A stretch of 64,000 nt of DNA from a virus (IMGVR_UViG_3300027754_000042), one strand, 5' to 3'; shown: positions 1 to 64,000, numbered from the stretch's first letter. The notes: generated by a model not told the origin, from the letters alone. Numbers and translations are program-made.

Positions 1-627
1 ATGCTCATCAAGACATACTATCAGTTCATGGATTATATGATTGAGAAAAATCGTACCGACAATATCACGATAGATCTCTTTACGAATTGTAGTGTCTATA
101 ATCCTTTGTTCATGGATAGGCTTCTTCAGTTCAAGCGTGTGAATTTCACCATGAGCATTGATGGTGTAGGACGCACCGCCGAGTATCAGCGACATGGAAC
201 GAAGTGGGATGTGGTAGAAAAGAATGTGCTGCAATTCGTCACGATACCAAGACGAATATATTTCAACACAGCTATCAGCCCATATGTGCTACTAGACGTT
301 TCTAGTCTAGCCAAATTCTTGATGCAGTTGTATGAACTCAATAACGATATTCTCACTAGATGCTATGCTGTCATTAGCCCTAGAACGTTGCATTTTGAAA
401 ACATGAATAACGATTTGCGCGAAATGGCGTATAAAGAAATAGATAAAGCTGTTGAGATACTGACTCCTACGAACTTCGACGTATTCAAAAAAGAAATCCT
501 AGGGATAAAGCATCAACTACAAACAACACAACCGAAAGACCCTGATCTATTCGTTCGATATACTCGCACATTAGATACGATCCGTAACGAAAAGTTCGAA
601 GACGTATTTGGGTATAAGCTTTACTAA
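1..627 (+). CDS. Radical SAM protein, C-terminal part (5'-truncated by window edge); paralog of 7012..8196
   Basis: Aligns by eye to the C-terminal half of 7012..8196 (FTNCSV.NPLF.DRL.QF, MSIDGVG..AEY.R.GTKWDVVE.N, TLDTIRNEKFEDV.GYKLY); the CxxxCxxC motif would lie upstream of the window. Confidence 0.8.
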   Translation: MLIKTYYQFMDYMIEKNRTDNITIDLFTNCSVYNPLFMDRLLQFKRVNFTMSIDGVGRTAEYQRHGTKWDVVEKNVLQFVTIPRRIYFNTAISPYVLLDVSSLAKFLMQLYELNNDILTRCYAVISPRTLHFENMNNDLREMAYKEIDKAVEILTPTNFDVFKKEILGIKHQLQTTQPKDPDLFVRYTRTLDTIRNEKFEDVFGYKLY

Positions 628-694
628 ATAAGCCGAGTTCGTTATGCTACTGATGAAGTTAATTCGTCTGACATAGCATAAGGAGCTCATAAAA

Positions 695-2719
695 ATGAAA
701 AAGATAATGGCGGCTTTGGTCGCCCTATTTGCGTTTGTGTCTGTTGCACAAGCAGACAGCGTCCTAATCATCGACGCAGGTTATAGTACAGTGACAGCAA
801 ACGTCAAAGGACGTATCGAGGCAGCTGGACATACGACAACTGTCACAACCGACGTTTCACTTATTCCGACTGCGACTAGCACATATCAACAGGTATGGGA
901 CCTAAGATATAGTGCTGCTTTGACTGCTGGCGAACAAACAAACTATCAGGCGTTCGTAACGAATGGTGGTTTCGCTTACTTCGTAACTGAAAATCCTGGA
1001 TGCTGTATGAGCCGTAACAACTCAGTTGCGGCTCTTATCACCGCACTTGGTGGTGGTACAACCACAATCGGTGCTAACTATAATACTGCTGCTGACGTAG
1101 AAAGCAATGTTAACACAAAGTATATGACTTCTGGTATCACTGTTAACTATGCTGCTGTTTCTGCTATTATAAACAGTCAAGGTATTCCACTTATTCAAGA
1201 CGGAACTGGTGACGTATCTGGTATGTCTTGGATTGGTCGTGCTGGTAATCTTGGTCAGGGTGTGACAGGAACTATCGTCACTGTTGCCGATACCAACTGG
1301 CTTGATAATGTTCGTTTCAGTACAGCACAAGGCGCTACAGTTGCGCAACAACAAAACGTAACTGCTCTTGATGATATCATTCGTGGTATCGTTGCTGGTA
1401 CAGTTGCTGGAACTATTAGCGCCAACGGTAACGGTGCTGGTTCTCAGCAGCAAAATCAAGCTCCAACAGTAGTAAGCACAGCACCTGGAACTCCAAAGGT
1501 AACATCTAGTGCTGCTAACGGAACTGCAGTCGTAAGTTCTGCTTCAACACGAGGCACAACTGCTTCAGTTTCTAATGCAACAACTGGAGTCACCACATAC
1601 GCAGCGAGCGCTCGTGATGCAGCAGTTAAGAATGCCACCGCGATTAATGTGACAAGAACAACAACTGTTGTAGGTACAACTCCTAGAACAACTGTTACAA
1701 CTGCTACGACTCCAATCACTACTGTTACGACAACAACCACACCAAGAACCACAACTACTGTGACGACTCCTGTTACAGTAACAACCTACTCTGATGGTTC
1801 TACTGTTTCGACAGATGGTACGCCTGTAACGACAACATCAACAACAAACGTAGTCACGACAACAACCACAACAACCAATGAAGTCGTAACAACAACTGTT
1901 AGAGATAATATCGTTCAGTCTGCTTCATCCGATCAATCTCAAGGCGTATCTGCTACAGCTACTCGTGATGCCATTCGCGCACGAAACATGAATCCATTCC
2001 TAGTGGATCCGCTTTCTACTCAGGATGGAGTATGGGCTGCACCTTTCTATCGTTCTACTCGTAGTGGTGGAAACGTAACTGCTCAGGGTGCGTCTGCTGG
2101 TTGGCAGAATACAGTTGATAACAACTCATTCGGTTTCGCACTGAGTGGTGATCGTGGTTCTGTTAACGGATTGCCTGGATCTACTTCTAACATCGAATCA
2201 TACTCTGGCACAGCTTATGTGTTGATTCGTGACGATATGCTATGGTATAAGGCATCGGTCGGTTATGGTCGTAGCACCTATCTAACCAAGACCGAGATTC
2301 CTACGTTCGCGCTCGTGAATAACTCCACGGTCCGTCAGAATAACATCTACGCTGACTTGGGAGTATATGCAGCGAATACGTTCGAAGGATTCCGTCCACT
2401 TGCTGGCGTTATCATCAATCGTAGCGAAATCAGCGGCGTAGAATCTGGTAGTGCTTTGCTTTCTACCCTGCCTCCTAATGGTTCGGAAACGAAAGTTATG
2501 CCATACATAGGTACACGTTACGAACTCAGCAAAGAGTTTGCCTACGAGTTTCGTGCTATCCAAACGCCAGACTACAAGACGGTTCTTAGCAATCGTGGCG
2601 TAGTCAGCGGGAATATCACCGAAAATATTTCTGTAAATGCAACGATTGGGTTTGACAAATCACTAAAAGAGAAGTATAATAACTTCTATGGAATGGTCGG
2701 TCTTAAGGTATCATTCTAA
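695..2719 (+). CDS. Autotransporter-like outer-membrane protein (signal peptide, passenger, Thr-rich stalk, C-terminal beta-barrel)
   Basis: Sec signal MKKIMAALVALFAFVSVAQA; long T/V-rich stalk; amphipathic C-terminal strands ending in a BAM-type terminal Phe (MVGLKVSF); RBS AAGGAG. Confidence 0.75.
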   Translation: MKKIMAALVALFAFVSVAQADSVLIIDAGYSTVTANVKGRIEAAGHTTTVTTDVSLIPTATSTYQQVWDLRYSAALTAGEQTNYQAFVTNGGFAYFVTENPGCCMSRNNSVAALITALGGGTTTIGANYNTAADVESNVNTKYMTSGITVNYAAVSAIINSQGIPLIQDGTGDVSGMSWIGRAGNLGQGVTGTIVTVADTNWLDNVRFSTAQGATVAQQQNVTALDDIIRGIVAGTVAGTISANGNGAGSQQQNQAPTVVSTAPGTPKVTSSAANGTAVVSSASTRGTTASVSNATTGVTTYAASARDAAVKNATAINVTRTTTVVGTTPRTTVTTATTPITTVTTTTTPRTTTTVTTPVTVTTYSDGSTVSTDGTPVTTTSTTNVVTTTTTTTNEVVTTTVRDNIVQSASSDQSQGVSATATRDAIRARNMNPFLVDPLSTQDGVWAAPFYRSTRSGGNVTAQGASAGWQNTVDNNSFGFALSGDRGSVNGLPGSTSNIESYSGTAYVLIRDDMLWYKASVGYGRSTYLTKTEIPTFALVNNSTVRQNNIYADLGVYAANTFEGFRPLAGVIINRSEISGVESGSALLSTLPPNGSETKVMPYIGTRYELSKEFAYEFRAIQTPDYKTVLSNRGVVSGNITENISVNATIGFDKSLKEKYNNFYGMVGLKVSF

Positions 2720-2794
2720 GTCGGAATAGCTCAGTGGTAGAGCCCTCGTCTCATACGCGAGTGGTCGCTGGTTCAAATCCAGCTTCCGACACCA
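2720..2794 (+). tRNA. tRNA-Met (CAT), probably elongator
   Basis: Acceptor GTCGGAA/TTCCGAC, anticodon arm CTCGT-CTCATAC-GCGAG, T-loop TTCAAAT, encoded CCA. Confidence 0.9.
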
Positions 2795-2798
2795 ATAA

Positions 2799-2875
2799 GC
2801 CCGTATGGTCCAACTGGTAGAGGCGACCGACTCAAAATCGGTATGTTGTAGGTTCGAGTCCTACTATGGGCACCA
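2799..2875 (+). tRNA. tRNA-Leu (CAA), short variable arm
   Basis: GCCCGTA/TATGGGC acceptor, ACCGA-CTCAAAA-TCGGT anticodon arm, TTCGAGT, ACCA end. Confidence 0.9.
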
Positions 2876-2878
2876 AAC

Positions 2879-2950
2879 GCTACTGTCGGTGTTGTTGGGA
2901 AACACAGATCGACAAGACTAGGACGCCGTTCGAATCGGCACAGTAGCACT
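2879..2950 (+). ncRNA. tRNA-like element with degenerate anticodon arm (8-bp acceptor, 4-bp T stem)
   Basis: GCTACTGT/ACAGTAGC stem, D-like stem GTGTT/AACAC, T arm GCCG-TTCGAAT-CGGC; no proper anticodon stem, no CCA. Confidence 0.6.
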
Positions 2951-2951
2951 T

Positions 2952-3027
2952 CCCGACTTGGTGTAATTGGTAAGCACGCCTGATTGTGGATCAGGAAGTT
3001 CTGGTTCGAGTCCAGCAGTTGGGACCA
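2952..3027 (+). tRNA. tRNA-His (GTG)
   Basis: CCCGACT/AGTTGGG acceptor, CCTGA-TTGTGGA-TCAGG, discriminator A, CCA. Confidence 0.9.
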
Positions 3028-3041
3028 CTATATAACTATGA

Positions 3042-3117
3042 GCCGTCTAAGCTAATCTAGTGAAAGCGCCTGCCTGAAGAGCAAGAGAGCTTGGAGCGTA
3101 ACCAAGAGACGGCACCA
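3042..3117 (+). tRNA. tRNA-Phe (GAA), atypical T-loop
   Basis: GCCGTCT/AGACGGC acceptor, anticodon loop CTGAAGA, T arm CTTGG-AGCGTAA-CCAAG, ACCA. Confidence 0.8.
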
Positions 3118-3132
3118 TCCAAAGGATTCGTT

Positions 3133-3885
3133 ATGTTCACATTTTTCCATCGAAGTAAAACAATCGAAGTTAATTGTTTTACGCCAAACAATTTTGCTTA
3201 TGAATATGCTCCGATAGTTCGAGGCACTAAAGCATTTCCTGATTGGTGGAAAAAGCTTCCTATCGGTGATGCAGCAAACGATATAGAATATAAAGAAACC
3301 AAAAAGAACATGAGAAAATGTTATGGTTTCATAGAGTTGTACAAAAGAAGTTTAGTCATTCCTTCATGGACCGACTTACATTATAAGGTCACTCCTGATA
3401 AAGGATACAATTGGTTAAAGGGTTCCCATTCTGCTAATTCTCCTCAAGAACACGATAAGATTCAGTATCAAGGAGGATTCGATAACTACTATCATACTAA
3501 GCTAATGAGCCCTTGGTATATCAAAGAATCCACAGGAATTCACTTTTTATTTACTGCCGCATCATGGAATCTTGAGAATTACGATTTTACTATTCCTCCA
3601 GGTTTGTTAGAGTTTTCTGTAAATCATGGAACTCATGTCAATATGTTTTTACCTAAAAAGAAACAAGACTATTCTTTCTTTATACCTACAGGTAAACCTC
3701 TTGTGCATCTGATACCTTTGGATGAAAAGGTTAAGATAAATCTTCGTTGTCATTTACTGACAGAACAGGAATTCAAAAAACTTGAGGTGATACCTGGTAC
3801 TCTAGCAGGTGTGTATTCTCTCCATAGTCTAAAGAAACAGCAGAATGAAAAGAAATGTCCTTTCGGTTTTGGGAAATCAGTATAA
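3133..3885 (+). CDS. Hypothetical phage protein (aromatic-rich, ends KKCPFGFG)
   Basis: Long ORF; ATG at 3133 follows AAAGGA; the longer TTG start overlaps tRNA-Phe. Confidence 0.7.
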   Translation: MFTFFHRSKTIEVNCFTPNNFAYEYAPIVRGTKAFPDWWKKLPIGDAANDIEYKETKKNMRKCYGFIELYKRSLVIPSWTDLHYKVTPDKGYNWLKGSHSANSPQEHDKIQYQGGFDNYYHTKLMSPWYIKESTGIHFLFTAASWNLENYDFTIPPGLLEFSVNHGTHVNMFLPKKKQDYSFFIPTGKPLVHLIPLDEKVKINLRCHLLTEQEFKKLEVIPGTLAGVYSLHSLKKQQNEKKCPFGFGKSV

Positions 3886-3888
3886 ATA
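3881..3888 (+). promoter_or_regulatory. T4-type late promoter TATAAATA
   Basis: Exact gp55 consensus just upstream of the 3895 ATG. Confidence 0.65.
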
Positions 3889-3894
3889 CGACGA

Positions 3895-4542
3895 ATGAAA
3901 CGGATTGCTCTTTTCCAGCACCATCCAGAATGTTCCGAGCAATGCTGCAACGGGATCATAAGAGCGTTATCTCCGCAATATGAAGTGAAGTTGTTTACGG
4001 TTCAAGATAATCTTGATGAGGTGCTAAATGACGTGGATGGGATTGTTTTTCCTGGTGGCATTGGCGATAGTGATTCCTATTTCGATTTCTTTACACGTTC
4101 TAAAGCTAACAAAATCGCATCGTTTATTGCTAGAGGCGGTAGGTATATCGGCATTTGTATGGGTGCTTATTGGTCTGGGCCTAGATATTTTGATTTTCTT
4201 GACAGGATAGATGCAGTTCAATATATCAAGCGACCAACGGCTGAGATACGCCGAAGCTATGGCACGGTTGCTGATATTGAATGGCTTGGTCAAAAAGAAA
4301 AGATGTTCTTCTATGACGGTTGTGTCTTTACAGGCAGTGGATATTATGATACTATTGCCAAATATGCTAACGATGAACCGATGGCAATCATTCAAGGCAA
4401 TCTTGGTCTGATTGGTTGCCATCCTGAGAGTGAGGAATTTTGGTATGAGAGTCCTTATCAGTATCTTGATGGATATTGGCACGATGGTAAACATCACCAG
4501 TTGCTACTAGATTTTGTGAATAGACTTTGGAGAGTTGGCTGA
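3895..4542 (+). CDS. BPL_N / class I glutamine amidotransferase-like domain protein
   Basis: VFPGG, GGRYIGICMGAY nucleophile elbow, GCHPE. Confidence 0.8.
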   Translation: MKRIALFQHHPECSEQCCNGIIRALSPQYEVKLFTVQDNLDEVLNDVDGIVFPGGIGDSDSYFDFFTRSKANKIASFIARGGRYIGICMGAYWSGPRYFDFLDRIDAVQYIKRPTAEIRRSYGTVADIEWLGQKEKMFFYDGCVFTGSGYYDTIAKYANDEPMAIIQGNLGLIGCHPESEEFWYESPYQYLDGYWHDGKHHQLLLDFVNRLWRVG

Positions 4543-4618
4543 GTGGCCTAAAGCACTCGTTTGCTAAATGAGCGAAGGTGAAAATCTTCCGTGAGTTCGA
4601 ATCTCACACTCTCCGCCA
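4529..4618 (+). tRNA. tRNA-Ser (GCT)
   Basis: GGAGAGT/ACTCTCC acceptor, loop TTGCTAA, long variable arm, GCCA end. Confidence 0.9.
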
Positions 4619-4619
4619 T

Positions 4620-4627
4620 TATAAATA
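4620..4627 (+). promoter_or_regulatory. T4-type late promoter TATAAATA
   Basis: Exact consensus between tRNA-Ser and tRNA-Trp. Confidence 0.6.
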
Positions 4628-4638
4628 GGTTGCTAATT

Positions 4639-4712
4639 ATCGGTGAAGTGTTACGGTAGCACATCAGTCTCCAAAACTGAGGGCCTGGGTTCAACTCCTA
4701 GCACCGGTGCCA
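4639..4712 (+). tRNA. tRNA-Trp (CCA)
   Basis: ATCGGTG/CACCGGT acceptor, TCAGT-CTCCAAA-ACTGA, GCCA end. Confidence 0.9.
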
Positions 4713-4721
4713 AGAATGGAC

Positions 4722-4872
4722 CGAGAAACTTTAGTTGGAAGAAATCGACTGCGGGTGGTTCCGCTACGATCCGAAAAGTTCTCGCCTCATGGGTTCTCAC
4801 TAACCAGAGAATCCTTCGTTTGAGGGAGCTGTAAAGGGGCAGCAGGCAAGCGTAGGAGATACGCACCCTTGC
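4722..4872 (+). ncRNA. Candidate structured ncRNA of unknown class
   Basis: Consecutive complementary stems fill the spacer between tRNA-Trp and tRNA-Ser (see finding). Confidence 0.45.
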
Positions 4873-4879
4873 TTATAAC

Positions 4880-4971
4880 GGAAGTGTGGCAGAGTCTGGT
4901 TTATTGCTCTAGTCTTGAAAACTAGCGTGCCTGAAAGGGTACCGTGGGTTCGAATCCTACCGCTTCCGCCA
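4880..4971 (+). tRNA. tRNA-Ser (TGA)
   Basis: GGAAGTG/CGCTTCC acceptor, CTAGT-CTTGAAA-ACTAG, long variable arm, GCCA. Confidence 0.9.
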
Positions 4972-5028
4972 TATCATGTTCGATATGTTGTTGATGACAT
5001 TTTTGTTTGATGCAACATAGGAGCAAAA

Positions 5029-6774
5029 ATGAAAAGACTACTAGCAGCCGCTGCAATATTGTGTGCGTCGATTACAGCACCATATGCACAAACGCTACCA
5101 TCAGGTTCAATAGGTACTGTTACAGGCAATACAAGAAACACATGGCAACCATTTACCTACACGTTTACTCCATCAACAACTGGAGCAAACTTTGTAGGTT
5201 TTGCCTTTCGCGAAGACCCAGCATTCTGGACATTTGACAATGTTACTTTGACCGCTGCTGGTTCAACCACAAATCTTCTAACTAACGGAACATTCACTAC
5301 AGGTGGTCGTTTTAGCGTAACAACCAACAATGGTGTTTCTAACATGCAAGCCCCAACAAACTGGGGAGTTTGGTATCAAAATGGAACATATCCTGCTGCC
5401 GCTGGCACTTGGACTGATATTGGGGGCGCTCATGGTGGCGTATGGTATGACGGCGCTGTTGGGTCGTTTGATGGCATTTACCAAGGTGTGGCTCTTACAG
5501 CTGGCACCACTTACACTATTGCTTTTGAAGTCTCTGGGAATAACACTTCTAACGGTAATTCTATTCAGCTTGGCGTATATGGCGGCGCTTGCTCAACTGT
5601 AAGCATCGCACCTGACCAGTGTACTATCCCATCATCTGTTGGCTTTACCACACTAGCAACTCCATCACAGGGTGCAGCGGCTGGTAATCCAACACCACCA
5701 CCTGTCACTCTCGTTAGTACAGCCAACGCGCCATCAACCGCAACATCCTCAACCGCATATGGAACATCTGTTGTTGCTTATAATGTTGCTAATGCGAGGG
5801 TAAATTCTGGTCAGTGGATTGCAGTAACACGCACCACAACGCCAGTGACAACTCGCCCATATACCATTACCACAGTGACAACACCACATGCGGTAGAAAC
5901 ATATAGCGATGGCACTACAGTCACAACTAACGGAACAGCATTGACAACAACGCAAAATGGTGCTACGATAACAATCGGTCAATCAGTAGCGCAGACTGCA
6001 TCTGTGTCTGGCGTATCTCTAAAGGATTCTATTGCGGTTCGCAATTTCAATCCATTCTTGGTCGATGCTCTATCAACTAAAGATGGTGCATGGGCTACGC
6101 CTAGCTTGGGTTATGCGAAAACAAGCGGTTCATTCCGTATCAGTGGGCTATCATTTGGCTATCAGACAACCGTTGAGAATAACACAGCTGGTATTGCTGG
6201 TAATATCTCAAAGACTGAAAACAGTGGATTCGTAGGTTCATCTTCTAGCTCCGACGCATACGCGGGTACAGCTTACTTTCTAACAAAGCAGGAAGATGTT
6301 TGGGTCAAGGGTGCAGTTGGTTATAGCACCGCTGAATATGCCACGACAACATCGTTGCCAGTGTTTGCACTTGTGAACAGTAGCACCGTGAAGACAAGAA
6401 ACTACTACGGCGATATCACATTCTATTCCGCTAAGGAGTTTGAAGGATTCAGACCACTTGTTGGTGTCGTACTAAACAAGTCTGAGGTAATATCACAGGC
6501 CGAAGGTGGTAGTGCATTGCTATCCACATTGCCTGGTGTTGGTTCTTCATTTGAAGCAAGACCATATGTCGGTATCAGATATGACATCGACGACGTTTTC
6601 GGTGTAGAAACGAGAGTGACACGTTCCAGAGATTTTGGTACTATCGCGCAGATACGCGCAAGCGCGAAGATTGAAATCGTAAAGGACGCATATATAGAAC
6701 TAACAGCAGGAGCTGATAAAGGTTCTAATTACACCGGCGCAGTTGGTATGATTGGATTGAAAATCAACTTCTAA
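5029..6774 (+). CDS. Second autotransporter-like outer-membrane protein, paralog of 695..2719 with a different passenger
   Basis: Signal peptide; shared motifs TYSDG(S/T)TV.T.GT, RN(M/F)NPFLVD.LST.DG.WA.P, FEGFRPL.GV, GS ALLSTLP; ends MIGLKINF. Confidence 0.75.
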   Translation: MKRLLAAAAILCASITAPYAQTLPSGSIGTVTGNTRNTWQPFTYTFTPSTTGANFVGFAFREDPAFWTFDNVTLTAAGSTTNLLTNGTFTTGGRFSVTTNNGVSNMQAPTNWGVWYQNGTYPAAAGTWTDIGGAHGGVWYDGAVGSFDGIYQGVALTAGTTYTIAFEVSGNNTSNGNSIQLGVYGGACSTVSIAPDQCTIPSSVGFTTLATPSQGAAAGNPTPPPVTLVSTANAPSTATSSTAYGTSVVAYNVANARVNSGQWIAVTRTTTPVTTRPYTITTVTTPHAVETYSDGTTVTTNGTALTTTQNGATITIGQSVAQTASVSGVSLKDSIAVRNFNPFLVDALSTKDGAWATPSLGYAKTSGSFRISGLSFGYQTTVENNTAGIAGNISKTENSGFVGSSSSSDAYAGTAYFLTKQEDVWVKGAVGYSTAEYATTTSLPVFALVNSSTVKTRNYYGDITFYSAKEFEGFRPLVGVVLNKSEVISQAEGGSALLSTLPGVGSSFEARPYVGIRYDIDDVFGVETRVTRSRDFGTIAQIRASAKIEIVKDAYIELTAGADKGSNYTGAVGMIGLKINF

Positions 6775-6781
6775 AATATGA

Positions 6782-6856
6782 TGGGAATTAGTTAAATTGG
6801 TATAACGGGGGATTCTGACTCCCTTATTCGAGGTTCGAGTCCTTGATTCCCAGCCA
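6782..6856 (+). tRNA. tRNA-Gln (CTG)
   Basis: TGGGAAT/ATTCCCA acceptor, GGGGA-TTCTGAC-TCCCT, GCCA. Confidence 0.9.
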
Positions 6857-6860
6857 ATAT

Positions 6861-6935
6861 GGAGCCATAGCAAAACGGCAATGTGCGGGACTGCAAATCC
6901 TTGAGGTCCCAGTTCGAATCTGGGTGGCTCCTCCA
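6861..6935 (+). tRNA. tRNA-Cys (GCA)
   Basis: GGAGCCA/TGGCTCC acceptor, loop CTGCAAA, U73 discriminator, CCA. Confidence 0.9.
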
Positions 6936-6937
6936 AT

Positions 6938-7011
6938 GCGGGTATGATGTAATGGTAGCTTGAAACCTTGCCAAGGTTTATGCAGCGGTTCGATTCCGCT
7001 TACCCGCTCCA
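6938..7011 (+). tRNA. tRNA-Gly (GCC)
   Basis: GCGGGTA/TACCCGC acceptor, AAACC-TTGCCAA-GGTTT, TCCA. Confidence 0.9.
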
Positions 7012-8196
7012 TCAATATAGCTTGTAACCATAAACGTCTTCGAATTTTTCATTTCGAATGGTGTCAAGTGTCTTCGTGAATGAGATGAAAAGGTCTTCTC
7101 TTTCAGGTTTCGTTTCAAGCATATGAGCCTTGATAGCAAGAAGCTCCTTCTTGAGAACATCAAAATTTGACGGATGTAGAATTTCTATCGACTTATCAAT
7201 CTCATTCATAACTCTTGCGCGAAGATCATTGTTTAGGTGTACCCAGTGAAGAGCATACGGTAGAGTTACCGAATAGCATCTTGTCTGCAAGATTGGGTTG
7301 ATATCATAAATCTTCATCAAAAACTCAGCTAGATTTGCAAAGTCTAAAAGATTATACGGGCTGATAGCAATATTATAATGCAAATTCCATAATGGAAGCT
7401 TTGAAAATTTTATGAAGTTTTCTTCAACCACATCCCATTTCGTACCTTTTCTATTGTACTCAGCAGCTTTCCCAACACCGTCGATGCTCATTACGATTCT
7501 AGCTTTTTCAAATTGCATTAGCCTGTCTATGAAAAGTGGATTCCACACACTGCAATTGGTAAACATTTCCAGTATCACTTTTTTATGATACCCATTTTCA
7601 ATCATGTGATCCATAAAATCATAGTACTGCTTTATCAGCAATGGTTCTCCACCTGTAAAACATACAGTTTTGACATTATCTAATGACAGTTTTTTTAGTT
7701 CATCGAAATTGCTTTCGGACGTGTTTGTGAAATCTCTGAATTTAAATTGTGTGTAGTTTAAAAGGACTGGGTATTCTTCTACTTCTTTTTGCCATTCAGA
7801 ACTTGAATCTGCATTACACATTCTGCATTTAAAATTGCAAAGATTGCTCGCTCGCAATTCGATACGAACGATTTCTGTAGGATCTTCTGCGTTAAAATCT
7901 GATGATTGTCTATCTTCTCCTAGTCCATAACCATAGTTCCCAACACCCATCATTCTAATTTCACTTTGTCTTGAACTTTTAAGCCCACGCTGTTCTTTTT
8001 TCCAACAGACTTCGCAGTTCTTCGGAACTTTTCCTTCTTTCAATTCGCTTTTGATGTTTGCAAGCCAATCGCTTTGCAAATAATCAATCGGTGACATTGT
8101 TTGTTTTTCCAAACTTACATGACACGGCGACGCAGTATTTTCATGGTAGTACAATCCTGTCCAGGGAGCGGGGCAAAAAAAATCATCGCTTGACAT
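7012..8196 (-). CDS. Radical SAM protein with N-terminal Cys cluster (twitch/SPASM-like)
   Basis: NLCNFKCRMC (CxxxCxxC), FTGGEPL, N-terminal FCPAPW...PC...CEVCW. Confidence 0.85.
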   Translation of the reverse strand: MSSDDFFCPAPWTGLYYHENTASPCHVSLEKQTMSPIDYLQSDWLANIKSELKEGKVPKNCEVCWKKEQRGLKSSRQSEIRMMGVGNYGYGLGEDRQSSDFNAEDPTEIVRIELRASNLCNFKCRMCNADSSSEWQKEVEEYPVLLNYTQFKFRDFTNTSESNFDELKKLSLDNVKTVCFTGGEPLLIKQYYDFMDHMIENGYHKKVILEMFTNCSVWNPLFIDRLMQFEKARIVMSIDGVGKAAEYNRKGTKWDVVEENFIKFSKLPLWNLHYNIAISPYNLLDFANLAEFLMKIYDINPILQTRCYSVTLPYALHWVHLNNDLRARVMNEIDKSIEILHPSNFDVLKKELLAIKAHMLETKPEREDLFISFTKTLDTIRNEKFEDVYGYKLY

Positions 8197-8218
8197 AAAT
8201 AATCTCCGAGTGTATAAT
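8190..8218 (+). promoter_or_regulatory. Consensus sigma70-type promoter
   Basis: TTGACA (8190)-17 nt-TATAAT (8213) upstream of tRNA-Leu; the -35 box overlaps the start codon of the divergent radical SAM gene. Confidence 0.8.
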
Positions 8219-8240
8219 CTTACTCTATATAGTAGCTAAT

Positions 8241-8317
8241 GCCCACGTAGGCCAACAGGTAGAGTCAGGAGACTTAAAATCTCCAAAGTGTCGGTTCGAA
8301 CCCGACCGTGGGCACCA
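8241..8317 (+). tRNA. tRNA-Leu (TAA), short variable arm
   Basis: GCCCACG/CGTGGGC acceptor, GGAGA-CTTAAAA-TCTCC, ACCA. Confidence 0.9.
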
Positions 8318-8330
8318 ACTAAATATCGTA

Positions 8331-8807
8331 ATGAGAAACCAAATGAACATCAATGAAGTCCGCGAATTTATCAGCAACACCTCAGCCACAACAAAAATCT
8401 ATATCGGTGCAGATTCGGAACGCTACTGTCGCAAAGACGGTAAGTGGATTGCCGACTACACGGTAGCGGTTGTTGTTCACTATGATGGCAACAAGGGCTG
8501 TAAGGTATTCGGTGATGTAACATCTGAGTTTGATTACGATAAGCGCCACGATCGGCCATCATTCCGTTTGATGAATGAAGTCTATCGTGCAGCGAACATG
8601 TACCTAGAACTGTATGAAGCAATCGGCGACAGGCATGTGGAAGTCCACCTCGATATCAATCCCGATGAAATGCATGGATCAAGCTGCGTTATTCAGCAAG
8701 CGACTGGATACATTCGTGGGCTTTGTGGGTTCACACCAAAGGTAAAGCCAGAAGCATTTGCTGCATCATACGCGGCTGATAGATTGAAGGAGATTCTTGC
8801 CACATGA
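8331..8807 (+). CDS. RNase H-like YkuK (DUF458) family protein
   Basis: IYIGADS, RLMNEV, VEVHLDIN, VKPEAFAASYAAD. Confidence 0.8.
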   Translation: MRNQMNINEVREFISNTSATTKIYIGADSERYCRKDGKWIADYTVAVVVHYDGNKGCKVFGDVTSEFDYDKRHDRPSFRLMNEVYRAANMYLELYEAIGDRHVEVHLDINPDEMHGSSCVIQQATGYIRGLCGFTPKVKPEAFAASYAADRLKEILAT

Positions 8808-9397
8808 GTGTTACCATTGATGATTTTGTTTTGGAATATAATAACTTCCTGACACCTGAAGAATGTATGGGATACATTGATTGTTATCATCGGTATGAAT
8901 CAATGGGGCTCACAATTAATCGCCAAGCCTCTGGTGAACCGTCGGTTAGAAAAGCTGATGACCAGATGTTTGTCACTTCGCTTTTAGCCACAAATGAATT
9001 GAATATCTCTGACCTAGAACCGTTTCACTATTTTGTGAAAAAGTTTTGGGATCAAGCGTATCCGATTTATCGCCAGAAATATGGTGTGTTGACAGATATG
9101 AGTCAACACACCGTTCGCCTCTTGAAAATTCAGAAGACGCATAAGAGCGAAGGCTATCATGTTTGGCACTGCGAAGATGGTGACCCAAATGCAATGCGTA
9201 GATTAATGACATTCATTCTTTACCTGAACGATATTCCTGATGGTGGTGAGACCGAGTTCCTCTATTACTCGAAACGATATAAGGCTGAGGTTGGTAAGCT
9301 CATTCTATGGCCAGCAGGATATACTCACACGCATCGTGGTAACCCACCACTCAGCAATACCAAATATATACTAACTGGATGGGTTGAACTGTCCTAA
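8804..9397 (+). CDS. 2OG-Fe(II) oxygenase (prolyl-4-hydroxylase-like)
   Basis: GYHVWHCE, ILYLND..GGETEF, THTHRGNPP..KYILTGW. Confidence 0.85.
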   Translation: MSVTIDDFVLEYNNFLTPEECMGYIDCYHRYESMGLTINRQASGEPSVRKADDQMFVTSLLATNELNISDLEPFHYFVKKFWDQAYPIYRQKYGVLTDMSQHTVRLLKIQKTHKSEGYHVWHCEDGDPNAMRRLMTFILYLNDIPDGGETEFLYYSKRYKAEVGKLILWPAGYTHTHRGNPPLSNTKYILTGWVELS

Positions 9398-9408
9398 CAG
9401 ATTGCGCT

Positions 9409-9485
9409 GGACGGATAGCATAAATGGAAAATGCCGGTCGCTCATAACGGCCCAGATGTCGGATCATACCCGGCTCCGTCTACCA
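9409..9485 (+). tRNA. tRNA with CAT anticodon, probably Ile2 (lysidine), atypical T-loop
   Basis: GGACGGA/TCCGTCT acceptor, GGTCG-CTCATAA-CGGCC arm resembling alphaproteobacterial Ile2, T arm GTCGG-ATCATAC-CCGGC, ACCA. Confidence 0.75.
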
Positions 9486-9507
9486 CTTATCATTGAAGGA
9501 ACATCAT

Positions 9508-10128
9508 ATGTCGGACGATGAAGTTTATAGAAGACCTAGTGAAATTCCTTATAAAAATTTAAATTATCCCGTCGATAAGATCAAGACGATATCGCAAAAA
9601 TTAAATTTATTTGTCGAACAACATACTGATATTTTGCAGAACCCTATTCGCAAAACACTCATATATTCAATAGTGCCAGACTTTGATCTTGTAAATCAGG
9701 AAGTTCCGGAACTAAAAAAATTGTGTGATTGGATAGGAGCTAAACCTATTCGATATATGATCTTGCAAATCAAACCAAAACCAGCATGGCATCCAGGACT
9801 TGATCCGTATCATATAGATCCAACACCAACGAGAGTTAATCTCTTGTTACCAGTTAGGAATTGCGAAGGGTCTATTACCAGATTCGTAGATGTTCCTCCT
9901 CGTTTTTTCAAAAAAGTTTGGTTAGAAGATCGACAAAAATATCAATACGATAATTTGTATAAAGGGCTTTATCGAGAATTTAAAATTTCTGGCGAATTCG
10001 AATTAAATAATGCATATCTATTTAATGCAGGATACCCACATGGCGTATTTTGTAACCCAGACATAATAGAGCCTCGAATTTCATTTAATGTTAATTTTGA
10101 TGATGATGTATCGCATTTGCTAAATTGA
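9508..10128 (+). CDS. Hypothetical DSBH / 2OG-Fe(II) oxygenase-like protein
   Basis: HID...NLLLPV.NC...PHGV...PRISF pattern (HxD...H...R). Confidence 0.5.
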   Translation: MSDDEVYRRPSEIPYKNLNYPVDKIKTISQKLNLFVEQHTDILQNPIRKTLIYSIVPDFDLVNQEVPELKKLCDWIGAKPIRYMILQIKPKPAWHPGLDPYHIDPTPTRVNLLLPVRNCEGSITRFVDVPPRFFKKVWLEDRQKYQYDNLYKGLYREFKISGEFELNNAYLFNAGYPHGVFCNPDIIEPRISFNVNFDDDVSHLLN

Positions 10129-10141
10129 TGATGGAGATATA

Positions 10142-10849
10142 ATGGCAGAGTTTCATATTCGAGGTGGATTAGGTACGCAGATTTTATCCGTGTATGCAGC
10201 CTATGCGCTTGCTATCGAACGTGCCACAACCGTATCTGATATCAAGTTCAACACAGGAAACTATCCACGCAATGACCACGACCTGGATAGGATCTACATT
10301 GACGATCTTCTCGAATTTGAATCTCGACCAAACATATCTTCCATCAATGGTACCAACAAAACTCTGCCATTCAAAGAGCCACAATTCTCTTTGCTTCTAA
10401 AGCATTGGGATGAAGTGAAGACCAAAGTTTGGTTAAAGCCTACCATCAAAAATCAAACCAACGAAACGATTGTTCATATTAGGCAAACAGATAGACCATT
10501 GGTTGCTATCGAAAAGTTTGACACCTTGATTGATTCGTTATCGTTGGCTTCTCATTATCCATATGAGAACTACCAGCCAATCATCATAAGCGAAGATGAG
10601 TCCGTCATTCAGCGATACAAGCTTCAACCTGTATCGAATGCATTGGCGGACTGGAAGCGTATTCTAAATGCCAAAACTGTATATGGCGCTTATTCTACCT
10701 TCACATTATTGGCAGCTGCGTTGAATCCAGATCAGAAATTATTTTTCTTCTCACAAGAGAAATGCGACGATCCGAGCTTGATTTTACAGGACGATTGGTG
10801 TAAGATTAGACAATTGGTTGAGTTGTTTGGCAATGTTGAATGGATGTGA
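10142..10849 (+). CDS. GT11-like alpha-1,2-fucosyl/colitosyltransferase
   Basis: GGLGTQ, VHIRQTD (HxRxxD), YSTFTLLAA motifs of GT11; first gene of the nucleotide-sugar operon. Confidence 0.7.
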
Positions 10850-10851
10850 AT

Positions 10852-11853
10852 ATGAAAACAGCACTGATTACTGGCATAACCGGACAAGATGGATCTTATC
10901 TCGCGGAACTTCTTCTTGAGAAGGGCTATCGAGTCCATGGAATCATTCGTAGGTCGTCGTCGTTCAATACCGGGCGAATTGACCACCTCTTTGATAAGAT
11001 ACATCTGCACTATGGAGATATGACAGACGGCTCTAATCTCCTCAATCTAATCAGCACAATCCAGCCAGATGAAATCTATAATCTGGCTGCACAGTCGCAT
11101 GTGAAGGTAAGCTTTGAAACCCCCGAATATACCATTCAAGCTGATGGTGTCGGTATGCTTAAAATTCTCGAGGCAGTTCGATCACTAGATTTGGACACTC
11201 GCATTTATCAAGCATGTACCTCTGAGATGTTTGGTTCATCTCCTTCTCCACAAAATGAAGACACGCCATTCCATCCGTGCAGCCCGTACGGTAGCGCAAA
11301 GCTGTATTCATATTGGATCGGTAGAAACTATCGTGATTCTTATGGCATGTATGTTGCGAATGGTATTCTATTCAACCACGAAAGCCCGAGACGCGGTGAG
11401 ACCTTCGTCACGCGCAAGGTCACGAAAGCCGTCGCTCGTATTTTAGAGGGATTACAGAATGATATTCTGATTGGCAATCTTGATGCTGAGCGCGATTGGG
11501 GGCACGCTAAGGATTATGTGCTTGCAATGTGGATGATGCTTCAGCGGTCAGTCCCAGCAGATTTTGTCATTGCTACAGGCAAAGCATATACCGTTAGGCA
11601 TATGATCGAATGTGCGTTCGCGTATGTGAATATGACCATTCGTTGGGAAGGCAAAGGAATTAAAGAAGTTGGTTATGATGATAATGGAATCGCTCGCGTT
11701 CGGATTGATAGTAAGTATTATCGCCCGAACGAGGTTGATTCCTTGCGTGGTGATGCAGCACTAGCAAATGCAATTCTAGGTTGGAAACCAGAGGTTACCT
11801 TTACCGAGCTTATACACGAAATGGTCCAAAGTGATCTGGAGGATTTGAAATGA
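10852..11853 (+). CDS. gmd: GDP-mannose 4,6-dehydratase
   Basis: [54 protein letters not shown]. Confidence 0.97.
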
Positions 11854-13001
11854 ATTACCCACTAGCAACTGATACATGGAACTGGAGAGAAAAGTTTGCC
11901 ATCTTGCGCGTGATGCGGAGTGGTCGATACACGATGGGACCAGAGGTCGCAAAGTTTGAAAATGAATTTGCGAAGAAGATGGAAGTTCGTAATGCGGTTA
12001 TGACAAACAGTGGTAGTTCAGCTAATCTCGTTGGGCTTGCTGCACTCGTTTATCTAAAAGAAATTCCAGCAGGTAGTGAAGTGATTGTGCCAGCTGTAAG
12101 TTGGTCAACAACATATTTCCCTATTACGCAACTCGGGCTTGTGCCTGTGTTTGTTGATGTTGGTATCAACTCATTCAATCTCACATTAGAAACTGTGAGA
12201 GGTGCTATTACCAAAAAGACATGTGCGGTGTTCGCTGTCAATCTTCTTGGTCTGCCGTGCCAGTTGACAGAGCTTCGGCAACTGTGTGATGATAATGACA
12301 TTTATCTGATGGAAGATAATTGTGAAAGCCTTGGTGCATTGTATGATGTAAAGCAAGCTGGCACATTCGGTGAGTTTGGTACCTTCTCTTTCTTTTTCTC
12401 ACACCATATCCAGACGATGGAAGGTGGTATGATTGTGACAGATGATGATGAACTGGCTGATTACATGCGATCCATTCGCGCACACGGGTGGGTGCGTGAT
12501 GTTCGTACCGATCATCTTTACGCTAAGGGTTCTGTCGATCCATTCAATGAGAGTTTCCACTTTGTGCTCCCCGGCTATTGCGTTCGCCCATTAGAAATGA
12601 GTGGTGCTATTGGTTCTGTCCAGCTCACTAAGATGGATCGAATGATTGACGCTCGCAGAAAGAATGCCGAGACATTCACTAAACTTTTTGGTGATGACTT
12701 CCACATTCAGACTGAGAATCGGAGAATGAAGTCGAGTTGGTTTGGCTTCGGCGTCGTTCTCAAGGAAGATAGAACAATTGCGCGGGAAGCTCTTCTTACC
12801 GACTTCAAAAGGGCAAAGATTGAGGTTCGTCCAATCGTTGCTGGTAACTTTGTCAATCAACCGGTTCTCGCATACATGAAGCATCGCGTCGTTGGACCGC
12901 TAACGAATGCACAACTGTTGGATAAGAATGGTTTCTTCTTCGGCAACGATTGGCGCCCGTTGAAGAAAAAGATTATAGCAACAAGGAAACTAATCGGATG
13001 A
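11850..13001 (+). CDS. colD: GDP-4-keto-6-deoxy-D-mannose 3-dehydratase (ColD type, DegT family)
   Basis: [43 protein letters not shown] with His in place of the PLP Schiff-base Lys. Confidence 0.85.
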
Positions 13002-13864
13002 CAGCCCTCATTCTCGGCGCAACAGGTATGCTCGGTTCAGCCATGATGCGCCGACTACCTGGATCTATTGGAATATCAAGTAAGGATTGTGATCTACTCA
13101 ATCAGAGACAAGTCCATGAAATCTTCGATTTTGATTTTGATGTGATCTATCACTGTGCTGGTCTTGTTGGTGGTATCATGGACAACATGAATAACCAATA
13201 TTATTTTCTGATGGATAACGCAAGGATGGCACTTAACGTCATCGACATGGCTAGGACATGCGGCGTTGAAAAGGTCTATTATATTTCATCATCATGCGTT
13301 TATCCAAATGCGTGTGAACAGCCGATGAAAGAGAAGCACATTCTAACTGGTCCTGTAGAACCAACAAACGGTGGTTATGCTATGGCTAAACTTGTTGGTA
13401 TGGAAGCTGCTAGATATGCTGGTTATGTGTCGATGATTCCTTGCAATCTATATGGACCCAAGGATAACTTCTCGGAGAGCGGACATGTTCTAGCATCATT
13501 GGTTCGCAAGGTGTGCGATGCTCAAAAGAATGGTAAATCATCTATTACAGTATGGGGTGATGGTACTGCGCGCCGTGAGTTCTTACATGTTGACGATTGT
13601 GCGGATGCTATCGTGGCTGCAACACAACTCGATGGTCCATATATAAATATTGGTTCAGGAGAAGATATCTCAATTCATGATCTCGCTCGCCTTATCATAG
13701 ATATTGCGCGTTGGGATGGTGATATCGTTTTTGATACAACAAAGCCTAATGGTATGATGCGAAAACTCCTTGATACCTCGCTACTAGATAGCATCGGTTG
13801 GAAACAAAAGATTAGCCTAGAGACAGGCATATCGCAAATGATTACAGATTATCGGAGCATGTAA
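12998..13864 (+). CDS. fcl: GDP-L-fucose/colitose synthase (epimerase-reductase, Fcl/ColC)
   Basis: GATGMLGSA, AGLVGGI, SSSCVYP, EPTN.GYAMAK, PCNLYGP.DNF, VWGDGTARREFLHVDD. Confidence 0.9.
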   Translation: MTALILGATGMLGSAMMRRLPGSIGISSKDCDLLNQRQVHEIFDFDFDVIYHCAGLVGGIMDNMNNQYYFLMDNARMALNVIDMARTCGVEKVYYISSSCVYPNACEQPMKEKHILTGPVEPTNGGYAMAKLVGMEAARYAGYVSMIPCNLYGPKDNFSESGHVLASLVRKVCDAQKNGKSSITVWGDGTARREFLHVDDCADAIVAATQLDGPYINIGSGEDISIHDLARLIIDIARWDGDIVFDTTKPNGMMRKLLDTSLLDSIGWKQKISLETGISQMITDYRSM

Positions 13865-14871
13865 TGTCTGCATTCTATCCTTTCATTCGTTCACTGAATA
13901 CCTTCTCTGTCGATGATATGTCGAGATTGTGTGAATTTTATGGAATGGCCACTCACGCAACAAAGACCAATCAGATCAGAGATGCATTGCATAATGTCGC
14001 AACTGTCATCATGCGACAGGAACCCGACCCGATTCTGTTTAGTCGTATCAAGAACCTACATGAATTGCCATATAGCATCCTCGATGCTCGCAGAGGCATT
14101 CATGTTGCACGGTCTGTATTTGCTAATGAAGTCCTCAAGCTTCGGCAGCGCAAGACCGCTAACAAATCAGCAATGGTGCAAACTTACATTGACGATGGGC
14201 TTGTGGTCATCAATGATTTTCTCGGTACCGATAACTCGGAACTGATTAGAGAGATGGAACAGTTACCAATCAGTGTCAATAAGAATGGCTCGAATGTCAT
14301 TAGCACAATGACTGATAATCCTGCTCTGCGTAGTTTTCTTTTCGATAGCAAGCTTCGGGATTGCGTGTTTGATTGCTTGATGATGTCCAAGACGCACAAG
14401 GATGCATCGAGGCAGTTCCTAGATAACACGTTTGTTCAGCGCGTTCACAATAAACCAAACGACGGCGATGTTCAGAAAATCATGCACTTCGATACCTACT
14501 ATGATGCAATGAAGTTCTGGTATTTTCCTAAAGAGGTCAAACTTGAAAACGGACCCTTTACAATCTCACCACAATCGCACATAATGAATGAAGCTAGACT
14601 GACATGGATGCAAAGCGCATACATGCGATATTATGATAAGACGATAGAGCCAGAGCGTACCTATGGGCACGCAGAGGGATCGCTGAGAGTTTTGCCAATC
14701 GAGATGGAAGCCATGGGACTTGGCGTTGCGCCAATGATTGTGCCAAAAGATACATTTATTATCTCGAATGTGTTTGGCTTTCATGGGCGTGGCGAAGCCG
14801 CAGTGGATTCGATCCGTGATGCTATTCATGGCTCAATTCGATTGAATTCTCCATTTGACAATGAGGAATGA
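13864..14871 (+). CDS. PhyH-like 2OG-Fe(II) dioxygenase
   Basis: HFDTY, ENGPF..SP.SH, NVFGFHGRG. Confidence 0.65.
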   Translation: MSAFYPFIRSLNTFSVDDMSRLCEFYGMATHATKTNQIRDALHNVATVIMRQEPDPILFSRIKNLHELPYSILDARRGIHVARSVFANEVLKLRQRKTANKSAMVQTYIDDGLVVINDFLGTDNSELIREMEQLPISVNKNGSNVISTMTDNPALRSFLFDSKLRDCVFDCLMMSKTHKDASRQFLDNTFVQRVHNKPNDGDVQKIMHFDTYYDAMKFWYFPKEVKLENGPFTISPQSHIMNEARLTWMQSAYMRYYDKTIEPERTYGHAEGSLRVLPIEMEAMGLGVAPMIVPKDTFIISNVFGFHGRGEAAVDSIRDAIHGSIRLNSPFDNEE

Positions 14872-14883
14872 TTGTGTTATGAT
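14855..14883 (+). promoter_or_regulatory. Sigma70-type promoter
   Basis: TTGACA-17-TATGAT. Confidence 0.7.
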
Positions 14884-14904
14884 GAATTCAAATCGGAGTT
14901 CGTC

Positions 14905-15300
14905 ATGGCTATCCTTCCAATCTACTACACCACCACCAATTTTCGCAAACGCAAGGCTTCGTTGCCCACACGCGCATCCGAGGAGTCTGCTCGTAAAACT
15001 GCAGAACTTCTGGCGCGTGTGGGCTACGTCAAACGTGATCGTGCGCCAGTCAAAGCCAAAGCAGACCAGTGGCAGAATGAGCGCAATGTGGCACCTTTGA
15101 CAGATGCTATTCCTGGCGGCATTGCAGCCAAGCGCGACAAGCTCAATGACCACAAGTGGAAGCGTGGGCTTGAAGAGACCAAAGAGACAATCAAAGAAAT
15201 CCAAAACAAGGCTGCGCGTACTGCACCCGCGTATTCCAAAGGCGCTTACCAGTATATCACTGATGGCGCAGATACCAAAACTCTCGGTCGTAAAATCTAG
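14905..15300 (+). CDS. Basic hypothetical phage protein
   Basis: RBS GGAG; C-terminal APAYSKGAYQYIT motif typical of T4-like phage hypotheticals. Confidence 0.7.
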   Translation: MAILPIYYTTTNFRKRKASLPTRASEESARKTAELLARVGYVKRDRAPVKAKADQWQNERNVAPLTDAIPGGIAAKRDKLNDHKWKRGLEETKETIKEIQNKAARTAPAYSKGAYQYITDGADTKTLGRKI

Positions 15301-15310
15301 GAGCTATGTG

Positions 15311-15667
15311 ATGGCACGCAAAAAAGCTAAAAATCATACGTTCACGCGGGATGAAAAAGAAAAAATGTGGAAAGATATGGCAAAAAAATTTATCGTGGAG
15401 TTTGAAGAAGATCAATGCCAAAAATTTCCTAATTTACACAAGCTTGTGAGTGGTGCAAAAGAAGACGATTATAATTTGTTTTATCATCTTGCATTGCGAG
15501 AAGGTAAAAAGATGTTCAAAGATGGTGTTGGACATGTTGTAGAAAATAATGATCCAGACGATTGGATGTCGGATGAGATGAATTGGGAAGTTGGTGTCGG
15601 TTCACTTATGGACACATTGTTTGATTTAGGAATGTGGATATACGAAGATGAAGAGGAGAATATATAA
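15311..15667 (+). CDS. Hypothetical protein
   Basis: RBS AGGAG, coupled to the next ORF. Confidence 0.65.
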   Translation: MARKKAKNHTFTRDEKEKMWKDMAKKFIVEFEEDQCQKFPNLHKLVSGAKEDDYNLFYHLALREGKKMFKDGVGHVVENNDPDDWMSDEMNWEVGVGSLMDTLFDLGMWIYEDEEENI

Positions 15668-15918
15668 TGATGTGGACTAAGCAAAGTGTGGCCGAACTGG
15701 CGCGTGAAAATGTTATCCGTGTGACGTTTACAAAGTCTGATGGCACAGAGCGTATTATGGTATGCTCATTGATGGATCAGTATCTTCCTCCTATCATGGA
15801 AGACGCGGAAGTAACAACGAAGGATAATCCAAATGTTCTCGCAGTGATGGATCTTCAAGCGCGAAGCTGGCGCTCATTTCGAATTAATTCGGTTATTAAA
15901 GTGGAGACAATGGAATGA
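15667..15918 (+). CDS. WYL_2 / Sm-like SH3 beta-barrel protein
   Basis: VTFTKSDGTERIM.C, V.DL....WRSFR. Confidence 0.75.
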   Translation: MMWTKQSVAELARENVIRVTFTKSDGTERIMVCSLMDQYLPPIMEDAEVTTKDNPNVLAVMDLQARSWRSFRINSVIKVETME

Positions 15919-16898
15919 AACTTAAAATTACTGGCTTACGCGATACTGCAAAGCCGATGACAATTGATCCTGCACAAAATGGCACGTATGGGCATATCGG
16001 TTCGCAGGGCGGCACCGAGCAGATGTACAAGGGTCTTATGGATCGTCTTCCAGATGACCTAAAAGATCCATTCAATATCATTTGTTCGCGTGTGCGCGAG
16101 GTTGATTCCTCAAAGCGTAATTTGCTTTGGTTGCATGATACTTGGGACGATCCTGAGTCGCAGCATCTTAAGGAAAAGTCTAGTCTTGATCGGTTTGAAA
16201 AGCTAATCTTTGTTTCAAACTACCAGCAAGAAACTTATAACATGGCGCTGCAGGTTCCTTATGATAAGGGTATCGTATTGCAGAACGCAATCGTTCCTAT
16301 CGAGGATCATGTAAAGCCAGAAGGTACAATCAATCTTATCTATCACACCACGCCACATCGTGGGCTAGAACTCCTTGCACCTGTCGTTGATTTTATGACA
16401 GATCGAGGAATTGATTACCATCTCGATGTTTATTCGTCGTTTGCAATCTATGGTTGGGAACATCGAGACGATCCGTATCTGCCTCTTTTCGATAAGCTCA
16501 GAGCCAATCCTAATGTGACATATCATGGATTCCAACCTAATGTGGTTGTCCGTGAAGCTTTGAAGAAAGCACACATTTACGCATACCCAAACATCTGGCC
16601 CGAAACATCTGGCATTTCTGTTATTGAAGCCATGAGTGCTGGCTGTGATGTTGTGTGTCCTAATTTCGCTGCATTGCCTGAGACAACTGCCAACTTCGCT
16701 ACGATGTACGGTTGGTCAGAAGATGCCAACGTCCATGCGAACAGATTTGCCGGACTTCTAATGTTAGCTATCAAGAATTTCTGGGATCAGAATAATCAAA
16801 ACAAGTTGAACTTCCAGAAAATGTACACCAACAATTTCTACAATTGGGACTATCGCATTCAGCAGTGGGTTGGCTTCCTTGGCGGACTTAAAGGTTGA
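15915..16898 (+). CDS. GT4-family glycosyltransferase
   Basis: GGTE, YHTTPHRGL, YPNIWPETSGISVIEAMSAGC (ExxGxxxxE). Confidence 0.85.
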   Translation: MKLKITGLRDTAKPMTIDPAQNGTYGHIGSQGGTEQMYKGLMDRLPDDLKDPFNIICSRVREVDSSKRNLLWLHDTWDDPESQHLKEKSSLDRFEKLIFVSNYQQETYNMALQVPYDKGIVLQNAIVPIEDHVKPEGTINLIYHTTPHRGLELLAPVVDFMTDRGIDYHLDVYSSFAIYGWEHRDDPYLPLFDKLRANPNVTYHGFQPNVVVREALKKAHIYAYPNIWPETSGISVIEAMSAGCDVVCPNFAALPETTANFATMYGWSEDANVHANRFAGLLMLAIKNFWDQNNQNKLNFQKMYTNNFYNWDYRIQQWVGFLGGLKG

Positions 16899-16923
16899 CA
16901 ATACCTAAGCTGTGTGATATGAT
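16895..16923 (+). promoter_or_regulatory. Sigma70-type promoter
   Basis: TTGACA-17-TATGAT; the -35 box contains the upstream TGA stop. Confidence 0.7.
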
Positions 16924-16949
16924 GTTCTCTAATATGAAAGGATCAATAC

Positions 16950-18077
16950 ATGGCTAAGAGTCTGCTACAGATGGCACCCAAGAAGAAGGTCAAGCGGATC
17001 ACACCGCGCGGGCTAGATCAGAAGTATCTTGGTGAAGAGCCGACTTGGGAGGATCAACAGTTCCTTGGTGAGTCAGCTCTTTCATCAAAGATTGCTGGCG
17101 CATATAATTGGTACAACTATTTTTCAAACTCCAAGATGAACCGTGAGTTCCTCGAGGAGTTTATGGTTGCTGAGGGTATGTCCAAAGCTGCTTTGCAGAT
17201 GATGAATAAGGTTGATGACCATCACATTCTTCCTAGCATATGGAAGATGGCGCGTATGATTACGATGGGTTACGATGCCCCCAAAGAGCGTCGGATAATC
17301 CTATTCAATGACATTACAGAAATTGTGAAGCGTGGTATTGCTATCGCTGAGGCTGAAAGGCCGCCGTCCGCTATGTCCAAAAGCACGGTGACAAACAATC
17401 TGCTGGCTGATGTTGAGTCTATGGTAGATGCTAATGATGAACAGCTCACCAAATTTTACGAACTCCTGAAAAACAAAGCACCAAAGCCGGCGATGGTTAC
17501 AGATATTGCTAACTATTACCAGCCGTGGGTTGATGAAATGAAGGAAGCATACGCAACAAAAGACACCGATTTCAAGTATGCTTATCGTCATATGACCAAG
17601 AAACAAATCAAGGAGCGCATTGCTCTATTTGAAGGAATCATTAATGATTGCAAGTCTTATGTGGGTAATAATCGCAAGGCTGTTGTACGCAAGCCACGCA
17701 AGATCAAACCTAAGAGCGATACCGTTATCGTCAAAAGCCTCAAGTGCCAGAAGGAAGACGTTGACCTGAAAATCGTCAGCATTGACCCTACCAAGATCGT
17801 CGGCGCTAAAGAGTTGTGGACATTTAACACTAAATATAATGTTCTCGCGCACTACGTTTCTGATACAGGTTTGTCTGTAAAGGGAACAACTCTTCAAAAT
17901 GTAAATGATAAGTTGTCCTCGCAAAAGAAACTTCGTAAGCCAGATCAGGTGTTGCCTGGTATCACTGGATCTACATCCAAAGCTGCCATCAGGTCGTTTG
18001 AAGCTATCACAACCAAGGCCAGTGAACCAAATGGACGAATCAACGAATACACAGTCCTTCTTCGTGCAATCAAATAA
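16950..18077 (+). CDS. Conserved T4-like phage hypothetical protein
   Basis: Long ORF; motifs AYNWYNYF, SIDPTKIVGA, GLSVKGTTL, NGRINE. Confidence 0.75.
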   Translation: MAKSLLQMAPKKKVKRITPRGLDQKYLGEEPTWEDQQFLGESALSSKIAGAYNWYNYFSNSKMNREFLEEFMVAEGMSKAALQMMNKVDDHHILPSIWKMARMITMGYDAPKERRIILFNDITEIVKRGIAIAEAERPPSAMSKSTVTNNLLADVESMVDANDEQLTKFYELLKNKAPKPAMVTDIANYYQPWVDEMKEAYATKDTDFKYAYRHMTKKQIKERIALFEGIINDCKSYVGNNRKAVVRKPRKIKPKSDTVIVKSLKCQKEDVDLKIVSIDPTKIVGAKELWTFNTKYNVLAHYVSDTGLSVKGTTLQNVNDKLSSQKKLRKPDQVLPGITGSTSKAAIRSFEAITTKASEPNGRINEYTVLLRAIK

Positions 18078-18396
18078 TATCGTAAAGTTTCCGAAAAATA
18101 ATCCTCGCGCACATGTGATCGTGATAGACGACAACGATGAGGAACGGATTAAGTTCAAGCATGACTTTGTAGACCAAGCGGTACATGATGTTGGCAAAAA
18201 GCTTATGTACCTCTTGTCGACCAAAGGCTTTGATATAACCACGCCAGAGTTTGACGATAGCTATACGTTCACGATGGAATCCCTTCGTGCTACTCTCTTG
18301 CAGTCCATGGGTGTTAGCCATCCTTTCCTCATCTTTATCAATGACTTCATAGAAGGTTTGAATAAGCTTGAGGAAGAGCTTGACGACGAAGAATGA
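18031..18396 (+). CDS. Hypothetical protein upstream of rnh
   Basis: NIVKFP motif, ESLRA.L....G..HP; start uncertain. Confidence 0.6.
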   Translation: MDESTNTQSFFVQSNNIVKFPKNNPRAHVIVIDDNDEERIKFKHDFVDQAVHDVGKKLMYLLSTKGFDITTPEFDDSYTFTMESLRATLLQSMGVSHPFLIFINDFIEGLNKLEEELDDEE

Positions 18397-18408
18397 TCCG
18401 TGTACTAT
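18380..18408 (+). promoter_or_regulatory. Sigma70-type promoter
   Basis: TTGACG-17-TACTAT upstream of rnh. Confidence 0.55.
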
Positions 18409-18428
18409 ACAGAATGAAATAAGGAACA

Positions 18429-19295
18429 GTGGTAATGATTCTCGTTGACTTCAGCCAAGTTATGATCTCCAATCTAATGGTGCAGCTGGCTAATAACCAG
18501 CAACAGCTTGACGAGTCCATGGTCCGCCATATGGTTCTTTCAAGCTTGCGTATGTACAAGCAAAAGTTTCCTGAGTATGGCGAGATTGTCGTTTGCTGCG
18601 ATGGTCCGTCATATTGGCGTCGGCAGGTATTCCCTCACTACAAGGCCAATCGGAAGAAGAACCGTGACAGTTCTGGGCATGATTGGGCTACCATCTTTGA
18701 ATCCCTCCACAGAATCCGTGACGAGATTCGCGACAACATGCCATATCCTGTGCTGATTTTTGATCGCGCAGAGGCCGACGATGTTATCGCTTCCCTGTGT
18801 CACGCATACGGCGAGACGATGAACTTGCCTACCGCTGAAAAGATCCTCATTCTTTCCAGTGACAAGGACTTTGCTCAGCTCCAGAAGTATGCAAACGTCC
18901 AGCAATACTCGCCCATCATGCGGAAGCATATTGCTATTGATAACCCTGAGCGGTTCAAGCAATACCACATTCTGCAAGGCGATAGCGGCGATGGTGTGCC
19001 AAACTTCCTGTCCGTCGATGATACCTTCGTATCTGGTGGCAGACAGAAGCCGCTGCCCAAGAAGAAGCTTGAGGAGTGGACTACGCTCCAGCCCGAAGCA
19101 TATTGCACTGGTGAAATGCTGCGGAACTATTATCGCAATAAGAAGCTGGTCGACCTTGATGAAGTACCTGAGGAATTGCAGACGCAATGCGTTGAGGCTT
19201 ATCGTGCATACGAGCGGCAGCCGCGTAGTAAGATCCTCAACTACTTCATTCAGAACCGCTTGCGTACACTAACGGAATCTATTGGAGAATTTTGA
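18429..19295 (+). CDS. rnh: T4-type RNase H (5'-3' flap exonuclease)
   Basis: MILVDFSQ, YWRR..FPHYKANR, AEADDVI, SSDKDF.QL, GDSGDGVPN. Confidence 0.95.
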   Translation: MVMILVDFSQVMISNLMVQLANNQQQLDESMVRHMVLSSLRMYKQKFPEYGEIVVCCDGPSYWRRQVFPHYKANRKKNRDSSGHDWATIFESLHRIRDEIRDNMPYPVLIFDRAEADDVIASLCHAYGETMNLPTAEKILILSSDKDFAQLQKYANVQQYSPIMRKHIAIDNPERFKQYHILQGDSGDGVPNFLSVDDTFVSGGRQKPLPKKKLEEWTTLQPEAYCTGEMLRNYYRNKKLVDLDEVPEELQTQCVEAYRAYERQPRSKILNYFIQNRLRTLTESIGEF

Positions 19296-19498
19296 TGTTT
19301 AAGAACTGGAGTATTGATAATACAATGATTACCGTTTTTGCGAGCATTCTTTTGTTCGTTTCGTTGGGTCTGTATAATGTTTATCGAGAAGATGTGCGAT
19401 ATGCAGATAATCTTGCGCGCATGTACGATCACTGTATGGCTGACGGCAATAAGGACTATGATTGCTGGAGTAAAATCTACACTAAGAAGGTGCGGTGA
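19292..19498 (+). CDS. Small membrane-anchored hypothetical protein
   Basis: One hydrophobic helix; coupled ORF. Confidence 0.6.
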   Translation: MMFKNWSIDNTMITVFASILLFVSLGLYNVYREDVRYADNLARMYDHCMADGNKDYDCWSKIYTKKVR

Positions 19499-19779
19499 TG
19501 AGTGATACAGATCGTTTAGAGCGCGATATCACAGCGATGGAAAAAGAAATCCGGCAGTTAAAAACAAAGCTGGATAATTCCATCATTGATATCCGTGCAG
19601 TCAATTTTTATGGTTGGGTCAACTCTGCGCCAGCTATAAAAGCTAGAACTTGGGAAGTGGTGCGCCATGAAATTCAATACAAGCGCCAAGGTTCATCTGA
19701 GTGGGTGCCTATTCCTACAATCAACCGAGACGATGAAAATTCATATATAAAGATTGAAATACCAACTGGAGAACTTTAA
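19495..19779 (+). CDS. Hypothetical protein
   Basis: Coupled ORF in operon. Confidence 0.6.
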   Translation: MMSDTDRLERDITAMEKEIRQLKTKLDNSIIDIRAVNFYGWVNSAPAIKARTWEVVRHEIQYKRQGSSEWVPIPTINRDDENSYIKIEIPTGEL

Positions 19780-19781
19780 GA

Positions 19782-20216
19782 ATGAAAGCATTTCAAGACT
19801 GGCCCTGCATTGATATGGCAAAGTATGCCGAATTTGTTATGGCTGTGACAAGTAAGGAAAGCCGTGTAGCTGCGGATTTTCTTGACAGAGTGCGTGAAAT
19901 ACATTATGATAAGGATACAGTCATCAATGTGCCATTGCTTCTGACTGCGATGATTGGCTTGACTAGTGAAGCTGGCGAGGCCCAAGAAATCCTCAAGAAG
20001 GTTTTGTTTCAGGGTAAGCCATACACCGAAGAAACTCGTTATCATCTAATGTGCGAACTCGGTGACGTAATTTGGTATTGGGTCAATGCGTGTAATGCGT
20101 TGCAGATTGATCCGAATAAGGTAATTGCATTGAATGTGGAGAAGCTTCAGGCTAGATATCCTGGTGGCACATTTGATGCCTTCTATTCTGAAAATCGTAA
20201 GGAAGGTGATATCTAA
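19782..20216 (+). CDS. mazG: MazG-like nucleotide pyrophosphohydrolase
   Basis: GLTSEAGE..E..KK, ELGDVIWY, NVEKL.ARYP. Confidence 0.85.
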   Translation: MKAFQDWPCIDMAKYAEFVMAVTSKESRVAADFLDRVREIHYDKDTVINVPLLLTAMIGLTSEAGEAQEILKKVLFQGKPYTEETRYHLMCELGDVIWYWVNACNALQIDPNKVIALNVEKLQARYPGGTFDAFYSENRKEGDI

Positions 20217-20509
20217 TGGTTAAGAAGTTGGTGTTGGTAGAGGCAATCTCGCTGTACCGCATGACGTATGTGATGGAGGTCAATGACGATCCACAGCATG
20301 CCTTGGATGCGCTCACACTGGGTGAAGCCACAGAAGAAATGAGCCAGGAGTGGTTAGGTGAAACTATTTTCTCCCATAAAGAGATTACTGATGAACAGTA
20401 TCTCAAAATTTTCAACGAAAGAAACGGCTACCTCGAAACATGGACCGACGATCAAAAGCGAAAGTTCATTTATCGAGTTGACTATACAGGAGGATCCGTG
20501 GATGAATAA
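20216..20509 (+). CDS. Hypothetical protein
   Basis: Coupled ORF. Confidence 0.65.
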   Translation: MVKKLVLVEAISLYRMTYVMEVNDDPQHALDALTLGEATEEMSQEWLGETIFSHKEITDEQYLKIFNERNGYLETWTDDQKRKFIYRVDYTGGSVDE

Positions 20510-20924
20510 GCGACCGCCATTGGCAGGTATTATCGCAAAGATTGAACTTCAAAAGACGAAGGCTAAACAGGTCGAGTTTTTGAGAAAGTACAGTTGCAAG
20601 GAACTCAAGATCGTACTTGGTTATGGTATGGATCCTGGTGTGAAGTGGTTGCTTCCTGAGACCGATCCTCCGTACAAGGCTCTCGAGGAGTCTACCGATC
20701 AGGAAGGGCGCTTCTATAATGAGATCAACAAGCTTGAATATTTCATTGCATCACCTGAAGGTTTGAATGTCAATCAGGTTCGTCGTGAGGTTCTTTTCAT
20801 TCAGATCCTTGAGACAATTGATCCTCGTGATGCCAAGTTGCTCCTTCGCATGAAGAACAAGCAATTGAAGGTCAAGGTTGATGCAGTCAAGGAAGCATTC
20901 CCTAATCTAACCACTAACTGGTAA
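20502..20924 (+). CDS. Conserved T4-like hypothetical protein
   Basis: WLLPE..PPY, RRE.LFIQ.LE, VKEAFP; RBS GGAGG. Confidence 0.7.
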   Translation: MNKRPPLAGIIAKIELQKTKAKQVEFLRKYSCKELKIVLGYGMDPGVKWLLPETDPPYKALEESTDQEGRFYNEINKLEYFIASPEGLNVNQVRREVLFIQILETIDPRDAKLLLRMKNKQLKVKVDAVKEAFPNLTTNW

Positions 20925-20930
20925 GGTACA

Positions 20931-21533
20931 ATGAACACAGCATTTGTTATTGGTAACGGTATGTCGCGCACTGGTTTTGATTTGCTTCGCTTGAAGCCTT
21001 TCGGTACCGTGTTTGGTTGCAATGCTCTTTATCGGCAGTATTATCCTGACTATGAGTTGCCCGATTATCTGGTGGCTATTGATGAAGGTATCATGCGCGA
21101 GATTGAAGCTTCGGACTTTCCGTCCAAGCGCGTGATCTTTCCTCCGATTGATGAGCGGTGGGAACCCGCTTCATGCAATCAGGGCCGTCCGCGTAGCAAT
21201 GCTGGCATGAACGCAATGCGCGAGGCTATCAAGTTGGACTTTGACCAGCTGATCTGCCTCGGATATGATTTCCTCATCAAGGATCCCGCTGCGTCTGTGT
21301 CCAATCTCTTTCATGGCACAGACAACTACGGACCAGAAACACGCGCAAGCGCGAACGACAATCCTGGGCGTGTTCGCTACCTTCAGTGGCTCGTCAATCA
21401 GCATCCTGAGATTGACTTCATTTTCATCTTCCCATCGGACGCTATCGTGACACCTATTGAAGGTCCTAACGTGTTTATTAACACCTACGAAAACCTCAAT
21501 CAGTTTACAACCCAACTTGTGGATGCCCAATAA
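20931..21533 (+). CDS. Hypothetical protein with GT29/Maf-like Rossmann motifs
   Basis: AFVIGNGMSR, FGCNALYR, PDYLVAID, LGYD. Confidence 0.5.
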   Translation: MNTAFVIGNGMSRTGFDLLRLKPFGTVFGCNALYRQYYPDYELPDYLVAIDEGIMREIEASDFPSKRVIFPPIDERWEPASCNQGRPRSNAGMNAMREAIKLDFDQLICLGYDFLIKDPAASVSNLFHGTDNYGPETRASANDNPGRVRYLQWLVNQHPEIDFIFIFPSDAIVTPIEGPNVFINTYENLNQFTTQLVDAQ

Positions 21534-21898
21534 TGAATATGCCTGCGGCCCTTGATCTCGCTCTTTCTATCTTCATCTGGTTTAGTTCATCAGCCTTTGG
21601 CTACTTTGCAGCACGATGGTTCTGCCGCAAGTTCCTGGATAAGGATGATGATGTCGTTTCGCTAGGTACGGTATCTGCGGACGATATCATGGACTTTTCA
21701 GATGATGATAAGCCTTTCGTTCCCGTGAAGATTGTCAAGGAGAATGGTCTCCATTATGCATGGTTTACCAATAACAACCTATTTGCAGGCCAAGCGGTGA
21801 GCGACGCCGAAATCCGCCTGACGGTTCAGGATCATCTTCTCGACCAGCTTGGGTTGAAGATAGCCTACGCCTATGAAGAGCCAGAAACTGTTGCATAA
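21533..21898 (+). CDS. Membrane-anchored hypothetical protein
   Basis: N-terminal TM helix. Confidence 0.6.
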   Translation: MNMPAALDLALSIFIWFSSSAFGYFAARWFCRKFLDKDDDVVSLGTVSADDIMDFSDDDKPFVPVKIVKENGLHYAWFTNNNLFAGQAVSDAEIRLTVQDHLLDQLGLKIAYAYEEPETVA

Positions 21899-21938
21899 TT
21901 TATTACAAAAATAATTCGTTTTTCTGAAATTATTTTTT

Positions 21939-21993
21939 CTAGTGATTTCAATGACTTAGTGGCATCCCTTTGCTAAGTTGTTGATTTTGCTAG
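21939..21993. promoter_or_regulatory. Imperfect inverted repeat containing two IHF-like boxes
   Basis: CTAGTGATTTCAATGACTTAG...CTAAGTTGTTGATTTTGCTAG; the right arm read on the minus strand gives AATCAACAACTTA (WATCAANNNNTTR). Confidence 0.5.
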
Positions 21994-22015
21994 AGTTTTT
22001 TATAGGAGGGTACCA

Positions 22016-22044
22016 TTGACAATGGGGTGGATCTCTGGTATTAT
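22016..22044 (+). promoter_or_regulatory. Early sigma70-type promoter
   Basis: TTGACA-17-TATTAT with an AT-rich upstream tract. Confidence 0.75.
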
Positions 22045-22085
22045 TAGAATATAAGATGAGTTGAGAGACAAGAGAGACCTTGAGC

Positions 22086-22187
22086 ATGACAATAGCAGAT
22101 ACCGCCCTAATCTTCTCCCCCTTCATCGCACTGGCTACGGTCATGCTGGTGGCTTTCGCCATCGTCGCCGTCCTCGACAACCGCTAA
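22086..22187 (+). CDS. 33-aa hydrophobic peptide
   Basis: MTIADTALIFSPFIALATVMLVAFAIVAVLDNR; first ORF after the early promoter. Confidence 0.55.
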   Translation: MTIADTALIFSPFIALATVMLVAFAIVAVLDNR

Positions 22188-22202
22188 CAGGAGCTTGACA
22201 AT

Positions 22203-22322
22203 ATGGAATATGCAACCTTCACCGCCGTTCTCCTCATTGTCGCGTTCGTGTCGTTTTGTGTCGGCGTTCGCATGGGTTCGGCCTACGTTGCCAAGCGCAT
22301 GATCGAGGAGTTCGGCAAGTGA
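22203..22322 (+). CDS. 39-aa hydrophobic peptide
   Basis: MEYATFTAVLLIVAFVSFCVGVRMGSAYVAKRMIEEFGK; RBS AGGAG. Confidence 0.6.
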   Translation: MEYATFTAVLLIVAFVSFCVGVRMGSAYVAKRMIEEFGK

Positions 22323-22396
22323 ACACCGACACCGTACCAGAGACCGACGATTACCAGATTCCCTACGTCTCCCTTCGCTAATACAGGAACTTGACA

Positions 22397-22600
22397 ATGA
22401 CTGCTTTCCCCCGCGCCTTCACCGTTTACGGTTCTTTCTACGGCTCGGACGAGCTACCCGACGCCATCGCGTCTTTCCCTACCTATCTCGAAGCTGAGAT
22501 TTTCATCCGTGATTATCCCGACTCCGATCCGATCGTGGAGTATGATCGGTACCTTATTGAGATGACCGTCGGTGGTCTCCGTTTCGCAGCCTACGCCTAA
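22397..22600 (+). CDS. Early hypothetical protein
   Basis: RBS AGGAA; C-rich third codon positions. Confidence 0.65.
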   Translation: MTAFPRAFTVYGSFYGSDELPDAIASFPTYLEAEIFIRDYPDSDPIVEYDRYLIEMTVGGLRFAAYA

Positions 22601-22615
22601 CACAGGAGCACAACA

Positions 22616-22834
22616 ATGCCCAAAGTGGCTATCCGACCAAGTGTGGCAGAATTCCTTGAAAAGCATCCGACCGTTGATGGCTATACCTTGCTTTGTGTTT
22701 GCGAGGAAATCAACCGTCGTACCGGTGCTGGTATTGGCGCTTACGGAATTCTGACGCAAGCCTTGCTCCTCGACAACGCCGGTGAATACCTAGTCCGCGT
22801 TTGCGAATCCTTCCAGAACCAATCTTCCAACTGA
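22616..22834 (+). CDS. Early hypothetical protein
   Basis: RBS AGGAG. Confidence 0.65.
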   Translation: MPKVAIRPSVAEFLEKHPTVDGYTLLCVCEEINRRTGAGIGAYGILTQALLLDNAGEYLVRVCESFQNQSSN

Positions 22835-22839
22835 GGTAA

Positions 22840-23283
22840 ATGAAAATGGCTACTCGTTCCGCTATCGGCTTCCAGGAATTTGACGGCACTGTGACTGGCA
22901 TTTATTGCCATTGGGATGGCTACCTTGAGGGCGTGGGTCGCACCCTTGTTGAGAACTATTCCGATCTGAACACTGTCCTTGCCCTTATCGACCACGGCGA
23001 TGTTTCATCCCTTGATCGGACCATCGGCGTTGCTCACCCGTTCTCCCGCTTCGGCACTGACCTGACTGACCAACAGTGGGAGTCGCTTTTCGGCGGCATG
23101 ACCACCTTCTATACCCGCGACCGTGGCGAGGATACGCCTGCGCGTGACTTTACGGATGCCGATGCTTTTGTGGCGCATTACAGTGATTGCGAGTTTTTCT
23201 ACCTGTTTGACGGCCACACCTGGTCGTACCGCACCCGTCGCGGCACCGACTTTGTGCCCGTGGCGGTAGAACTCCCCGCTTGA
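22840..23283 (+). CDS. Conserved phage early protein
   Basis: MATRSAIG...IYCHWDGY...G..L motif common in large phages. Confidence 0.75.
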   Translation: MKMATRSAIGFQEFDGTVTGIYCHWDGYLEGVGRTLVENYSDLNTVLALIDHGDVSSLDRTIGVAHPFSRFGTDLTDQQWESLFGGMTTFYTRDRGEDTPARDFTDADAFVAHYSDCEFFYLFDGHTWSYRTRRGTDFVPVAVELPA

Positions 23284-23308
23284 CAATCCGATCCAAACCA
23301 GCTATTAT
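23280..23308 (+). promoter_or_regulatory. Early sigma70-type promoter
   Basis: TTGACA-17-TATTAT followed by TAGAGAATAG, like the 22016 promoter. Confidence 0.75.
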
Positions 23309-23331
23309 TAGAGAATAGAAGGAGAGAACGA

Positions 23332-23610
23332 ATGGCACATTATGGCTTTCACGAAGCACTCAAGCATGGCTTTGTAGTCGCGTCCGATCCCGCGCTAGAT
23401 TGGGTCGTGGTCTGGAATGGTTCCAAGACCTTCAACGTGTATGACCTTTGCACCGACGCCAACTGGAAGACCGGCCTGAACGAGGTTGATATGTTCACGT
23501 CGGATGTGGCTGACCACGAGGATGCCAAGCAATCCGCAGCCGACTATTTTGCCCGTATCTATGCCAGCTTTGAGGAAATTGAAGCCGAAGCAACCTTGAT
23601 GGGAGTCTAA
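23332..23610 (+). CDS. Early hypothetical protein
   Basis: RBS AAGGAG. Confidence 0.7.
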   Translation: MAHYGFHEALKHGFVVASDPALDWVVVWNGSKTFNVYDLCTDANWKTGLNEVDMFTSDVADHEDAKQSAADYFARIYASFEEIEAEATLMGV

Positions 23611-23612
23611 AA

Positions 23613-23804
23613 ATGACCAAGCTTTATATTAGCCAGCGCGATGCTTGGGATGTTTCCGACTATGTGGAACAGCTTATGACCCTCAGTGAGGTCGTGGAAG
23701 TTCCTGGCGTGAATGAGCAAATCAGCCAGCTTCGGTATGAGATGCTACATAAGTTTACCAAGGAAGAACTTGAAGCCCAGGGCGTCGTCCCTCTCAACGG
23801 TTAA
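23613..23804 (+). CDS. Early hypothetical protein
   Basis: RBS GGAG. Confidence 0.65.
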   Translation: MTKLYISQRDAWDVSDYVEQLMTLSEVVEVPGVNEQISQLRYEMLHKFTKEELEAQGVVPLNG

Positions 23805-23815
23805 GGAGTCATAAC

Positions 23816-24304
23816 ATGCCGAATTGGTGCAGCAATACCATCACTGTTTCCCATGAAGATGGCGAGCAGATGGCTAAGTTTGAGAAGGCTATAGGCGAAG
23901 GCAATCTGTTTCAGACCTTCGTTCCGCTTTCGAGCGGCGAGTGGGACTACGGTACTGCCATCGAGGAGTGGGGTACCAAGTGGGACGTGAATGGTGGTGA
24001 TTTCAATTTGGATGAAATGGCTGGCGATTATAACACTGGCTTCGGTTTCTTTGATACGGCCTGGGGCCCTCCGATTGCTTTCTATGAAGCAATGAAGGAG
24101 CTTGGATTCCAGATCACTGCCACCTACCACGAGTCGGGCCTTGCTTTCATCGGGCAGTGGTCTAATGAAGATGGTGACGAGTGTTTCGAATATGATTTCG
24201 AGAACGAGGACTGGCGCGATGACATTCCAGAGGAATTAGTTGAGCAGCTGGAATTCGAATATGACTGCTGGCTTGAATCCCAAGAAGAGATTGAGGAGGA
24301 ATAA
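23816..24304 (+). CDS. Api92/DUF1281-like ferredoxin-fold protein
   Basis: MPNWCSN, WGTKWD, FDTAWGPP, YHESG..F.G. Confidence 0.75.
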   Translation: MPNWCSNTITVSHEDGEQMAKFEKAIGEGNLFQTFVPLSSGEWDYGTAIEEWGTKWDVNGGDFNLDEMAGDYNTGFGFFDTAWGPPIAFYEAMKELGFQITATYHESGLAFIGQWSNEDGDECFEYDFENEDWRDDIPEELVEQLEFEYDCWLESQEEIEEE

Positions 24305-24306
24305 TC

Positions 24307-24564
24307 ATGCCGTACAAGACCGTCGAAGTTTGGATTGATGACGAGGAAATTAAAGAGGGTATCGACGAATTTGATGACCAGGACCTCATTGACGAACTGG
24401 AACATCGTGGGTACTATGTAGAAAAGGCAATTCCTGGTGAGACCACGGACTCAATTGCAACTGCAATATGGGCCCTGTACCAAGCATATATAACCGAGAC
24501 CGATGCAGGGTTCAGACGAACCGCAGCTAAGGTATTCTGGGAACATTTAGGAAAGACGGCCTAA
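24307..24564 (+). CDS. Hypothetical protein
   Basis: RBS GGAGG; DLIDELE.RG motif. Confidence 0.65.
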   Translation: MPYKTVEVWIDDEEIKEGIDEFDDQDLIDELEHRGYYVEKAIPGETTDSIATAIWALYQAYITETDAGFRRTAAKVFWEHLGKTA

Positions 24565-24800
24565 TGAACGAACTTATGCACGCCGAAATCAAGATTAGCT
24601 TTATGAACTGGATCCAATCCGAAATCTTTCGGATCAAGGAAGACAATCCAGAAATTCGTGTGGGTCGGATCGCTCAGGATGTGACCGACACCGCGTTTGC
24701 GGTTTTGCTCGGCGTGTGGGAAACCTCTCACGGTGCAAAGCAGATGGCCGAAGAGTTCTATCAAGTGGCTGATGCAATGGTGGCTAAGGCTAACCGCTAA
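24564..24800 (+). CDS. Hypothetical protein
   Basis: Coupled ORF. Confidence 0.6.
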   Translation: MNELMHAEIKISFMNWIQSEIFRIKEDNPEIRVGRIAQDVTDTAFAVLLGVWETSHGAKQMAEEFYQVADAMVAKANR

Positions 24801-24811
24801 AGGATGATGAT

Positions 24812-25405
24812 ATGTTGATTGGTCTCTGTGGTCTCATTGGTTCTGGTAAGGGTACCGTCGCTGAATATCTCATGGAAGAGCATTACTTCCTTGGTGCTTC
24901 CTTCGCTGAAAAGCTGAAGGATGCCTGCGCTTGTATCTTCGGATGGGATCGTGATATGCTTGAAGGTGATACGCCTGAGAGCCGCCGCTTGCGTGAAATC
25001 GTTGATCCCTGGTGGGCCGATCGGCTTGGCATTCCTCATTTCAGCCCTCGGTTTGCGCTCCAGCATGTTGGTACTGAGGTCATGCGTGGTACATTGCATC
25101 CTGATATCTGGGTGTTGGCTACCGAGCGAATGCTGAGCTACCACCTGTCACTGGACTTTTCAGAGAACATTGTTATTGCCGATGTCCGCTTCCCCAATGA
25201 GATAGCTATGATCCGTCGGCTTGGCGGGCAAGTCTGGCATATTCAGCGTGGCAAATTGCCCGACTGGTTTGGCAAGAAGCATTTCGCCACGGGCATCCAT
25301 GAGTCCGAATATGCATGGAATAATGAGACCTTTGACCTGACGATCCATAACAATGAGACGATGGGTAGCCTATACAAAAAGGTTGACACCATCGTCCAGA
25401 AGTGA
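24812..25405 (+). CDS. Deoxynucleoside monophosphate kinase (T4 gp1-like)
   Basis: GLIGSGKGT P-loop, SFAEKLKD, SPRFALQ..GTEV.R, DVRFPNE, HESE. Confidence 0.9.
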   Translation: MLIGLCGLIGSGKGTVAEYLMEEHYFLGASFAEKLKDACACIFGWDRDMLEGDTPESRRLREIVDPWWADRLGIPHFSPRFALQHVGTEVMRGTLHPDIWVLATERMLSYHLSLDFSENIVIADVRFPNEIAMIRRLGGQVWHIQRGKLPDWFGKKHFATGIHESEYAWNNETFDLTIHNNETMGSLYKKVDTIVQK

Positions 25406-25411
25406 TATGAT
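25383..25411 (+). promoter_or_regulatory. Sigma70-type promoter
   Basis: TTGACA-17-TATGAT. Confidence 0.7.
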
Positions 25412-25434
25412 GTTTCCACAATAGGAGATTAGGC

Positions 25435-25812
25435 ATGAAAGTTGGTGATGTGGTAACTGTCCAAGTTCGCGATCCTCGCAATTCGGCTGCGTATTGTGCT
25501 GGCGTAATCCGCGAGTGGAACGAATACACTGGCACCATCGTGCCCAATCTCAAGGGCTTTGGCCCTGATGTTTTCTGCCTGTCTACGGGTGATGCCAAGT
25601 TTCCCGTGCGCGTGATAGAGAAGGCTAGGACCACATTCTATCGTGCTGAGTTTGAAGGTGCTACCGTCACGCCCACATCCAAGACCTTCATCGTCAAGGG
25701 TTCAAAGCCCGGCTCGTCATACACTGTGACATGTGATGGTTCACACTGGAGCTGCACCTGTGTTGGTTTTGGTTTCCGTAAAGACTGCAAGCATATAAGG
25801 GAATGCAAATGA
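25435..25812 (+). CDS. SWIM zinc-finger protein
   Basis: YTV....WSCTCVGF.FR..CKH. Confidence 0.75.
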   Translation: MKVGDVVTVQVRDPRNSAAYCAGVIREWNEYTGTIVPNLKGFGPDVFCLSTGDAKFPVRVIEKARTTFYRAEFEGATVTPTSKTFIVKGSKPGSSYTVTCDGSHWSCTCVGFGFRKDCKHIRECK

Positions 25813-25917
25813 TGGCCATTCTTGGTATCCTCGTTGGCGTGCTACTATGTTCCATGGCAGTTGCAGCCATCATCTGGATGTGGCTACTGATCTTCAGCAT
25901 GTTTAGGAAGGAAAAAG

Positions 25918-26118
25918 ATGATGAATGATAAGTTGATAGCGGAGCTTGCTTGTAAAGCAAATATGACTATTTTTCCAAGTGGATTGAAAGAATTTGCTCA
26001 GTTGATTATCAATGAATGTGTTGGAATTTGTATGATAGAATATGATACAGGATTAGAAATGGCACCACAGGCTCCTTGGATTGCTAAACAGATTAAAGAT
26101 CACTTTGGAGTTGACTAA
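25918..26118 (+). CDS. Hypothetical protein
   Basis: FAQLIINEC...IKDHFGVD; paralog of the next ORF. Confidence 0.65.
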   Translation: MMNDKLIAELACKANMTIFPSGLKEFAQLIINECVGICMIEYDTGLEMAPQAPWIAKQIKDHFGVD

Positions 26119-26423
26119 TGCCATTCGGCGGATATAATAAACTAGACGATGGTGAGTATGAAGATTTTTCCCCGTGGGGTCCAAGGAGAGAACCGTTGAT
26201 TACCGAAGAGCGTTTACACGAGATCATTACTCAAGCTGGCTTTCGCGTTGATGGAGATGAGATACTTTCTCGCTGGCGCGAAGGTGTGGATATTTCCGAT
26301 GATGTTATGAAGCTTATCAAGTTGGTCGCTGAGGAGTGTATCAGACTTGGCGAAGAATCGCAATATAAGTGCAGGACATTTCCTGTGTCGGTAGCAATCA
26401 AAGATCATTTTGGATTAGACTGA
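26118..26423 (+). CDS. Hypothetical protein
   Basis: LVAEEC...IKDHFGLD. Confidence 0.65.
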   Translation: MPFGGYNKLDDGEYEDFSPWGPRREPLITEERLHEIITQAGFRVDGDEILSRWREGVDISDDVMKLIKLVAEECIRLGEESQYKCRTFPVSVAIKDHFGLD

Positions 26424-26641
26424 TGTTAGTTGTTGTCAAAGTTCCTTGTGACTTTCAAGATGTTGGAGAAAGTCTAGCCAAAATCATAGTTGATGTTGGT
26501 TTTGCTAAATCAAAAACAGAAGCGAGAAATCATATCAAGGGCGGCGGCATAAGGCTCGATGGAACAAGAGTGAATGATCCTTATGCCAGACTAGCTAAAG
26601 ATGGACCGAAATGGTTTTTAGTGGAGCATGATGATGCCTAG
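26423..26641 (+). CDS. Stand-alone S4 RNA-binding domain (TyrRS C-terminal-like)
   Basis: LAKIIVDVGFAKSKTEARNHIKGGGIRLDG..V.DP. Confidence 0.65.
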   Translation: MLVVVKVPCDFQDVGESLAKIIVDVGFAKSKTEARNHIKGGGIRLDGTRVNDPYARLAKDGPKWFLVEHDDA

Positions 26642-26918
26642 ATATTCGTTAGTGCGTGACAAAGATGGTGCTGGTGACTCCGGGCCTATGTGTGAAATCC
26701 TTGATGCTGAGAGCGGCACGGCTGTAAAGAATGCCGACTACCCTATGGTTGGTTATGGTGTTCGCGTCGGCTCTCCGTATGGTCGTACATATGCAGCGCA
26801 AGACTATTGGCAGACCACACCGATTACCGAGATCACTGAGGAGTCGGTCAATGATGAAGGTTTCTGGACCGTAAAGTTCAAGACCAAAAACTCAAGCTAC
26901 ATATGGAAGGAGTTTTGA
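26628..26918 (+). CDS. Hypothetical protein
   Basis: RVGS...R...QDYWQTT, FKTKNS.Y. Confidence 0.7.
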   Translation: MMMPRYSLVRDKDGAGDSGPMCEILDAESGTAVKNADYPMVGYGVRVGSPYGRTYAAQDYWQTTPITEITEESVNDEGFWTVKFKTKNSSYIWKEF

Positions 26919-26919
26919 T

Positions 26920-27129
26920 ATGACAGTCCGCATTGAATATATGTTGGTGGATCTTGCTGGTTCTGTTGTTGTAAATTGGGCAACATGTGAAGGTTCTGTT
27001 CAGAATGATCCTCAGACATATGTGCCTCGTGGATATGCCGCTAAATCGAGGTTCTCGCGACCAAACAGAGCCGCTCGCATCCGTATAGTTGATGAACAGA
27101 CAAGTAGAATAGTGGATATCATACAATGA
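26920..27129 (+). CDS. Hypothetical protein
   Basis: RBS AGGAG. Confidence 0.6.
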   Translation: MTVRIEYMLVDLAGSVVVNWATCEGSVQNDPQTYVPRGYAAKSRFSRPNRAARIRIVDEQTSRIVDIIQ

Positions 27130-27563
27130 CCGACAAAGATGATATGTGGGAAGATTTCGCAAAGATAGGTGAAGCAATGGCTGAGCGTGAAAAAGAACTT
27201 GACAATCTCGCAGAAACCTGCGATTATGATATGAAGCTTGCAGTTACTCGTTGGGTAATGAAGCACATCGCAGATCACGGCAAAGAAGGTGGCTCGTATC
27301 GCTATCTAATTTACGAGCGTCTTGGCTTTGGACCTGATGCGTATGCGCCGCTGTGTAGTGATGGACTATTCATCAGCAACGAGTTCGATGCCGAAGCTTT
27401 GCCAAATGCCCGCGAAGCACTAGCATCTGGTAATCATGAAAAGCTGAAAGAAGTCCTGAATTGTTGCGACGAACCAGGATGCTATGAAGTTACCAGCTGC
27501 GGCTGGCCTACCGAAGACGGCGGATACCGTCGTACCTGTTATACCCATATGAAGGATAAGTAA
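27126..27563 (+). CDS. Hypothetical protein
   Basis: GSYRYLIYERLGFGPDAY; C-terminal Cys cluster. Confidence 0.7.
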   Translation: MTDKDDMWEDFAKIGEAMAEREKELDNLAETCDYDMKLAVTRWVMKHIADHGKEGGSYRYLIYERLGFGPDAYAPLCSDGLFISNEFDAEALPNAREALASGNHEKLKEVLNCCDEPGCYEVTSCGWPTEDGGYRRTCYTHMKDK

Positions 27564-27564
27564 A

Positions 27565-27774
27565 ATGACTGATACTGTGAAGACGACTGTTACCTTTACC
27601 ACCGAGACTGTTGGTTCGGCTGACGAGCATTATCCCGATAACATTACCACGCTTTCGTTTGATGGTACCGATGCGACAGTGACGACAATGTGTGCCCAGT
27701 TTGCTCAATTCCTTCGTGCGGCTGGATATACATATGTTGATCGTGTCGAGTTCACAACGGAGAATGATTTCTGA
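27565..27774 (+). CDS. Hypothetical protein
   Basis: FLRAAGY motif; coupled ORF. Confidence 0.6.
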   Translation: MTDTVKTTVTFTTETVGSADEHYPDNITTLSFDGTDATVTTMCAQFAQFLRAAGYTYVDRVEFTTENDF

Positions 27775-28394
27775 TGTCCAATGATAAGTTTTTCGTGTTC
27801 GATGATGTTCTAACAAAAAAAGAACACGAGGATCTTTTTAGGGGCTTGAAAAATGTGCTATGGACCAATCATTGGTCATCTTTAAAAAAAGCAGAAGATG
27901 CGTGGCATTGGAATTATACTTTTTTTCAATCTGCACAGCAAATGCCCGCAATGACAATCGAACAACTGGCTGATCTTGATAAGAGACACCCAGAAATCAT
28001 TTCATTGTGGGCAACTGCATCTGATCTTTTTAGCAAGCATTTAGGTAAGTTCAATATTCTCAGGCTATATTCCAACTGTAATCCGTACGGAACAAATGCA
28101 TATATTCACCAAGATGATGGCGATTATACCGCAATCTACTACCCATGTACGGAGTGGGAGACAGACTGGGAAGGCGGCACATGTTTCTATGAAAAAGGCG
28201 AAGATGGAAAGCTAGACGCAATTCGGTATGTGTCTTATAAACCCAATCGTTTGGTAATTTTCCCAGCACACATTCCACACCGTGGTATGCCAGTTGATCG
28301 CAAATGTATAGCACCAAGATATGTTGTCGCAATGAAGCTGCAACGTGATGTTAATGATTCAGATTATGCAAAGGAATTCTATAATGCGAAGTGA
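27774..28394 (+). CDS. 2OG-Fe(II) oxygenase
   Basis: IHQDD, W...WEGGT.F, PNRLVIFPAHIPHRG, R.VVAMK. Confidence 0.85.
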   Translation: MSNDKFFVFDDVLTKKEHEDLFRGLKNVLWTNHWSSLKKAEDAWHWNYTFFQSAQQMPAMTIEQLADLDKRHPEIISLWATASDLFSKHLGKFNILRLYSNCNPYGTNAYIHQDDGDYTAIYYPCTEWETDWEGGTCFYEKGEDGKLDAIRYVSYKPNRLVIFPAHIPHRGMPVDRKCIAPRYVVAMKLQRDVNDSDYAKEFYNAK

Positions 28395-28483
28395 CCTTGA
28401 AATGTTGGTGCGTGTGGATATGCATGTGAATGGCTACGATCCAGATACCTGGGCTGATGTTGTAGAGTATTGGAACAAGCGCC

Positions 28484-28642
28484 TTGGCTAAGTTCTGGCG
28501 CATCTGGGCCAAAGCCCTCGGCAGAAAAGAAGGTATAAATGATAGGGAGTCGGACCGGGTAGCACTGGTCCGAACTCTCATTATCATTTCGTACATCATA
28601 ACCAACTGTTTCATCATTGCTGGCGTGATCCGACATTGGTAG
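28484..28642 (+). CDS. Small membrane protein (WRIWAKALG family)
   Basis: Translated by hand: LAKFWRIWAKALGRKEG...RTLIIISYIITNCFIIAGVIRHW. Confidence 0.6.
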   Translation: MAKFWRIWAKALGRKEGINDRESDRVALVRTLIIISYIITNCFIIAGVIRHW

Positions 28643-28645
28643 TGG

Positions 28646-28674
28646 TTGACATTTGACCATTAACCTTATATAAT
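28646..28674 (+). promoter_or_regulatory. Consensus sigma70-type promoter
   Basis: TTGACA-17-TATAAT. Confidence 0.8.
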
Positions 28675-28700
28675 ACACCTATGATGAGAGGAGAGAAGCT

Positions 28701-29381
28701 ATGAAGATTGGCATCATGTCCGATTTGCATATGTACAAGACGGTACTAACCGAAGAGACACCTTGGGACTTTAAGCCTGAAGCCGATGTGTTCTATATCT
28801 GCGCTGGTGATATCTGCGAGGACAATGATGCTCGCGCACGATTTAACCAAAAGCATTACGATCACATGTTGTCTATCCATGGCAACCATGATTACTACGG
28901 CAACACATTCTCGGATGCCAAGTACCACACGATTCTGCGTTCGGTCAACGGTGTTCGCATTGCTGGTGCTACTCTGTGGACTGATGTTCGGGACAATCTT
29001 GCTTGGTATACATACAAGAAAGGCTTGATTGATTGTGTCTATATCGAAGACCTAACGCACGAGGCTATGATTGAGGCCCACGAGATGCACAAGCATTTTC
29101 TGTTTGGCATGGATGCAGATATCATTGTGTCGCATCATGCGCCTACGATGCGTTCGGTGCATGAACGCTACATGAACGATCCGCATAATGTGTGCTTTGC
29201 TAATGATCTTGAGAAGCAAATTCTCAATATGAAAAAGCCACCGAAACTTTGGATTCATGGGCATACTCACGATGACTTCGACTACATGATTGGTGATACT
29301 CGCGTGATCTGCCATCCGCGTGGCTACAAGAATGAGCGTGACGACTATTGGAGATATGCTCCGAAGATTGTGGAGATTTGA
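28701..29381 (+). CDS. Calcineurin-like metallophosphoesterase
   Basis: SDLH, AGD, GNHD, SHHAP, HGHTH. Confidence 0.9.
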   Translation: MKIGIMSDLHMYKTVLTEETPWDFKPEADVFYICAGDICEDNDARARFNQKHYDHMLSIHGNHDYYGNTFSDAKYHTILRSVNGVRIAGATLWTDVRDNLAWYTYKKGLIDCVYIEDLTHEAMIEAHEMHKHFLFGMDADIIVSHHAPTMRSVHERYMNDPHNVCFANDLEKQILNMKKPPKLWIHGHTHDDFDYMIGDTRVICHPRGYKNERDDYWRYAPKIVEI

Positions 29382-29382
29382 A

Positions 29383-29664
29383 ATGGTAAAACAAATCAAA
29401 GGTTTCGTGATTGTTCCTCCTGGTGATGCGGCGTGGAAACTCGGATACTGGACATTTGCTCCTACTGCTGGTGAAGCATGGTATAGAAAGCTTGGGTATG
29501 AGGTACACGATTTTGAGCGTCCCCGTATAATTCAAGCATGGCATGATCGCGGACATAGACTAAGAGAAGCTACACTTACCATTCATCCCGGCGAGGATGA
29601 GATTGAGGCCACAAATGGTAAACCTTCCAACCCTAATCTACACGAAACAACTAATACAGAGTAA
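29383..29664 (+). CDS. Hypothetical protein
   Basis: RBS GGAG, ORF in operon. Confidence 0.55.
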   Translation: MVKQIKGFVIVPPGDAAWKLGYWTFAPTAGEAWYRKLGYEVHDFERPRIIQAWHDRGHRLREATLTIHPGEDEIEATNGKPSNPNLHETTNTE

Positions 29665-29986
29665 CACTTATGCAAAATTTACCGAAGATACTGATCCACC
29701 AATCGAAACTATCATTGAAGCATCAGATGTTAAAGAACGCATCATGGAATATCTTGGCGCGGTTCTTGCAAGATGTTGGTACGATAGAGACCTCGCGCAC
29801 GGATTGGCCTATTCGCCACACAAAGCATTAAGGAAGATAGGTGTCTTTCTGCCTGAAGAGCTTGAGATAAAGATTGAACGTAAAGACAAACAGCGCCCAC
29901 GGCTTGTCATTTATGAATGGAACGGTGAGCGCACATTCAAAGTCCGTATCTGCTACTTGCAGATGATTATGATGGCAGGGAAATGA
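29615..29986 (+). CDS. Hypothetical protein with nitrile-hydratase-leader (NHLP)-like motif
   Basis: VLARCWYD.DL...L...P..AL...GV.LP..L.I. Confidence 0.45.
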   Translation: MVNLPTLIYTKQLIQSNTYAKFTEDTDPPIETIIEASDVKERIMEYLGAVLARCWYDRDLAHGLAYSPHKALRKIGVFLPEELEIKIERKDKQRPRLVIYEWNGERTFKVRICYLQMIMMAGK

Positions 29987-29987
29987 C

Positions 29988-30350
29988 ATGAACAGAGAAG
30001 ACGCACCACACCTGAGCGATGACCGATTCAACGATTTGATTCTTGCTCTGGGTACTCTTAGAGAAGCAATCAAAAATCTCAATGAAAAAAACGAGCGACT
30101 CGAATCTGGCCCTGGCGGCATCATGGAAATGAAGCAGACCATTGCTGATAAAGAACAGCGCATCGAAAAGCTGGAAAGCCAATTTAAGTTGTATTTCCAT
30201 GCTTTCAATAAAGCCGCCAGTCGTATCGAGAAACTAGAGACGGCATTGGAGCATACAATGGAGTGCTTCCTCGGTGCTAGAGAGGCGTTGAAGGAATGCG
30301 TCATTGAGCGGGATGAAGCCCGCAAAGCACTGGAGGGGAAAGATGGCTGA
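29988..30350 (+). CDS. Coiled-coil hypothetical protein
   Basis: Repeated RIEKLE; ARKALEG. Confidence 0.6.
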   Translation: MNREDAPHLSDDRFNDLILALGTLREAIKNLNEKNERLESGPGGIMEMKQTIADKEQRIEKLESQFKLYFHAFNKAASRIEKLETALEHTMECFLGAREALKECVIERDEARKALEGKDG

Positions 30351-30618
30351 TGATCTTGTGAAGCGGCTGCGTCGCGCAGACACTTGCATCTTCCCAACGG
30401 AACGAGACCGTTGTCATTGTGGTGAGGCTGCCGACCGCATTCAGAAGCTGGAGGCGGCGCTGCGGGAGATGTTAATAAGATGCACAAATACCGGACGGTG
30501 GTGCGGACCAATAGATTGCCACTGCCGGATCGCCCGCAAAGCACTGGGGGGGAAAGAACCTCTCGAATGGACAGAGAACTATGGGCAAGGTTCTGAACCT
30601 TGGTTAAATAAGGAGTAA
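30343..30618 (+). CDS. Hypothetical protein
   Basis: DDLVKRLR...EAADRIQKLEAALRE...ARKALGG, related to the previous ORF. Confidence 0.6.
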   Translation: MADDLVKRLRRADTCIFPTERDRCHCGEAADRIQKLEAALREMLIRCTNTGRWCGPIDCHCRIARKALGGKEPLEWTENYGQGSEPWLNKE

Positions 30619-30621
30619 GGC

Positions 30622-31323
30622 ATGTCTTATCAAAACGAATCACACGCATACCCCGCTCCAGTAATTGATTGGGGTCTCAGAACATATCTCGTTGGTGTGT
30701 TCAATCATATGGGAATCGCATTGCTAATCAGTGCGGTTGTCAGCGCATACATTGGTCTGTCACCTGAGATTGGTGCTGCTATTTGGGGAACACCATTCAA
30801 GTGGGTTGCTATCTTTGCGCCTCTTGCATTCGTGTTCCTGTTCTCATACATGGCAGATAGTATGTCATCAAGTACAGCAAAGACTATGCTCTATTGTTTC
30901 TCTGCTTTGATGGGCCTAAGTCTCAGTAGCATCTTTATGATTTTCAAGTTGGGCAGCATTGCTAATGTGTTCTTCATTAGTGCTGCAACATTTGGTGCTA
31001 CTGCATTGTACGGCTACACAACCAAGCGTGACCTTAGTAGCATGGGTTCGTTCCTAATGATGGGTGCGATTGGTTTGATGATTGCTGGTGTTGTCAATCT
31101 GTTTCTACAGAGTAGCGTTATGGCTTTTGCCATCAGTGTTATTGGTGTGCTTATCTTTGTTGGCTTCACTGCATATGACATGCAAGATATCAAAGAGAAG
31201 TACTACGAGCTAAATGACGACGAAGAAATCCGCAAGGCTGGTATCTTTGGCGCTCTCAATCTTTACCTAGACTTCATCAATATCTTTGTGAACCTGCTTC
31301 AGTTGTTGGGAGATAGAAAGTGA
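30622..31323 (+). CDS. Bax inhibitor-1/YccA family membrane protein
   Basis: About 7 TM; YGYTTKRDLS.MGSFL, TAYD.Q.IK, GAL.LYLDFINIF..LL. Confidence 0.9.
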   Translation: MSYQNESHAYPAPVIDWGLRTYLVGVFNHMGIALLISAVVSAYIGLSPEIGAAIWGTPFKWVAIFAPLAFVFLFSYMADSMSSSTAKTMLYCFSALMGLSLSSIFMIFKLGSIANVFFISAATFGATALYGYTTKRDLSSMGSFLMMGAIGLMIAGVVNLFLQSSVMAFAISVIGVLIFVGFTAYDMQDIKEKYYELNDDEEIRKAGIFGALNLYLDFINIFVNLLQLLGDRK

Positions 31324-31452
31324 AACTTGCATGGTTATGTTATCTTCACGATGAAGACGATCTGTTGCCAATTATTCGTTTAGAAGAACCAGATCGTTAT
31401 ATGTATCGTAAGGTTGTTCCTATCGTCTATGCTATATTAGAGGTTGACAACG

Positions 31453-31893
31453 ATGAATAGACGTGGTATGCTATCCTTTCTCGGCATTGGTGCTGTTGGT
31501 GCGTCAACTCTTGATGCCAAAAGCCCTTTTATGCCTTCTACTCATGGTATGAGTTATGGTCTTGACAATACGGTGAAAGAAGTATATAATACTCCTATGG
31601 TAAAAGATACCAGTGGATATATCAAAGACATGCAGGAACAGCTATCGCTAATCACTAGCGACCCTGCTAAGTGGATTGCTGATAGAGTTACAGACGAAAT
31701 GAAAGATTGGCGTATGGGATTTTCAGGTGTCAGGCTTAATGATATTGATCCTGATATTCGCAACATGAAATCAATCACAGAAGTGGCTAAAATGCGTATG
31801 TACTTTGAACGGCGAGCAAAACGGCAAGCTGAAGTCAATCAAATGTCATTGACGGCTCGTATCGCAGAATATCTGGGAGTGAATGTACGATGA
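31453..31893 (+). CDS. Hypothetical protein with twin-arginine-like signal
   Basis: MNRRGMLSFLGIGAVGA. Confidence 0.6.
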   Translation: MNRRGMLSFLGIGAVGASTLDAKSPFMPSTHGMSYGLDNTVKEVYNTPMVKDTSGYIKDMQEQLSLITSDPAKWIADRVTDEMKDWRMGFSGVRLNDIDPDIRNMKSITEVAKMRMYFERRAKRQAEVNQMSLTARIAEYLGVNVR

Positions 31894-32064
31894 AACAATA
31901 TGCTGGAATAAATCAAGATACATTTCAACCAGTAATATCAATTACGAATAGGTATCGTAACTATTATCGTAGAGGCTGCTTAAAAGTTACACTAGAAGAT
32001 ATTATGAGAAAGCCAAGACCTTGGTTGTTAATTATACCCAGTAGGAAACTTATATGATTGAGGA

Positions 32065-32295
32065 TTGAGAGTCGTGCAAGATATAAATGATAGAATTTAC
32101 ACTGATATGAAAACTATGATTGATCCAAAATATAATGATAAGCATTTTGTTCATAGAGTGATTAGGTTTCTTCGTGATTACCCTGAAAGAGCGCCAGACT
32201 ATATAGATTTCGTTGGTGATGATTGGGAAACAAGGAATATAGATTACAGTGGAGATTGGATGGACATCTCTCAAATTAAAAAGCCAGGAAATTAG
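32065..32295 (+). CDS. Hypothetical protein, paralog of 43244..43426
   Basis: DPKYN.K...HR.I.FLRD.PERA.DY.D...DW.TRNID. Confidence 0.6.
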   Translation: MRVVQDINDRIYTDMKTMIDPKYNDKHFVHRVIRFLRDYPERAPDYIDFVGDDWETRNIDYSGDWMDISQIKKPGN

Positions 32296-32330
32296 ACCAT
32301 TGGCAGAACGAAAATCAGCGGGATAGAAAA

Positions 32331-32870
32331 ATGAACCGATTTATTCTCGACCAGAATCCAGTCAAGGCCGCGGAGTACCACTGTGACAAGCATGTGGTCA
32401 AGATGATTCTCGAAGAAGCGCAGATGCTTTCTACGGTTCATCGTGTCATCGACGGCGACGAATATGTTGACGCATCGTCTGGGCGCAAGATCAAGCGGTG
32501 GCGTTTGAACGATGACCGCGAGCTTTCACTATACAAGGCTACACATGTTGGTCATCCGTGTACGCAATGGGCTATGCAGTCTTCGGACAACTATGTGTGG
32601 GCTGTCATGTTGTTTCGTGCGCTACTGAATGAGTATCGCCATCGGTACAACAAGGTACACAAATGCGAAATATTGTGGAAGACTTTGCACCACAAGCCGA
32701 ACGGTATGAAAAATGGCCCTGTGTATGAATTTCCACAGGCTATGCCTGACGATTGTAAGCGGCCTGATCCTATTGAAGGCTATCGGAAGTACTACATAGA
32801 ACACAAAGCGCGATTCGCAAAATGGACGAATCGGCCTACACCAGATTGGTTCACATGTTCATCAAAGTAA
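32331..32870 (+). CDS. Pyrimidine-dimer DNA glycosylase-like protein
   Basis: HCDKHVVKMILE.AQMLST, YKATH..HPC..W, QAMPD, YR.YY, W..R..P.W. Confidence 0.75.
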   Translation: MNRFILDQNPVKAAEYHCDKHVVKMILEEAQMLSTVHRVIDGDEYVDASSGRKIKRWRLNDDRELSLYKATHVGHPCTQWAMQSSDNYVWAVMLFRALLNEYRHRYNKVHKCEILWKTLHHKPNGMKNGPVYEFPQAMPDDCKRPDPIEGYRKYYIEHKARFAKWTNRPTPDWFTCSSK

Positions 32871-33067
32871 CAAACACCGCGAATGAATTTCAAGGTGAAG
32901 CCATCTTCATTAATGTCGATCATATCACTGCGGTATATGACCATGCTAAAATTAAAGATGGTAGCTTGACAACCTTCATTCATGCAAGAATTGGACCTCC
33001 GATCACATGGGAAGTTGAAGAGTCCGCCACACAAGTTATGAAACTAATCAAGGAAGCTACAGTATGA
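32855..33067 (+). CDS. Small hypothetical protein (FlbD-like pattern)
   Basis: MFIK.T...IFINVDHI..V...VEES. Confidence 0.55.
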   Translation: MFIKVTNTANEFQGEAIFINVDHITAVYDHAKIKDGSLTTFIHARIGPPITWEVEESATQVMKLIKEATV

Positions 33068-33837
33068 ACACCGCTAAAATTATTGCTATGACAGAACCGA
33101 AGATTTGGACGGATGCACCTGGTGATCCTCAGAGGCTTTCGGTTGATGAGTTTATCGCATACGTGGCCCGCGTGAGTAATCCATCTAACCAGAATAACTC
33201 ACTGACAGCTTCAAAGCTTTTGAAGTACCTTGCGAAGCATAAACATTGGTCACCTTTTGAGATGGTTGATGTGGTGATGGAAATCAATACCACCCGTGAT
33301 ATTGGTAGACAGATCCTGCGTCACCGTTCATTCCGTTTTCAGGAGTTCAGTCAACGCTATGCCGATCCCACGAAAGACATGGGGTTCGTTACCCGTGAAG
33401 CCCGTCTACAAGACACAAAAAATCGACAGAACTCAGTTGAGATTTCAGATGATGTAACCTACGACTCGCCTATGTATGAACGTCATTATGATCCAGATGG
33501 CAATCTTACAAAAGAATCGGTTTTATATGAAAAAAGAAATCTTAAAGAAACTTGGTCCGCCTATCAAAAAAATACTACCGATGCTGCAACCGCCGCATAC
33601 AACTGGGCCATCGAAAATGGAATCGCAAAAGAGCAGGCTCGTTCTGTATTGCCTGAGGGACTTATTCTTAGTCGGATGTATATGGCTGGTAGCCTTCGCA
33701 GTTGGATCCATTATTGCCAAGTAAGAACAGACGCAAGCACTCAGAAGGAACACCGTGAGATTGCTATGCAGGCCTGGGATCAGATTACAGACGCATTCCC
33801 ATCGCTCAAAGAAGTACTGGCATCCCTTGACATATAA
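33064..33837 (+). CDS. thyX: Flavin-dependent thymidylate synthase
   Basis: ARVSNP, HWSPFE, QILRHRSF.FQEFSQRY, EQAR.VLP, GSLRSW.HY..VR, TQKEHR. Confidence 0.95.
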   Translation: MNTAKIIAMTEPKIWTDAPGDPQRLSVDEFIAYVARVSNPSNQNNSLTASKLLKYLAKHKHWSPFEMVDVVMEINTTRDIGRQILRHRSFRFQEFSQRYADPTKDMGFVTREARLQDTKNRQNSVEISDDVTYDSPMYERHYDPDGNLTKESVLYEKRNLKETWSAYQKNTTDAATAAYNWAIENGIAKEQARSVLPEGLILSRMYMAGSLRSWIHYCQVRTDASTQKEHREIAMQAWDQITDAFPSLKEVLASLDI

Positions 33838-33840
33838 ATA
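33833..33840 (+). promoter_or_regulatory. T4-type late promoter TATAAATA in front of the curli operon
   Basis: Exact consensus 5 nt before the csgF ATG. Confidence 0.7.
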
Positions 33841-33845
33841 GGTGC

Positions 33846-34286
33846 ATGAGAAAGCTTTTAGTAGCTTTGTTATGTGTGGCAGCAATGCCGCTATATGCGA
33901 CCGAACTACAGTTCAATTTTAAAAGCCCCGCCTTCTCAGGTGTGGGCTTTTCTTCGCATGTCCTGACCATTGAGAATCTGGAACAGACCAGACGCCAAAA
34001 GATCATGGACGACAAGGTAGCAGCAGCTTCTAAGGCCGCATCGGATGCTAAGAATACGAACCTTGCGAAGTTTATCAATAACCTCGAGAGCCGCGTATAT
34101 GCTACACTCTCGCAGAAGATAGCCGAGCAACTGTTCTCCGACAACGGTGCCACATCTGGCACATTTAGCATAGCAACCAACAATGTCCAATGGTCATCTG
34201 ATGGTTCACAGATTACATTACGAATAACCGACGCAGCTGGTAGCGTCACAGAGGTTGTGGTTCCCTACGGGAGTTTAGCATGGTAA
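33846..34286 (+). CDS. csgF: Curli assembly protein CsgF-like
   Basis: Signal peptide then ELQFNFKSPAFSG (cf. CsgF F.F.NP.FGG); FINNLESR.Y..LS; directly before csgG. Confidence 0.8.
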   Translation: MRKLLVALLCVAAMPLYATELQFNFKSPAFSGVGFSSHVLTIENLEQTRRQKIMDDKVAAASKAASDAKNTNLAKFINNLESRVYATLSQKIAEQLFSDNGATSGTFSIATNNVQWSSDGSQITLRITDAAGSVTEVVVPYGSLAW

Positions 34287-35080
34287 AGATTGGTATGGTA
34301 TTGGTAGGCCTACTGTTGGCTGGTTGCTCGCCAACGCTTATGTCAAAGGATGTGATTGAAGAGGTAGCAGACGCGCCAGAAATCATTATGAACAAGCGGT
34401 TCAATGAGTTGGCTAGTTTGAGAGGTGTGGATGGATCCATCATTCCTATCGCGGTCTACCGCTTTCCAGATATGACGGGTCAACGCAAGCCCGCTACCAA
34501 CTTTGCCAGCTTGAGTTCCGCAGTGACGCAGGGTGCAGAGGTGTTCCTGATAAAGGCTCTCCAGGACGCCGGTAGGGGTCGGTGGTTTCAAGTGGTAGAG
34601 CGGGCGTCGCTTGAAAACCTCGTGAAGGAACGCCAGCTCATTCGTAGCCAACGTGAGCTATACGAGAAGGATCAAGCAAAGCCGCTTACACCATTGACCG
34701 TCGCAGGTATTATGATTGATGGTGGCATTGTTGGCTTTGATTCAAACATTGGCACTGGTGGTATTGGCGCACGATTCCTTGGCGTTGGGGCCAACCAAGA
34801 GTACCGTAAGGATGAAGTCACGGTGGTTCTGCGTTTGATATCCATAAACACAGGCGAAGTTCTGTTGTCCACTGGATCATCCAAGACTATTCTAAGCACC
34901 AGCGCAGGTGCGAATGTGTTTAAGTTTGTTGATGCGGGTACGAGGTCTGTCGAGTTTGAAGCTGGGACAACAGCGAATGAACCTACAACATATGCAGTTA
35001 GAATAGCAATAGAAGCCGCAGTGGTCGATATGATAAAAGAGGGAGCCAAAAAGAAGCTCTGGAGTATCAAGAAGAGGTAA
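34280..35080 (+). CDS. csgG: Curli secretion channel lipoprotein CsgG
   Basis: Lipobox LLAGC; AVYRFPD.TGQRKP, SSAVTQG, WFQVVER..L.NL..ERQLIR, GG.GARFLG.G, TGEVL.S...K. Confidence 0.92.
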   Translation: MVKIGMVLVGLLLAGCSPTLMSKDVIEEVADAPEIIMNKRFNELASLRGVDGSIIPIAVYRFPDMTGQRKPATNFASLSSAVTQGAEVFLIKALQDAGRGRWFQVVERASLENLVKERQLIRSQRELYEKDQAKPLTPLTVAGIMIDGGIVGFDSNIGTGGIGARFLGVGANQEYRKDEVTVVLRLISINTGEVLLSTGSSKTILSTSAGANVFKFVDAGTRSVEFEAGTTANEPTTYAVRIAIEAAVVDMIKEGAKKKLWSIKKR

Positions 35081-35085
35081 ACAAA

Positions 35086-35763
35086 ATGAAACGTACAAGA
35101 CTGGCATTTTTGTCATTCTTGGTTATGCTTCAATATGCAAACGCCGCGAGCAATAGTGTGTATGTAGACCAAATCGGTAGTGGTTCTACAATTTCTATGA
35201 CTCAGACTGGCAACTCGAACGTGATTGGAAATACTGCCGACAAAGCAATATTCAACGGGCAGAATAACACTGTCACGATTGACCAGATTGGTAACACCAA
35301 CCTAATGAGCATCAATGTTCAAGGTGATGGCGTAACCGCGTCTTCACTTGTTACTGGTGATAATAACACCATCAACATGCAATGCGGTGTCAGTGGCACA
35401 TGCACTGGTTCAACATTAAACAACACCATCACAGGCGATAACAATACGATCACGCAGAAGGCCGAGGGGTTCACGATATCAAACGTGACGGTAAACACAG
35501 ACAACAACACCGTAAACATAGAGAATGATTCCAGCGCAGTCGCGGGTGCGAAGAGTACGGTTCTAATTGACGGTGGTGGTGGCAATAGTGTCAACATCAT
35601 TCAGACAGGCGTAGCATCTACGAATGGACATGAAGCCGATGTGAATATCTTAGGTGCAACAAACACTGTAGATATAAAGCAAGGTGGCGGTGTTGATTCT
35701 AAGGTCATTTCTACAATCACTGGTTCTGGCAATACTCTGCTTATTAAGTCCAACCACAACTAA
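35086..35763 (+). CDS. Curlin-like secreted repeat protein
   Basis: Signal peptide; repeated Q.G..N / TG.NN units (DQIGSGS, TQTGNSN, DQIGNTN, VTGDNN, ITGDNN, ITGSGN). Confidence 0.75.
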   Translation: MKRTRLAFLSFLVMLQYANAASNSVYVDQIGSGSTISMTQTGNSNVIGNTADKAIFNGQNNTVTIDQIGNTNLMSINVQGDGVTASSLVTGDNNTINMQCGVSGTCTGSTLNNTITGDNNTITQKAEGFTISNVTVNTDNNTVNIENDSSAVAGAKSTVLIDGGGGNSVNIIQTGVASTNGHEADVNILGATNTVDIKQGGGVDSKVISTITGSGNTLLIKSNHN

Positions 35764-36793
35764 GTCTGAAGTTGGTAAGGTCACAGAGCAAACAGGCCCA
35801 GCAGAAATAAAGCGTGATGCTAACTTGATTTCCAGCGCACTATCCAGTGGCGTTGAGATGAAAGATACCATAACGACTGCGAACGGGAAAACTGGTATCA
35901 CATTCCAAGATGATACCAAAGTCCAGATAACGGAGCACAGCCGCCTTGTCATTGACAATTTTGTTTACGACGGTGAAAAGAAAACTGGCAAGCTTGGCAT
36001 CAAAATGGCGCTCGGCACTATCAAATATGCATCCGGGCAAATTGCTAAATCAGATCCGCAACAAGTCATGGTGGAAACACCAACAGCAACAATCGGTGTC
36101 CGCGGAACTGATTTCTCAGGTACCGTCGATGAGATTGGTCGTTCTACTATTATTTTGCTTCCTTCTTGCCCTACTGGTTGGCGAAATATTGAACGCGACT
36201 GTGTGGTTGGTTCCATTTCAGTAACGACGGATATGGGCACTATCTGGTTGACTAAGCCATTTGAGACCGTCAATGTGCAGACCAGTATGAGTACACCAAA
36301 ATCCAGCATTTTGAATTTGAATCTGGATCAGATAAATAATATGCTTATCGTAGCACCAGCAAAACCTGTCGTGCGCGAGCAACCAGTTGAGCGTATCGCA
36401 AACGTATTAGACGCAGACTTACTTGGTATTGATTTTCTCAAATACAGCGAACTTGAAAAGAACTACCTAACAGAGTACAACAAACTAGATCGCAACTTTC
36501 TTGACAGTGATTTTCTACTAAACTTTCTAGACTTATCGAACTCGCAGATGCTAACGAATGAGCTTGCAGAGTTCAATGCATTACTACCTAAATATAACGC
36601 ATCGACAGGCCTAAAGTATTTTGTTGAGCAGGATAATGTGACACTCTACCGTGAAACATACAACTCATATATGGAATTGACTGTAGCAACTACGCATAAC
36701 ATGACATTGAATTTGACTCAGGATGGTGGTTCAGTGACGCAGATGGTAAACAGTTCTGGAACCACAACGATAACTATAAAGCAGGGCAACTGA
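35684..36793 (+). CDS. FecR-domain secreted protein
   Basis: Signal-like N-terminus; D.I.T..G...I.F.DDT, VETPTATIGVRGTDF FecR motif. Confidence 0.8.
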   Translation: MAVLILRSFLQSLVLAILCLLSPTTTKSEVGKVTEQTGPAEIKRDANLISSALSSGVEMKDTITTANGKTGITFQDDTKVQITEHSRLVIDNFVYDGEKKTGKLGIKMALGTIKYASGQIAKSDPQQVMVETPTATIGVRGTDFSGTVDEIGRSTIILLPSCPTGWRNIERDCVVGSISVTTDMGTIWLTKPFETVNVQTSMSTPKSSILNLNLDQINNMLIVAPAKPVVREQPVERIANVLDADLLGIDFLKYSELEKNYLTEYNKLDRNFLDSDFLLNFLDLSNSQMLTNELAEFNALLPKYNASTGLKYFVEQDNVTLYRETYNSYMELTVATTHNMTLNLTQDGGSVTQMVNSSGTTTITIKQGN

Positions 36794-37056
36794 TGAAAAC
36801 ATTAATCGCGCTCCTTCTAATGACAACGCCTGCGCTATCGCAGACAGTAAATAATGCAACCGTGAACATCATAGGATCCTTACAGAATGTTAGTATTACT
36901 CAGTCTGGTGCTAATCATAGTGCTACCCTTAATTTCACTGGCAATAATATCTCGGCTATTGTATCTCAATCTGGAAACACGCCTCAGTCTTTTAGTCTTA
37001 GTGTTACTTGTGGTCTCAATTGTCCCAATAGTCCTTATATCGTTAGCCAATACTGA
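36793..37056 (+). CDS. Small curlin-repeat secreted protein
   Basis: Signal peptide; ITQSG.NH.A, VSQSG.. Confidence 0.65.
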   Translation: MKTLIALLLMTTPALSQTVNNATVNIIGSLQNVSITQSGANHSATLNFTGNNISAIVSQSGNTPQSFSLSVTCGLNCPNSPYIVSQY

Positions 37057-39113
37057 TGGAAAAGCTAGTCAAGTTTCTTACAAGCACATGGATGGTTGCT
37101 ATCAGCGCCTGTCTCCTGTTGACATTGTATGCAATCAACCCAAGCGCGATTCAAACGCTTCAGCTAAAGACCTTTGATTATCTTATCACTTCTCTGGAGA
37201 AGAAACAATCAGAAGAGATTGTAATTGTTAACTTTGGTGAGAAGTCGGTTGAGAAGTTTGGTCAGTGGCCATTTGACAGACGAGATATCGCAAAGACAAT
37301 CAATAAACTAAAAGAGAACGGCGCTTCGGTAATCGTTGCGCCTATTCTATTCTCTGAAAAAGACAGAGCAGGTGGCGATGATGAACTGGCAAAAACTCTT
37401 GAAGGTGTTGTCCTCGCACAAACACCTACTACTCAAAACAGTAAGCCCGACTCGGTTCGTCGTGGGTTCGCTGCTATCGGTCCTGTTGATCCTGCTAGGG
37501 TTGTCTATCGTTGGCCTGGTGGATTACGCCCTCTTGACAAGTATGCCGAAGTTGCCTCAGGCGTTGGTGTGGTCGCAACAATCTCTGAATTGGACGGTGT
37601 GGTTCGCCGTATGCCTCTACTTGTCAATATTGCATCTGGTCTTTATCCTAGCATTCCTTTGGAGACCATTCGTGTCGCTGCTGGAGACCCTAGCTTTCAA
37701 GTTAAGACGAACGAAGGTGGAATAGAAGCTGTAAGAGTCCCAGCTTTTCCACCAATCTCAACCGACGAGCGCGGGCGCATCTGGTTATCTTGGAATACCA
37801 AATTTGATACGCTAGAAGCAACCGAGATAGACGCTCGCGTGAAGGACAAGATTGTTATTCTTGGTCTAACGATTGAAGGCGTTGGTGGTATCATAGCAAC
37901 ACCAATCGGTGAGAAGTGGGCCCATGAGATTCAAGCGCAGACACTCCAAACACTGGTAGACGGAACTTCTATTTCTCGCCCCAACGTAGGAAGGCTAATA
38001 GAAGGAGCACTACTAACCACCATGCTACTACTATTGCTCCATATAGTTCCAAGACTGACGGTAGTGATGACAGTTCCATTCTACGCTTTCATTGTGGTTG
38101 GATTATCAGCAGCGAGTTATTATTTATTCAAAACAGAGCTACAACTATGGGACGCAAGCTATATCGTATTGTCTATAACTGTTGTATATGGGCACTTGGT
38201 ATTCAACAATTTCGCTCGCGAGTTTAGACTAAAGCAACAAATTAAAAAGCAGTTCGGTACTTACCTTTCACCTGCACTGGTCGAGAAACTACAGAAGAAC
38301 CCAGAACTATTGTGCTTGGGAGGAGAGACCCGTGAGCTATCTATCATGTTTACTGACGTTAGGGGCTTTACGACTATCTCTGAACATTACGGTAATGACG
38401 TACAGGGCCTTACGAAAATAATGAATCGCTACATGACAGCGATGACGGCTAAGATAATTCAGAACGATGGCACACTAGATAAGTATATCGGTGACGCGCA
38501 GATGGCATTTTGGAATGCACCACTTGATGATGCGGACCATGCGAAACACGCAGTTAAAACAGCATTGGAGATGCTAGATGATTTGGAACGATTTAACAAA
38601 GAGATCGCCACTGAGGGTGTTCCACCCTTTGGTATGGGTCTTGGGATTAACACAGGCTCCGTTGTGGTTGGCAATATGGGTAGTAGTCAACGCTTTGATT
38701 ATACTTGCCTCGGTGATACTGTCAATCTAGCATCGCGCTTGGAAGGGCAGAGCAAGCCATATCATGTGAAGATGGTAATTGGTCCTAAGACTTATGAATA
38801 TGTGAAGGATGAATATCTATGCGTGGAACTTGATTGCCTTGCTGTGAAAGGTAAGAGCGAAGGTGTGAAGATATACACCATCGTTGAAAAGATTGGTATC
38901 AACAAAGCGTATGCTCGCACACACGCAGACTTCATCAAATACTATCGCGCACAGGAATGGCACCAATTGGAAAATTATTTCCATGTGCTTGAACCAGCAT
39001 TCAATGATGAACTAAGAGAATATTATGGAATGATGAAAGAGCGCGTGGAGGACTATAAAAAGAATCCCCTACCTAAGGATTGGGATGGCGTATTCCGTAC
39101 CAACAGCAAGTAA
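37056..39113 (+). CDS. CHASE2-domain class III adenylate cyclase
   Basis: N-terminal TM, CHASE2 (GQWPF.R, DGVVRR.PL), 3 TM, FTDVRGFT, DKYIGDA.M, G.GINTG, YTCLGDTVNLASRLE. Confidence 0.92.
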   Translation: MEKLVKFLTSTWMVAISACLLLTLYAINPSAIQTLQLKTFDYLITSLEKKQSEEIVIVNFGEKSVEKFGQWPFDRRDIAKTINKLKENGASVIVAPILFSEKDRAGGDDELAKTLEGVVLAQTPTTQNSKPDSVRRGFAAIGPVDPARVVYRWPGGLRPLDKYAEVASGVGVVATISELDGVVRRMPLLVNIASGLYPSIPLETIRVAAGDPSFQVKTNEGGIEAVRVPAFPPISTDERGRIWLSWNTKFDTLEATEIDARVKDKIVILGLTIEGVGGIIATPIGEKWAHEIQAQTLQTLVDGTSISRPNVGRLIEGALLTTMLLLLLHIVPRLTVVMTVPFYAFIVVGLSAASYYLFKTELQLWDASYIVLSITVVYGHLVFNNFAREFRLKQQIKKQFGTYLSPALVEKLQKNPELLCLGGETRELSIMFTDVRGFTTISEHYGNDVQGLTKIMNRYMTAMTAKIIQNDGTLDKYIGDAQMAFWNAPLDDADHAKHAVKTALEMLDDLERFNKEIATEGVPPFGMGLGINTGSVVVGNMGSSQRFDYTCLGDTVNLASRLEGQSKPYHVKMVIGPKTYEYVKDEYLCVELDCLAVKGKSEGVKIYTIVEKIGINKAYARTHADFIKYYRAQEWHQLENYFHVLEPAFNDELREYYGMMKERVEDYKKNPLPKDWDGVFRTNSK

Positions 39114-39117
39114 GATA

Positions 39118-39558
39118 TTATACTTTCTTATTTTTCTGGTTTGGCTCTTGCTTGGTATTTTGCTCTGGGTTCGTTATGGGCCCATCATCTATTTCGACAG
39201 CATTGTTATGATGCTTGGCTGCTAGTTCTTCAGCAGCTTTGACCTGCTTATCAGCCGCTTCTAGTTCGCGAGCTTGTGCTTTGGCTGCAGTCTCAACATC
39301 GTGCAAGTGACGTTCTGATTCAATCTCTTTGCCACGCAACTGAAGAACGATATTGATTTTCTGGTTCAAACGGATAAGGTCATTGTCGAGCATACGAATG
39401 CGGTCGATCAAAGCAATAAGAACGGTGCTTGCTTCACTTGTGACTGGTTTGATTTCTTTGGTTGCCCATGTCCATACATAGTAAATCATGTACCCCATGC
39501 CACCAGCAGCGACAATAGGAAAGCCATATTTGTTAATTAGATCAGCAATACCATCCAT
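39118..39558 (-). CDS. Small membrane protein, holin-like (single TM plus coiled coil)
   Basis: YGFPIVAAGGMGY..; LIDRIRMLDNDLIRL; paralog of 41157..41438. Confidence 0.6.
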   Translation of the reverse strand: MDGIADLINKYGFPIVAAGGMGYMIYYVWTWATKEIKPVTSEASTVLIALIDRIRMLDNDLIRLNQKINIVLQLRGKEIESERHLHDVETAAKAQARELEAADKQVKAAEELAAKHHNNAVEIDDGPITNPEQNTKQEPNQKNKKV

Positions 39559-39563
39559 GTTTA

Positions 39564-41039
39564 TTACCTTTCGTAAACCTCATTGCCTATGACAAGCATA
39601 TCAATGGCATTTGTTTCATATTCATAAAGAGCATTTGCAGAAAATGCTGCAATTGGATTTCCAGCGTTATTCAAACTCGTATTTAGAAGAACTGGACAAT
39701 TAGTTAGCTCATAAAATTTTTCAAGCAATTGCCGAAATTGCCCAGTTGTTACGGTTTGAAATCTGCAAGTACCATCAACATGTGTTATTGATGATAGATT
39801 ATCTTTCTGTACTTTACCCACATATAGCATATAAGGATTTTCATAATCCACATCAAAATACTCTTTTGCAAATTCTGCTAATATGGAAGAACCAAATGGT
39901 CTAAAAGATTCTCGATTCTTTACCCGATTGATTTTGTCTTTGCCATTTACAATTCTAGGATCCATAAGTATGGATCTGTTACCCAATGCTCTAGGTCCAA
40001 TCTCTCCATTACCCTGATACCAAGCAACTATTTTACCATTGGCTAAAGCATTTACAACTCTATCTAATTGTAAGCATTCGGATGGAGGAGATTCGTCTGA
40101 TTGGCAAAAAGGAAAATTGCTCATACTTAACCTAGGTAGATTATGTTTTCTGCGTAGAAATTCCATGCCACCCAAAGATAAACCTTCATCGCCAGAATAC
40201 GGCATCACTACAAGATTTGGATATTTTTCTTTGAGTTTGGAATTCCATATCACATTCTGAGCGACACCACCACTATAACCTATTCGTTCATTTGGTTTAG
40301 CGTATTTTTCAAATAGCTCTAAAACCATTTCTCCATATCGTTCATGGACAGTTCTTAACCAATTTAATTTTTTGGTATATCCTTCAAAAGTGTACATCAC
40401 AGGATTTATATTATAGATATCGTATTTTCTTAATAGCTTCAATAGTTCATTATCAATGTTACCATAAGATTGTGCTCCCATTAACTTACCAGCCAAATCT
40501 ATATCGTCGCCTTTTATATTTAACTTATGACCTATGTGTGTTAAACTGAAACCTATAGACCCAGCTATATCTATATAACCACAATCAAGAAACTGTTCTC
40601 CACGATATACGGACCAACTCTTCAATGATCCTTTACCATCTATATTAATGCTGATATCAACGTCTTCTAAAAGAGAAACACTAAGAGCGTGTGCGTAATG
40701 ATGGTCTATAAATTTTGTTCCGTCGGTAGATTCACAATATATGTGCTTTATTAGATTTTTAAAATTTGATTGCGGCTCAACTGTATTAGAGTCAGCAGAA
40801 ACAAAAATTACATCATCAACATCGTCTCTACTAACACCCCATATTTTTTTTGTTATATCATCACAATCGTTAACAGATAATTTGTGGTGTTTTATCTGAA
40901 ACATTCTTTCGCTTTTAAAATAACGAATAGTTTTTCCATCAAAATAGCTGATATTCGAATCATGTGCAGCATAACGTCTAATAGTAGGTGGTGGTGTTTC
41001 GTACGGCCAAACATGATATGACAAAAATTTCACGATCAA
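39564..41039 (-). CDS. Carbamoyltransferase (NodU/CmcH family)
   Basis: HDS, HHYAHA, DG.G, GKLMG, GGVAQN, GPRALGNRSIL, RE.FRPF, HVDGTCR.QTV, LNTSLN. Confidence 0.9.
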   Translation of the reverse strand: MIVKFLSYHVWPYETPPPTIRRYAAHDSNISYFDGKTIRYFKSERMFQIKHHKLSVNDCDDITKKIWGVSRDDVDDVIFVSADSNTVEPQSNFKNLIKHIYCESTDGTKFIDHHYAHALSVSLLEDVDISINIDGKGSLKSWSVYRGEQFLDCGYIDIAGSIGFSLTHIGHKLNIKGDDIDLAGKLMGAQSYGNIDNELLKLLRKYDIYNINPVMYTFEGYTKKLNWLRTVHERYGEMVLELFEKYAKPNERIGYSGGVAQNVIWNSKLKEKYPNLVVMPYSGDEGLSLGGMEFLRRKHNLPRLSMSNFPFCQSDESPPSECLQLDRVVNALANGKIVAWYQGNGEIGPRALGNRSILMDPRIVNGKDKINRVKNRESFRPFGSSILAEFAKEYFDVDYENPYMLYVGKVQKDNLSSITHVDGTCRFQTVTTGQFRQLLEKFYELTNCPVLLNTSLNNAGNPIAAFSANALYEYETNAIDMLVIGNEVYER

Positions 41040-41176
41040 CTCTCCCTAAAAATTTTTTGCGCCAAGCTTTTATTTTTGGTTATCAAAAATACCCAATCAT
41101 TTAGAAGTACGGTATAATATGATATACCGTTTCTGGTTCTTTCTATCACTTCAATCTTAATCCCTTCGTGCGTCAT
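41036..41176 (-). CDS. 46-aa hypothetical protein
   Basis: Translated by hand (MTHEGIKIEVIERTRNG...); overlaps both neighbours. Confidence 0.4.
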   Translation of the reverse strand: MTHEGIKIEVIERTRNGISYYTVLLNDWVFLITKNKSLAQKIFRES

Positions 41177-41438
41177 TCTTACCATCCGCTCTTGCGATAC
41201 GATCCACATCTGGCTTCACACCAAGAGCATTCGAAACCAAAGTGTCAATACGAATAACATCGTGGTTCATTGTCTTTACTCGATTGTCCAGCGCGGTGAT
41301 GATGCCAGATAGACCCTTGACACTGGACATAACACCTGCTAGAATGAATTTCATTGTGAGGAATACGAAATAGCCACCCGCACACGCAGCCGCGATAGGA
41401 AAGCCAACTTCTGCAACTAATTTGAACCATTGATCCAT
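41157..41438 (-). CDS. Small membrane protein, holin-like
   Basis: VGFPIAAACAGGYFVF; ALDNRVKTMNHDVIRID; RBS AAGGAG. Confidence 0.65.
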   Translation of the reverse strand: MDQWFKLVAEVGFPIAAACAGGYFVFLTMKFILAGVMSSVKGLSGIITALDNRVKTMNHDVIRIDTLVSNALGVKPDVDRIARADGKNDARRD

Positions 41439-41456
41439 GATTTTCTCCTTTACGCT

Positions 41457-41468
41457 TATTTATAAATA
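41457..41468. promoter_or_regulatory. Overlapping divergent late promoters (palindrome TATTTATAAATA)
   Basis: TATAAATA on + (41461-41468) and on - (41457-41464) between divergent genes. Confidence 0.7.
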
Positions 41469-41495
41469 GAATATAACCAAGAGAGAACCTTCACT

Positions 41496-41729
41496 ATGCC
41501 CATGTACAGTATTGAAAACACTCAAACCAATGAAATTACCAGCGAGTTCATGTCATACTCCGCACTGGAAAATCATCTCGCAGAAAATCCCCACCTTCGT
41601 CAAGCTCTATCTGCGCCACCAATCGTGTCAGGCGTAATCTCATCCCGCAATAAACCCGACTCGGGCTTCAATGATATCCTCAAGACTATCAAAAAGAAGC
41701 ATCCTAGAAGTACGGTAAATGTTTGGTAG
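41496..41729 (+). CDS. FmdB-like small phage protein
   Basis: MP.Y...N..T.E, L.ENPHL.Q, KPDSGF.D.L..IK; usual position before phoH. Confidence 0.7.
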   Translation: MPMYSIENTQTNEITSEFMSYSALENHLAENPHLRQALSAPPIVSGVISSRNKPDSGFNDILKTIKKKHPRSTVNVW

Positions 41730-41769
41730 CACGTTCGTTATGTTCCTGTAACATCCAACGGAGAATTAT

Positions 41770-42558
41770 ATGTCCCTAGTCGCTGAGGTGGTTAACGAGA
41801 AGTTCCTAGAGCAAGAGGCAGATAAGTACATTACAAGACGAGGTAGAAAAGAAAAAAAGCGAAAGACAAAAGCATACGGTCAACCGTCGTTTGTACCACC
41901 ACCACGATTGAAGTCAATTATACCAAAGACAGAAGCACAGCGTAAAGTGTTCGAGGCATATGATGCAGGCAAAAATATGATCCTGCACGGTGTCGCTGGT
42001 TCTGGTAAGACATTCCTTTCTCTATACCTCGCACTCTATTCGGTATTATCTGGTGAAGCTCCAAAACCTATCGTTATCATTCGCAGCGTAGTACCATCGC
42101 GTGACATTGGATTTCTTCCAGGTAGCGCGAAAGAAAAGGCCGCAGTCTATGAAGCACCTTACTCAGCAATATGTGCTGAGCTAGTTGACAAGCCAAATTC
42201 ATATGAGTGGTTCAAAACAAATCACTACATTGAATTTTGCACCACTTCATTCCTTCGCGGTATCACATACAAGAACAGCATCATCATCGTTGATGAATGT
42301 CAGAATATGAGTGATGCGGAATTGAATACCATTATGACTCGTGTTGGTGAAGGTTGTCGCATCATTCTATGTGGCGACTTCAATCAAAAGGACTACATGC
42401 GTGAAGGGTCTGGCATGCCAAATCTTTTGAAGATTGCAGACCATATGAAGTCCTTTGAAATTGTAAAGTTTGAGAAAGGTGATATTGTCCGCTCGGGCTT
42501 CGTGAAAGACTATATAATTACACGAATCAATCTGGAAGAGCGAGGCATCATAAATTGA
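41770..42558 (+). CDS. phoH: PhoH-family ATPase
   Basis: GVAGSGKT, IGFLPG, FLRG.T, VDECQN, GD..Q.D, DIVRSG.V. Confidence 0.95.
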   Translation: MSLVAEVVNEKFLEQEADKYITRRGRKEKKRKTKAYGQPSFVPPPRLKSIIPKTEAQRKVFEAYDAGKNMILHGVAGSGKTFLSLYLALYSVLSGEAPKPIVIIRSVVPSRDIGFLPGSAKEKAAVYEAPYSAICAELVDKPNSYEWFKTNHYIEFCTTSFLRGITYKNSIIIVDECQNMSDAELNTIMTRVGEGCRIILCGDFNQKDYMREGSGMPNLLKIADHMKSFEIVKFEKGDIVRSGFVKDYIITRINLEERGIIN

Positions 42559-43247
42559 AATTTGACTTTGATATGCACATAGATTTGCCAAAAGCAAAGC
42601 AAATCAACACAGACCTTGGGCGTCGGTATTCGACGCCTGAGGCTAACATCTACCCATCCATCACAACTGTCCTTTCTTCTCAGCCAGAAAAGAAAAAGTC
42701 CATTGCAGAATGGCGCGCTCGCGTGGGCGCGGACGAGGCTAATAAGATCAGCCAGGGAGCTGCTCGCCGCGGCACTGCGCTCCATTCTATCATGGAGAAA
42801 TATATCCTTGGTGATGATTTGAATCTGGCTAAAGAGATGCCAGCCACTGTTGAAAGATTCCGCAAGGTGCAGAAATGCGTTGACACTAATCTCCAGTTGG
42901 TGTATGCTACAGAATCGGCCATGTATTCAGACATTCTTCGCATTGCTGGCACAGCCGATCTTATCTGCGAATGGAATGGCAAGCCAACTGTGGTCGATTT
43001 CAAAACATCCATACGCCAGAAAACACGCGATCAAATCCACGATTATTTCTTACAGGCCACGGCTTACTCTATCATGTTCGAGGAGCATACTGGCATCCGT
43101 ACGCTGGACTTTGCCATTCTGATTGTATCCGATGAAGGCGATTTTGATGTGTTCGAAGGCGAACGAAACGATTATGTGGCTGATTTGATTCGTGTGCGCG
43201 ATGGCTACGAGTATCGAGTTCGTAGAGCTTTGGTGGAGATAACATGA
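42555..43247 (+). CDS. PD-(D/E)XK exonuclease
   Basis: YPSITTVL, RGTALH, AGTAD, VVDFKTS, Q.TAY. Confidence 0.85.
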   Translation: MKFDFDMHIDLPKAKQINTDLGRRYSTPEANIYPSITTVLSSQPEKKKSIAEWRARVGADEANKISQGAARRGTALHSIMEKYILGDDLNLAKEMPATVERFRKVQKCVDTNLQLVYATESAMYSDILRIAGTADLICEWNGKPTVVDFKTSIRQKTRDQIHDYFLQATAYSIMFEEHTGIRTLDFAILIVSDEGDFDVFEGERNDYVADLIRVRDGYEYRVRRALVEIT

Positions 43248-43426
43248 GCAAATGGGTTGAAAGATATGAAAGGGTTAATCGTGATTTCCTACTCATGGCT
43301 GATCCAAAATACAATACCAAGTATTATATTCATAGATTGATTCTGTTCCTTCGCGATCATCCCGAAAGAGCGATAGATTATGAAGATATTGTGCCTGATT
43401 GGCAGACTAGGAATATAGATGGGTGA
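43244..43426 (+). CDS. Hypothetical protein, paralog of 32065..32295
   Basis: Shared motif string. Confidence 0.6.
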   Translation: MSKWVERYERVNRDFLLMADPKYNTKYYIHRLILFLRDHPERAIDYEDIVPDWQTRNIDG

Positions 43427-43518
43427 GCATTATAGCTCGTGGGTTTTTATCTACTGGGATTGCCCACGATATATCTGCATCAACAATTGGTCAGAAGCAT
43501 CAGCCAGAAATTATCTGC

Positions 43519-43552
43519 TTGACAAACACCCTCTTTCCATGTATTATAAATA
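43519..43552 (+). promoter_or_regulatory. Overlapping sigma70-type and late promoters of tmRNA
   Basis: TTGACA-17-TATTAT overlapping TATAAATA (43545-43552). Confidence 0.75.
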
Positions 43553-43554
43553 AT

Positions 43555-43876
43555 ACGCTAAGGTTGTTGAGACGTTCGGAATAAACCATTTGGACTCGGG
43601 GGCAGTACCCGACGCCTCCACCATGGATACACTAATAAAGACGATCCTTTATAAGAGTTCTACCGCCAAACAAGTTCTAAAGCATGAAGAGATAAATGCT
43701 CCAGCTTGTTGTGTAGATTAGTGTATCTTTGATGGGGGCGATATAGGTTCGACAGATAGTAGTAAAGGTACGAGTAGACCGAGGCGCGTTTTAGATGCTA
43801 ACGATAATGCACCTATCTCTTATGCTCTAGCAGCCTAAGAATGCGTTCGGGGGGAACGTGGAAACAGAATCCCCCC
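43555..43876 (+). ncRNA. ssrA: Circularly permuted two-piece tmRNA
   Basis: Acceptor piece ends GACTCGGGGGCAGTACCCGACGCCTCCACCA (43623); coding piece starts GGGGGCG...GGTTCGAC (43734), giving G3:U70; tag 43797-43838 reads ANDNAPISYALAA*; outer ends approximate. Confidence 0.9.
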
Positions 43877-43903
43877 ACTAACACTATTAGAGAGGTGAAA
43901 ATT

Positions 43904-44128
43904 ATGAACGACGATAAGATGCTCCGCTTCAATGTTCTTCAGATGGCACAGACTATGTGCGACCAAGAATATCTTCTAGGTCAGGAAATGAAGCGTGACG
44001 CCACAGCAAAATATCCCACAGTCAATGATGTTATCAAGAAGGCCGAAGTTCTTATGGGCTTCGTCAATGCACCTGGCACTATCGGTGAGCAGGTTCGCGG
44101 TTCGGCTGAGCTTCTAAACGAGGCTTGA
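43904..44128 (+). CDS. Hypothetical protein
   Basis: RBS GAGG; LR...L.MA...YPT..DVI.KA..L..FV. Confidence 0.7.
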   Translation: MNDDKMLRFNVLQMAQTMCDQEYLLGQEMKRDATAKYPTVNDVIKKAEVLMGFVNAPGTIGEQVRGSAELLNEA

Positions 44129-44135
44129 TTTTTAT

Positions 44136-44211
44136 TCGGGGTTAGTTCAATTGGTAGAACTACGGACTTTGAATCCGTGTGTTGGTGGTTCGAACCCATC
44201 ACCCCGAGCCA
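44136..44211 (+). tRNA. tRNA-Gln (TTG)
   Basis: TCGGGGT/ACCCCGA acceptor, ACGGA-CTTTGAA-TCCGT, GCCA. Confidence 0.92.
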
Positions 44212-44226
44212 ACTTTGGAGAATGGT

Positions 44227-44433
44227 ATGGAAGTGGAACGCAGCTATAAGCTTATGATTGGTCCAGCTGAATTGGCCACTCTGACAGAATGGATCAAAGA
44301 TATGGATCCTCAGCCACACAAGATTACTCTTATCGGTGGTAGCACCGGTATTGGTTTCTGTCTTCGCGCAGAAATTGAAACATCCGAAGGCGAAGGTCTT
44401 TGGAAAGATATCACAGACTATGAGAACTGGTGA
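44227..44433 (+). CDS. Hypothetical protein
   Basis: TGIG...KDITDYENW. Confidence 0.65.
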   Translation: MEVERSYKLMIGPAELATLTEWIKDMDPQPHKITLIGGSTGIGFCLRAEIETSEGEGLWKDITDYENW

Positions 44434-44436
44434 AAC

Positions 44437-45099
44437 ATGAAAGTCAAGATTGGACCATATCTAACCTGGTACGGACCGTATCAGATTGCCGACTATGTTT
44501 TCTTCTGGACAAAGCGTCGGTACGACGATGAGCTTGAGCGGTGGGATTATAAGCTTAAGGACCAGTTTGGCGACTGGCTCGCAGATACCTGGGTCGGCAC
44601 TTTCTGTAATTGGATTCAGGAAAAGCGTAAGCGCACCGAGATCGTAAGAATTGATCCTTATGACACATGGTCAATGGATCACACACTCTCCCTTATCATT
44701 CATCCTATGCTCGTACAGTTGAAGAACACCAAGCATGGTGCACCTTTCACTGATGACGAGGATGTGCCTGAGCATCTGCGTTCAACTAACGCACCACCTA
44801 AGAAAGAAGAGTGGGATACCGATGATTTGTTCTTTGATCGGTGGAACTGGATCCTTGATGAGATGATCTGGGCTTTCTATCAGGAAGCAAACGATGATCC
44901 CGATGCGCCGCCGTTTCCTGAACTTGGTAGAAGCATTGTCAAGAAGATGGATCAGGAAGGCTTTACCGACATGCTTGTTCCGCCAGATGACGAACAAGGT
45001 AATTGGGAAAAGTATCGTGCCGAAAATGATATCTTCGAAGAGCGTAAGCGAAACGCATTCAAGCTTTTCGGAAAATACTATCGCTCACTGTGGGACTAA
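44437..45099 (+). CDS. Conserved phage hypothetical protein
   Basis: DTWSMDHTL..II.PML.QLK, W..ILDEMIWAF, LFGKYY..LWD. Confidence 0.75.
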   Translation: MKVKIGPYLTWYGPYQIADYVFFWTKRRYDDELERWDYKLKDQFGDWLADTWVGTFCNWIQEKRKRTEIVRIDPYDTWSMDHTLSLIIHPMLVQLKNTKHGAPFTDDEDVPEHLRSTNAPPKKEEWDTDDLFFDRWNWILDEMIWAFYQEANDDPDAPPFPELGRSIVKKMDQEGFTDMLVPPDDEQGNWEKYRAENDIFEERKRNAFKLFGKYYRSLWD

Positions 45100-45102
45100 A
45101 CC

Positions 45103-45273
45103 ATGAAAGCTAGATATAATTATTCGATAGACACTCTAAGAAAAGCAGCCTTCGTAGACGAATTGAATAATGTGCTAATCTCAATGAGCGAGAACGATCC
45201 ACAGAAGCGATGGGTCGTTCAGTATATGAAAGACAGAATAAAAGAGATCGACGCTAGATATAAGGATTTGTAA
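45103..45273 (+). CDS. 56-aa hypothetical protein
   Basis: Translated by hand; its TAA overlaps the kdsA ATG. Confidence 0.55.
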   Translation: MKARYNYSIDTLRKAAFVDELNNVLISMSENDPQKRWVVQYMKDRIKEIDARYKDL

Positions 45274-46133
45274 TGGCATTCTACGATAAATGTGGCAACT
45301 CAAAACCACTTAGCATCATTGCTGGTCCTTGTGCTTTCGAGTCACAGAAACATGCCATCTTTATGGCAGAGTCGCTGCATGATATCGTAGAAAGCGTTGG
45401 CAAACGCTTCGGGCAAGAAATCAATTTCATTTATAAGACGTCCTTCGATAAGGCTAATCGAACATCCGCAACTGCTTATAGAGGTATGGGGTTTGATGAA
45501 GCTTATTATGGGATGGATGCCGTCCGTGGTAGGGGCATTGAAGTCCTCACGGACGTACACGAAAACTGGCATTGTGGTGCAGTGAATGCTGATGTTATTC
45601 AGATCCCCGCATTTCTTTGTCGGCAAACTGACCTTCTTGAATCGGCTGCACAAACGCATAAGCCAGTCAATGTGAAGAAGGGCCAGTTTATGGCGCCCGA
45701 AGAAATGGGTAGCGTAGTAAAGAAGCTTGAGCATTTTGGCTGTAAGAAAATCATATTGACTGAGCGTGGTACTACATTTGGCTATAAGAACCTTGTGGTC
45801 GATATGCGCTCGCTTGAGATTATGAAGTATTGGGGTTACCCAGTCTTCATGGATTGCACCCATGCTGTACAGCTACCAGGTGGTAATGGATCAAGCTCTG
45901 GTGGGCAGAGTGAGTTTGTACCACTCATCGCTCGCGCAGCCACGGCTGTAGGTATTGCTGGCTTGTTTATGGAAGTCCACGAGAATCCAAATAATGCACC
46001 GTGCGATGGTCCGAACATGATTTATCTTGACAAGTTCGACGCATTGTTGTATAGTTTACTTGAGATTGACGATGTAGTGAAAAGAAGTGAAAGGTTAGAC
46101 AATGGCAATTTGGAAGCTGGAAACTCGCTATAA
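45273..46133 (+). CDS. kdsA: KDO-8-phosphate synthase
   Basis: IAGPC, SFDKANRTS, TDVHE, QIPAFLCRQTDL, NVKKGQF, ERG..FGY..LVVD, D.THAVQ.PG, F.EVH.NP..A..DG. Confidence 0.95.
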   Translation: MAFYDKCGNSKPLSIIAGPCAFESQKHAIFMAESLHDIVESVGKRFGQEINFIYKTSFDKANRTSATAYRGMGFDEAYYGMDAVRGRGIEVLTDVHENWHCGAVNADVIQIPAFLCRQTDLLESAAQTHKPVNVKKGQFMAPEEMGSVVKKLEHFGCKKIILTERGTTFGYKNLVVDMRSLEIMKYWGYPVFMDCTHAVQLPGGNGSSSGGQSEFVPLIARAATAVGIAGLFMEVHENPNNAPCDGPNMIYLDKFDALLYSLLEIDDVVKRSERLDNGNLEAGNSL

Positions 46134-46539
46134 GAAGAACATTCAGGAAACTGAATACTTCAATAAAGATGGGCAAGTTATTGAATACGAGACTTGGTGG
46201 CGTTGGGGTTATGCCAAGTTCGATGTTCCTGACGATGTAGATTTCAAGGATTATCTCAAAGCCGTTGAGGATATTGACCTTGATGATGATAATGGTATTG
46301 ATATCTATTCGCTTGACTATGATTTGATGGATCATAGCTTTGATGATGGCGTCGCGTGTTCGTGGACTTTTCCTGATGACATGGACGAAGAAGAGCAAGA
46401 GCGTATCCAAGAGTTGTTTGATGAAGAGTGGCACGAAGGTCTTGAGAACGACGGTTGGGAAGCTACCGATAGAGAAGTCGTATTTCATGGCCCATTTGAT
46501 TTGACAAAGGAAGAAGAGGACGGCACTACTCATGGCTAA
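46102..46539 (+). CDS. Acidic hypothetical protein
   Basis: Very D/E-rich ORF. Confidence 0.65.
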   Translation: MAIWKLETRYKKNIQETEYFNKDGQVIEYETWWRWGYAKFDVPDDVDFKDYLKAVEDIDLDDDNGIDIYSLDYDLMDHSFDDGVACSWTFPDDMDEEEQERIQELFDEEWHEGLENDGWEATDREVVFHGPFDLTKEEEDGTTHG

Positions 46540-47290
46540 CGTGACAGGTAAGATTTGGGGTGACACCAGTGTTATTATTCAGAACGCATTGGTCGAGCTA
46601 CATAAGATCAACGTAAAGGCAGGTTTTCGCTGCTCGGAGCACCTACATGAACATAAATGGAATGGATTCTACGTTGAATCAGGAGTACTGGAAATTCATG
46701 TACGAAAGAATAACTACGAGCTTACCGATGTTACTGTTCTCCGAGCAGGTGACTTTACTAGCGTTCGGCCTGGTGAATATCACTTCTTTGTTTGCACTGA
46801 GGCTTGCAGCGCACTAGAGCTTTATTGGCCCGAACTTCTTAGCGAAGATATCAAGCGCAAGAACACTGGCGGTCCGATGGCTTCAAATATGCCACCCATC
46901 AAAAAGAATCCTGTCGCAGTACCAGTGCCGATTGATTTTGAATATGATACTGGTCGTGTGATTCCTAAGTATGATAAAGCAGGCTATGCGACATTACCGC
47001 AGGGGCAAACAATTCATCCTGTAGGTATTGGACCAGTGATGTCGTCTATTATTTCTCCATCAGCGCAATTTGATTCGATGATGTTTGGTTCTGTGACGAC
47101 AACCGTTGCTCCTAACTCTGGTCTAGTAGAATCATTGCGTAAACTAAATGCTAATGATTTACCTATTGTGCCTAAAGACCTTGGAACTTGTGTTTCAATT
47201 TGCAAACTTGGAGATGATGGAAGATGCACGGGATGTGGTCGTTCTTTGGAGGAGATAGAGATGGCAGGTCTGAAGCACAAGAAGGAATGA
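46532..47290 (+). CDS. Cupin protein with C-terminal DUF1289-like Cys motif
   Basis: GKIWG, CSEH.H..K.N.F, V.PGEYH.F; C-terminal CVSICKL...CTGCGRSLEEI. Confidence 0.7.
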   Translation: MANVTGKIWGDTSVIIQNALVELHKINVKAGFRCSEHLHEHKWNGFYVESGVLEIHVRKNNYELTDVTVLRAGDFTSVRPGEYHFFVCTEACSALELYWPELLSEDIKRKNTGGPMASNMPPIKKNPVAVPVPIDFEYDTGRVIPKYDKAGYATLPQGQTIHPVGIGPVMSSIISPSAQFDSMMFGSVTTTVAPNSGLVESLRKLNANDLPIVPKDLGTCVSICKLGDDGRCTGCGRSLEEIEMAGLKHKKE

Positions 47291-47535
47291 TTGCAAGCAT
47301 GAACGATACACCAGCGAGCATTATGACAAGCGAAACATTTGCTCGCATGGTGGAAGATCGTGTCTTCAATAAAGGTATGACATATATTGACGCTTGCTTG
47401 GACGTGTGTACCGCGTCCGGGCTTGAACCCGAGAGTGTGCCTCGTCTCATCGGACCAAAGATCAAGAAGCTTATTCAATCTGAGGCGCTAGGTTCTAATC
47501 TAATCAAACGCACTGGAGCAAAGCTTCCGATATGA
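47287..47535 (+). CDS. 33: Late transcription coactivator gp33
   Basis: YIDA....C....E.E....LI...K..I..EA...N.IK...KLPI; synteny with 59 and 32. Confidence 0.8.
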   Translation: MIASMNDTPASIMTSETFARMVEDRVFNKGMTYIDACLDVCTASGLEPESVPRLIGPKIKKLIQSEALGSNLIKRTGAKLPI

Positions 47536-48539
47536 TATCTACGGTAACCCCTATGCGCGATATCCAAATGTGGATACGCAATCTAAATCTTGACCACATT
47601 CACATCTATCAAGATTTTGGTCTTGATACTTTTACTATCAACTACTCGGTAACTAATAAATCAAAACAAGTCTCTCGCTATGAACTCGAAGATGCGAGAG
47701 ATCCTTATCAAATTATCTTAGAAGCTATAGGTCAAGTTATGGCAGTTCCGTATGATAAACTCCGTGAAATTCTCAACCAAAAGGCCAATCAATTGCCTAA
47801 TCCTTCAATATCACATTCTGATGGCATCTATGATTATGCAGCCGATGGTACAGTGATTACCACGACAACTTTACCCACGTTGGGTCAATGGATGGCAAAT
47901 CCAAATGGATCTGTCACAAGGCAAGGGTCCATTGATGATATACTTGGTATTGACTATAAGCACGAACAGATGGCGCGCAATGCATTGTTTACCGATGCAG
48001 AACAGGCCGAGATTCGTAATATGAAGTATGTTCTAAAGAATAACTATCTCAAGTTTGTGCCAGAAAAACTCATGCACAATGAAAAGGTAGTTGTTGCTGG
48101 TGGCTGTTTCGCGTCTTTCCTCAATAAAGAACTGCCGCATGATATTGATGTGTTCATTCTTGATGATGCTAAGACAAAACAGTACGTCAAAGAATATGTT
48201 GATGCAAGGATCTTAGATAAACCTGGTATGTTCAAGATCGGTAGTACCGACTATATGAACAATGACAAGATTGAATTTACTGCGTTTGATATGAATCATA
48301 AGAACCAGTTCGTTACTACATCATACACCACACGCGCGGAACTCATTGCTCATTTTGATATGGTGCATTGCTGCATATCATATACACCGTACAATGATAA
48401 ACTCTATATCACACGCGACGTATTTGATACGATTAAGAACACACAGATTCGGTCTAATCAGTGCGGCATTATGGAACTGGTTGCACCGTGGCGTATCAGT
48501 AAGATGGAAGAGCGTGGTTGGAAAATATGGAAGGCATGA
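47532..48539 (+). CDS. Nucleotidyltransferase-like protein
   Basis: VAGGCFAS, HDIDVF, FD.VHC. Confidence 0.6.
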   Translation: MISTVTPMRDIQMWIRNLNLDHIHIYQDFGLDTFTINYSVTNKSKQVSRYELEDARDPYQIILEAIGQVMAVPYDKLREILNQKANQLPNPSISHSDGIYDYAADGTVITTTTLPTLGQWMANPNGSVTRQGSIDDILGIDYKHEQMARNALFTDAEQAEIRNMKYVLKNNYLKFVPEKLMHNEKVVVAGGCFASFLNKELPHDIDVFILDDAKTKQYVKEYVDARILDKPGMFKIGSTDYMNNDKIEFTAFDMNHKNQFVTTSYTTRAELIAHFDMVHCCISYTPYNDKLYITRDVFDTIKNTQIRSNQCGIMELVAPWRISKMEERGWKIWKA

Positions 48540-49120
48540 CAGCATACCAACGCTATCAGGCCCTCAAGCTTCACTTCACATCCGACTATGACTTCATCAA
48601 ATACTCTGGCAAAATCAAAAAAATATCCGAAGCGTCATTTCTAAAACGCAAGGATCAATATCTCTTTCGCAAGATAGAGCGCAAATATAGCGACGATGAA
48701 CTAACCAATTTCTTTGTCGCTAACTTTGTCTCGTCTGCCGGTGTGCGATGGGTCGGTGATATGTCAGGACCCGAGTCAGAGAAAGTTTATGTTGCTTGGT
48801 TGAAGCGCATGGAAACTTTCTCGTACCAGCTCAAAGAAGAACTAAATAAAATCGTTGATGATGTGGACGATCCGAAGTCTCTATTGAAGACGACTGGTGA
48901 ACATCCACAATTAATCAAACTTTATATGGGCAATAAGGTCTCTGCGGAAACCGTGATTGCTTTTGATATTGCCTTTAATGTGCTTGATGCATGGAACAAG
49001 GTAATTGGCGATACCATCATATGGCCTGAGGTGTATCGTCAGTTAAAGAAGTACAGGCCATTTGTGAGAGTTGATCCTGATAACATCAAAAAGATTATGC
49101 GTCAGGTGTTTTTGTCTTGA
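48527..49120 (+). CDS. 59: Helicase loader gp59
   Basis: Y.ALKLHFT..YDF.KY.GK, F.KRKD.Y.F, FFVANF, KY.PF. Confidence 0.9.
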   Translation: MEGMTAYQRYQALKLHFTSDYDFIKYSGKIKKISEASFLKRKDQYLFRKIERKYSDDELTNFFVANFVSSAGVRWVGDMSGPESEKVYVAWLKRMETFSYQLKEELNKIVDDVDDPKSLLKTTGEHPQLIKLYMGNKVSAETVIAFDIAFNVLDAWNKVIGDTIIWPEVYRQLKKYRPFVRVDPDNIKKIMRQVFLS

Positions 49121-49147
49121 CATTTGCACTAGAATAGTGTATAAATA
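49117..49147 (+). promoter_or_regulatory. Overlapping sigma70-type and late promoters of gene 32
   Basis: TTGACA-17-TATAAA, with TATAAATA at 49140-49147. Confidence 0.7.
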
Positions 49148-49208
49148 ACATGTTATTATGATTGAGTGAATAAAAAATCCATACAACACATACAACGGAG
49201 ATATACAA

Positions 49209-50150
49209 ATGAATGAAGCATTTATGAACCTCAAGCGCAATCGCGAATCCTCACTTGAGCGTCTTACCAAAGAAATCAATAAGCTATCAACTAAGGAAAC
49301 TGGTTCGTCTAAGGACGAGCGTTTCTGGCAGCCCGAAGTAGATAAGATGGGTAATGGCTTTGCTGTTATTCGCTTTCTTCCTGCTCCTGCTGGTGAAGAA
49401 GTTCCGTGGGTTCGTGTTTGGAATCACGGCTTTCAAGGCCCAGGTGGTTGGTATATTGAGAACTCTTTGACAACCATCGGTCAGCAAGATCCTGTATCTG
49501 AGATGAACTCCAAGCTTTGGAATTCTGGCAACGAAAAGGACAAGGAAATTGTCCGTCAGCGTAAGCGTCGTCTCAACTACATCTCAAATATCGTCGTACT
49601 CAAGGATCCTGCACATCCTGAGAATGAAGGTAAAGTCTTTCTTTTCAAGTTCGGTAAGAAGATTTGGGATAAGCTGGATGAAGTCATGCATCCTCCTTTC
49701 GATGAACAGGGTCGCAGCCCAGAAAATCCTAAGTACGATCCAGTAAACGCATTCAATCCTTTTGAATTGTGGGATGGTGCTAATTTCAAGCTAAAGATTC
49801 GTAAGGTCGAAGGCTATCGCAATTACGATAAATCTGAGTTTGATGCACCAGCTGCTCTTGCTAGTGATGAGGATATGGCTGCAATGTGGCAGGGTGCTCA
49901 TTCGCTTCAGGCTTTTCTTGCGCCGTCTAACTTCAAGTCTTACGATGAGTTGAAGACAAAGCTGGAGAAGGTTCTTGCTGAGCCAGCTGGCGCATCTTAT
50001 CGCAATGAGGATGATATCCCTTTTGACCGTCCGACTGCCCGTTCAATGGCTGCACCAGCAGTAGGGAAGTCGGCACCAGCTCCTAAGGCTAAGGCTGTAG
50101 ATGATGACGATTTGTCGTTCTTTGAAAAGCTTGCTGAGGATGACGAGTAA
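49209..50150 (+). CDS. 32: Single-stranded DNA-binding protein gp32
   Basis: D.RFW.P..DK.GNG.AVIRFLP, WYIENSLTT, NEGKVFL.K.GKKI, GANFKLKI, NYDKSEF, acidic tail. Confidence 0.97.
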   Translation: MNEAFMNLKRNRESSLERLTKEINKLSTKETGSSKDERFWQPEVDKMGNGFAVIRFLPAPAGEEVPWVRVWNHGFQGPGGWYIENSLTTIGQQDPVSEMNSKLWNSGNEKDKEIVRQRKRRLNYISNIVVLKDPAHPENEGKVFLFKFGKKIWDKLDEVMHPPFDEQGRSPENPKYDPVNAFNPFELWDGANFKLKIRKVEGYRNYDKSEFDAPAALASDEDMAAMWQGAHSLQAFLAPSNFKSYDELKTKLEKVLAEPAGASYRNEDDIPFDRPTARSMAAPAVGKSAPAPKAKAVDDDDLSFFEKLAEDDE

Positions 50151-50157
50151 GACACTT

Positions 50158-50184
50158 GGGGGAACTTCGGTTCCCCCTTTTTTT
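50158..50184 (+). terminator. Intrinsic terminator with cUUCGg tetraloop
   Basis: GGGGGAAC-TTCG-GTTCCCCC-TTTTTTT. Confidence 0.9.
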
Positions 50185-52258
50185 ATTGATGATTTTCCAT
50201 CTTCTGTTTACCAAAAAATCTATTCAAGAATGGATTAGTTGCTGAGAGAGGTATGTTTGGTGTGACGTTAGTATCACCACCTGCGCTCTTATTCATCACA
50301 TTATAATCATTCATATTTGTCTGTAAGATTTGACCTAACTTACCTTTATAACCAGCCGACTCGTCTCCCTCTGGTTCAATCTTAGTTGGTGCTGTTGCAG
50401 CAGGTTTTGCTGATGGTGCGCCAGCCCCTGGTACAGCTGGTGGGTTCTCAGCATTAGCTTCAGGTCCACCACTAATAGCAGCACCAAATGCTTTTGGGCC
50501 TGCTCGCATACCAGCCGCCGCTGGTGTTGCACCAGCAGCCACTTTAGCGTTCTGTTCAGCGCGTTGTTCCTCTTTTGGTTTATATCTTACATCATTAGCT
50601 CTATCTTTATCATCTATACCTTGCATGTTTAACATCGCATCACGCGCAGCATTAGAATCTACGGTGGCTGTTATACCTTTTGCATGTGTTGCACCCATAG
50701 CATCTTCATCTTCTTTTTTATATTTTGCTTCCATGATGTTGGATGCATTTTGCATATTAGCCGAGCGAACATCTCTATCACTAAGACCAGTATCACCGCC
50801 AGGTAATCCGTCTGTTGGTAATGTATGACTACCACCACCTCGCCCTAACATGCGAGGATCAGTATGGTCGCCACCACCACGACCAATAGCGCCGGTTGTT
50901 TCACCTGTAGTGTGCCCACCACCACGTCCGAACGTAGCCGGATTTGTCGCGTCTTGAATAGATTTAGCAGCGGCTTTCTTTGCTTCTACTGGTGCACCAG
51001 GTGCAGCCGCAATAGCTTTTAAACCAGCAAGTTCTTTTTGTCTCTGTTGATCCGCAGCAAAGAACATCGCAGTAGCACCAGAATCTCCGTTTCTTTCCAT
51101 GTCCTGTTGTTGTTGAAACATAGCTTTAGATTTAGCGTGTGGATCAGGCGGTGCCATTATAGGTGCACCTGTAGTTGCAGCAGGCGCAGTTTCCGCAGGT
51201 CTTCTCATTGGTTGTGGTGCAGCCGCCGATTGTCTAGCAGCACCAAATGCATCGGTCTCACCACCTATTGACATATCTGTTGGTGCAGCTGGCGCTGCTG
51301 GAGTTGACGCAGCTGGCGCTGCTGGAGTTGACGCAGCTGCCTTTGATGGATCGTTAGCATCGCTACCTGGTGTCTTATATAAATCTTCCGCACTAGCTTC
51401 GCGTGTACTAGACCCTGTCGTTCCAGCAGCACTAGTAGAAGCAGCGGCAGGACCTGCACCACCTTCAGGTGCACCAGATCCACTTTTTGCTTTCGAACCA
51501 GCAGCCTCAGCAAATGCACCAGTTTCACCAGACATTGACATATCGGTTAATTGTGCTCCCTGTGGTGCACCTATTGGTGGTTGAGCTTTATTATATGATG
51601 CCATTGCGCCATCAATTTCAGATTGATCTGGGTTTTCATTTTTAAATTGCTTCCATAATTTATACAATTCAATAGCATCACCGATTGATAATGCAAGACC
51701 AATCGCAACGCCAATCCACCCAATACCCGTAGCAGCAAGAATTGCCATTGTTGCTAACTTTTTACCGATTTTACCGAGTAATAGTGGCGCAGCAATTTTT
51801 AAAAATGAAATGAATGCGTCCCACGTGGAATCGCCACTCGAAGGAATAGCGTCCGCTGCCGCAGCTGGTGCCGCAGCACCTAATGCAGCACCACTGATAG
51901 TAGCACCAGCACCACCGGTAAGCGATGGTGTTATAGCAGCTAGACTTCTGGTAAACTCTGTACGAGACGCAGCCAGTTCTTTATTCAATGTTCTAAAACG
52001 GTCTGTCATATCTCTGTCAACCTTAGCAACAGTCTTTAGAACGCTTGCGATGCTTTTCATAATCTCGTTGGATACTTTTTGCAACTGCGTTAGTTGAATA
52101 TTCAAACGCGACATAGAGTCCGCAAGGTCTGCCATTGAACTCTTGTTAGTCAATAGCGACGATGATGCTTTCTGCATATTACTATCAGCAGACTTGGTAC
52201 TAAATGTTATTGCTGGTCGTTCAAATGGTGTACCAGTTACGAGTTTTGAAATAGCCAT
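50183..52258 (-). CDS. Ala/Pro/Gly-rich virion-associated protein (tape-measure/hub-like)
   Basis: N-terminal coiled coil, hydrophobic segment, low-complexity tail; sits downstream of gp26/gp51. Confidence 0.55.
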   Translation of the reverse strand: MAISKLVTGTPFERPAITFSTKSADSNMQKASSSLLTNKSSMADLADSMSRLNIQLTQLQKVSNEIMKSIASVLKTVAKVDRDMTDRFRTLNKELAASRTEFTRSLAAITPSLTGGAGATISGAALGAAAPAAAADAIPSSGDSTWDAFISFLKIAAPLLLGKIGKKLATMAILAATGIGWIGVAIGLALSIGDAIELYKLWKQFKNENPDQSEIDGAMASYNKAQPPIGAPQGAQLTDMSMSGETGAFAEAAGSKAKSGSGAPEGGAGPAAASTSAAGTTGSSTREASAEDLYKTPGSDANDPSKAAASTPAAPAASTPAAPAAPTDMSIGGETDAFGAARQSAAAPQPMRRPAETAPAATTGAPIMAPPDPHAKSKAMFQQQQDMERNGDSGATAMFFAADQQRQKELAGLKAIAAAPGAPVEAKKAAAKSIQDATNPATFGRGGGHTTGETTGAIGRGGGDHTDPRMLGRGGGSHTLPTDGLPGGDTGLSDRDVRSANMQNASNIMEAKYKKEDEDAMGATHAKGITATVDSNAARDAMLNMQGIDDKDRANDVRYKPKEEQRAEQNAKVAAGATPAAAGMRAGPKAFGAAISGGPEANAENPPAVPGAGAPSAKPAATAPTKIEPEGDESAGYKGKLGQILQTNMNDYNVMNKSAGGDTNVTPNIPLSATNPFLNRFFGKQKMENHQ
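51285..51339. repeat. 24-bp tandem repeat, about 2.3 copies (coding)
   Basis: GCAGCTGGCGCTGCTGGAGTTGAC repeated; encodes the AASTPAAP repeat on the minus strand. Confidence 0.85.
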
Positions 52259-54618
52259 TAAAATAACCTTCTAAGAGCAGAACCAATTTGTGCACCAATC
52301 ATAAATGGTGATATCATTGCTTCGGGACGATATGTTGGTCCTGCCATCTGTTGAAATATATTGGTTCTAATATCATTCGTGACGGTTCTATTGATAATGT
52401 TTGTATCAACTGGTGGACACGCACACGCACGATTCACAGCATAATCTTGTGAAGCGCCGGCCATTCTACTACCTCCACCACCACCAGGTGCACCTGCATT
52501 ATAATCTGGTGCAGGTGCACCAGGAACCGATGTCGAAGGTGCTTGATAATTACTACCACCTGCCAATTGAATATGCACCGGATCACTACCACCAAATGGA
52601 AACGACACACCATACTTAGCAAGAATACCTTGAAACGCTGATCCTAATCCAGGATTAATATCCAAAGCTTGGCCTTTTCCGTGCGAAGAACCTCTACCAC
52701 TTCCTGGAACTGTATACGATTGCCCACCAACCGTAACAACTTGAGTGTTTTGAGGTCTTGCGGGTGTATAGATACCTGGTTCACGAAGAATATTACCGCG
52801 AACCCAAAGCTGTGCTTGATATGCGTCATCGCGATAAGCAGAATTGATTCTAACAGGACCACCATATTCTCTAGCCGCTTGATAAAATCTTTTCATTAGT
52901 TCGGGATCTACTTTGGATACATCGACATTTCCTGTTACGTTGTTAGGCTTAGATGTATTACCCAAACTCGCAAGCGAAGTCTGCACTTGTTGCTGCGATG
53001 GTGCACCTGTCGTATCTAGTGGGCGCACAGTACCAGCTTGCTGCATAGGCGCAAGACTAAATTTCTGATTGAATGCTGCTACTTTTCCTTCTAGTTCTTT
53101 TTTCTTTGCTTCATTAGCTTCACCGAGTCTAGCACCAGGACCTTTTTTCGCTGCAAGATCGTTTATATTTTTTAGCATCGTTACGTTGGCTTGATGCGTT
53201 GCAGCTTCTTCTGGTGTCGCAGAAGGTCTACGTTGGGGTGCACCTGTAGTTGCGGCTGGAGTTGTTGGTGCAGTGGTTGGCCCACCAGATGGTGCTGCAG
53301 GTGCAGCTGGTGTTGTTTGTTGAGCAGCAGCAGTTTGAACATTACCGCCCATTTGCTGGTATGTTTTCATCCATGACGCTTGATATGCTTGTGGTGTTAA
53401 ACCTTTATTGACACCCAGTGCTTTCGCAGACATGCGACCTTGAGCATTACCAGTATACCAAACAAGTGGAATTTTTGATACGTCATTATTATTTTGACGA
53501 AGAACTTCAGAAATATAAACATCTGCTACTTTATCTTGTACATCTGGTGGAGCCATAAATGCTCGTGGATATTTTTGTATATCTACGCCAGCTGCCTGTG
53601 CGCGTGAACGCCATGTGCCATCAATAAACTGATAAGCACCAGATGCACTAGATGATTTTGAACGGATGTTATAGTTACCATCAGATTCGCGTTTTTTTAT
53701 CGTTTCAAGGATTTGTTTATTGCTACCAGATGCTGGCGTATTGGGCCACATTCCACCTGGTGGCGCTTCACCACTAGGACCACCGCCGGGACCACCGCCG
53801 CCTGGACTAGTTGCAATCAAAGCAGCGCCGCCAGCAATTGCTGCGCCTGCTACCGCAAGACCTATACCTACTCTCGTATTTTTAGCAGATCGAGATTGCT
53901 GCATTCTCTGCGCCCGCGCAAGAACTGCGGTGCTTCGCGAAGCTTTGAGTGATTTGCGCCCAGCGCCTTTACGCCCAGGCTTTGGTGCTACAGAACCACC
54001 AGCTTGTGTTGGTGCTTTAGTGCCAGTCAACGTCTCAATAACTTTATCTTGAAATTCTTGGTTATTTTGAATCATGGTACGGATGACAGTTTCATTTTGC
54101 TCTGTCATCTTTTGAACAACGCCAGCCATCTGTTCAAACAGTTTTGGATATGATTCCATTATCTTCTGGTTTGTGGTAATCAGATTGGTAGCGATAGATA
54201 CGTTTCGATTGAATTGCTTGATAACCTTGCTAGGTACACCTGTTGCTTTAGTTGCGGCCTTTATGCCTGGTGCTTTTGGCATTGCAGCAGCAATTGCTTC
54301 ACGTTTTTCTTGCGGTGGAAAATATGCAGCAATCTTATCTGGTGCTGGTTTGCCTTGATCGTCAAGGATAGAACCATCTGGTGCATAGTAGTATTTGGTG
54401 TTCTTCAATACGCCAGCAATTTGAGCGTTATTCTTTTTCTTTCTCTTAGGTGCTGCTATCACAACAGCAGCTTCTTCAACGGGAGGTGGTGCAGCAAACA
54501 TCGCGGAAATTCGCGCAGACGCGGGAATGCCGTTCTCATCCACAACCGTACCATCACTCTTGTAATAGTAATCGGTGTTTCCTAAACTGCCTGCTACTGG
54601 TCCTGGCTTTTTAGCCAT
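52258..54618 (-). CDS. Virion muralytic protein: transglycosylase-like plus peptidase M15 domains
   Basis: RESDGNY....SSASGAYQFIDGTW; INSAYR..AYQ..L, SSHGKGQALDI, DPVHIQ. Confidence 0.75.
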   Translation of the reverse strand: MAKKPGPVAGSLGNTDYYYKSDGTVVDENGIPASARISAMFAAPPPVEEAAVVIAAPKRKKKNNAQIAGVLKNTKYYYAPDGSILDDQGKPAPDKIAAYFPPQEKREAIAAAMPKAPGIKAATKATGVPSKVIKQFNRNVSIATNLITTNQKIMESYPKLFEQMAGVVQKMTEQNETVIRTMIQNNQEFQDKVIETLTGTKAPTQAGGSVAPKPGRKGAGRKSLKASRSTAVLARAQRMQQSRSAKNTRVGIGLAVAGAAIAGGAALIATSPGGGGPGGGPSGEAPPGGMWPNTPASGSNKQILETIKKRESDGNYNIRSKSSSASGAYQFIDGTWRSRAQAAGVDIQKYPRAFMAPPDVQDKVADVYISEVLRQNNNDVSKIPLVWYTGNAQGRMSAKALGVNKGLTPQAYQASWMKTYQQMGGNVQTAAAQQTTPAAPAAPSGGPTTAPTTPAATTGAPQRRPSATPEEAATHQANVTMLKNINDLAAKKGPGARLGEANEAKKKELEGKVAAFNQKFSLAPMQQAGTVRPLDTTGAPSQQQVQTSLASLGNTSKPNNVTGNVDVSKVDPELMKRFYQAAREYGGPVRINSAYRDDAYQAQLWVRGNILREPGIYTPARPQNTQVVTVGGQSYTVPGSGRGSSHGKGQALDINPGLGSAFQGILAKYGVSFPFGGSDPVHIQLAGGSNYQAPSTSVPGAPAPDYNAGAPGGGGGSRMAGASQDYAVNRACACPPVDTNIINRTVTNDIRTNIFQQMAGPTYRPEAMISPFMIGAQIGSALRRLF

Positions 54619-54621
54619 TTG

Positions 54622-54798
54622 TTATCCTCGTTCGCGTTCTTCTTTTAGTTTCTCAAGGTATTCAAGGAGCATCTTAACGTAAATATCCCTCTCCCAGGGT
54701 ATCATTCCTTCAATGTCACTCAGAGAATATTTGTGGTGTTGCATAAGCGAAAAGTTGGTTTGATAGTAGTTTGCTAGTGTGTTATGAGAGAGGACCAT
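54622..54798 (-). CDS. 51: Baseplate hub assembly catalyst gp51
   Basis: Translated by hand: NYYQTNFSLMQHHKYSLSDIEGMIPWERDIY. Confidence 0.85.
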   Translation of the reverse strand: MVLSHNTLANYYQTNFSLMQHHKYSLSDIEGMIPWERDIYVKMLLEYLEKLKEERERG

Positions 54799-55505
54799 TA
54801 AAAAAAATCAGACAGGCCCTCCAACGTAACGGTATCTTCTTGCCCACAACCACGACACTTATAACTAAACGAATGCTTTAGCTTTGGAATCGTTTGAATG
54901 AACTGCATTACCTTAGCAAACTGGACGCTATTGAGGCCTTCAATAAACTGAATTGAATCAGCCAAATTATCCGGTTCGTAAACTTCTTCTGCGTCATATA
55001 CTGACATAATACATTTAGCCAACATCTCAATTTCATCGTCACCCTGAGTAATCTGTTTGATATCACTGATGGTAGGATATCGCATTTCCATACCAAGAAT
55101 GCCATCAAGATCAATTCTACTTGAGTGACTATCACTTTTTTGGACCTTCACTTCTTCAAGATTGATATCAACTGGTGTAACAGCTTCACATGCGATGCCA
55201 GCGTAATTTACACTGCCGGTGTGGCGATATTCCATCTTGACGATTTCACCAATTGACTTCGCTCTAATGTTGAGGAAGATATATTCAAGGTCAAAATATG
55301 GTAGCTTATCCACATTAATATCACTAACGACACATGCGGCGATAACATCTTTCACAGCATCAATCATGGAATTTTGGTCTTCAGCAGATGCAGCCATAAG
55401 CAACATCTTTTCCTCTTTCACAACAAACGGCCTAAAATTAATTCTCTCTCCGTTTGATGGTAGTTCTAATCCAAACTTTGGTGTAGCCAATTTTGGTAGT
55501 GCCAT
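54798..55505 (-). CDS. 26: Baseplate hub subunit gp26
   Basis: MALPK, FRPFVVKEEK.LL.A, FDLEYIFL.IRAKSIGE, MRYP, LEGL.DFF. Confidence 0.92.
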   Translation of the reverse strand: MALPKLATPKFGLELPSNGERINFRPFVVKEEKMLLMAASAEDQNSMIDAVKDVIAACVVSDINVDKLPYFDLEYIFLNIRAKSIGEIVKMEYRHTGSVNYAGIACEAVTPVDINLEEVKVQKSDSHSSRIDLDGILGMEMRYPTISDIKQITQGDDEIEMLAKCIMSVYDAEEVYEPDNLADSIQFIEGLNSVQFAKVMQFIQTIPKLKHSFSYKCRGCGQEDTVTLEGLSDFF

Positions 55506-55527
55506 AATTTACCCCACTTGTTTAATA

Positions 55528-56268
55528 TTAAACCCCAAACATTCCAGGGTCATTTCCAATCCAATCAATAACAAAATCTGAACTGTTTTTGAATGATCTA
55601 TTAGCTTCAATAGATGTGCGATATCTCATTTCAACTTGAAGCTTTGCATATCCTTCATCACCCCATGACATAGCAATATCATTTACAGTGCTTGGGTAAG
55701 CTTCTAGAAATTTGATTTGATTTTGAATGATATGGTCCGGTTGATCTTGCATTGTAAGTCCAGGATTACCTAACCCAGTTCCGGGTGTTTGATTGAATGC
55801 TGGACTACCTGCTACTCTAGGGCTCTGTGTTGGAAATTGTTGAGGTGTTGGTTGTGAATATTGCCAAATTTCAAATTCTCCAATGCCATCATCATAATAT
55901 TTTGAGTCGAACATTCCTGGTACAATGGCTGTATTATAATTAGTACGATGATGCCCAACAAAATAATCTTGCCATTTCATAAATGCTTCGCGCTCGCGCA
56001 TGTCACGCGAGAGAATAACTGTGAAAGTAACTGGTTGGTGTGTAAAACGATATGGCATTGCGCGAACTGGCCCATGATATTGTTGGTCCAATGTTGTCAA
56101 GGTGCGCCCAGGTAGATTAACTGCTTCGATACGAAAGCGCATACCTACCTCTAAACCAGGTAGTGTTCTACCACCTGGACCTCGTGTTATAACAGCTTCA
56201 AAGTGTGAAGGTGCTGCGATACCTGTTCTAGATATTTGTGAGTTAAAAACTGCTACATTAAATGGCAT
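55528..56268 (-). CDS. 54: Baseplate tail-tube initiator gp54-like
   Basis: LPGR.L.T, F..WQ, L.EAYP; tail-tube fold motifs and synteny. Confidence 0.65.
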   Translation of the reverse strand: MPFNVAVFNSQISRTGIAAPSHFEAVITRGPGGRTLPGLEVGMRFRIEAVNLPGRTLTTLDQQYHGPVRAMPYRFTHQPVTFTVILSRDMREREAFMKWQDYFVGHHRTNYNTAIVPGMFDSKYYDDGIGEFEIWQYSQPTPQQFPTQSPRVAGSPAFNQTPGTGLGNPGLTMQDQPDHIIQNQIKFLEAYPSTVNDIAMSWGDEGYAKLQVEMRYRTSIEANRSFKNSSDFVIDWIGNDPGMFGV

Positions 56269-56270
56269 GG

Positions 56271-56873
56271 TTAAATCCTATTGCGACTGTCTTTGTAGAC
56301 AACATTTTTACTTGCTCCAACAAATCTATCAAGCGGAAGAAACAAAGCCATGTCCCACTCAGTGGGTTCAATATAGAAAAATTTAGATTGCACATGCGAG
56401 ATCAGATAACGCTTGACGCATGGCTTGAAGAAACGGTAGCGCGATGCTTGACTAAGGATGTCATAGGATATCTTTAGCTTTGTCTTTTCGTCAAACGTCT
56501 TTGACGACGCTACGTTGTATAATGCATCCATCAGCTTTGCTCGCAGCACTGGTGGCAAATAGTGAAGATTCAAACCAAGAAACGAACCACCAGACGATGC
56601 GGTACCACCAGTCTTGCCACCAGAGCCAATAGGAATTACAAGTGGATATCTATCGTAATATGGTAGTTTGTTTTTAGTTTTTGGATCGTAGCGGAACAGA
56701 TACATGCGACCGATCAGAGGTATGTTTGTTAATCTGTTGGCTTGACTACGAAGCATCAATGCTGGATTGGCATTGACAGCCTGCGCTTGCTTACGGAACC
56801 ATGCGCGAGAGTCGCGCTTGATGCCAGCACTCTCAGCTTTACTAACTAAGCTATCGAAGATGTATGCGACCAT
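56271..56873 (-). CDS. 2: DNA end protector gp2
   Basis: G.MY.F.YDPK.K..LPYYD.YPL, FLGLNLHYL, C.KRYL..HV, W..A..LP. Confidence 0.92.
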   Translation of the reverse strand: MVAYIFDSLVSKAESAGIKRDSRAWFRKQAQAVNANPALMLRSQANRLTNIPLIGRMYLFRYDPKTKNKLPYYDRYPLVIPIGSGGKTGGTASSGGSFLGLNLHYLPPVLRAKLMDALYNVASSKTFDEKTKLKISYDILSQASRYRFFKPCVKRYLISHVQSKFFYIEPTEWDMALFLPLDRFVGASKNVVYKDSRNRI

Positions 56874-57319
56874 TAAAGACCGAGTTCCTTTTCCGTAAGC
56901 ACTACGAATTGCCAGTTGCGATCAGCACAATATTCTTTTGCAGCTTCCCACTTTGAGCTATTTATGCCCCAAGTCATCACTTCTTTCAAGTATTTCTTAC
57001 TTGGCTTTGATGCGCTTTTCTTGATAGTAGGCGGCACAGATTGAGCTTTTGGTTTTACCTCTAGCATCTTCACGCTAACTTTTCCATCTCTATCGCGCAT
57101 CTTAACCACGAAGTCTGGAAAGTATCGGTGCCATTTGCCATCTATTGGAGACTTGTATGGAATCGCAAGCTCTTCTGATGCCCACTGAATAATATTAGGA
57201 TTACTATCAAGATAACCCATGACGCGCAGTTCCCACGATGATCGGTAAACAATCTTCGTGGGATCACCTTTATATTTCTGAGGGTTCTTTGGCGTAAAAC
57301 GCCCACTGTAAGCTTTCAT
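56873..57319 (-). CDS. 4: Head completion nuclease gp4
   Basis: P.NP.KY.GD, YRSSWE, W.SEE, HRYFPDF, EVKP..Q, KW.AA. Confidence 0.95.
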   Translation of the reverse strand: MKAYSGRFTPKNPQKYKGDPTKIVYRSSWELRVMGYLDSNPNIIQWASEELAIPYKSPIDGKWHRYFPDFVVKMRDRDGKVSVKMLEVKPKAQSVPPTIKKSASKPSKKYLKEVMTWGINSSKWEAAKEYCADRNWQFVVLTEKELGL

Positions 57320-57336
57320 GCACTCTATGTATTGCG

Positions 57337-57344
57337 TATAAATA
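57337..57344 (+). promoter_or_regulatory. T4-type late promoter TATAAATA
   Basis: Exact consensus upstream of gp48. Confidence 0.75.
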
Positions 57345-57368
57345 GACTCAGTTAGGAGATAACAAAAT

Positions 57369-58526
57369 ATGCCACCAGACGATAACGCATCAGGAGTTGC
57401 TATAGCAAGAGCGCAAGCAGGTGCACCACCGGTTCAAGCAACCGCCCGCGCACCTGGGCTTACTTCTATAAATCAATCAATGCTTGGTAGCACTGGTGGT
57501 GATCCTTTTAAAGGGGACATCAACACGTTTCCTAGAGACCTAACCATGAATAATAATTGGGTCGAGTTTGTTGCTAAGCCTACAAAAGGTGCAGCCGAAG
57601 ATTTTATCGGTGGTTTTCTTGGCGGCATATCATCTGTCGTTGGAACTGGTGGAACAATTCGTCTTCCATTACCAGCTAATCTTTCTACCGATTACAATCC
57701 ATCATATACTACACCAGATTTAAGTTTAGGAGTTGGATCCGCTCTAAAAGCTTTTGACCGTGGAATTTATAACAACCAAGATATCCCAGGGCAAGCAGCA
57801 ACTGGTGCATCATTAGCTGGAGCAGGAATATCAGCTGGTGCAGCACTAGCTGCAAAAACTGGTGCAGGAGCTGGATTAACTGCTGCTGGTGCAGCATTAG
57901 GTGTAGGCGGGAATGAACTAGCCGCTGCACTCAAAGTTTTTGGTGGCGTCGCACAAAATCCACACAAGATCGTACTATTTACTGGCGTTGATTTTCGTGA
58001 CCATACGTTTAGTTGGAAACTATCTCCACGCAATCGAGAAGAGTCGGATAGTATTCGCCGAATAATTGAAATGTTTGTTTACTACTCGCACCCTGAATTT
58101 GTTGCTGGTGGTTTATTCTTCAAGTATCCAGAATTTTTTGAAATTAAATTTGCCAGAGACTCGTACCTGTTTAGATTGAGACCATCCGTATGCACAGACA
58201 TTAAGGTTGATTACCATTCGCAAGGCTATGCTGCGTATATCCGCAATGCTGATGGTAGTGGTGAACCTGCACCAGCTGAAGTTTCGTTATCATTGACATT
58301 TAAAGAGACTGAAGTTATTTCTAAGCAATACTTAAATCCGTCACCAGTGGCTCCAGCGGCTGTAAGAGAACCGCCATATGTAAATCCGCAGTCAAGAGGC
58401 ACAATGGCTCGGCCGGATGCTGCCGGTAATGCTGCTGACCGCGCACAACCACCAGTGCCTTTAGATCAACGACCTCGTATACCAGTTCCAACTACAGGCA
58501 GTAATCCAGTTTTGCCAAACTATTAA
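57369..58526 (+). CDS. 48: Baseplate tail-tube cap gp48-like
   Basis: I.LPLP, NP....LF.GV.FR.H.F.W.L.P.N..E, L.L.FKE.E. Confidence 0.8.
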   Translation: MPPDDNASGVAIARAQAGAPPVQATARAPGLTSINQSMLGSTGGDPFKGDINTFPRDLTMNNNWVEFVAKPTKGAAEDFIGGFLGGISSVVGTGGTIRLPLPANLSTDYNPSYTTPDLSLGVGSALKAFDRGIYNNQDIPGQAATGASLAGAGISAGAALAAKTGAGAGLTAAGAALGVGGNELAAALKVFGGVAQNPHKIVLFTGVDFRDHTFSWKLSPRNREESDSIRRIIEMFVYYSHPEFVAGGLFFKYPEFFEIKFARDSYLFRLRPSVCTDIKVDYHSQGYAAYIRNADGSGEPAPAEVSLSLTFKETEVISKQYLNPSPVAPAAVREPPYVNPQSRGTMARPDAAGNAADRAQPPVPLDQRPRIPVPTTGSNPVLPNY

Positions 58527-58541
58527 TAATAGAAAGTAGCA

Positions 58542-59129
58542 ATGTTTTATTTCACACCATTTCCTACTGTTCAATATAAGATACCAAATAGCACGAAGTC
58601 GATCCTTGTTACTGATTTGACTCGCCGTTTTGCTTTGTCAAATTTCTTGAAAAATTCAAATGTTGCTTTTGATACCTATCATGTGAAAGATGGTGAGCGC
58701 CCGGATTCTGTTGCATATGATTATTATGGCGATGTAACTATGGATTGGCTTGTGTTATTGACAAACGAAATTCACGATCCGTATTTTCAGTGGGTACTAT
58801 CATATGAAGAAATGAACGCATATTTGATTGACAAATACGGCTCAGTTGAATATACACAGATAACAGATCATCACTACGAAAAAATTATTCAGCAAGCATA
58901 CCTTCAAAATGATTATGGTACACAAAGAATTGTTCCAGAAAAAACCGTTGTTGTTGATAAGACAACATATCTAACTCTAGTTGCAACCGAACGCAAAGTA
59001 AAAACAATCTACGACCACGAGTCGGAATTAAATGAAGAACGTAGAAAAATTTATCTAATGGATTTGAATTACCTTCTCATCATTAAAGATCAACACCCAA
59101 ATATTTTTGATGGAGTCACTGTACGATGA
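58542..59129 (+). CDS. 53: Baseplate wedge gp53
   Basis: YF..FP, DGERPD.VA..YYG, W.VLL.N.I.DP...W, E...NE.RR.I. Confidence 0.9.
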   Translation: MFYFTPFPTVQYKIPNSTKSILVTDLTRRFALSNFLKNSNVAFDTYHVKDGERPDSVAYDYYGDVTMDWLVLLTNEIHDPYFQWVLSYEEMNAYLIDKYGSVEYTQITDHHYEKIIQQAYLQNDYGTQRIVPEKTVVVDKTTYLTLVATERKVKTIYDHESELNEERRKIYLMDLNYLLIIKDQHPNIFDGVTVR

Positions 59130-60388
59130 CAGATCAATCTACGGGTGCTGGTTTACTTTCAACATGCACAATCAATGGCACTGATGTTCGCGCTATTGTA
59201 AATCAGGTTGATTATTTTGAAAGTATCTATACCACAAGCACATCTTGCAATATCGTCGTCAACGATGCCAGCGGGTTTAGCCAAAACGCAAGCTTGAAAA
59301 ATGGCGAAGACGTTGAGATTGCGTTTGGTGGACGTTCGGGATCACAAATCAAAATGAAGTTTGAGGTGTCGATTGTTGGTGATCGTATGCGCGTGAAAGA
59401 TAACCAGGACATGTACACACTCACGGCTGTATCGTCTGAGATGGCTTCGGATAATACAAAATCAATTGACAAGCCATACAAAGATATGAAGCTATCGGAT
59501 ATGGTAAAACAAGTCCATGAAATATACACCAAAGATTCTAAGACAATTAAGAAAGACCTGATTACCAACGAGGAAAGCGAAGGCAAACAAAATTACGTCG
59601 GCACTGGACGCAATCCAACAACCGTATTCCGTTGGGCTGGCAAAGAAGCTAAATCGTCTAAAGCTAAAGCGTCAAATTATGTTTACTACCAAGACAGAGA
59701 CGGGTATCATTTCAAAACGATAGCATCAATGCTCGAAGGTTCTGAAGCTATGACATTCTCATACGCTATGCAGAATACTGGTTCTGGTGGTGATGCAGCA
59801 AAGCGCATTATTTCATTCGAACAGAAACAAGATTTTAATGGGCTAGACGCAAGTGATAGTGGTGCAGAATCTCATCATCAATACATCTACGACCCATTGA
59901 CAGGGAAAATAGATTCGGTTGCTAATGGTCAGAGAGATGGACAAGATTCAAAAACACTCAATGGAAAACCTATTATCGCAAAAGATGAGACAAAAGGAGC
60001 AACACCTGGTTATAGAGGCAAAAGAGTTGATGTTGCTATTGCTCACGGTGGTGTAGGTAAAGGTGAAGGAACTGCCAGTAAATTTATTCAAGCTCGTTCC
60101 CCAAAAGACGTAGAAAACAAAAGAACTATAGGCGAGCATGGAGCACAAGCTACAATTGCTAATCAACTCGAAAATCTTGTGATGAATGTCCTTGTTCCTG
60201 GTAATACCTCTATCAAACCCGGAATAAAAATTAAATTGCAGATACCAGCAAGCCAAGAAGGTAACGAATTAGATAACCGCTCTGGTGTGTTTCTCGTAAC
60301 AAGTGTCCGCCACATCATATATAAAGATGACAAGGATATCAAATACAATTGTGTTTTGGAATGCAAATCCGATTCGCATAGTAAATAA
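59126..60388 (+). CDS. Baseplate hub gp27-like tail protein
   Basis: YFESI, Y.YYQDRDG.HFK, VPG, SG.FLVT.VRH; lies between 53 and 5. Confidence 0.7.
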   Translation: MTDQSTGAGLLSTCTINGTDVRAIVNQVDYFESIYTTSTSCNIVVNDASGFSQNASLKNGEDVEIAFGGRSGSQIKMKFEVSIVGDRMRVKDNQDMYTLTAVSSEMASDNTKSIDKPYKDMKLSDMVKQVHEIYTKDSKTIKKDLITNEESEGKQNYVGTGRNPTTVFRWAGKEAKSSKAKASNYVYYQDRDGYHFKTIASMLEGSEAMTFSYAMQNTGSGGDAAKRIISFEQKQDFNGLDASDSGAESHHQYIYDPLTGKIDSVANGQRDGQDSKTLNGKPIIAKDETKGATPGYRGKRVDVAIAHGGVGKGEGTASKFIQARSPKDVENKRTIGEHGAQATIANQLENLVMNVLVPGNTSIKPGIKIKLQIPASQEGNELDNRSGVFLVTSVRHIIYKDDKDIKYNCVLECKSDSHSK

Positions 60389-60400
60389 GGAAGCTTAGTC

Positions 60401-60784
60401 GTGGCAGAACCCGGTAGTACATTTGGTAAAAATTTAACATGGTGGGTAGGCACCGTTGAAGATCGTGGTACTGGGCAGTTCTCTGGTAAAAAAGATGAAC
60501 TAAAGCTTGGGCGTTTGAAAGTTAGAATCCATGGGCATCACACGGAAGACAAAGGAACTTTACCTACAAAGGATTTGCCATGGTGTGACGTTGCAACACC
60601 GATGACATCAGCATCTATCAGTGGCGTTGGGCGTTCGCCGACTGGTATCACTGAAGGCTCAAAGGTATATGGATTTTTTTATGATGGTGAAGGAGCACAG
60701 TTTCCAGTAGCAGTTGGTTCATTCCCGCATATTCAACAAAAAGGCGGTTCAGGTAAAAAGTCACCAGGTTCAGGTAAGTCATAA
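60401..60784 (+). CDS. 5: gp5 N-terminal OB-fold domain as a separate ORF
   Basis: WWVG.VED, LGR.KVRI.G.H, DLPW, V.GFF.DG...Q.P. Confidence 0.85.
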   Translation: MAEPGSTFGKNLTWWVGTVEDRGTGQFSGKKDELKLGRLKVRIHGHHTEDKGTLPTKDLPWCDVATPMTSASISGVGRSPTGITEGSKVYGFFYDGEGAQFPVAVGSFPHIQQKGGSGKKSPGSGKS

Positions 60785-61755
60785 TGGCAATATCACAATC
60801 ACCATATGCAGATTACTTTATCAAAGTAAATTCTCTATCAACGACAAATCCAACACCGATCCTTACTGGTACGGTAAAATTTGACCGTATACAAAATCAA
60901 ACGATAGAGATAACTGTCAACTATATTACATACAAGTTATTTCAAGGTAATCTTGGAATTGATGAGACTGTTACACCTAACGTATGGAAGCTTCACTTCT
61001 CTGCACCTTTATATCCAGGGAATTATGACGTAGAAGCTAGAGTGATTGACGTTACCAATAATATCATCGTTGTTTCTGATAACGTATACGGCGAACTAAC
61101 CATTACACGCCCACAACCAGCATCACTTCAAGCTAGGTCTCAAAATCTAACGATTCCACAAAAAGTTGCTCTCGTAGCTGGTCTATTAGATGCTGTATCA
61201 AAATTACCAGGTTCTGGTGGTAATTCTGGTGTTGGTGGTAATCCATCAGTTCATCCTACAGTTGATGATGACTGTACAACATCATTTCCTGGGCGTGCTG
61301 ACCAAGAGCGCGAGGAAGATCCTCGCGTCAAAGATAAAGACACAAGACAAAAACCAAATAAGATTCCTAAGCCACCTAAATCACATCCATTTCCTGTTGT
61401 TGGTTCTGGTGGTGGTCCATTAGGTGCGCTTGGTGGTTTATTAGGTGCAGCATTAGGCGGTAAAGCTGGTGGGCTACTAGGTGCTGTTGGTGGTGCATTA
61501 GCAGGAAGCGCATTGGGTGGTGTTATTTCTGGTTTAGGTGGAAGTATACCAAGCTCATTAGGCGACCTTGCTAAGATGGCTACTGGTGGAACTGTTTTAC
61601 CTAGTATGGAATCTGCCGCTGGTGATTTAGAAAAAGTTGCTGGTGAACAAGCTTCGGCGGCTGCCAGAGAAATTCCATTGCCACCAATCAAACCCGCTGA
61701 TATAGCAGGCAGACAAACAGAAGCTGGCACAGTAATGTCATCATCGGTAGGATAA
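60784..61755 (+). CDS. Ig-like domain plus Gly-rich protein between the gp5 halves
   Basis: TPILTGT...W.L....L.PG.Y.V.A (Big-like); GGLLG repeats. Confidence 0.55.
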   Translation: MAISQSPYADYFIKVNSLSTTNPTPILTGTVKFDRIQNQTIEITVNYITYKLFQGNLGIDETVTPNVWKLHFSAPLYPGNYDVEARVIDVTNNIIVVSDNVYGELTITRPQPASLQARSQNLTIPQKVALVAGLLDAVSKLPGSGGNSGVGGNPSVHPTVDDDCTTSFPGRADQEREEDPRVKDKDTRQKPNKIPKPPKSHPFPVVGSGGGPLGALGGLLGAALGGKAGGLLGAVGGALAGSALGGVISGLGGSIPSSLGDLAKMATGGTVLPSMESAAGDLEKVAGEQASAAAREIPLPPIKPADIAGRQTEAGTVMSSSVG

Positions 61756-61767
61756 GGGGAGTATATT

Positions 61768-62883
61768 ATGGCATTTCAAGATCCAAATGCAGCAGCATTA
61801 GCAGCAGGGGCACAACCTGGACAAACTGCTACTGTGACAGATGGCGGTGTTGCTGGTACACCATTTGAAGTAAAAGCACCAGAATCATCGCCTACAAGTT
61901 CACCTGCACCTGCGGGTGGTGGATCAACGGCTGACGAAGCACCGCCTGGTGGTAAGAGCGCAAAGTATCTAGGTAATCACGTTACTACTACAGAATCCGG
62001 TCATAAGATTGAAATTGATAATTCCCCTGGAGATCGCCGCTTACACATTTATCATGCATCGGGTACGTTCATCGAAATCAAAGATGATGGTATGCGTATC
62101 AGCAAAATTGTCGCAAAGGATCAAGAGTATGTGACTGGTGATAAAGATCAAGTTATTCATGGGAACTTTTTTGTTCATGTTGATGGCGACTATACGATGA
62201 AGGTTGAAAAGAAGTTCAAGCTTGAAGTTGGTGATTTTGAACTTATCAGTCATAAAGATATGAATTTTAAATCAGATGGCAATACGTTACAAGAGCATGG
62301 TGGCGATCAGCGCGTACAAGTTAATGGATTTGCTTCTCATCGTGCATCAAAAGATAGGGACTCTATTACAGGTGGCAATAGCTCAACCCACACATTAGGA
62401 AACCATTTCTCAACAACCGTTGGTGATTTTACGAACACCGTTAATGGCGACAAATATGAAACGGTTGGCGGTATATTTTATCTTCATGGTAATAAAGATG
62501 CGTCGATTAGTTCAGGAAAAGATTTAGCATTGGGTGCTGTAGGTTCTGTTGGTATCAATGCCGAAACAGGTCAGTTTACAGCAAAATCTATAACAGGGTG
62601 CCAGATAGATGACCAAAACTTCATTCAGCTTTTCTCATATGGAGCTGGACCAGCATATCTAGGAAACTTTGGTGCTGGCTCAGCGGGTGTACGAGCCAAC
62701 GGTGGGGGTAATGCTGGTGTCGTTTCATCAAGTGCCAAAGCTATTCTATCAGGTGGAACCAACAATATCGTTAAGTCCGGAACGAGTACCATAATTGAAA
62801 GCGGTACCGCGGATACCGTTCCAACAAATACAGGAACATGGATTGGCGTAGGCGTAGTCAGTTCTATTACAACAGGATCTTAA
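61768..62883 (+). CDS. 5: gp5 C-terminal (beta-helix spike) portion
   Basis: NHV..TESGH..E.D.SPG..R.H.YH.SGT..EI, V.GD repeats. Confidence 0.8.
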   Translation: MAFQDPNAAALAAGAQPGQTATVTDGGVAGTPFEVKAPESSPTSSPAPAGGGSTADEAPPGGKSAKYLGNHVTTTESGHKIEIDNSPGDRRLHIYHASGTFIEIKDDGMRISKIVAKDQEYVTGDKDQVIHGNFFVHVDGDYTMKVEKKFKLEVGDFELISHKDMNFKSDGNTLQEHGGDQRVQVNGFASHRASKDRDSITGGNSSTHTLGNHFSTTVGDFTNTVNGDKYETVGGIFYLHGNKDASISSGKDLALGAVGSVGINAETGQFTAKSITGCQIDDQNFIQLFSYGAGPAYLGNFGAGSAGVRANGGGNAGVVSSSAKAILSGGTNNIVKSGTSTIIESGTADTVPTNTGTWIGVGVVSSITTGS

Positions 62884-62889
62884 ACTAAA

Positions 62890-64000
62890 ATGGCAGATCA
62901 ACTCCAATTAGACTACCAGCTAAGAGCCGTTTTAGGGCAGACGATAAATCTTGTTGCCGGCACTGAATATGTGATATATGGCACACCGCACAAGTATATG
63001 GGTACTGATCTAATTCATCAACAAGCTACAAGATTGATGAACGACCATCCAGATTTATTCAATGCGTCTGTTGCGCTTGGTATGATGCGCGATCCTCTTG
63101 GGTATAGACCTCCACCATTTCAATTATCACCTAATGTTGTCGCTGGTCTAGCGGCTGCGTCAGCCGTTGGTAAGCTTGCGGATCTAGCAGGAATGGGAAA
63201 AGCAATAAGCGATCTTGCTCCTGGTCTTAGTTCTGCGATGGAAGGTTTGACAGGGCAAATGGGGTCCTTGATGAAGTCTTTACCGTTCACTAAACTTGGT
63301 GCAATTGGTTTGACATTGCCTGGGAACATTCTCGCAACTAAAGCTATATTGACAGCCGCAATTGGAGGACCATTTTCAGCGATAGCAATGGCCATGAAAG
63401 GTAGTCTACTAGCCGATGTTGTCAAAGCTGCCGAATCTGCTGCTGGTGCGCTTGGTGCCGCTGTAAACCTTGCAAGTCAAGTCGGTGGTTTGGCTAAAGC
63501 TATGAGTTCTGGAAATCCTGTTGCTATGGCAGGTGTGGCTGCTGGGATTGCATCTCAATTCCCTATGATTAATCCAAATGCAATTGCTGGGCAAATGATT
63601 TCTGGTGCTTTGTCTGGCGCTGGTTTTGATATCGCATCAAAGATCCCAAACATGAGCATGGTAGGCGGAATTATGAACATGCTTCATATACCAGGCAAGC
63701 TCCCTACAAAGGATGCACCTAAGCCCATCAAAACTGCTGCACCACCAAAGCCATTAAAACCAGTTGAGCTGAAAAACTTATTTGCTGAAGGCGCAGCCGC
63801 TGGTAGTATTTCAGATTTGACTAAACCATTATCACAACTCATGGGTATTGCTGCTACGGTTGCGGGTGCTGTTGGTGTCGCAAGCATGGTCGCGCATAGC
63901 GCGTCGGCCACATCATCTGGTCGTCAAAAACTAACAGGGAATGCAAATACTGTAAACTGGGGATCTAACGGGTACACACGCGATCCATACGTGGATGCTA
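62890..64000 (+). CDS. Gly/Ala-rich virion protein, 3'-truncated
   Basis: ATG at 62890 (MADQLQLDYQLRAVLG...); frame appears open to the window edge. Confidence 0.6.
   Translation, partial: MADQLQLDYQLRAVLGQTINLVAGTEYVIYGTPHKYMGTDLIHQQATRLMNDHPDLFNASVALGMMRDPLGYRPPPFQLSPNVVAGLAAASAVGKLADLAGMGKAISDLAPGLSSAMEGLTGQMGSLMKSLPFTKLGAIGLTLPGNILATKAILTAAIGGPFSAIAMAMKGSLLADVVKAAESAAGALGAAVNLASQVGGLAKAMSSGNPVAMAGVAAGIASQFPMINPNAIAGQMISGALSGAGFDIASKIPNMSMVGGIMNMLHIPGKLPTKDAPKPIKTAAPPKPLKPVELKNLFAEGAAAGSISDLTKPLSQLMGIAATVAGAVGVASMVAHSASATSSGRQKLTGNANTVNWGSNGYTRDPYVDA

Follow-up and report, generated by a model that had tools for sequence, protein, structure and literature searches.

A coupled phage gene cassette with a predicted GDP-colitose route, a compact GT11-related transferase and a PhyH-like oxygenase

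The locus

The DNA analysed here (the window, 64,000 nucleotides at its full length) comes from IMGVR_UViG_3300027754_000042, an uncultured marine phage. A first-pass annotation had taken this phage to be T4-like, and its baseplate and tail PHROGs and its T4 RNase H agree with that. It is kin of the pelagimyophages HTVC008M and Melnitz, and its hosts are probably SAR11 bacteria. The features discussed below are these.

8190..8218, + strand: putative sigma-70-type promoter, TTGACA-17-TATAAT, perfect (12/12 matches), the closest strong one 5' of the run
8241..8317, + strand: tRNA-Leu (UAA), found by ARAGORN, directly behind the promoter
8804-9397: 2OG oxygenase gene, upstream of tRNA-Met
9409..9485, + strand: tRNA-Met (CAU), found by ARAGORN, with the 2OG oxygenase gene before it and the ORF at 9508 after it
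9508..10128, + strand: ORF with no assigned function, its end 13 nt short of the transferase gene
10142..10849, + strand: compact GT11-related glycosyltransferase, 235 aa, predicted from profile homology to be a GDP-6-deoxyhexose (colitose) transferase
10840..11853 (start possibly ATG 10852), + strand: Gmd, GDP-mannose 4,6-dehydratase (TIGR01472, PF16363)
11850..13001, + strand: predicted ColD-type GDP-4-keto-6-deoxy-D-mannose 3-dehydratase, with Ser184-His185 at nt 12399-12404
12998..13864, + strand: Fcl-family (GMER-type) epimerase/reductase, predicted GDP-L-colitose synthase (216 bits to Fcl 7ll6)
13864..14871, + strand: PhyH-like Fe(II)/2-oxoglutarate oxygenase, 335 aa, its translation coupled to that of the reductase
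15915..16898, + strand: GT4-family glycosyltransferase (PF00534, 44 bits; phrog_2170)

The four genes that the first-pass annotation had placed on the + strand at 10142-13864 are all there, and they overlap one another at their junctions. The transferase and gmd share 10 nt, or are separated by 2 nt if gmd begins 12 nt later at 10852; the gmd/colD and colD/reductase junctions are both ATGA, the likely start of the reductase being ATG 12998 rather than TTG 12950. The coupled run had been described as far as 13864. It does not end there, for the oxygenase gene overlaps the reductase stop (TAATG) and adds a fifth member. HMM E-values range from 1e-80 to 1e-156, which excludes chance. A megablast search of the region against GenBank phages gave no match. 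Recent horizontal acquisition of the cassette was considered and dropped as unsupported, because its G+C content is the same as that of the window (0.439 each).

The ORF at 9508..10128 has no Pfam, PHROG or NCBIfam match and a weak Atlas lead to PF05118 at 0.91 (Asp/Arg-hydroxylase or 2OG-oxygenase-like proteins). It is missing from the near-identical contig L001 and is therefore probably dispensable. MazG and T4 RNase H, genes of nucleotide metabolism, are found near the run, and secreted Thr-rich, autotransporter-like phage proteins are encoded at 695-6774.

With no terminator of note between the promoter at 8190 and the cassette, the latter would probably be carried on an early, sigma-70-type transcript. 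The promoter lies immediately 5' of a tRNA gene, so that read-through into the cassette is an assumption, and a late-type motif, TATAAATA, at 13642 within the reductase gene counts against an early transcript. The GT4 gene stands 1 kb downstream of the run, uncoupled and behind a separate 11/12 promoter at 14855; its product may share a glycan-building function with the cassette.

How GDP-mannose might become GDP-L-colitose

The product of 10840..11853 passes the TIGR01472 equivalog with 518.5 bits (cut-off 415), scores 462 bits on PF16363 and is 57% identical to E. coli O157 Gmd. Judged by these scores, it is a true member of the Gmd family.

The next gene encodes a DegT-family protein (PF01041, 268 bits). 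Its diagnostic ten-residue motif comprises residues 184-193 (nt 12399-12428). Ser184-His185 aligns with Ser187-His188 of ColD, His185 being the position altered in the His188 mutants 3b8x (N) and 2r0t (K), and in E. coli O157 perosamine synthase (FFGNKTITTGEGG) the catalytic Lys stands opposite the same His. The claim that His replaces the catalytic Lys of aminotransferases is thus confirmed by both alignments. Histidine in place of lysine is the defining difference between nucleotide-sugar 3-dehydratases and aminotransferases (PMC8987622). The protein scores 373 bits against E. coli O55 ColD (2gms), 187 against E1 and 114 against perosamine synthase, with 48% identity to E. coli O55 ColD and 29% to Per. 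S-H-H is unchanged across 11 viral homologs. In a tree rooted on Per the protein falls within the ColD clade, where a single clade (SH-aLRT 97) unites all viral ColDs with those of one Verrucomicrobiales MAG contig and of two single-cell genomes of Pelagibacteraceae; the phylogeny that had been suggested as a check thus groups the viral ColDs with those of SAR11. The trees leave out one locus (L143, from the unpublished genome G043), on which no claim depends.

These data point to a ColD-type PMP enzyme, predicted to act as a 3-dehydratase. Membership in the DegT family would also suit an aminotransferase making GDP-perosamine or a related amino sugar, and a true Per-like enzyme does stand beside the same transferase family in one viral contig (L175). 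We give this reading almost no credence: the L175 enzyme retains its Lys whereas here Lys is replaced by His after Ser, exactly as in ColD, the scores favour ColD over Per, and wild-type ColD shows no transaminase turnover (PMC8987622).

The third enzyme is more equivocal. It fails the Fcl equivalog NF047922 with 280.6 bits (cut-off 500), and its score resembles those of ColC-type proteins (296-322) rather than those of sampled Fcl (410-550). Its sequence, however, is 39.7% identical to E. coli Fcl as against 35.9% to E. coli O55 ColC, and its best matches among solved structures are all Fcl. Equivalents of Ser107, Cys109, Tyr136, Lys140 and His179 (the extended SDR triad plus the Cys/His pair) are all kept, but since ColC and Fcl have them in common they do not discriminate between the two. 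E. coli O55 ColC and the majority of the bacterial reductases encoded next to ColD fall in the ColC clade (70 rows, SH-aLRT 100). The phage enzyme lies outside it, in a distinct viral clade with 4 members (SH-aLRT 97). The phylogenetic check thus places the reductase in its own viral lineage and not with O55 ColC, and the earlier idea of a canonical ColC has to be given up; it is neither a canonical ColC nor a canonical Fcl, and the name "ColC" rests on gene context, the gene adjoining colD. Without an outgroup the three groups join at one node, so that a one-clade test is trivially satisfied, and a distant SDR outgroup attached inside the viral clade by a branch of 7.8 substitutions, likely a long-branch artefact. 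Rooting having failed, we make no claim about the sister group of the viral reductases, be it ColC or Fcl.

Such a reductase may yield GDP-fucose as a co-product. One could go further and suppose that the cassette serves mainly to make GDP-L-fucose (Gmd + Fcl), with only a minor or different side product from the ColD-type enzyme. GT11 enzymes do accept GDP-fucose, and the identity values, solved-structure matches and tree position of the reductase would suit this supposition. We nevertheless find it quite improbable, in view of the score on the Fcl equivalog and because an intact Ser-His ColD-type gene sits between gmd and the reductase gene with ATGA overlaps on both sides. The ColD-type gene is also kept with gmd and the reductase gene in divergent viral contigs (L003, L004, L006), and a few bacterial loci (Clostridia L029, L041) likewise combine ColD with an Fcl-side reductase.

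Together, these three enzymes (Gmd, the ColD homolog with its His, and the reductase of the Fcl family) could plausibly lead from GDP-mannose to GDP-L-colitose, much as had been proposed. Among bacteria, ColD adjoins both gmd and an Fcl-family gene in at least 70 of 80 loci, and the phage run has the same trio with overlapping stop and start codons. The route had been called complete, which holds from GDP-mannose onward but not before it: manB, manC and a GDP-mannose mannosyl hydrolase gene were all sought and not found in the window, and the same search in the first 22 viral loci gave nothing beyond cupin-like fragments (L004, L014). When ManC was sought in two single-cell genomes of SAR11, the C-terminal cupin part alone matched, but these genomes are incomplete and the result is no evidence of absence.

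The transferase and its oxygenase partner

The transferase has no match in Pfam (E up to 10), PHROG or NCBIfam; searches of these and of PDB sequences returned nothing even with the family profile, and 0/70 family members match Pfam GT11 (PF01531) at E up to 1. Profile comparison is more informative. By hhalign, family profile A2 matches WbgN (95.9%, E 5.6e-9), the family matches seven GT11 proteins of bacterial col loci (98.7%, E 2.9e-16), and the A2 HMM detects WbgN at E 1.7e-6. Three GT11 motifs (GGLGNQ, HxRRGDY, NSTFSWW) stand in register, being GGLGTQ, HIRQTDR and YSTFTLL in the phage protein, and Atlas neighbours of the transferase carry PF01531. Among GT-B fucosyltransferases, NodZ, FUT8 and POFUT1/2 are matched by its AF2 model (pLDDT 81), as is GT9; the matches are moderate (Z 7-9, TM 0.4-0.46) and come from lists that contain no solved GT11 structure. 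The first assignment to GT11 therefore stands as remote homology, WbgN included, while the protein falls below the Pfam GT11 criterion and belongs to a separate, shorter family. GT11 includes the E. coli O55 colitosyltransferase WbgN, which uses GDP-L-Col, GDP-L-Fuc and GDP-L-Gal as donors (PMC11987014).

Nearly all members of the compact family (about 230 aa) that were encountered here come from contigs of uncultured viruses; contexts of distant members are from IMG/VR alone. In 80 bacterial col loci the transferase profile gave weak matches only, to canonical GT11 genes. The locus scan used alignment A1, the wide alignment A2 being too divergent for it. In every viral lineage with enough flank the family adjoins Gmd-like, ColD-like or Per-like genes, neighbours that fit a GDP-sugar as the predicted donor. 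In some contigs it lies beside perosamine-type cassettes, whose D-sugars have another stereochemistry, and donor specificity is consequently unreadable from the family.

The fifth protein has the features of a 2OG oxygenase: a double-stranded beta-helix fold, an HxD...H metal triad and an Arg for 2-oxoglutarate, with H208-x-D210, H307, H322, R309, R318 and R326 invariant in alignment A4. It scores below the gathering threshold of Pfam PF05721 (13 bits, cut-off 22). A Foldseek search with its AF2 model (pLDDT 87.6) gave matches at E 1e-6 and probability 1.0 to SnoN, SnoK, AviO1, EvdMO1, KanJ and PHYHD1.

The oxygenase is the most constant neighbour of the compact transferase in viral contigs. 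The two adjoin in 11/17 viral lineages, while the sugar genes nearby vary between ColD type and perosamine type. A search for representatives also returned a natural fusion of both domains, P0076 (647 aa), in which the oxygenase domain has lost its metal ligands; further fused forms were sought among longer proteins and not found. Among 50,697 GenBank phage records there is no homolog of either family.

It is possible, although we hold it as a minority view, that the pair constitutes a glycosylation device which uses any GDP-6-deoxyhexose from an interchangeable adjacent cassette, the sugar supplied being of the colitose type here and of the perosamine or N-acyl-perosamine type elsewhere. Such a device may decorate an acceptor hydroxylated by the oxygenase, for instance a phage or host protein, and would not be a copy of an O-antigen system. 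Hydroxylation followed by glycosylation is known from collagen hydroxylysine and from the hydroxyproline of Skp1. A more specific suggestion along these lines is that the oxygenase hydroxylates a protein residue to which the GT11-like enzyme adds a 6-deoxyhexose, host LPS not being the target; virion proteins or the phage's own Thr-rich autotransporter-like proteins might then be modified. The constancy of the pair against changing sugar cassettes, the fusion of both domains and two more oxygenase-like ORFs just upstream would agree with this suggestion. So would a virus-specific job, to which the null result in GenBank phages and the weak matches in col loci point, and the full-length fold matches, which include two enzymes that O-fucosylate proteins, POFUT1 and POFUT2. 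We think it unlikely all the same. The top folds of the oxygenase (SnoN, AviO1, EvdMO1, KanJ) act on small-molecule sugars and proline hydroxylases come lower, the fused oxygenase domain is without its ligands, the POFUT matches are no better than those to GT9, NodZ and FUT8, and an early-type promoter suits modification of the host better than decoration of virions.

What might the cassette decorate?

We lean, with some restraint, towards reading the five translationally coupled genes (10142-14871) as a phage sugar-decoration cassette that would use a colitose route and have a host envelope glycan as its acceptor. Gmd would convert host GDP-mannose to GDP-4-keto-6-deoxymannose. The ColD-type enzyme would strip the 3-OH, with glutamate recharging PMP, and the reductase would epimerise C5 and reduce C4 to give GDP-L-colitose, possibly with some GDP-L-fucose straight from the Gmd product. 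The GT11-like enzyme would then move the 6-deoxy-L-hexose onto the acceptor, and the oxygenase would either hydroxylate this acceptor beforehand or modify the sugar after transfer. The likeliest acceptor would be a host envelope glycan precursor built in the cytoplasm, and an altered cell surface would hinder superinfection by competing phages. It counts against this reading that the cassette has no glycan export, polymerisation or ligation genes.

Another potential acceptor is phage DNA. Base J and the TET-linked modifications of phage DNA follow such a scheme, an oxygenase working with a glycosyltransferase, and a hypermodified hydroxylated base carrying the sugar, as in T4 hmC glucosylation or base J, might evade host nucleases. 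The run appears early-type and has MazG and T4 RNase H nearby, as this would lead one to expect. Yet the oxygenase is PhyH-like, not TET/JBP-like, and the window encodes no hydroxymethylase. Known DNA glycosyltransferases take UDP-sugars as donors and are members of other families. Homologous bacterial genes all lie within surface-glycan clusters. Restriction systems are rare in SAR11 genomes (PMC7029224). We regard DNA as a very improbable target.

Relation to known systems

The chemistry of the proposed cassette is known from bacteria, whereas the small transferase with its constant oxygenase partner has been seen almost only in uncultured phages. The closest characterised pathway is that of E. 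coli O55:H7/O111 (Gmd, ColD = WbdK, ColC = WbdJ, and WbgN), in which the same three enzyme families act on GDP-mannose. The resemblance extends to the Ser-His signature of ColD, to the catalytic residues of the reductase and to the homology between the phage transferase and WbgN with its three aligned motifs. The differences are considerable. The phage order is gmd-colD-reductase while most bacteria have gmd-colC-colD, the phage reductase stands apart from the ColC clade, and the phage transferase is about 60 aa shorter than WbgN and under the Pfam threshold. The phage run adds a coupled PhyH-like oxygenase, is without wzx, wzy, manB and manC, and is found in a lytic-type T4-like genome instead of an O-antigen cluster.

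Chlorovirus PBCV-1 has its own GDP-fucose/GDP-rhamnose pathway (Gmd + GMER), which starts from GDP-mannose and serves glycans during infection. Synthesis of a GDP-6-deoxyhexose is virus-encoded in both cases, but PBCV-1 is a eukaryotic virus without a 3-dehydratase, its products are fucose and rhamnose and not a 3,6-dideoxy sugar, and the phage adds a 3-dehydratase-type enzyme.

The cultured cyanophage ACG-2014f has the same three families tightly packed, annotated as "nucleotide-sugar epimerase" twice and "aminotransferase", with His at the Lys position of the DegT protein (FGHHMTTIEGG). Identity is just 35%, the order there is gmd-fcl-DegT and its reductase falls on the Fcl side. Its neighbours are ordinary glycosyltransferases and a methyltransferase; the compact GT11-like/oxygenase pair is absent from among them. 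Within the phage group considered here, pelagimyophages carry LPS-related auxiliary genes that have been taken to modify the host O-chain (Zaragoza-Solas et al. 2020, PMC7029224). These likewise form small clusters of deoxy-sugar synthesis genes and glycosyltransferases; rfaE, UDP-glucose dehydrogenase and GT8 are named, but GDP-sugars, ColD and colitose are unmentioned (PMC7029224). When the literature was searched for colitose in connection with phages or viruses, no description of a viral pathway emerged; given the limited coverage of the search, this is weak evidence.

Implications

Should the cassette do no more than reproduce a bacterial pathway, the known set of viral auxiliary genes grows only modestly. 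If the proposal is correct, a lytic phage provides the entire path to a 3,6-dideoxy sugar known elsewhere as a determinant of bacterial O-antigens, and delivers it by a transferase/oxygenase pair without a cultured or characterised representative. Many phage genes labelled "aminotransferase" or "epimerase" would receive a corrected annotation, and new small enzymes would become available to make and transfer rare L-deoxy sugars. Phage changes to the host surface affect who can infect whom, and the "LPS-related auxiliary genes" of pelagimyophages would gain a concrete, testable mechanism.

Organization of the cassette

The first-pass annotation had described a tightly coupled run of GT11-like, gmd, DegT-family and fcl-like genes. 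All four open reading frames (ORFs) and their overlaps are indeed there, but the run has a fifth gene. According to the ORF listing, the cassette consists of:

10142-10849, + strand, compact transferase gene
10840-11853 (start possibly 10852), + strand, gmd
11850-13001, + strand, DegT (ColD-type) gene
12950/12998-13864, + strand, Fcl-family reductase gene
13864-14871, + strand, PhyH-like oxygenase gene

The transferase/gmd junction reads ...TGGATGTGAATATG, so that the two genes overlap by 10 nt or, with gmd starting at 10852, are 2 nt apart. The gmd/DegT and DegT/reductase junctions are both ATGA, and the reductase/oxygenase junction is TAATG. Given these overlaps, five genes rather than four are predicted to be translationally coupled. 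The G+C content of the cassette equals that of the window (0.439). The surroundings contain:

7012-8196, - strand, radical SAM gene, just upstream of the oxygenase-type ORFs
8190-8218, perfect (12-of-12) sigma-70-type promoter, the sole perfect one in the region, directly preceding tRNA-Leu
8241-8317, tRNA-Leu(UAA), behind that promoter
8804-9397, 2OG-FeII_Oxy_3 ORF (phrog_61)
9409-9485, tRNA-Met, between protein genes of the same run
9508-10128, ORF with an Asp/Arg hydroxylase, from a language-model atlas, as its sole lead
15667-15918, gene for a small WYL_2 (Sm-like SH3) protein, downstream of the cassette
15915-16898, GT4 glycosyltransferase gene, downstream of the cassette
16950-18077, conserved phage protein (phrog_11903), downstream of the cassette

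Three oxygenase-type ORFs (8804-9397, 9508-10128 and 13864-14871) thus lie within 6 kb. The order after tRNA-Leu is an RNase-H-like ORF, the 2OG oxygenase, tRNA-Met, the ORF at 9508 and the cassette. Since the promoter, tRNA-Leu and tRNA-Met belong to one run, the cassette would be the downstream end of the phage tRNA region. After the promoter at 8190-8218, good ones come again at 14855 and 16895, and no convincing terminator was found between it and the cassette; early co-transcription of the cassette can reasonably be inferred. The T4-type late motif TATAAATA is enriched in the window (9 found vs 2.6 expected), and one copy is located within the reductase gene (13642-13649), 215 nt upstream of the oxygenase start. 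Most of the other copies directly precede genes.

To judge from its sequence, the window is T4-like myovirus DNA: it encodes baseplate and tail proteins (phrog_230, phrog_350, phrog_430), a T4-type RNase H and MazG, and it carries a tRNA gene array. Among cultured phages, those nearest to it are Pelagibacter phage HTVC008M and Methylophilales phage Melnitz (~43% identity over a 685-aa protein), and no DNA-level match was found among 50,697 GenBank phage records. Two IMG/VR contigs, L001 and L005, are near-identical to the window across the cassette region; they also retain the three genes listed at 15667-18077.

Gmd and the ColD-type dehydratase

The second gene can safely be taken to encode Gmd. 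Its product reaches 518.5 bits with the TIGR01472 equivalog model (cut-off 415) and shares 57% identity with E. coli O157 Gmd.

The observation that the DegT protein has His where aminotransferases have the catalytic Lys was correct. His185 aligns with the position substituted in the ColD His188Asn and His188Lys structures. The active-site stretch also aligns with FFGNKTITTGEGG of E. coli O157 perosamine synthase, so that Ser184-His185 stands in place of Asn-Lys. In E. coli ColD, the corresponding change back to the aminotransferase residues has been shown to bring about aminotransferase activity. The reading of this His as a ColD signature agrees with the literature: nucleotide-sugar 3-dehydratases are set apart from aminotransferases mainly by having His in place of this Lys, the His serves them as catalytic acid/base, and wild-type ColD lacks transaminase activity (PMC8987622). 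Among solved structures, the DegT protein is closest to the four E. coli O55 ColD entries (373 bits, alignment over the full length), compared to 187 bits for the CDP-sugar 3-dehydratase E1 and 114 bits for perosamine synthases. Ser-His-His is invariant in 11 viral ColD homologs (47-74% identity).

A phylogeny against bacterial ColDs, which had been proposed as a check, places the window protein within the ColD family. With perosamine synthase as the root, the tree groups all 11 viral sequences in one clade (SH-aLRT 97), which also holds sequences from two Pelagibacteraceae single-cell genomes and a Verrucomicrobiales MAG contig; this clade is nested in a wider bacterial family that includes the E. 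coli enzyme. We read the DegT protein as a true ColD-type 3-dehydratase, belonging to a ColD lineage apparently common to SAR11 and its phages. That the cassette performs the ColD step of the pathway is, in our view, highly probable.

The reductase

The reductase is the weakest link of the colitose reading. It is an Fcl-family (GMER-type) enzyme: its best solved matches are all GDP-fucose synthases, and it retains the equivalents of E. coli GMER Ser107, Cys109, Tyr136, Lys140 and His179, which we take to have the roles described in the GMER literature. Since these catalytic residues are kept, the enzyme should both epimerise and reduce. Its identity is 39.7% to E. coli Fcl vs 35.9% to E. coli O55 ColC. 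On the NCBI Fcl equivalog model it scores 280.6 bits, compared to 304.8 for E. coli O55 ColC, 296-322 for ColD-adjacent reductases from three further bacteria and 410-550 for the Fcl proteins of 20 sampled genomes. The reductase tree, which lacks a reliable root, has three groups: 70 ColD-adjacent bacterial reductases including E. coli ColC (SH-aLRT 100); Fcl proteins with four ColD-adjacent reductases, three of them from Clostridia; and the window protein with three other viral proteins (SH-aLRT 97). Identities, scores and tree together indicate that the enzyme is neither a canonical ColC nor a canonical Fcl.

The first-pass annotation had cast this fcl-like gene as ColC. Its family and its place beside the ColD gene agree with this, but it falls outside the ColC clade. 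We infer a colitose synthase role from gene position, because the gene overlaps the ColD gene and, in bacteria, ColD genes almost always adjoin gmd and an Fcl-family gene. The enzyme may well also convert the Gmd product to GDP-fucose. In two Clostridia MAG contigs (L029, L041) the order is gmd-colD-reductase, as in the phage, and the reductases are on the Fcl side of the tree; hence a second, Fcl-derived type of ColD-associated reductase exists in bacteria too.

The compact transferase

The 235-aa transferase has no match in Pfam, PHROGs, NCBIfam or PDB sequences. Its relatives (81 at E ≤ 0.001 among 1.84 billion representatives) are almost all 215-260 aa long. Motifs including GGLGTQ and HIRQTDR are present, and position 7, G8, G11, Q13, H112 and R114 are invariant across the family. 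E. coli O55 WbgN itself matches PF01531 (126 bits); none of 70 transferase-family members tested reached any relevant Pfam family. Homology to GT11 is settled, at the level of profiles, by hhalign comparison with WbgN (95.9% probability, E 5.6e-9) and with seven GT11 proteins from bacterial ColD loci (98.7%, E 2.9e-16, 196 columns, three motifs in register). The phage-family HMM recovers WbgN at E 1.7e-6 among ORFs of the loci. In the language-model atlas the transferase lies beside viral clusters with PF01531 in 21-27% of members, and its AlphaFold model (pLDDT 81) has moderate likeness to the GT-B enzymes NodZ, FUT8 and POFUT1/2 and to GT9 heptosyltransferases. The GT11 assignment thus holds as regards motifs and homology but not as regards Pfam membership. 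Profile homology without a Pfam match makes the protein a shortened and divergent relative of GT11 rather than a member by the curated criterion. WbgN is a characterised alpha-1,2-colitosyltransferase, and both it and human FUT2 use GDP-L-colitose, GDP-L-fucose and GDP-L-galactose (PMC11987014).

The oxygenase and the acceptor

The oxygenase has a sub-threshold PhyH match. In its family alignment H-x-D, two further His and three Arg are all invariant, and Foldseek matches its model (pLDDT 87.6) to Fe(II)/2-oxoglutarate oxygenases with probability 1.0. The top fold matches (SnoN, SnoK, AviO1, EvdMO1, KanJ) have sugar moieties as their substrates, and EctD, proline hydroxylases and PHYHD1 rank behind them. 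The leading candidate for the acceptor of the sugar is a host envelope glycan. A serious alternative is that the target is a protein, which would be hydroxylated and then glycosylated.

Across 25 + 22 viral loci surveyed, the oxygenase family is found in the fetched flanks of 11 of the 17 viral lineages with the compact transferase, usually adjacent to it. Wherever a transferase lineage offers enough flanking sequence, a gene resembling Gmd, ColD or perosamine synthase lies nearby. These sugar genes vary. They are of ColD type in the window group, L004 and L014-L018. L175 (4824-9433) has a Lys-bearing perosamine-synthase-like enzyme, 39% identical to E. coli Per, beside the pair. In L160 (6191-13930; an IMG/VR contig of 126,920 bp) the pair is accompanied by a methyltransferase, an SDR, a hexapeptide acyltransferase, a second PhyH protein, DegT fragments, a Gmd-like gene and a Capsule_synth (KpsS/C-like) gene. 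Recurrence of the pair beside differing sugar genes suggests that transferase and oxygenase are the constant unit and the sugar cassette is the variable part. Neither family has a tblastn match in GenBank phages, and across 80 bacterial ColD loci the transferase profile gives weak matches only, all to ordinary GT11 genes.

A metagenomic 647-aa protein, P0076, fuses an N-terminal transferase domain to a C-terminal oxygenase-family domain (hhalign 96%, E 3.6e-9). Its GT11-like domain carries canonical GGLGNQ, and in its oxygenase domain the HxD...H metal ligands are replaced. This ligand loss hints that the oxygenase partner may play a non-catalytic, binding role in some lineages.

Other arrangements and the host

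In four viral loci (L008, L009, L012, L013), two of Pelagibacteraceae (L023, L025) and one Verrucomicrobiales MAG (L056), the gene after ColD is Gmd-like but divergent, with 47-48% identity to window Gmd. No Fcl-family reductase is nearby in these seven, and they represent a different ColD-containing arrangement. In three further loci (L014:9170-10006, L016:8827-9696, L017:7459-8313) the gene after ColD encodes an SDR 23-26% identical to the window reductase, with no Gmd within the flanks; the SDR is possibly another route from the ColD product.

One SAR11 single-cell genome has a ColD homolog just after tmk, holB, metG and tatD, followed by a Gmd-like gene and glycosyltransferases, with no adjacent Fcl-family gene. 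In view of this locus, SAR11 is itself a probable producer of deoxy sugars derived from GDP-mannose. In two incomplete SAR11 genomes a ManC query matched a cupin domain only, so the host supply of GDP-mannose is an assumption.

Relation to known systems

Most probably, the cassette enzymes convert host GDP-mannose to GDP-L-colitose, perhaps together with GDP-L-fucose, and the sugar is then transferred to an acceptor. We would put this slightly above an even chance. Of the pathway as first proposed, the observation is confirmed and the interpretation finds partial support: the ColD-type enzyme is sound, but the reductase is non-canonical and the GDP-mannose supply is assumed. The proposed chemistry matches the E. 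coli O55/O111 colitose pathway. The cultured cyanophage ACG-2014f (L178, NC_026927: 160958-164075) has its own gmd, fcl-like gene and His-type DegT (FGHHMTTIEGG), two of them labelled 'nucleotide-sugar epimerase' and one 'aminotransferase'; this annotation probably misses a 3-dehydratase. Auxiliary genes related to LPS have already been reported from pelagimyophages and interpreted as altering the O-chain to keep out competing phages (PMC7029224); GDP-sugars and colitose are unmentioned there. A limited literature search found no report of a viral colitose pathway. The pathway is therefore an apparently unpublished extension to phages of a known bacterial one, and the part that looks new is the transferase-oxygenase pair with its exchangeable sugar cassettes.
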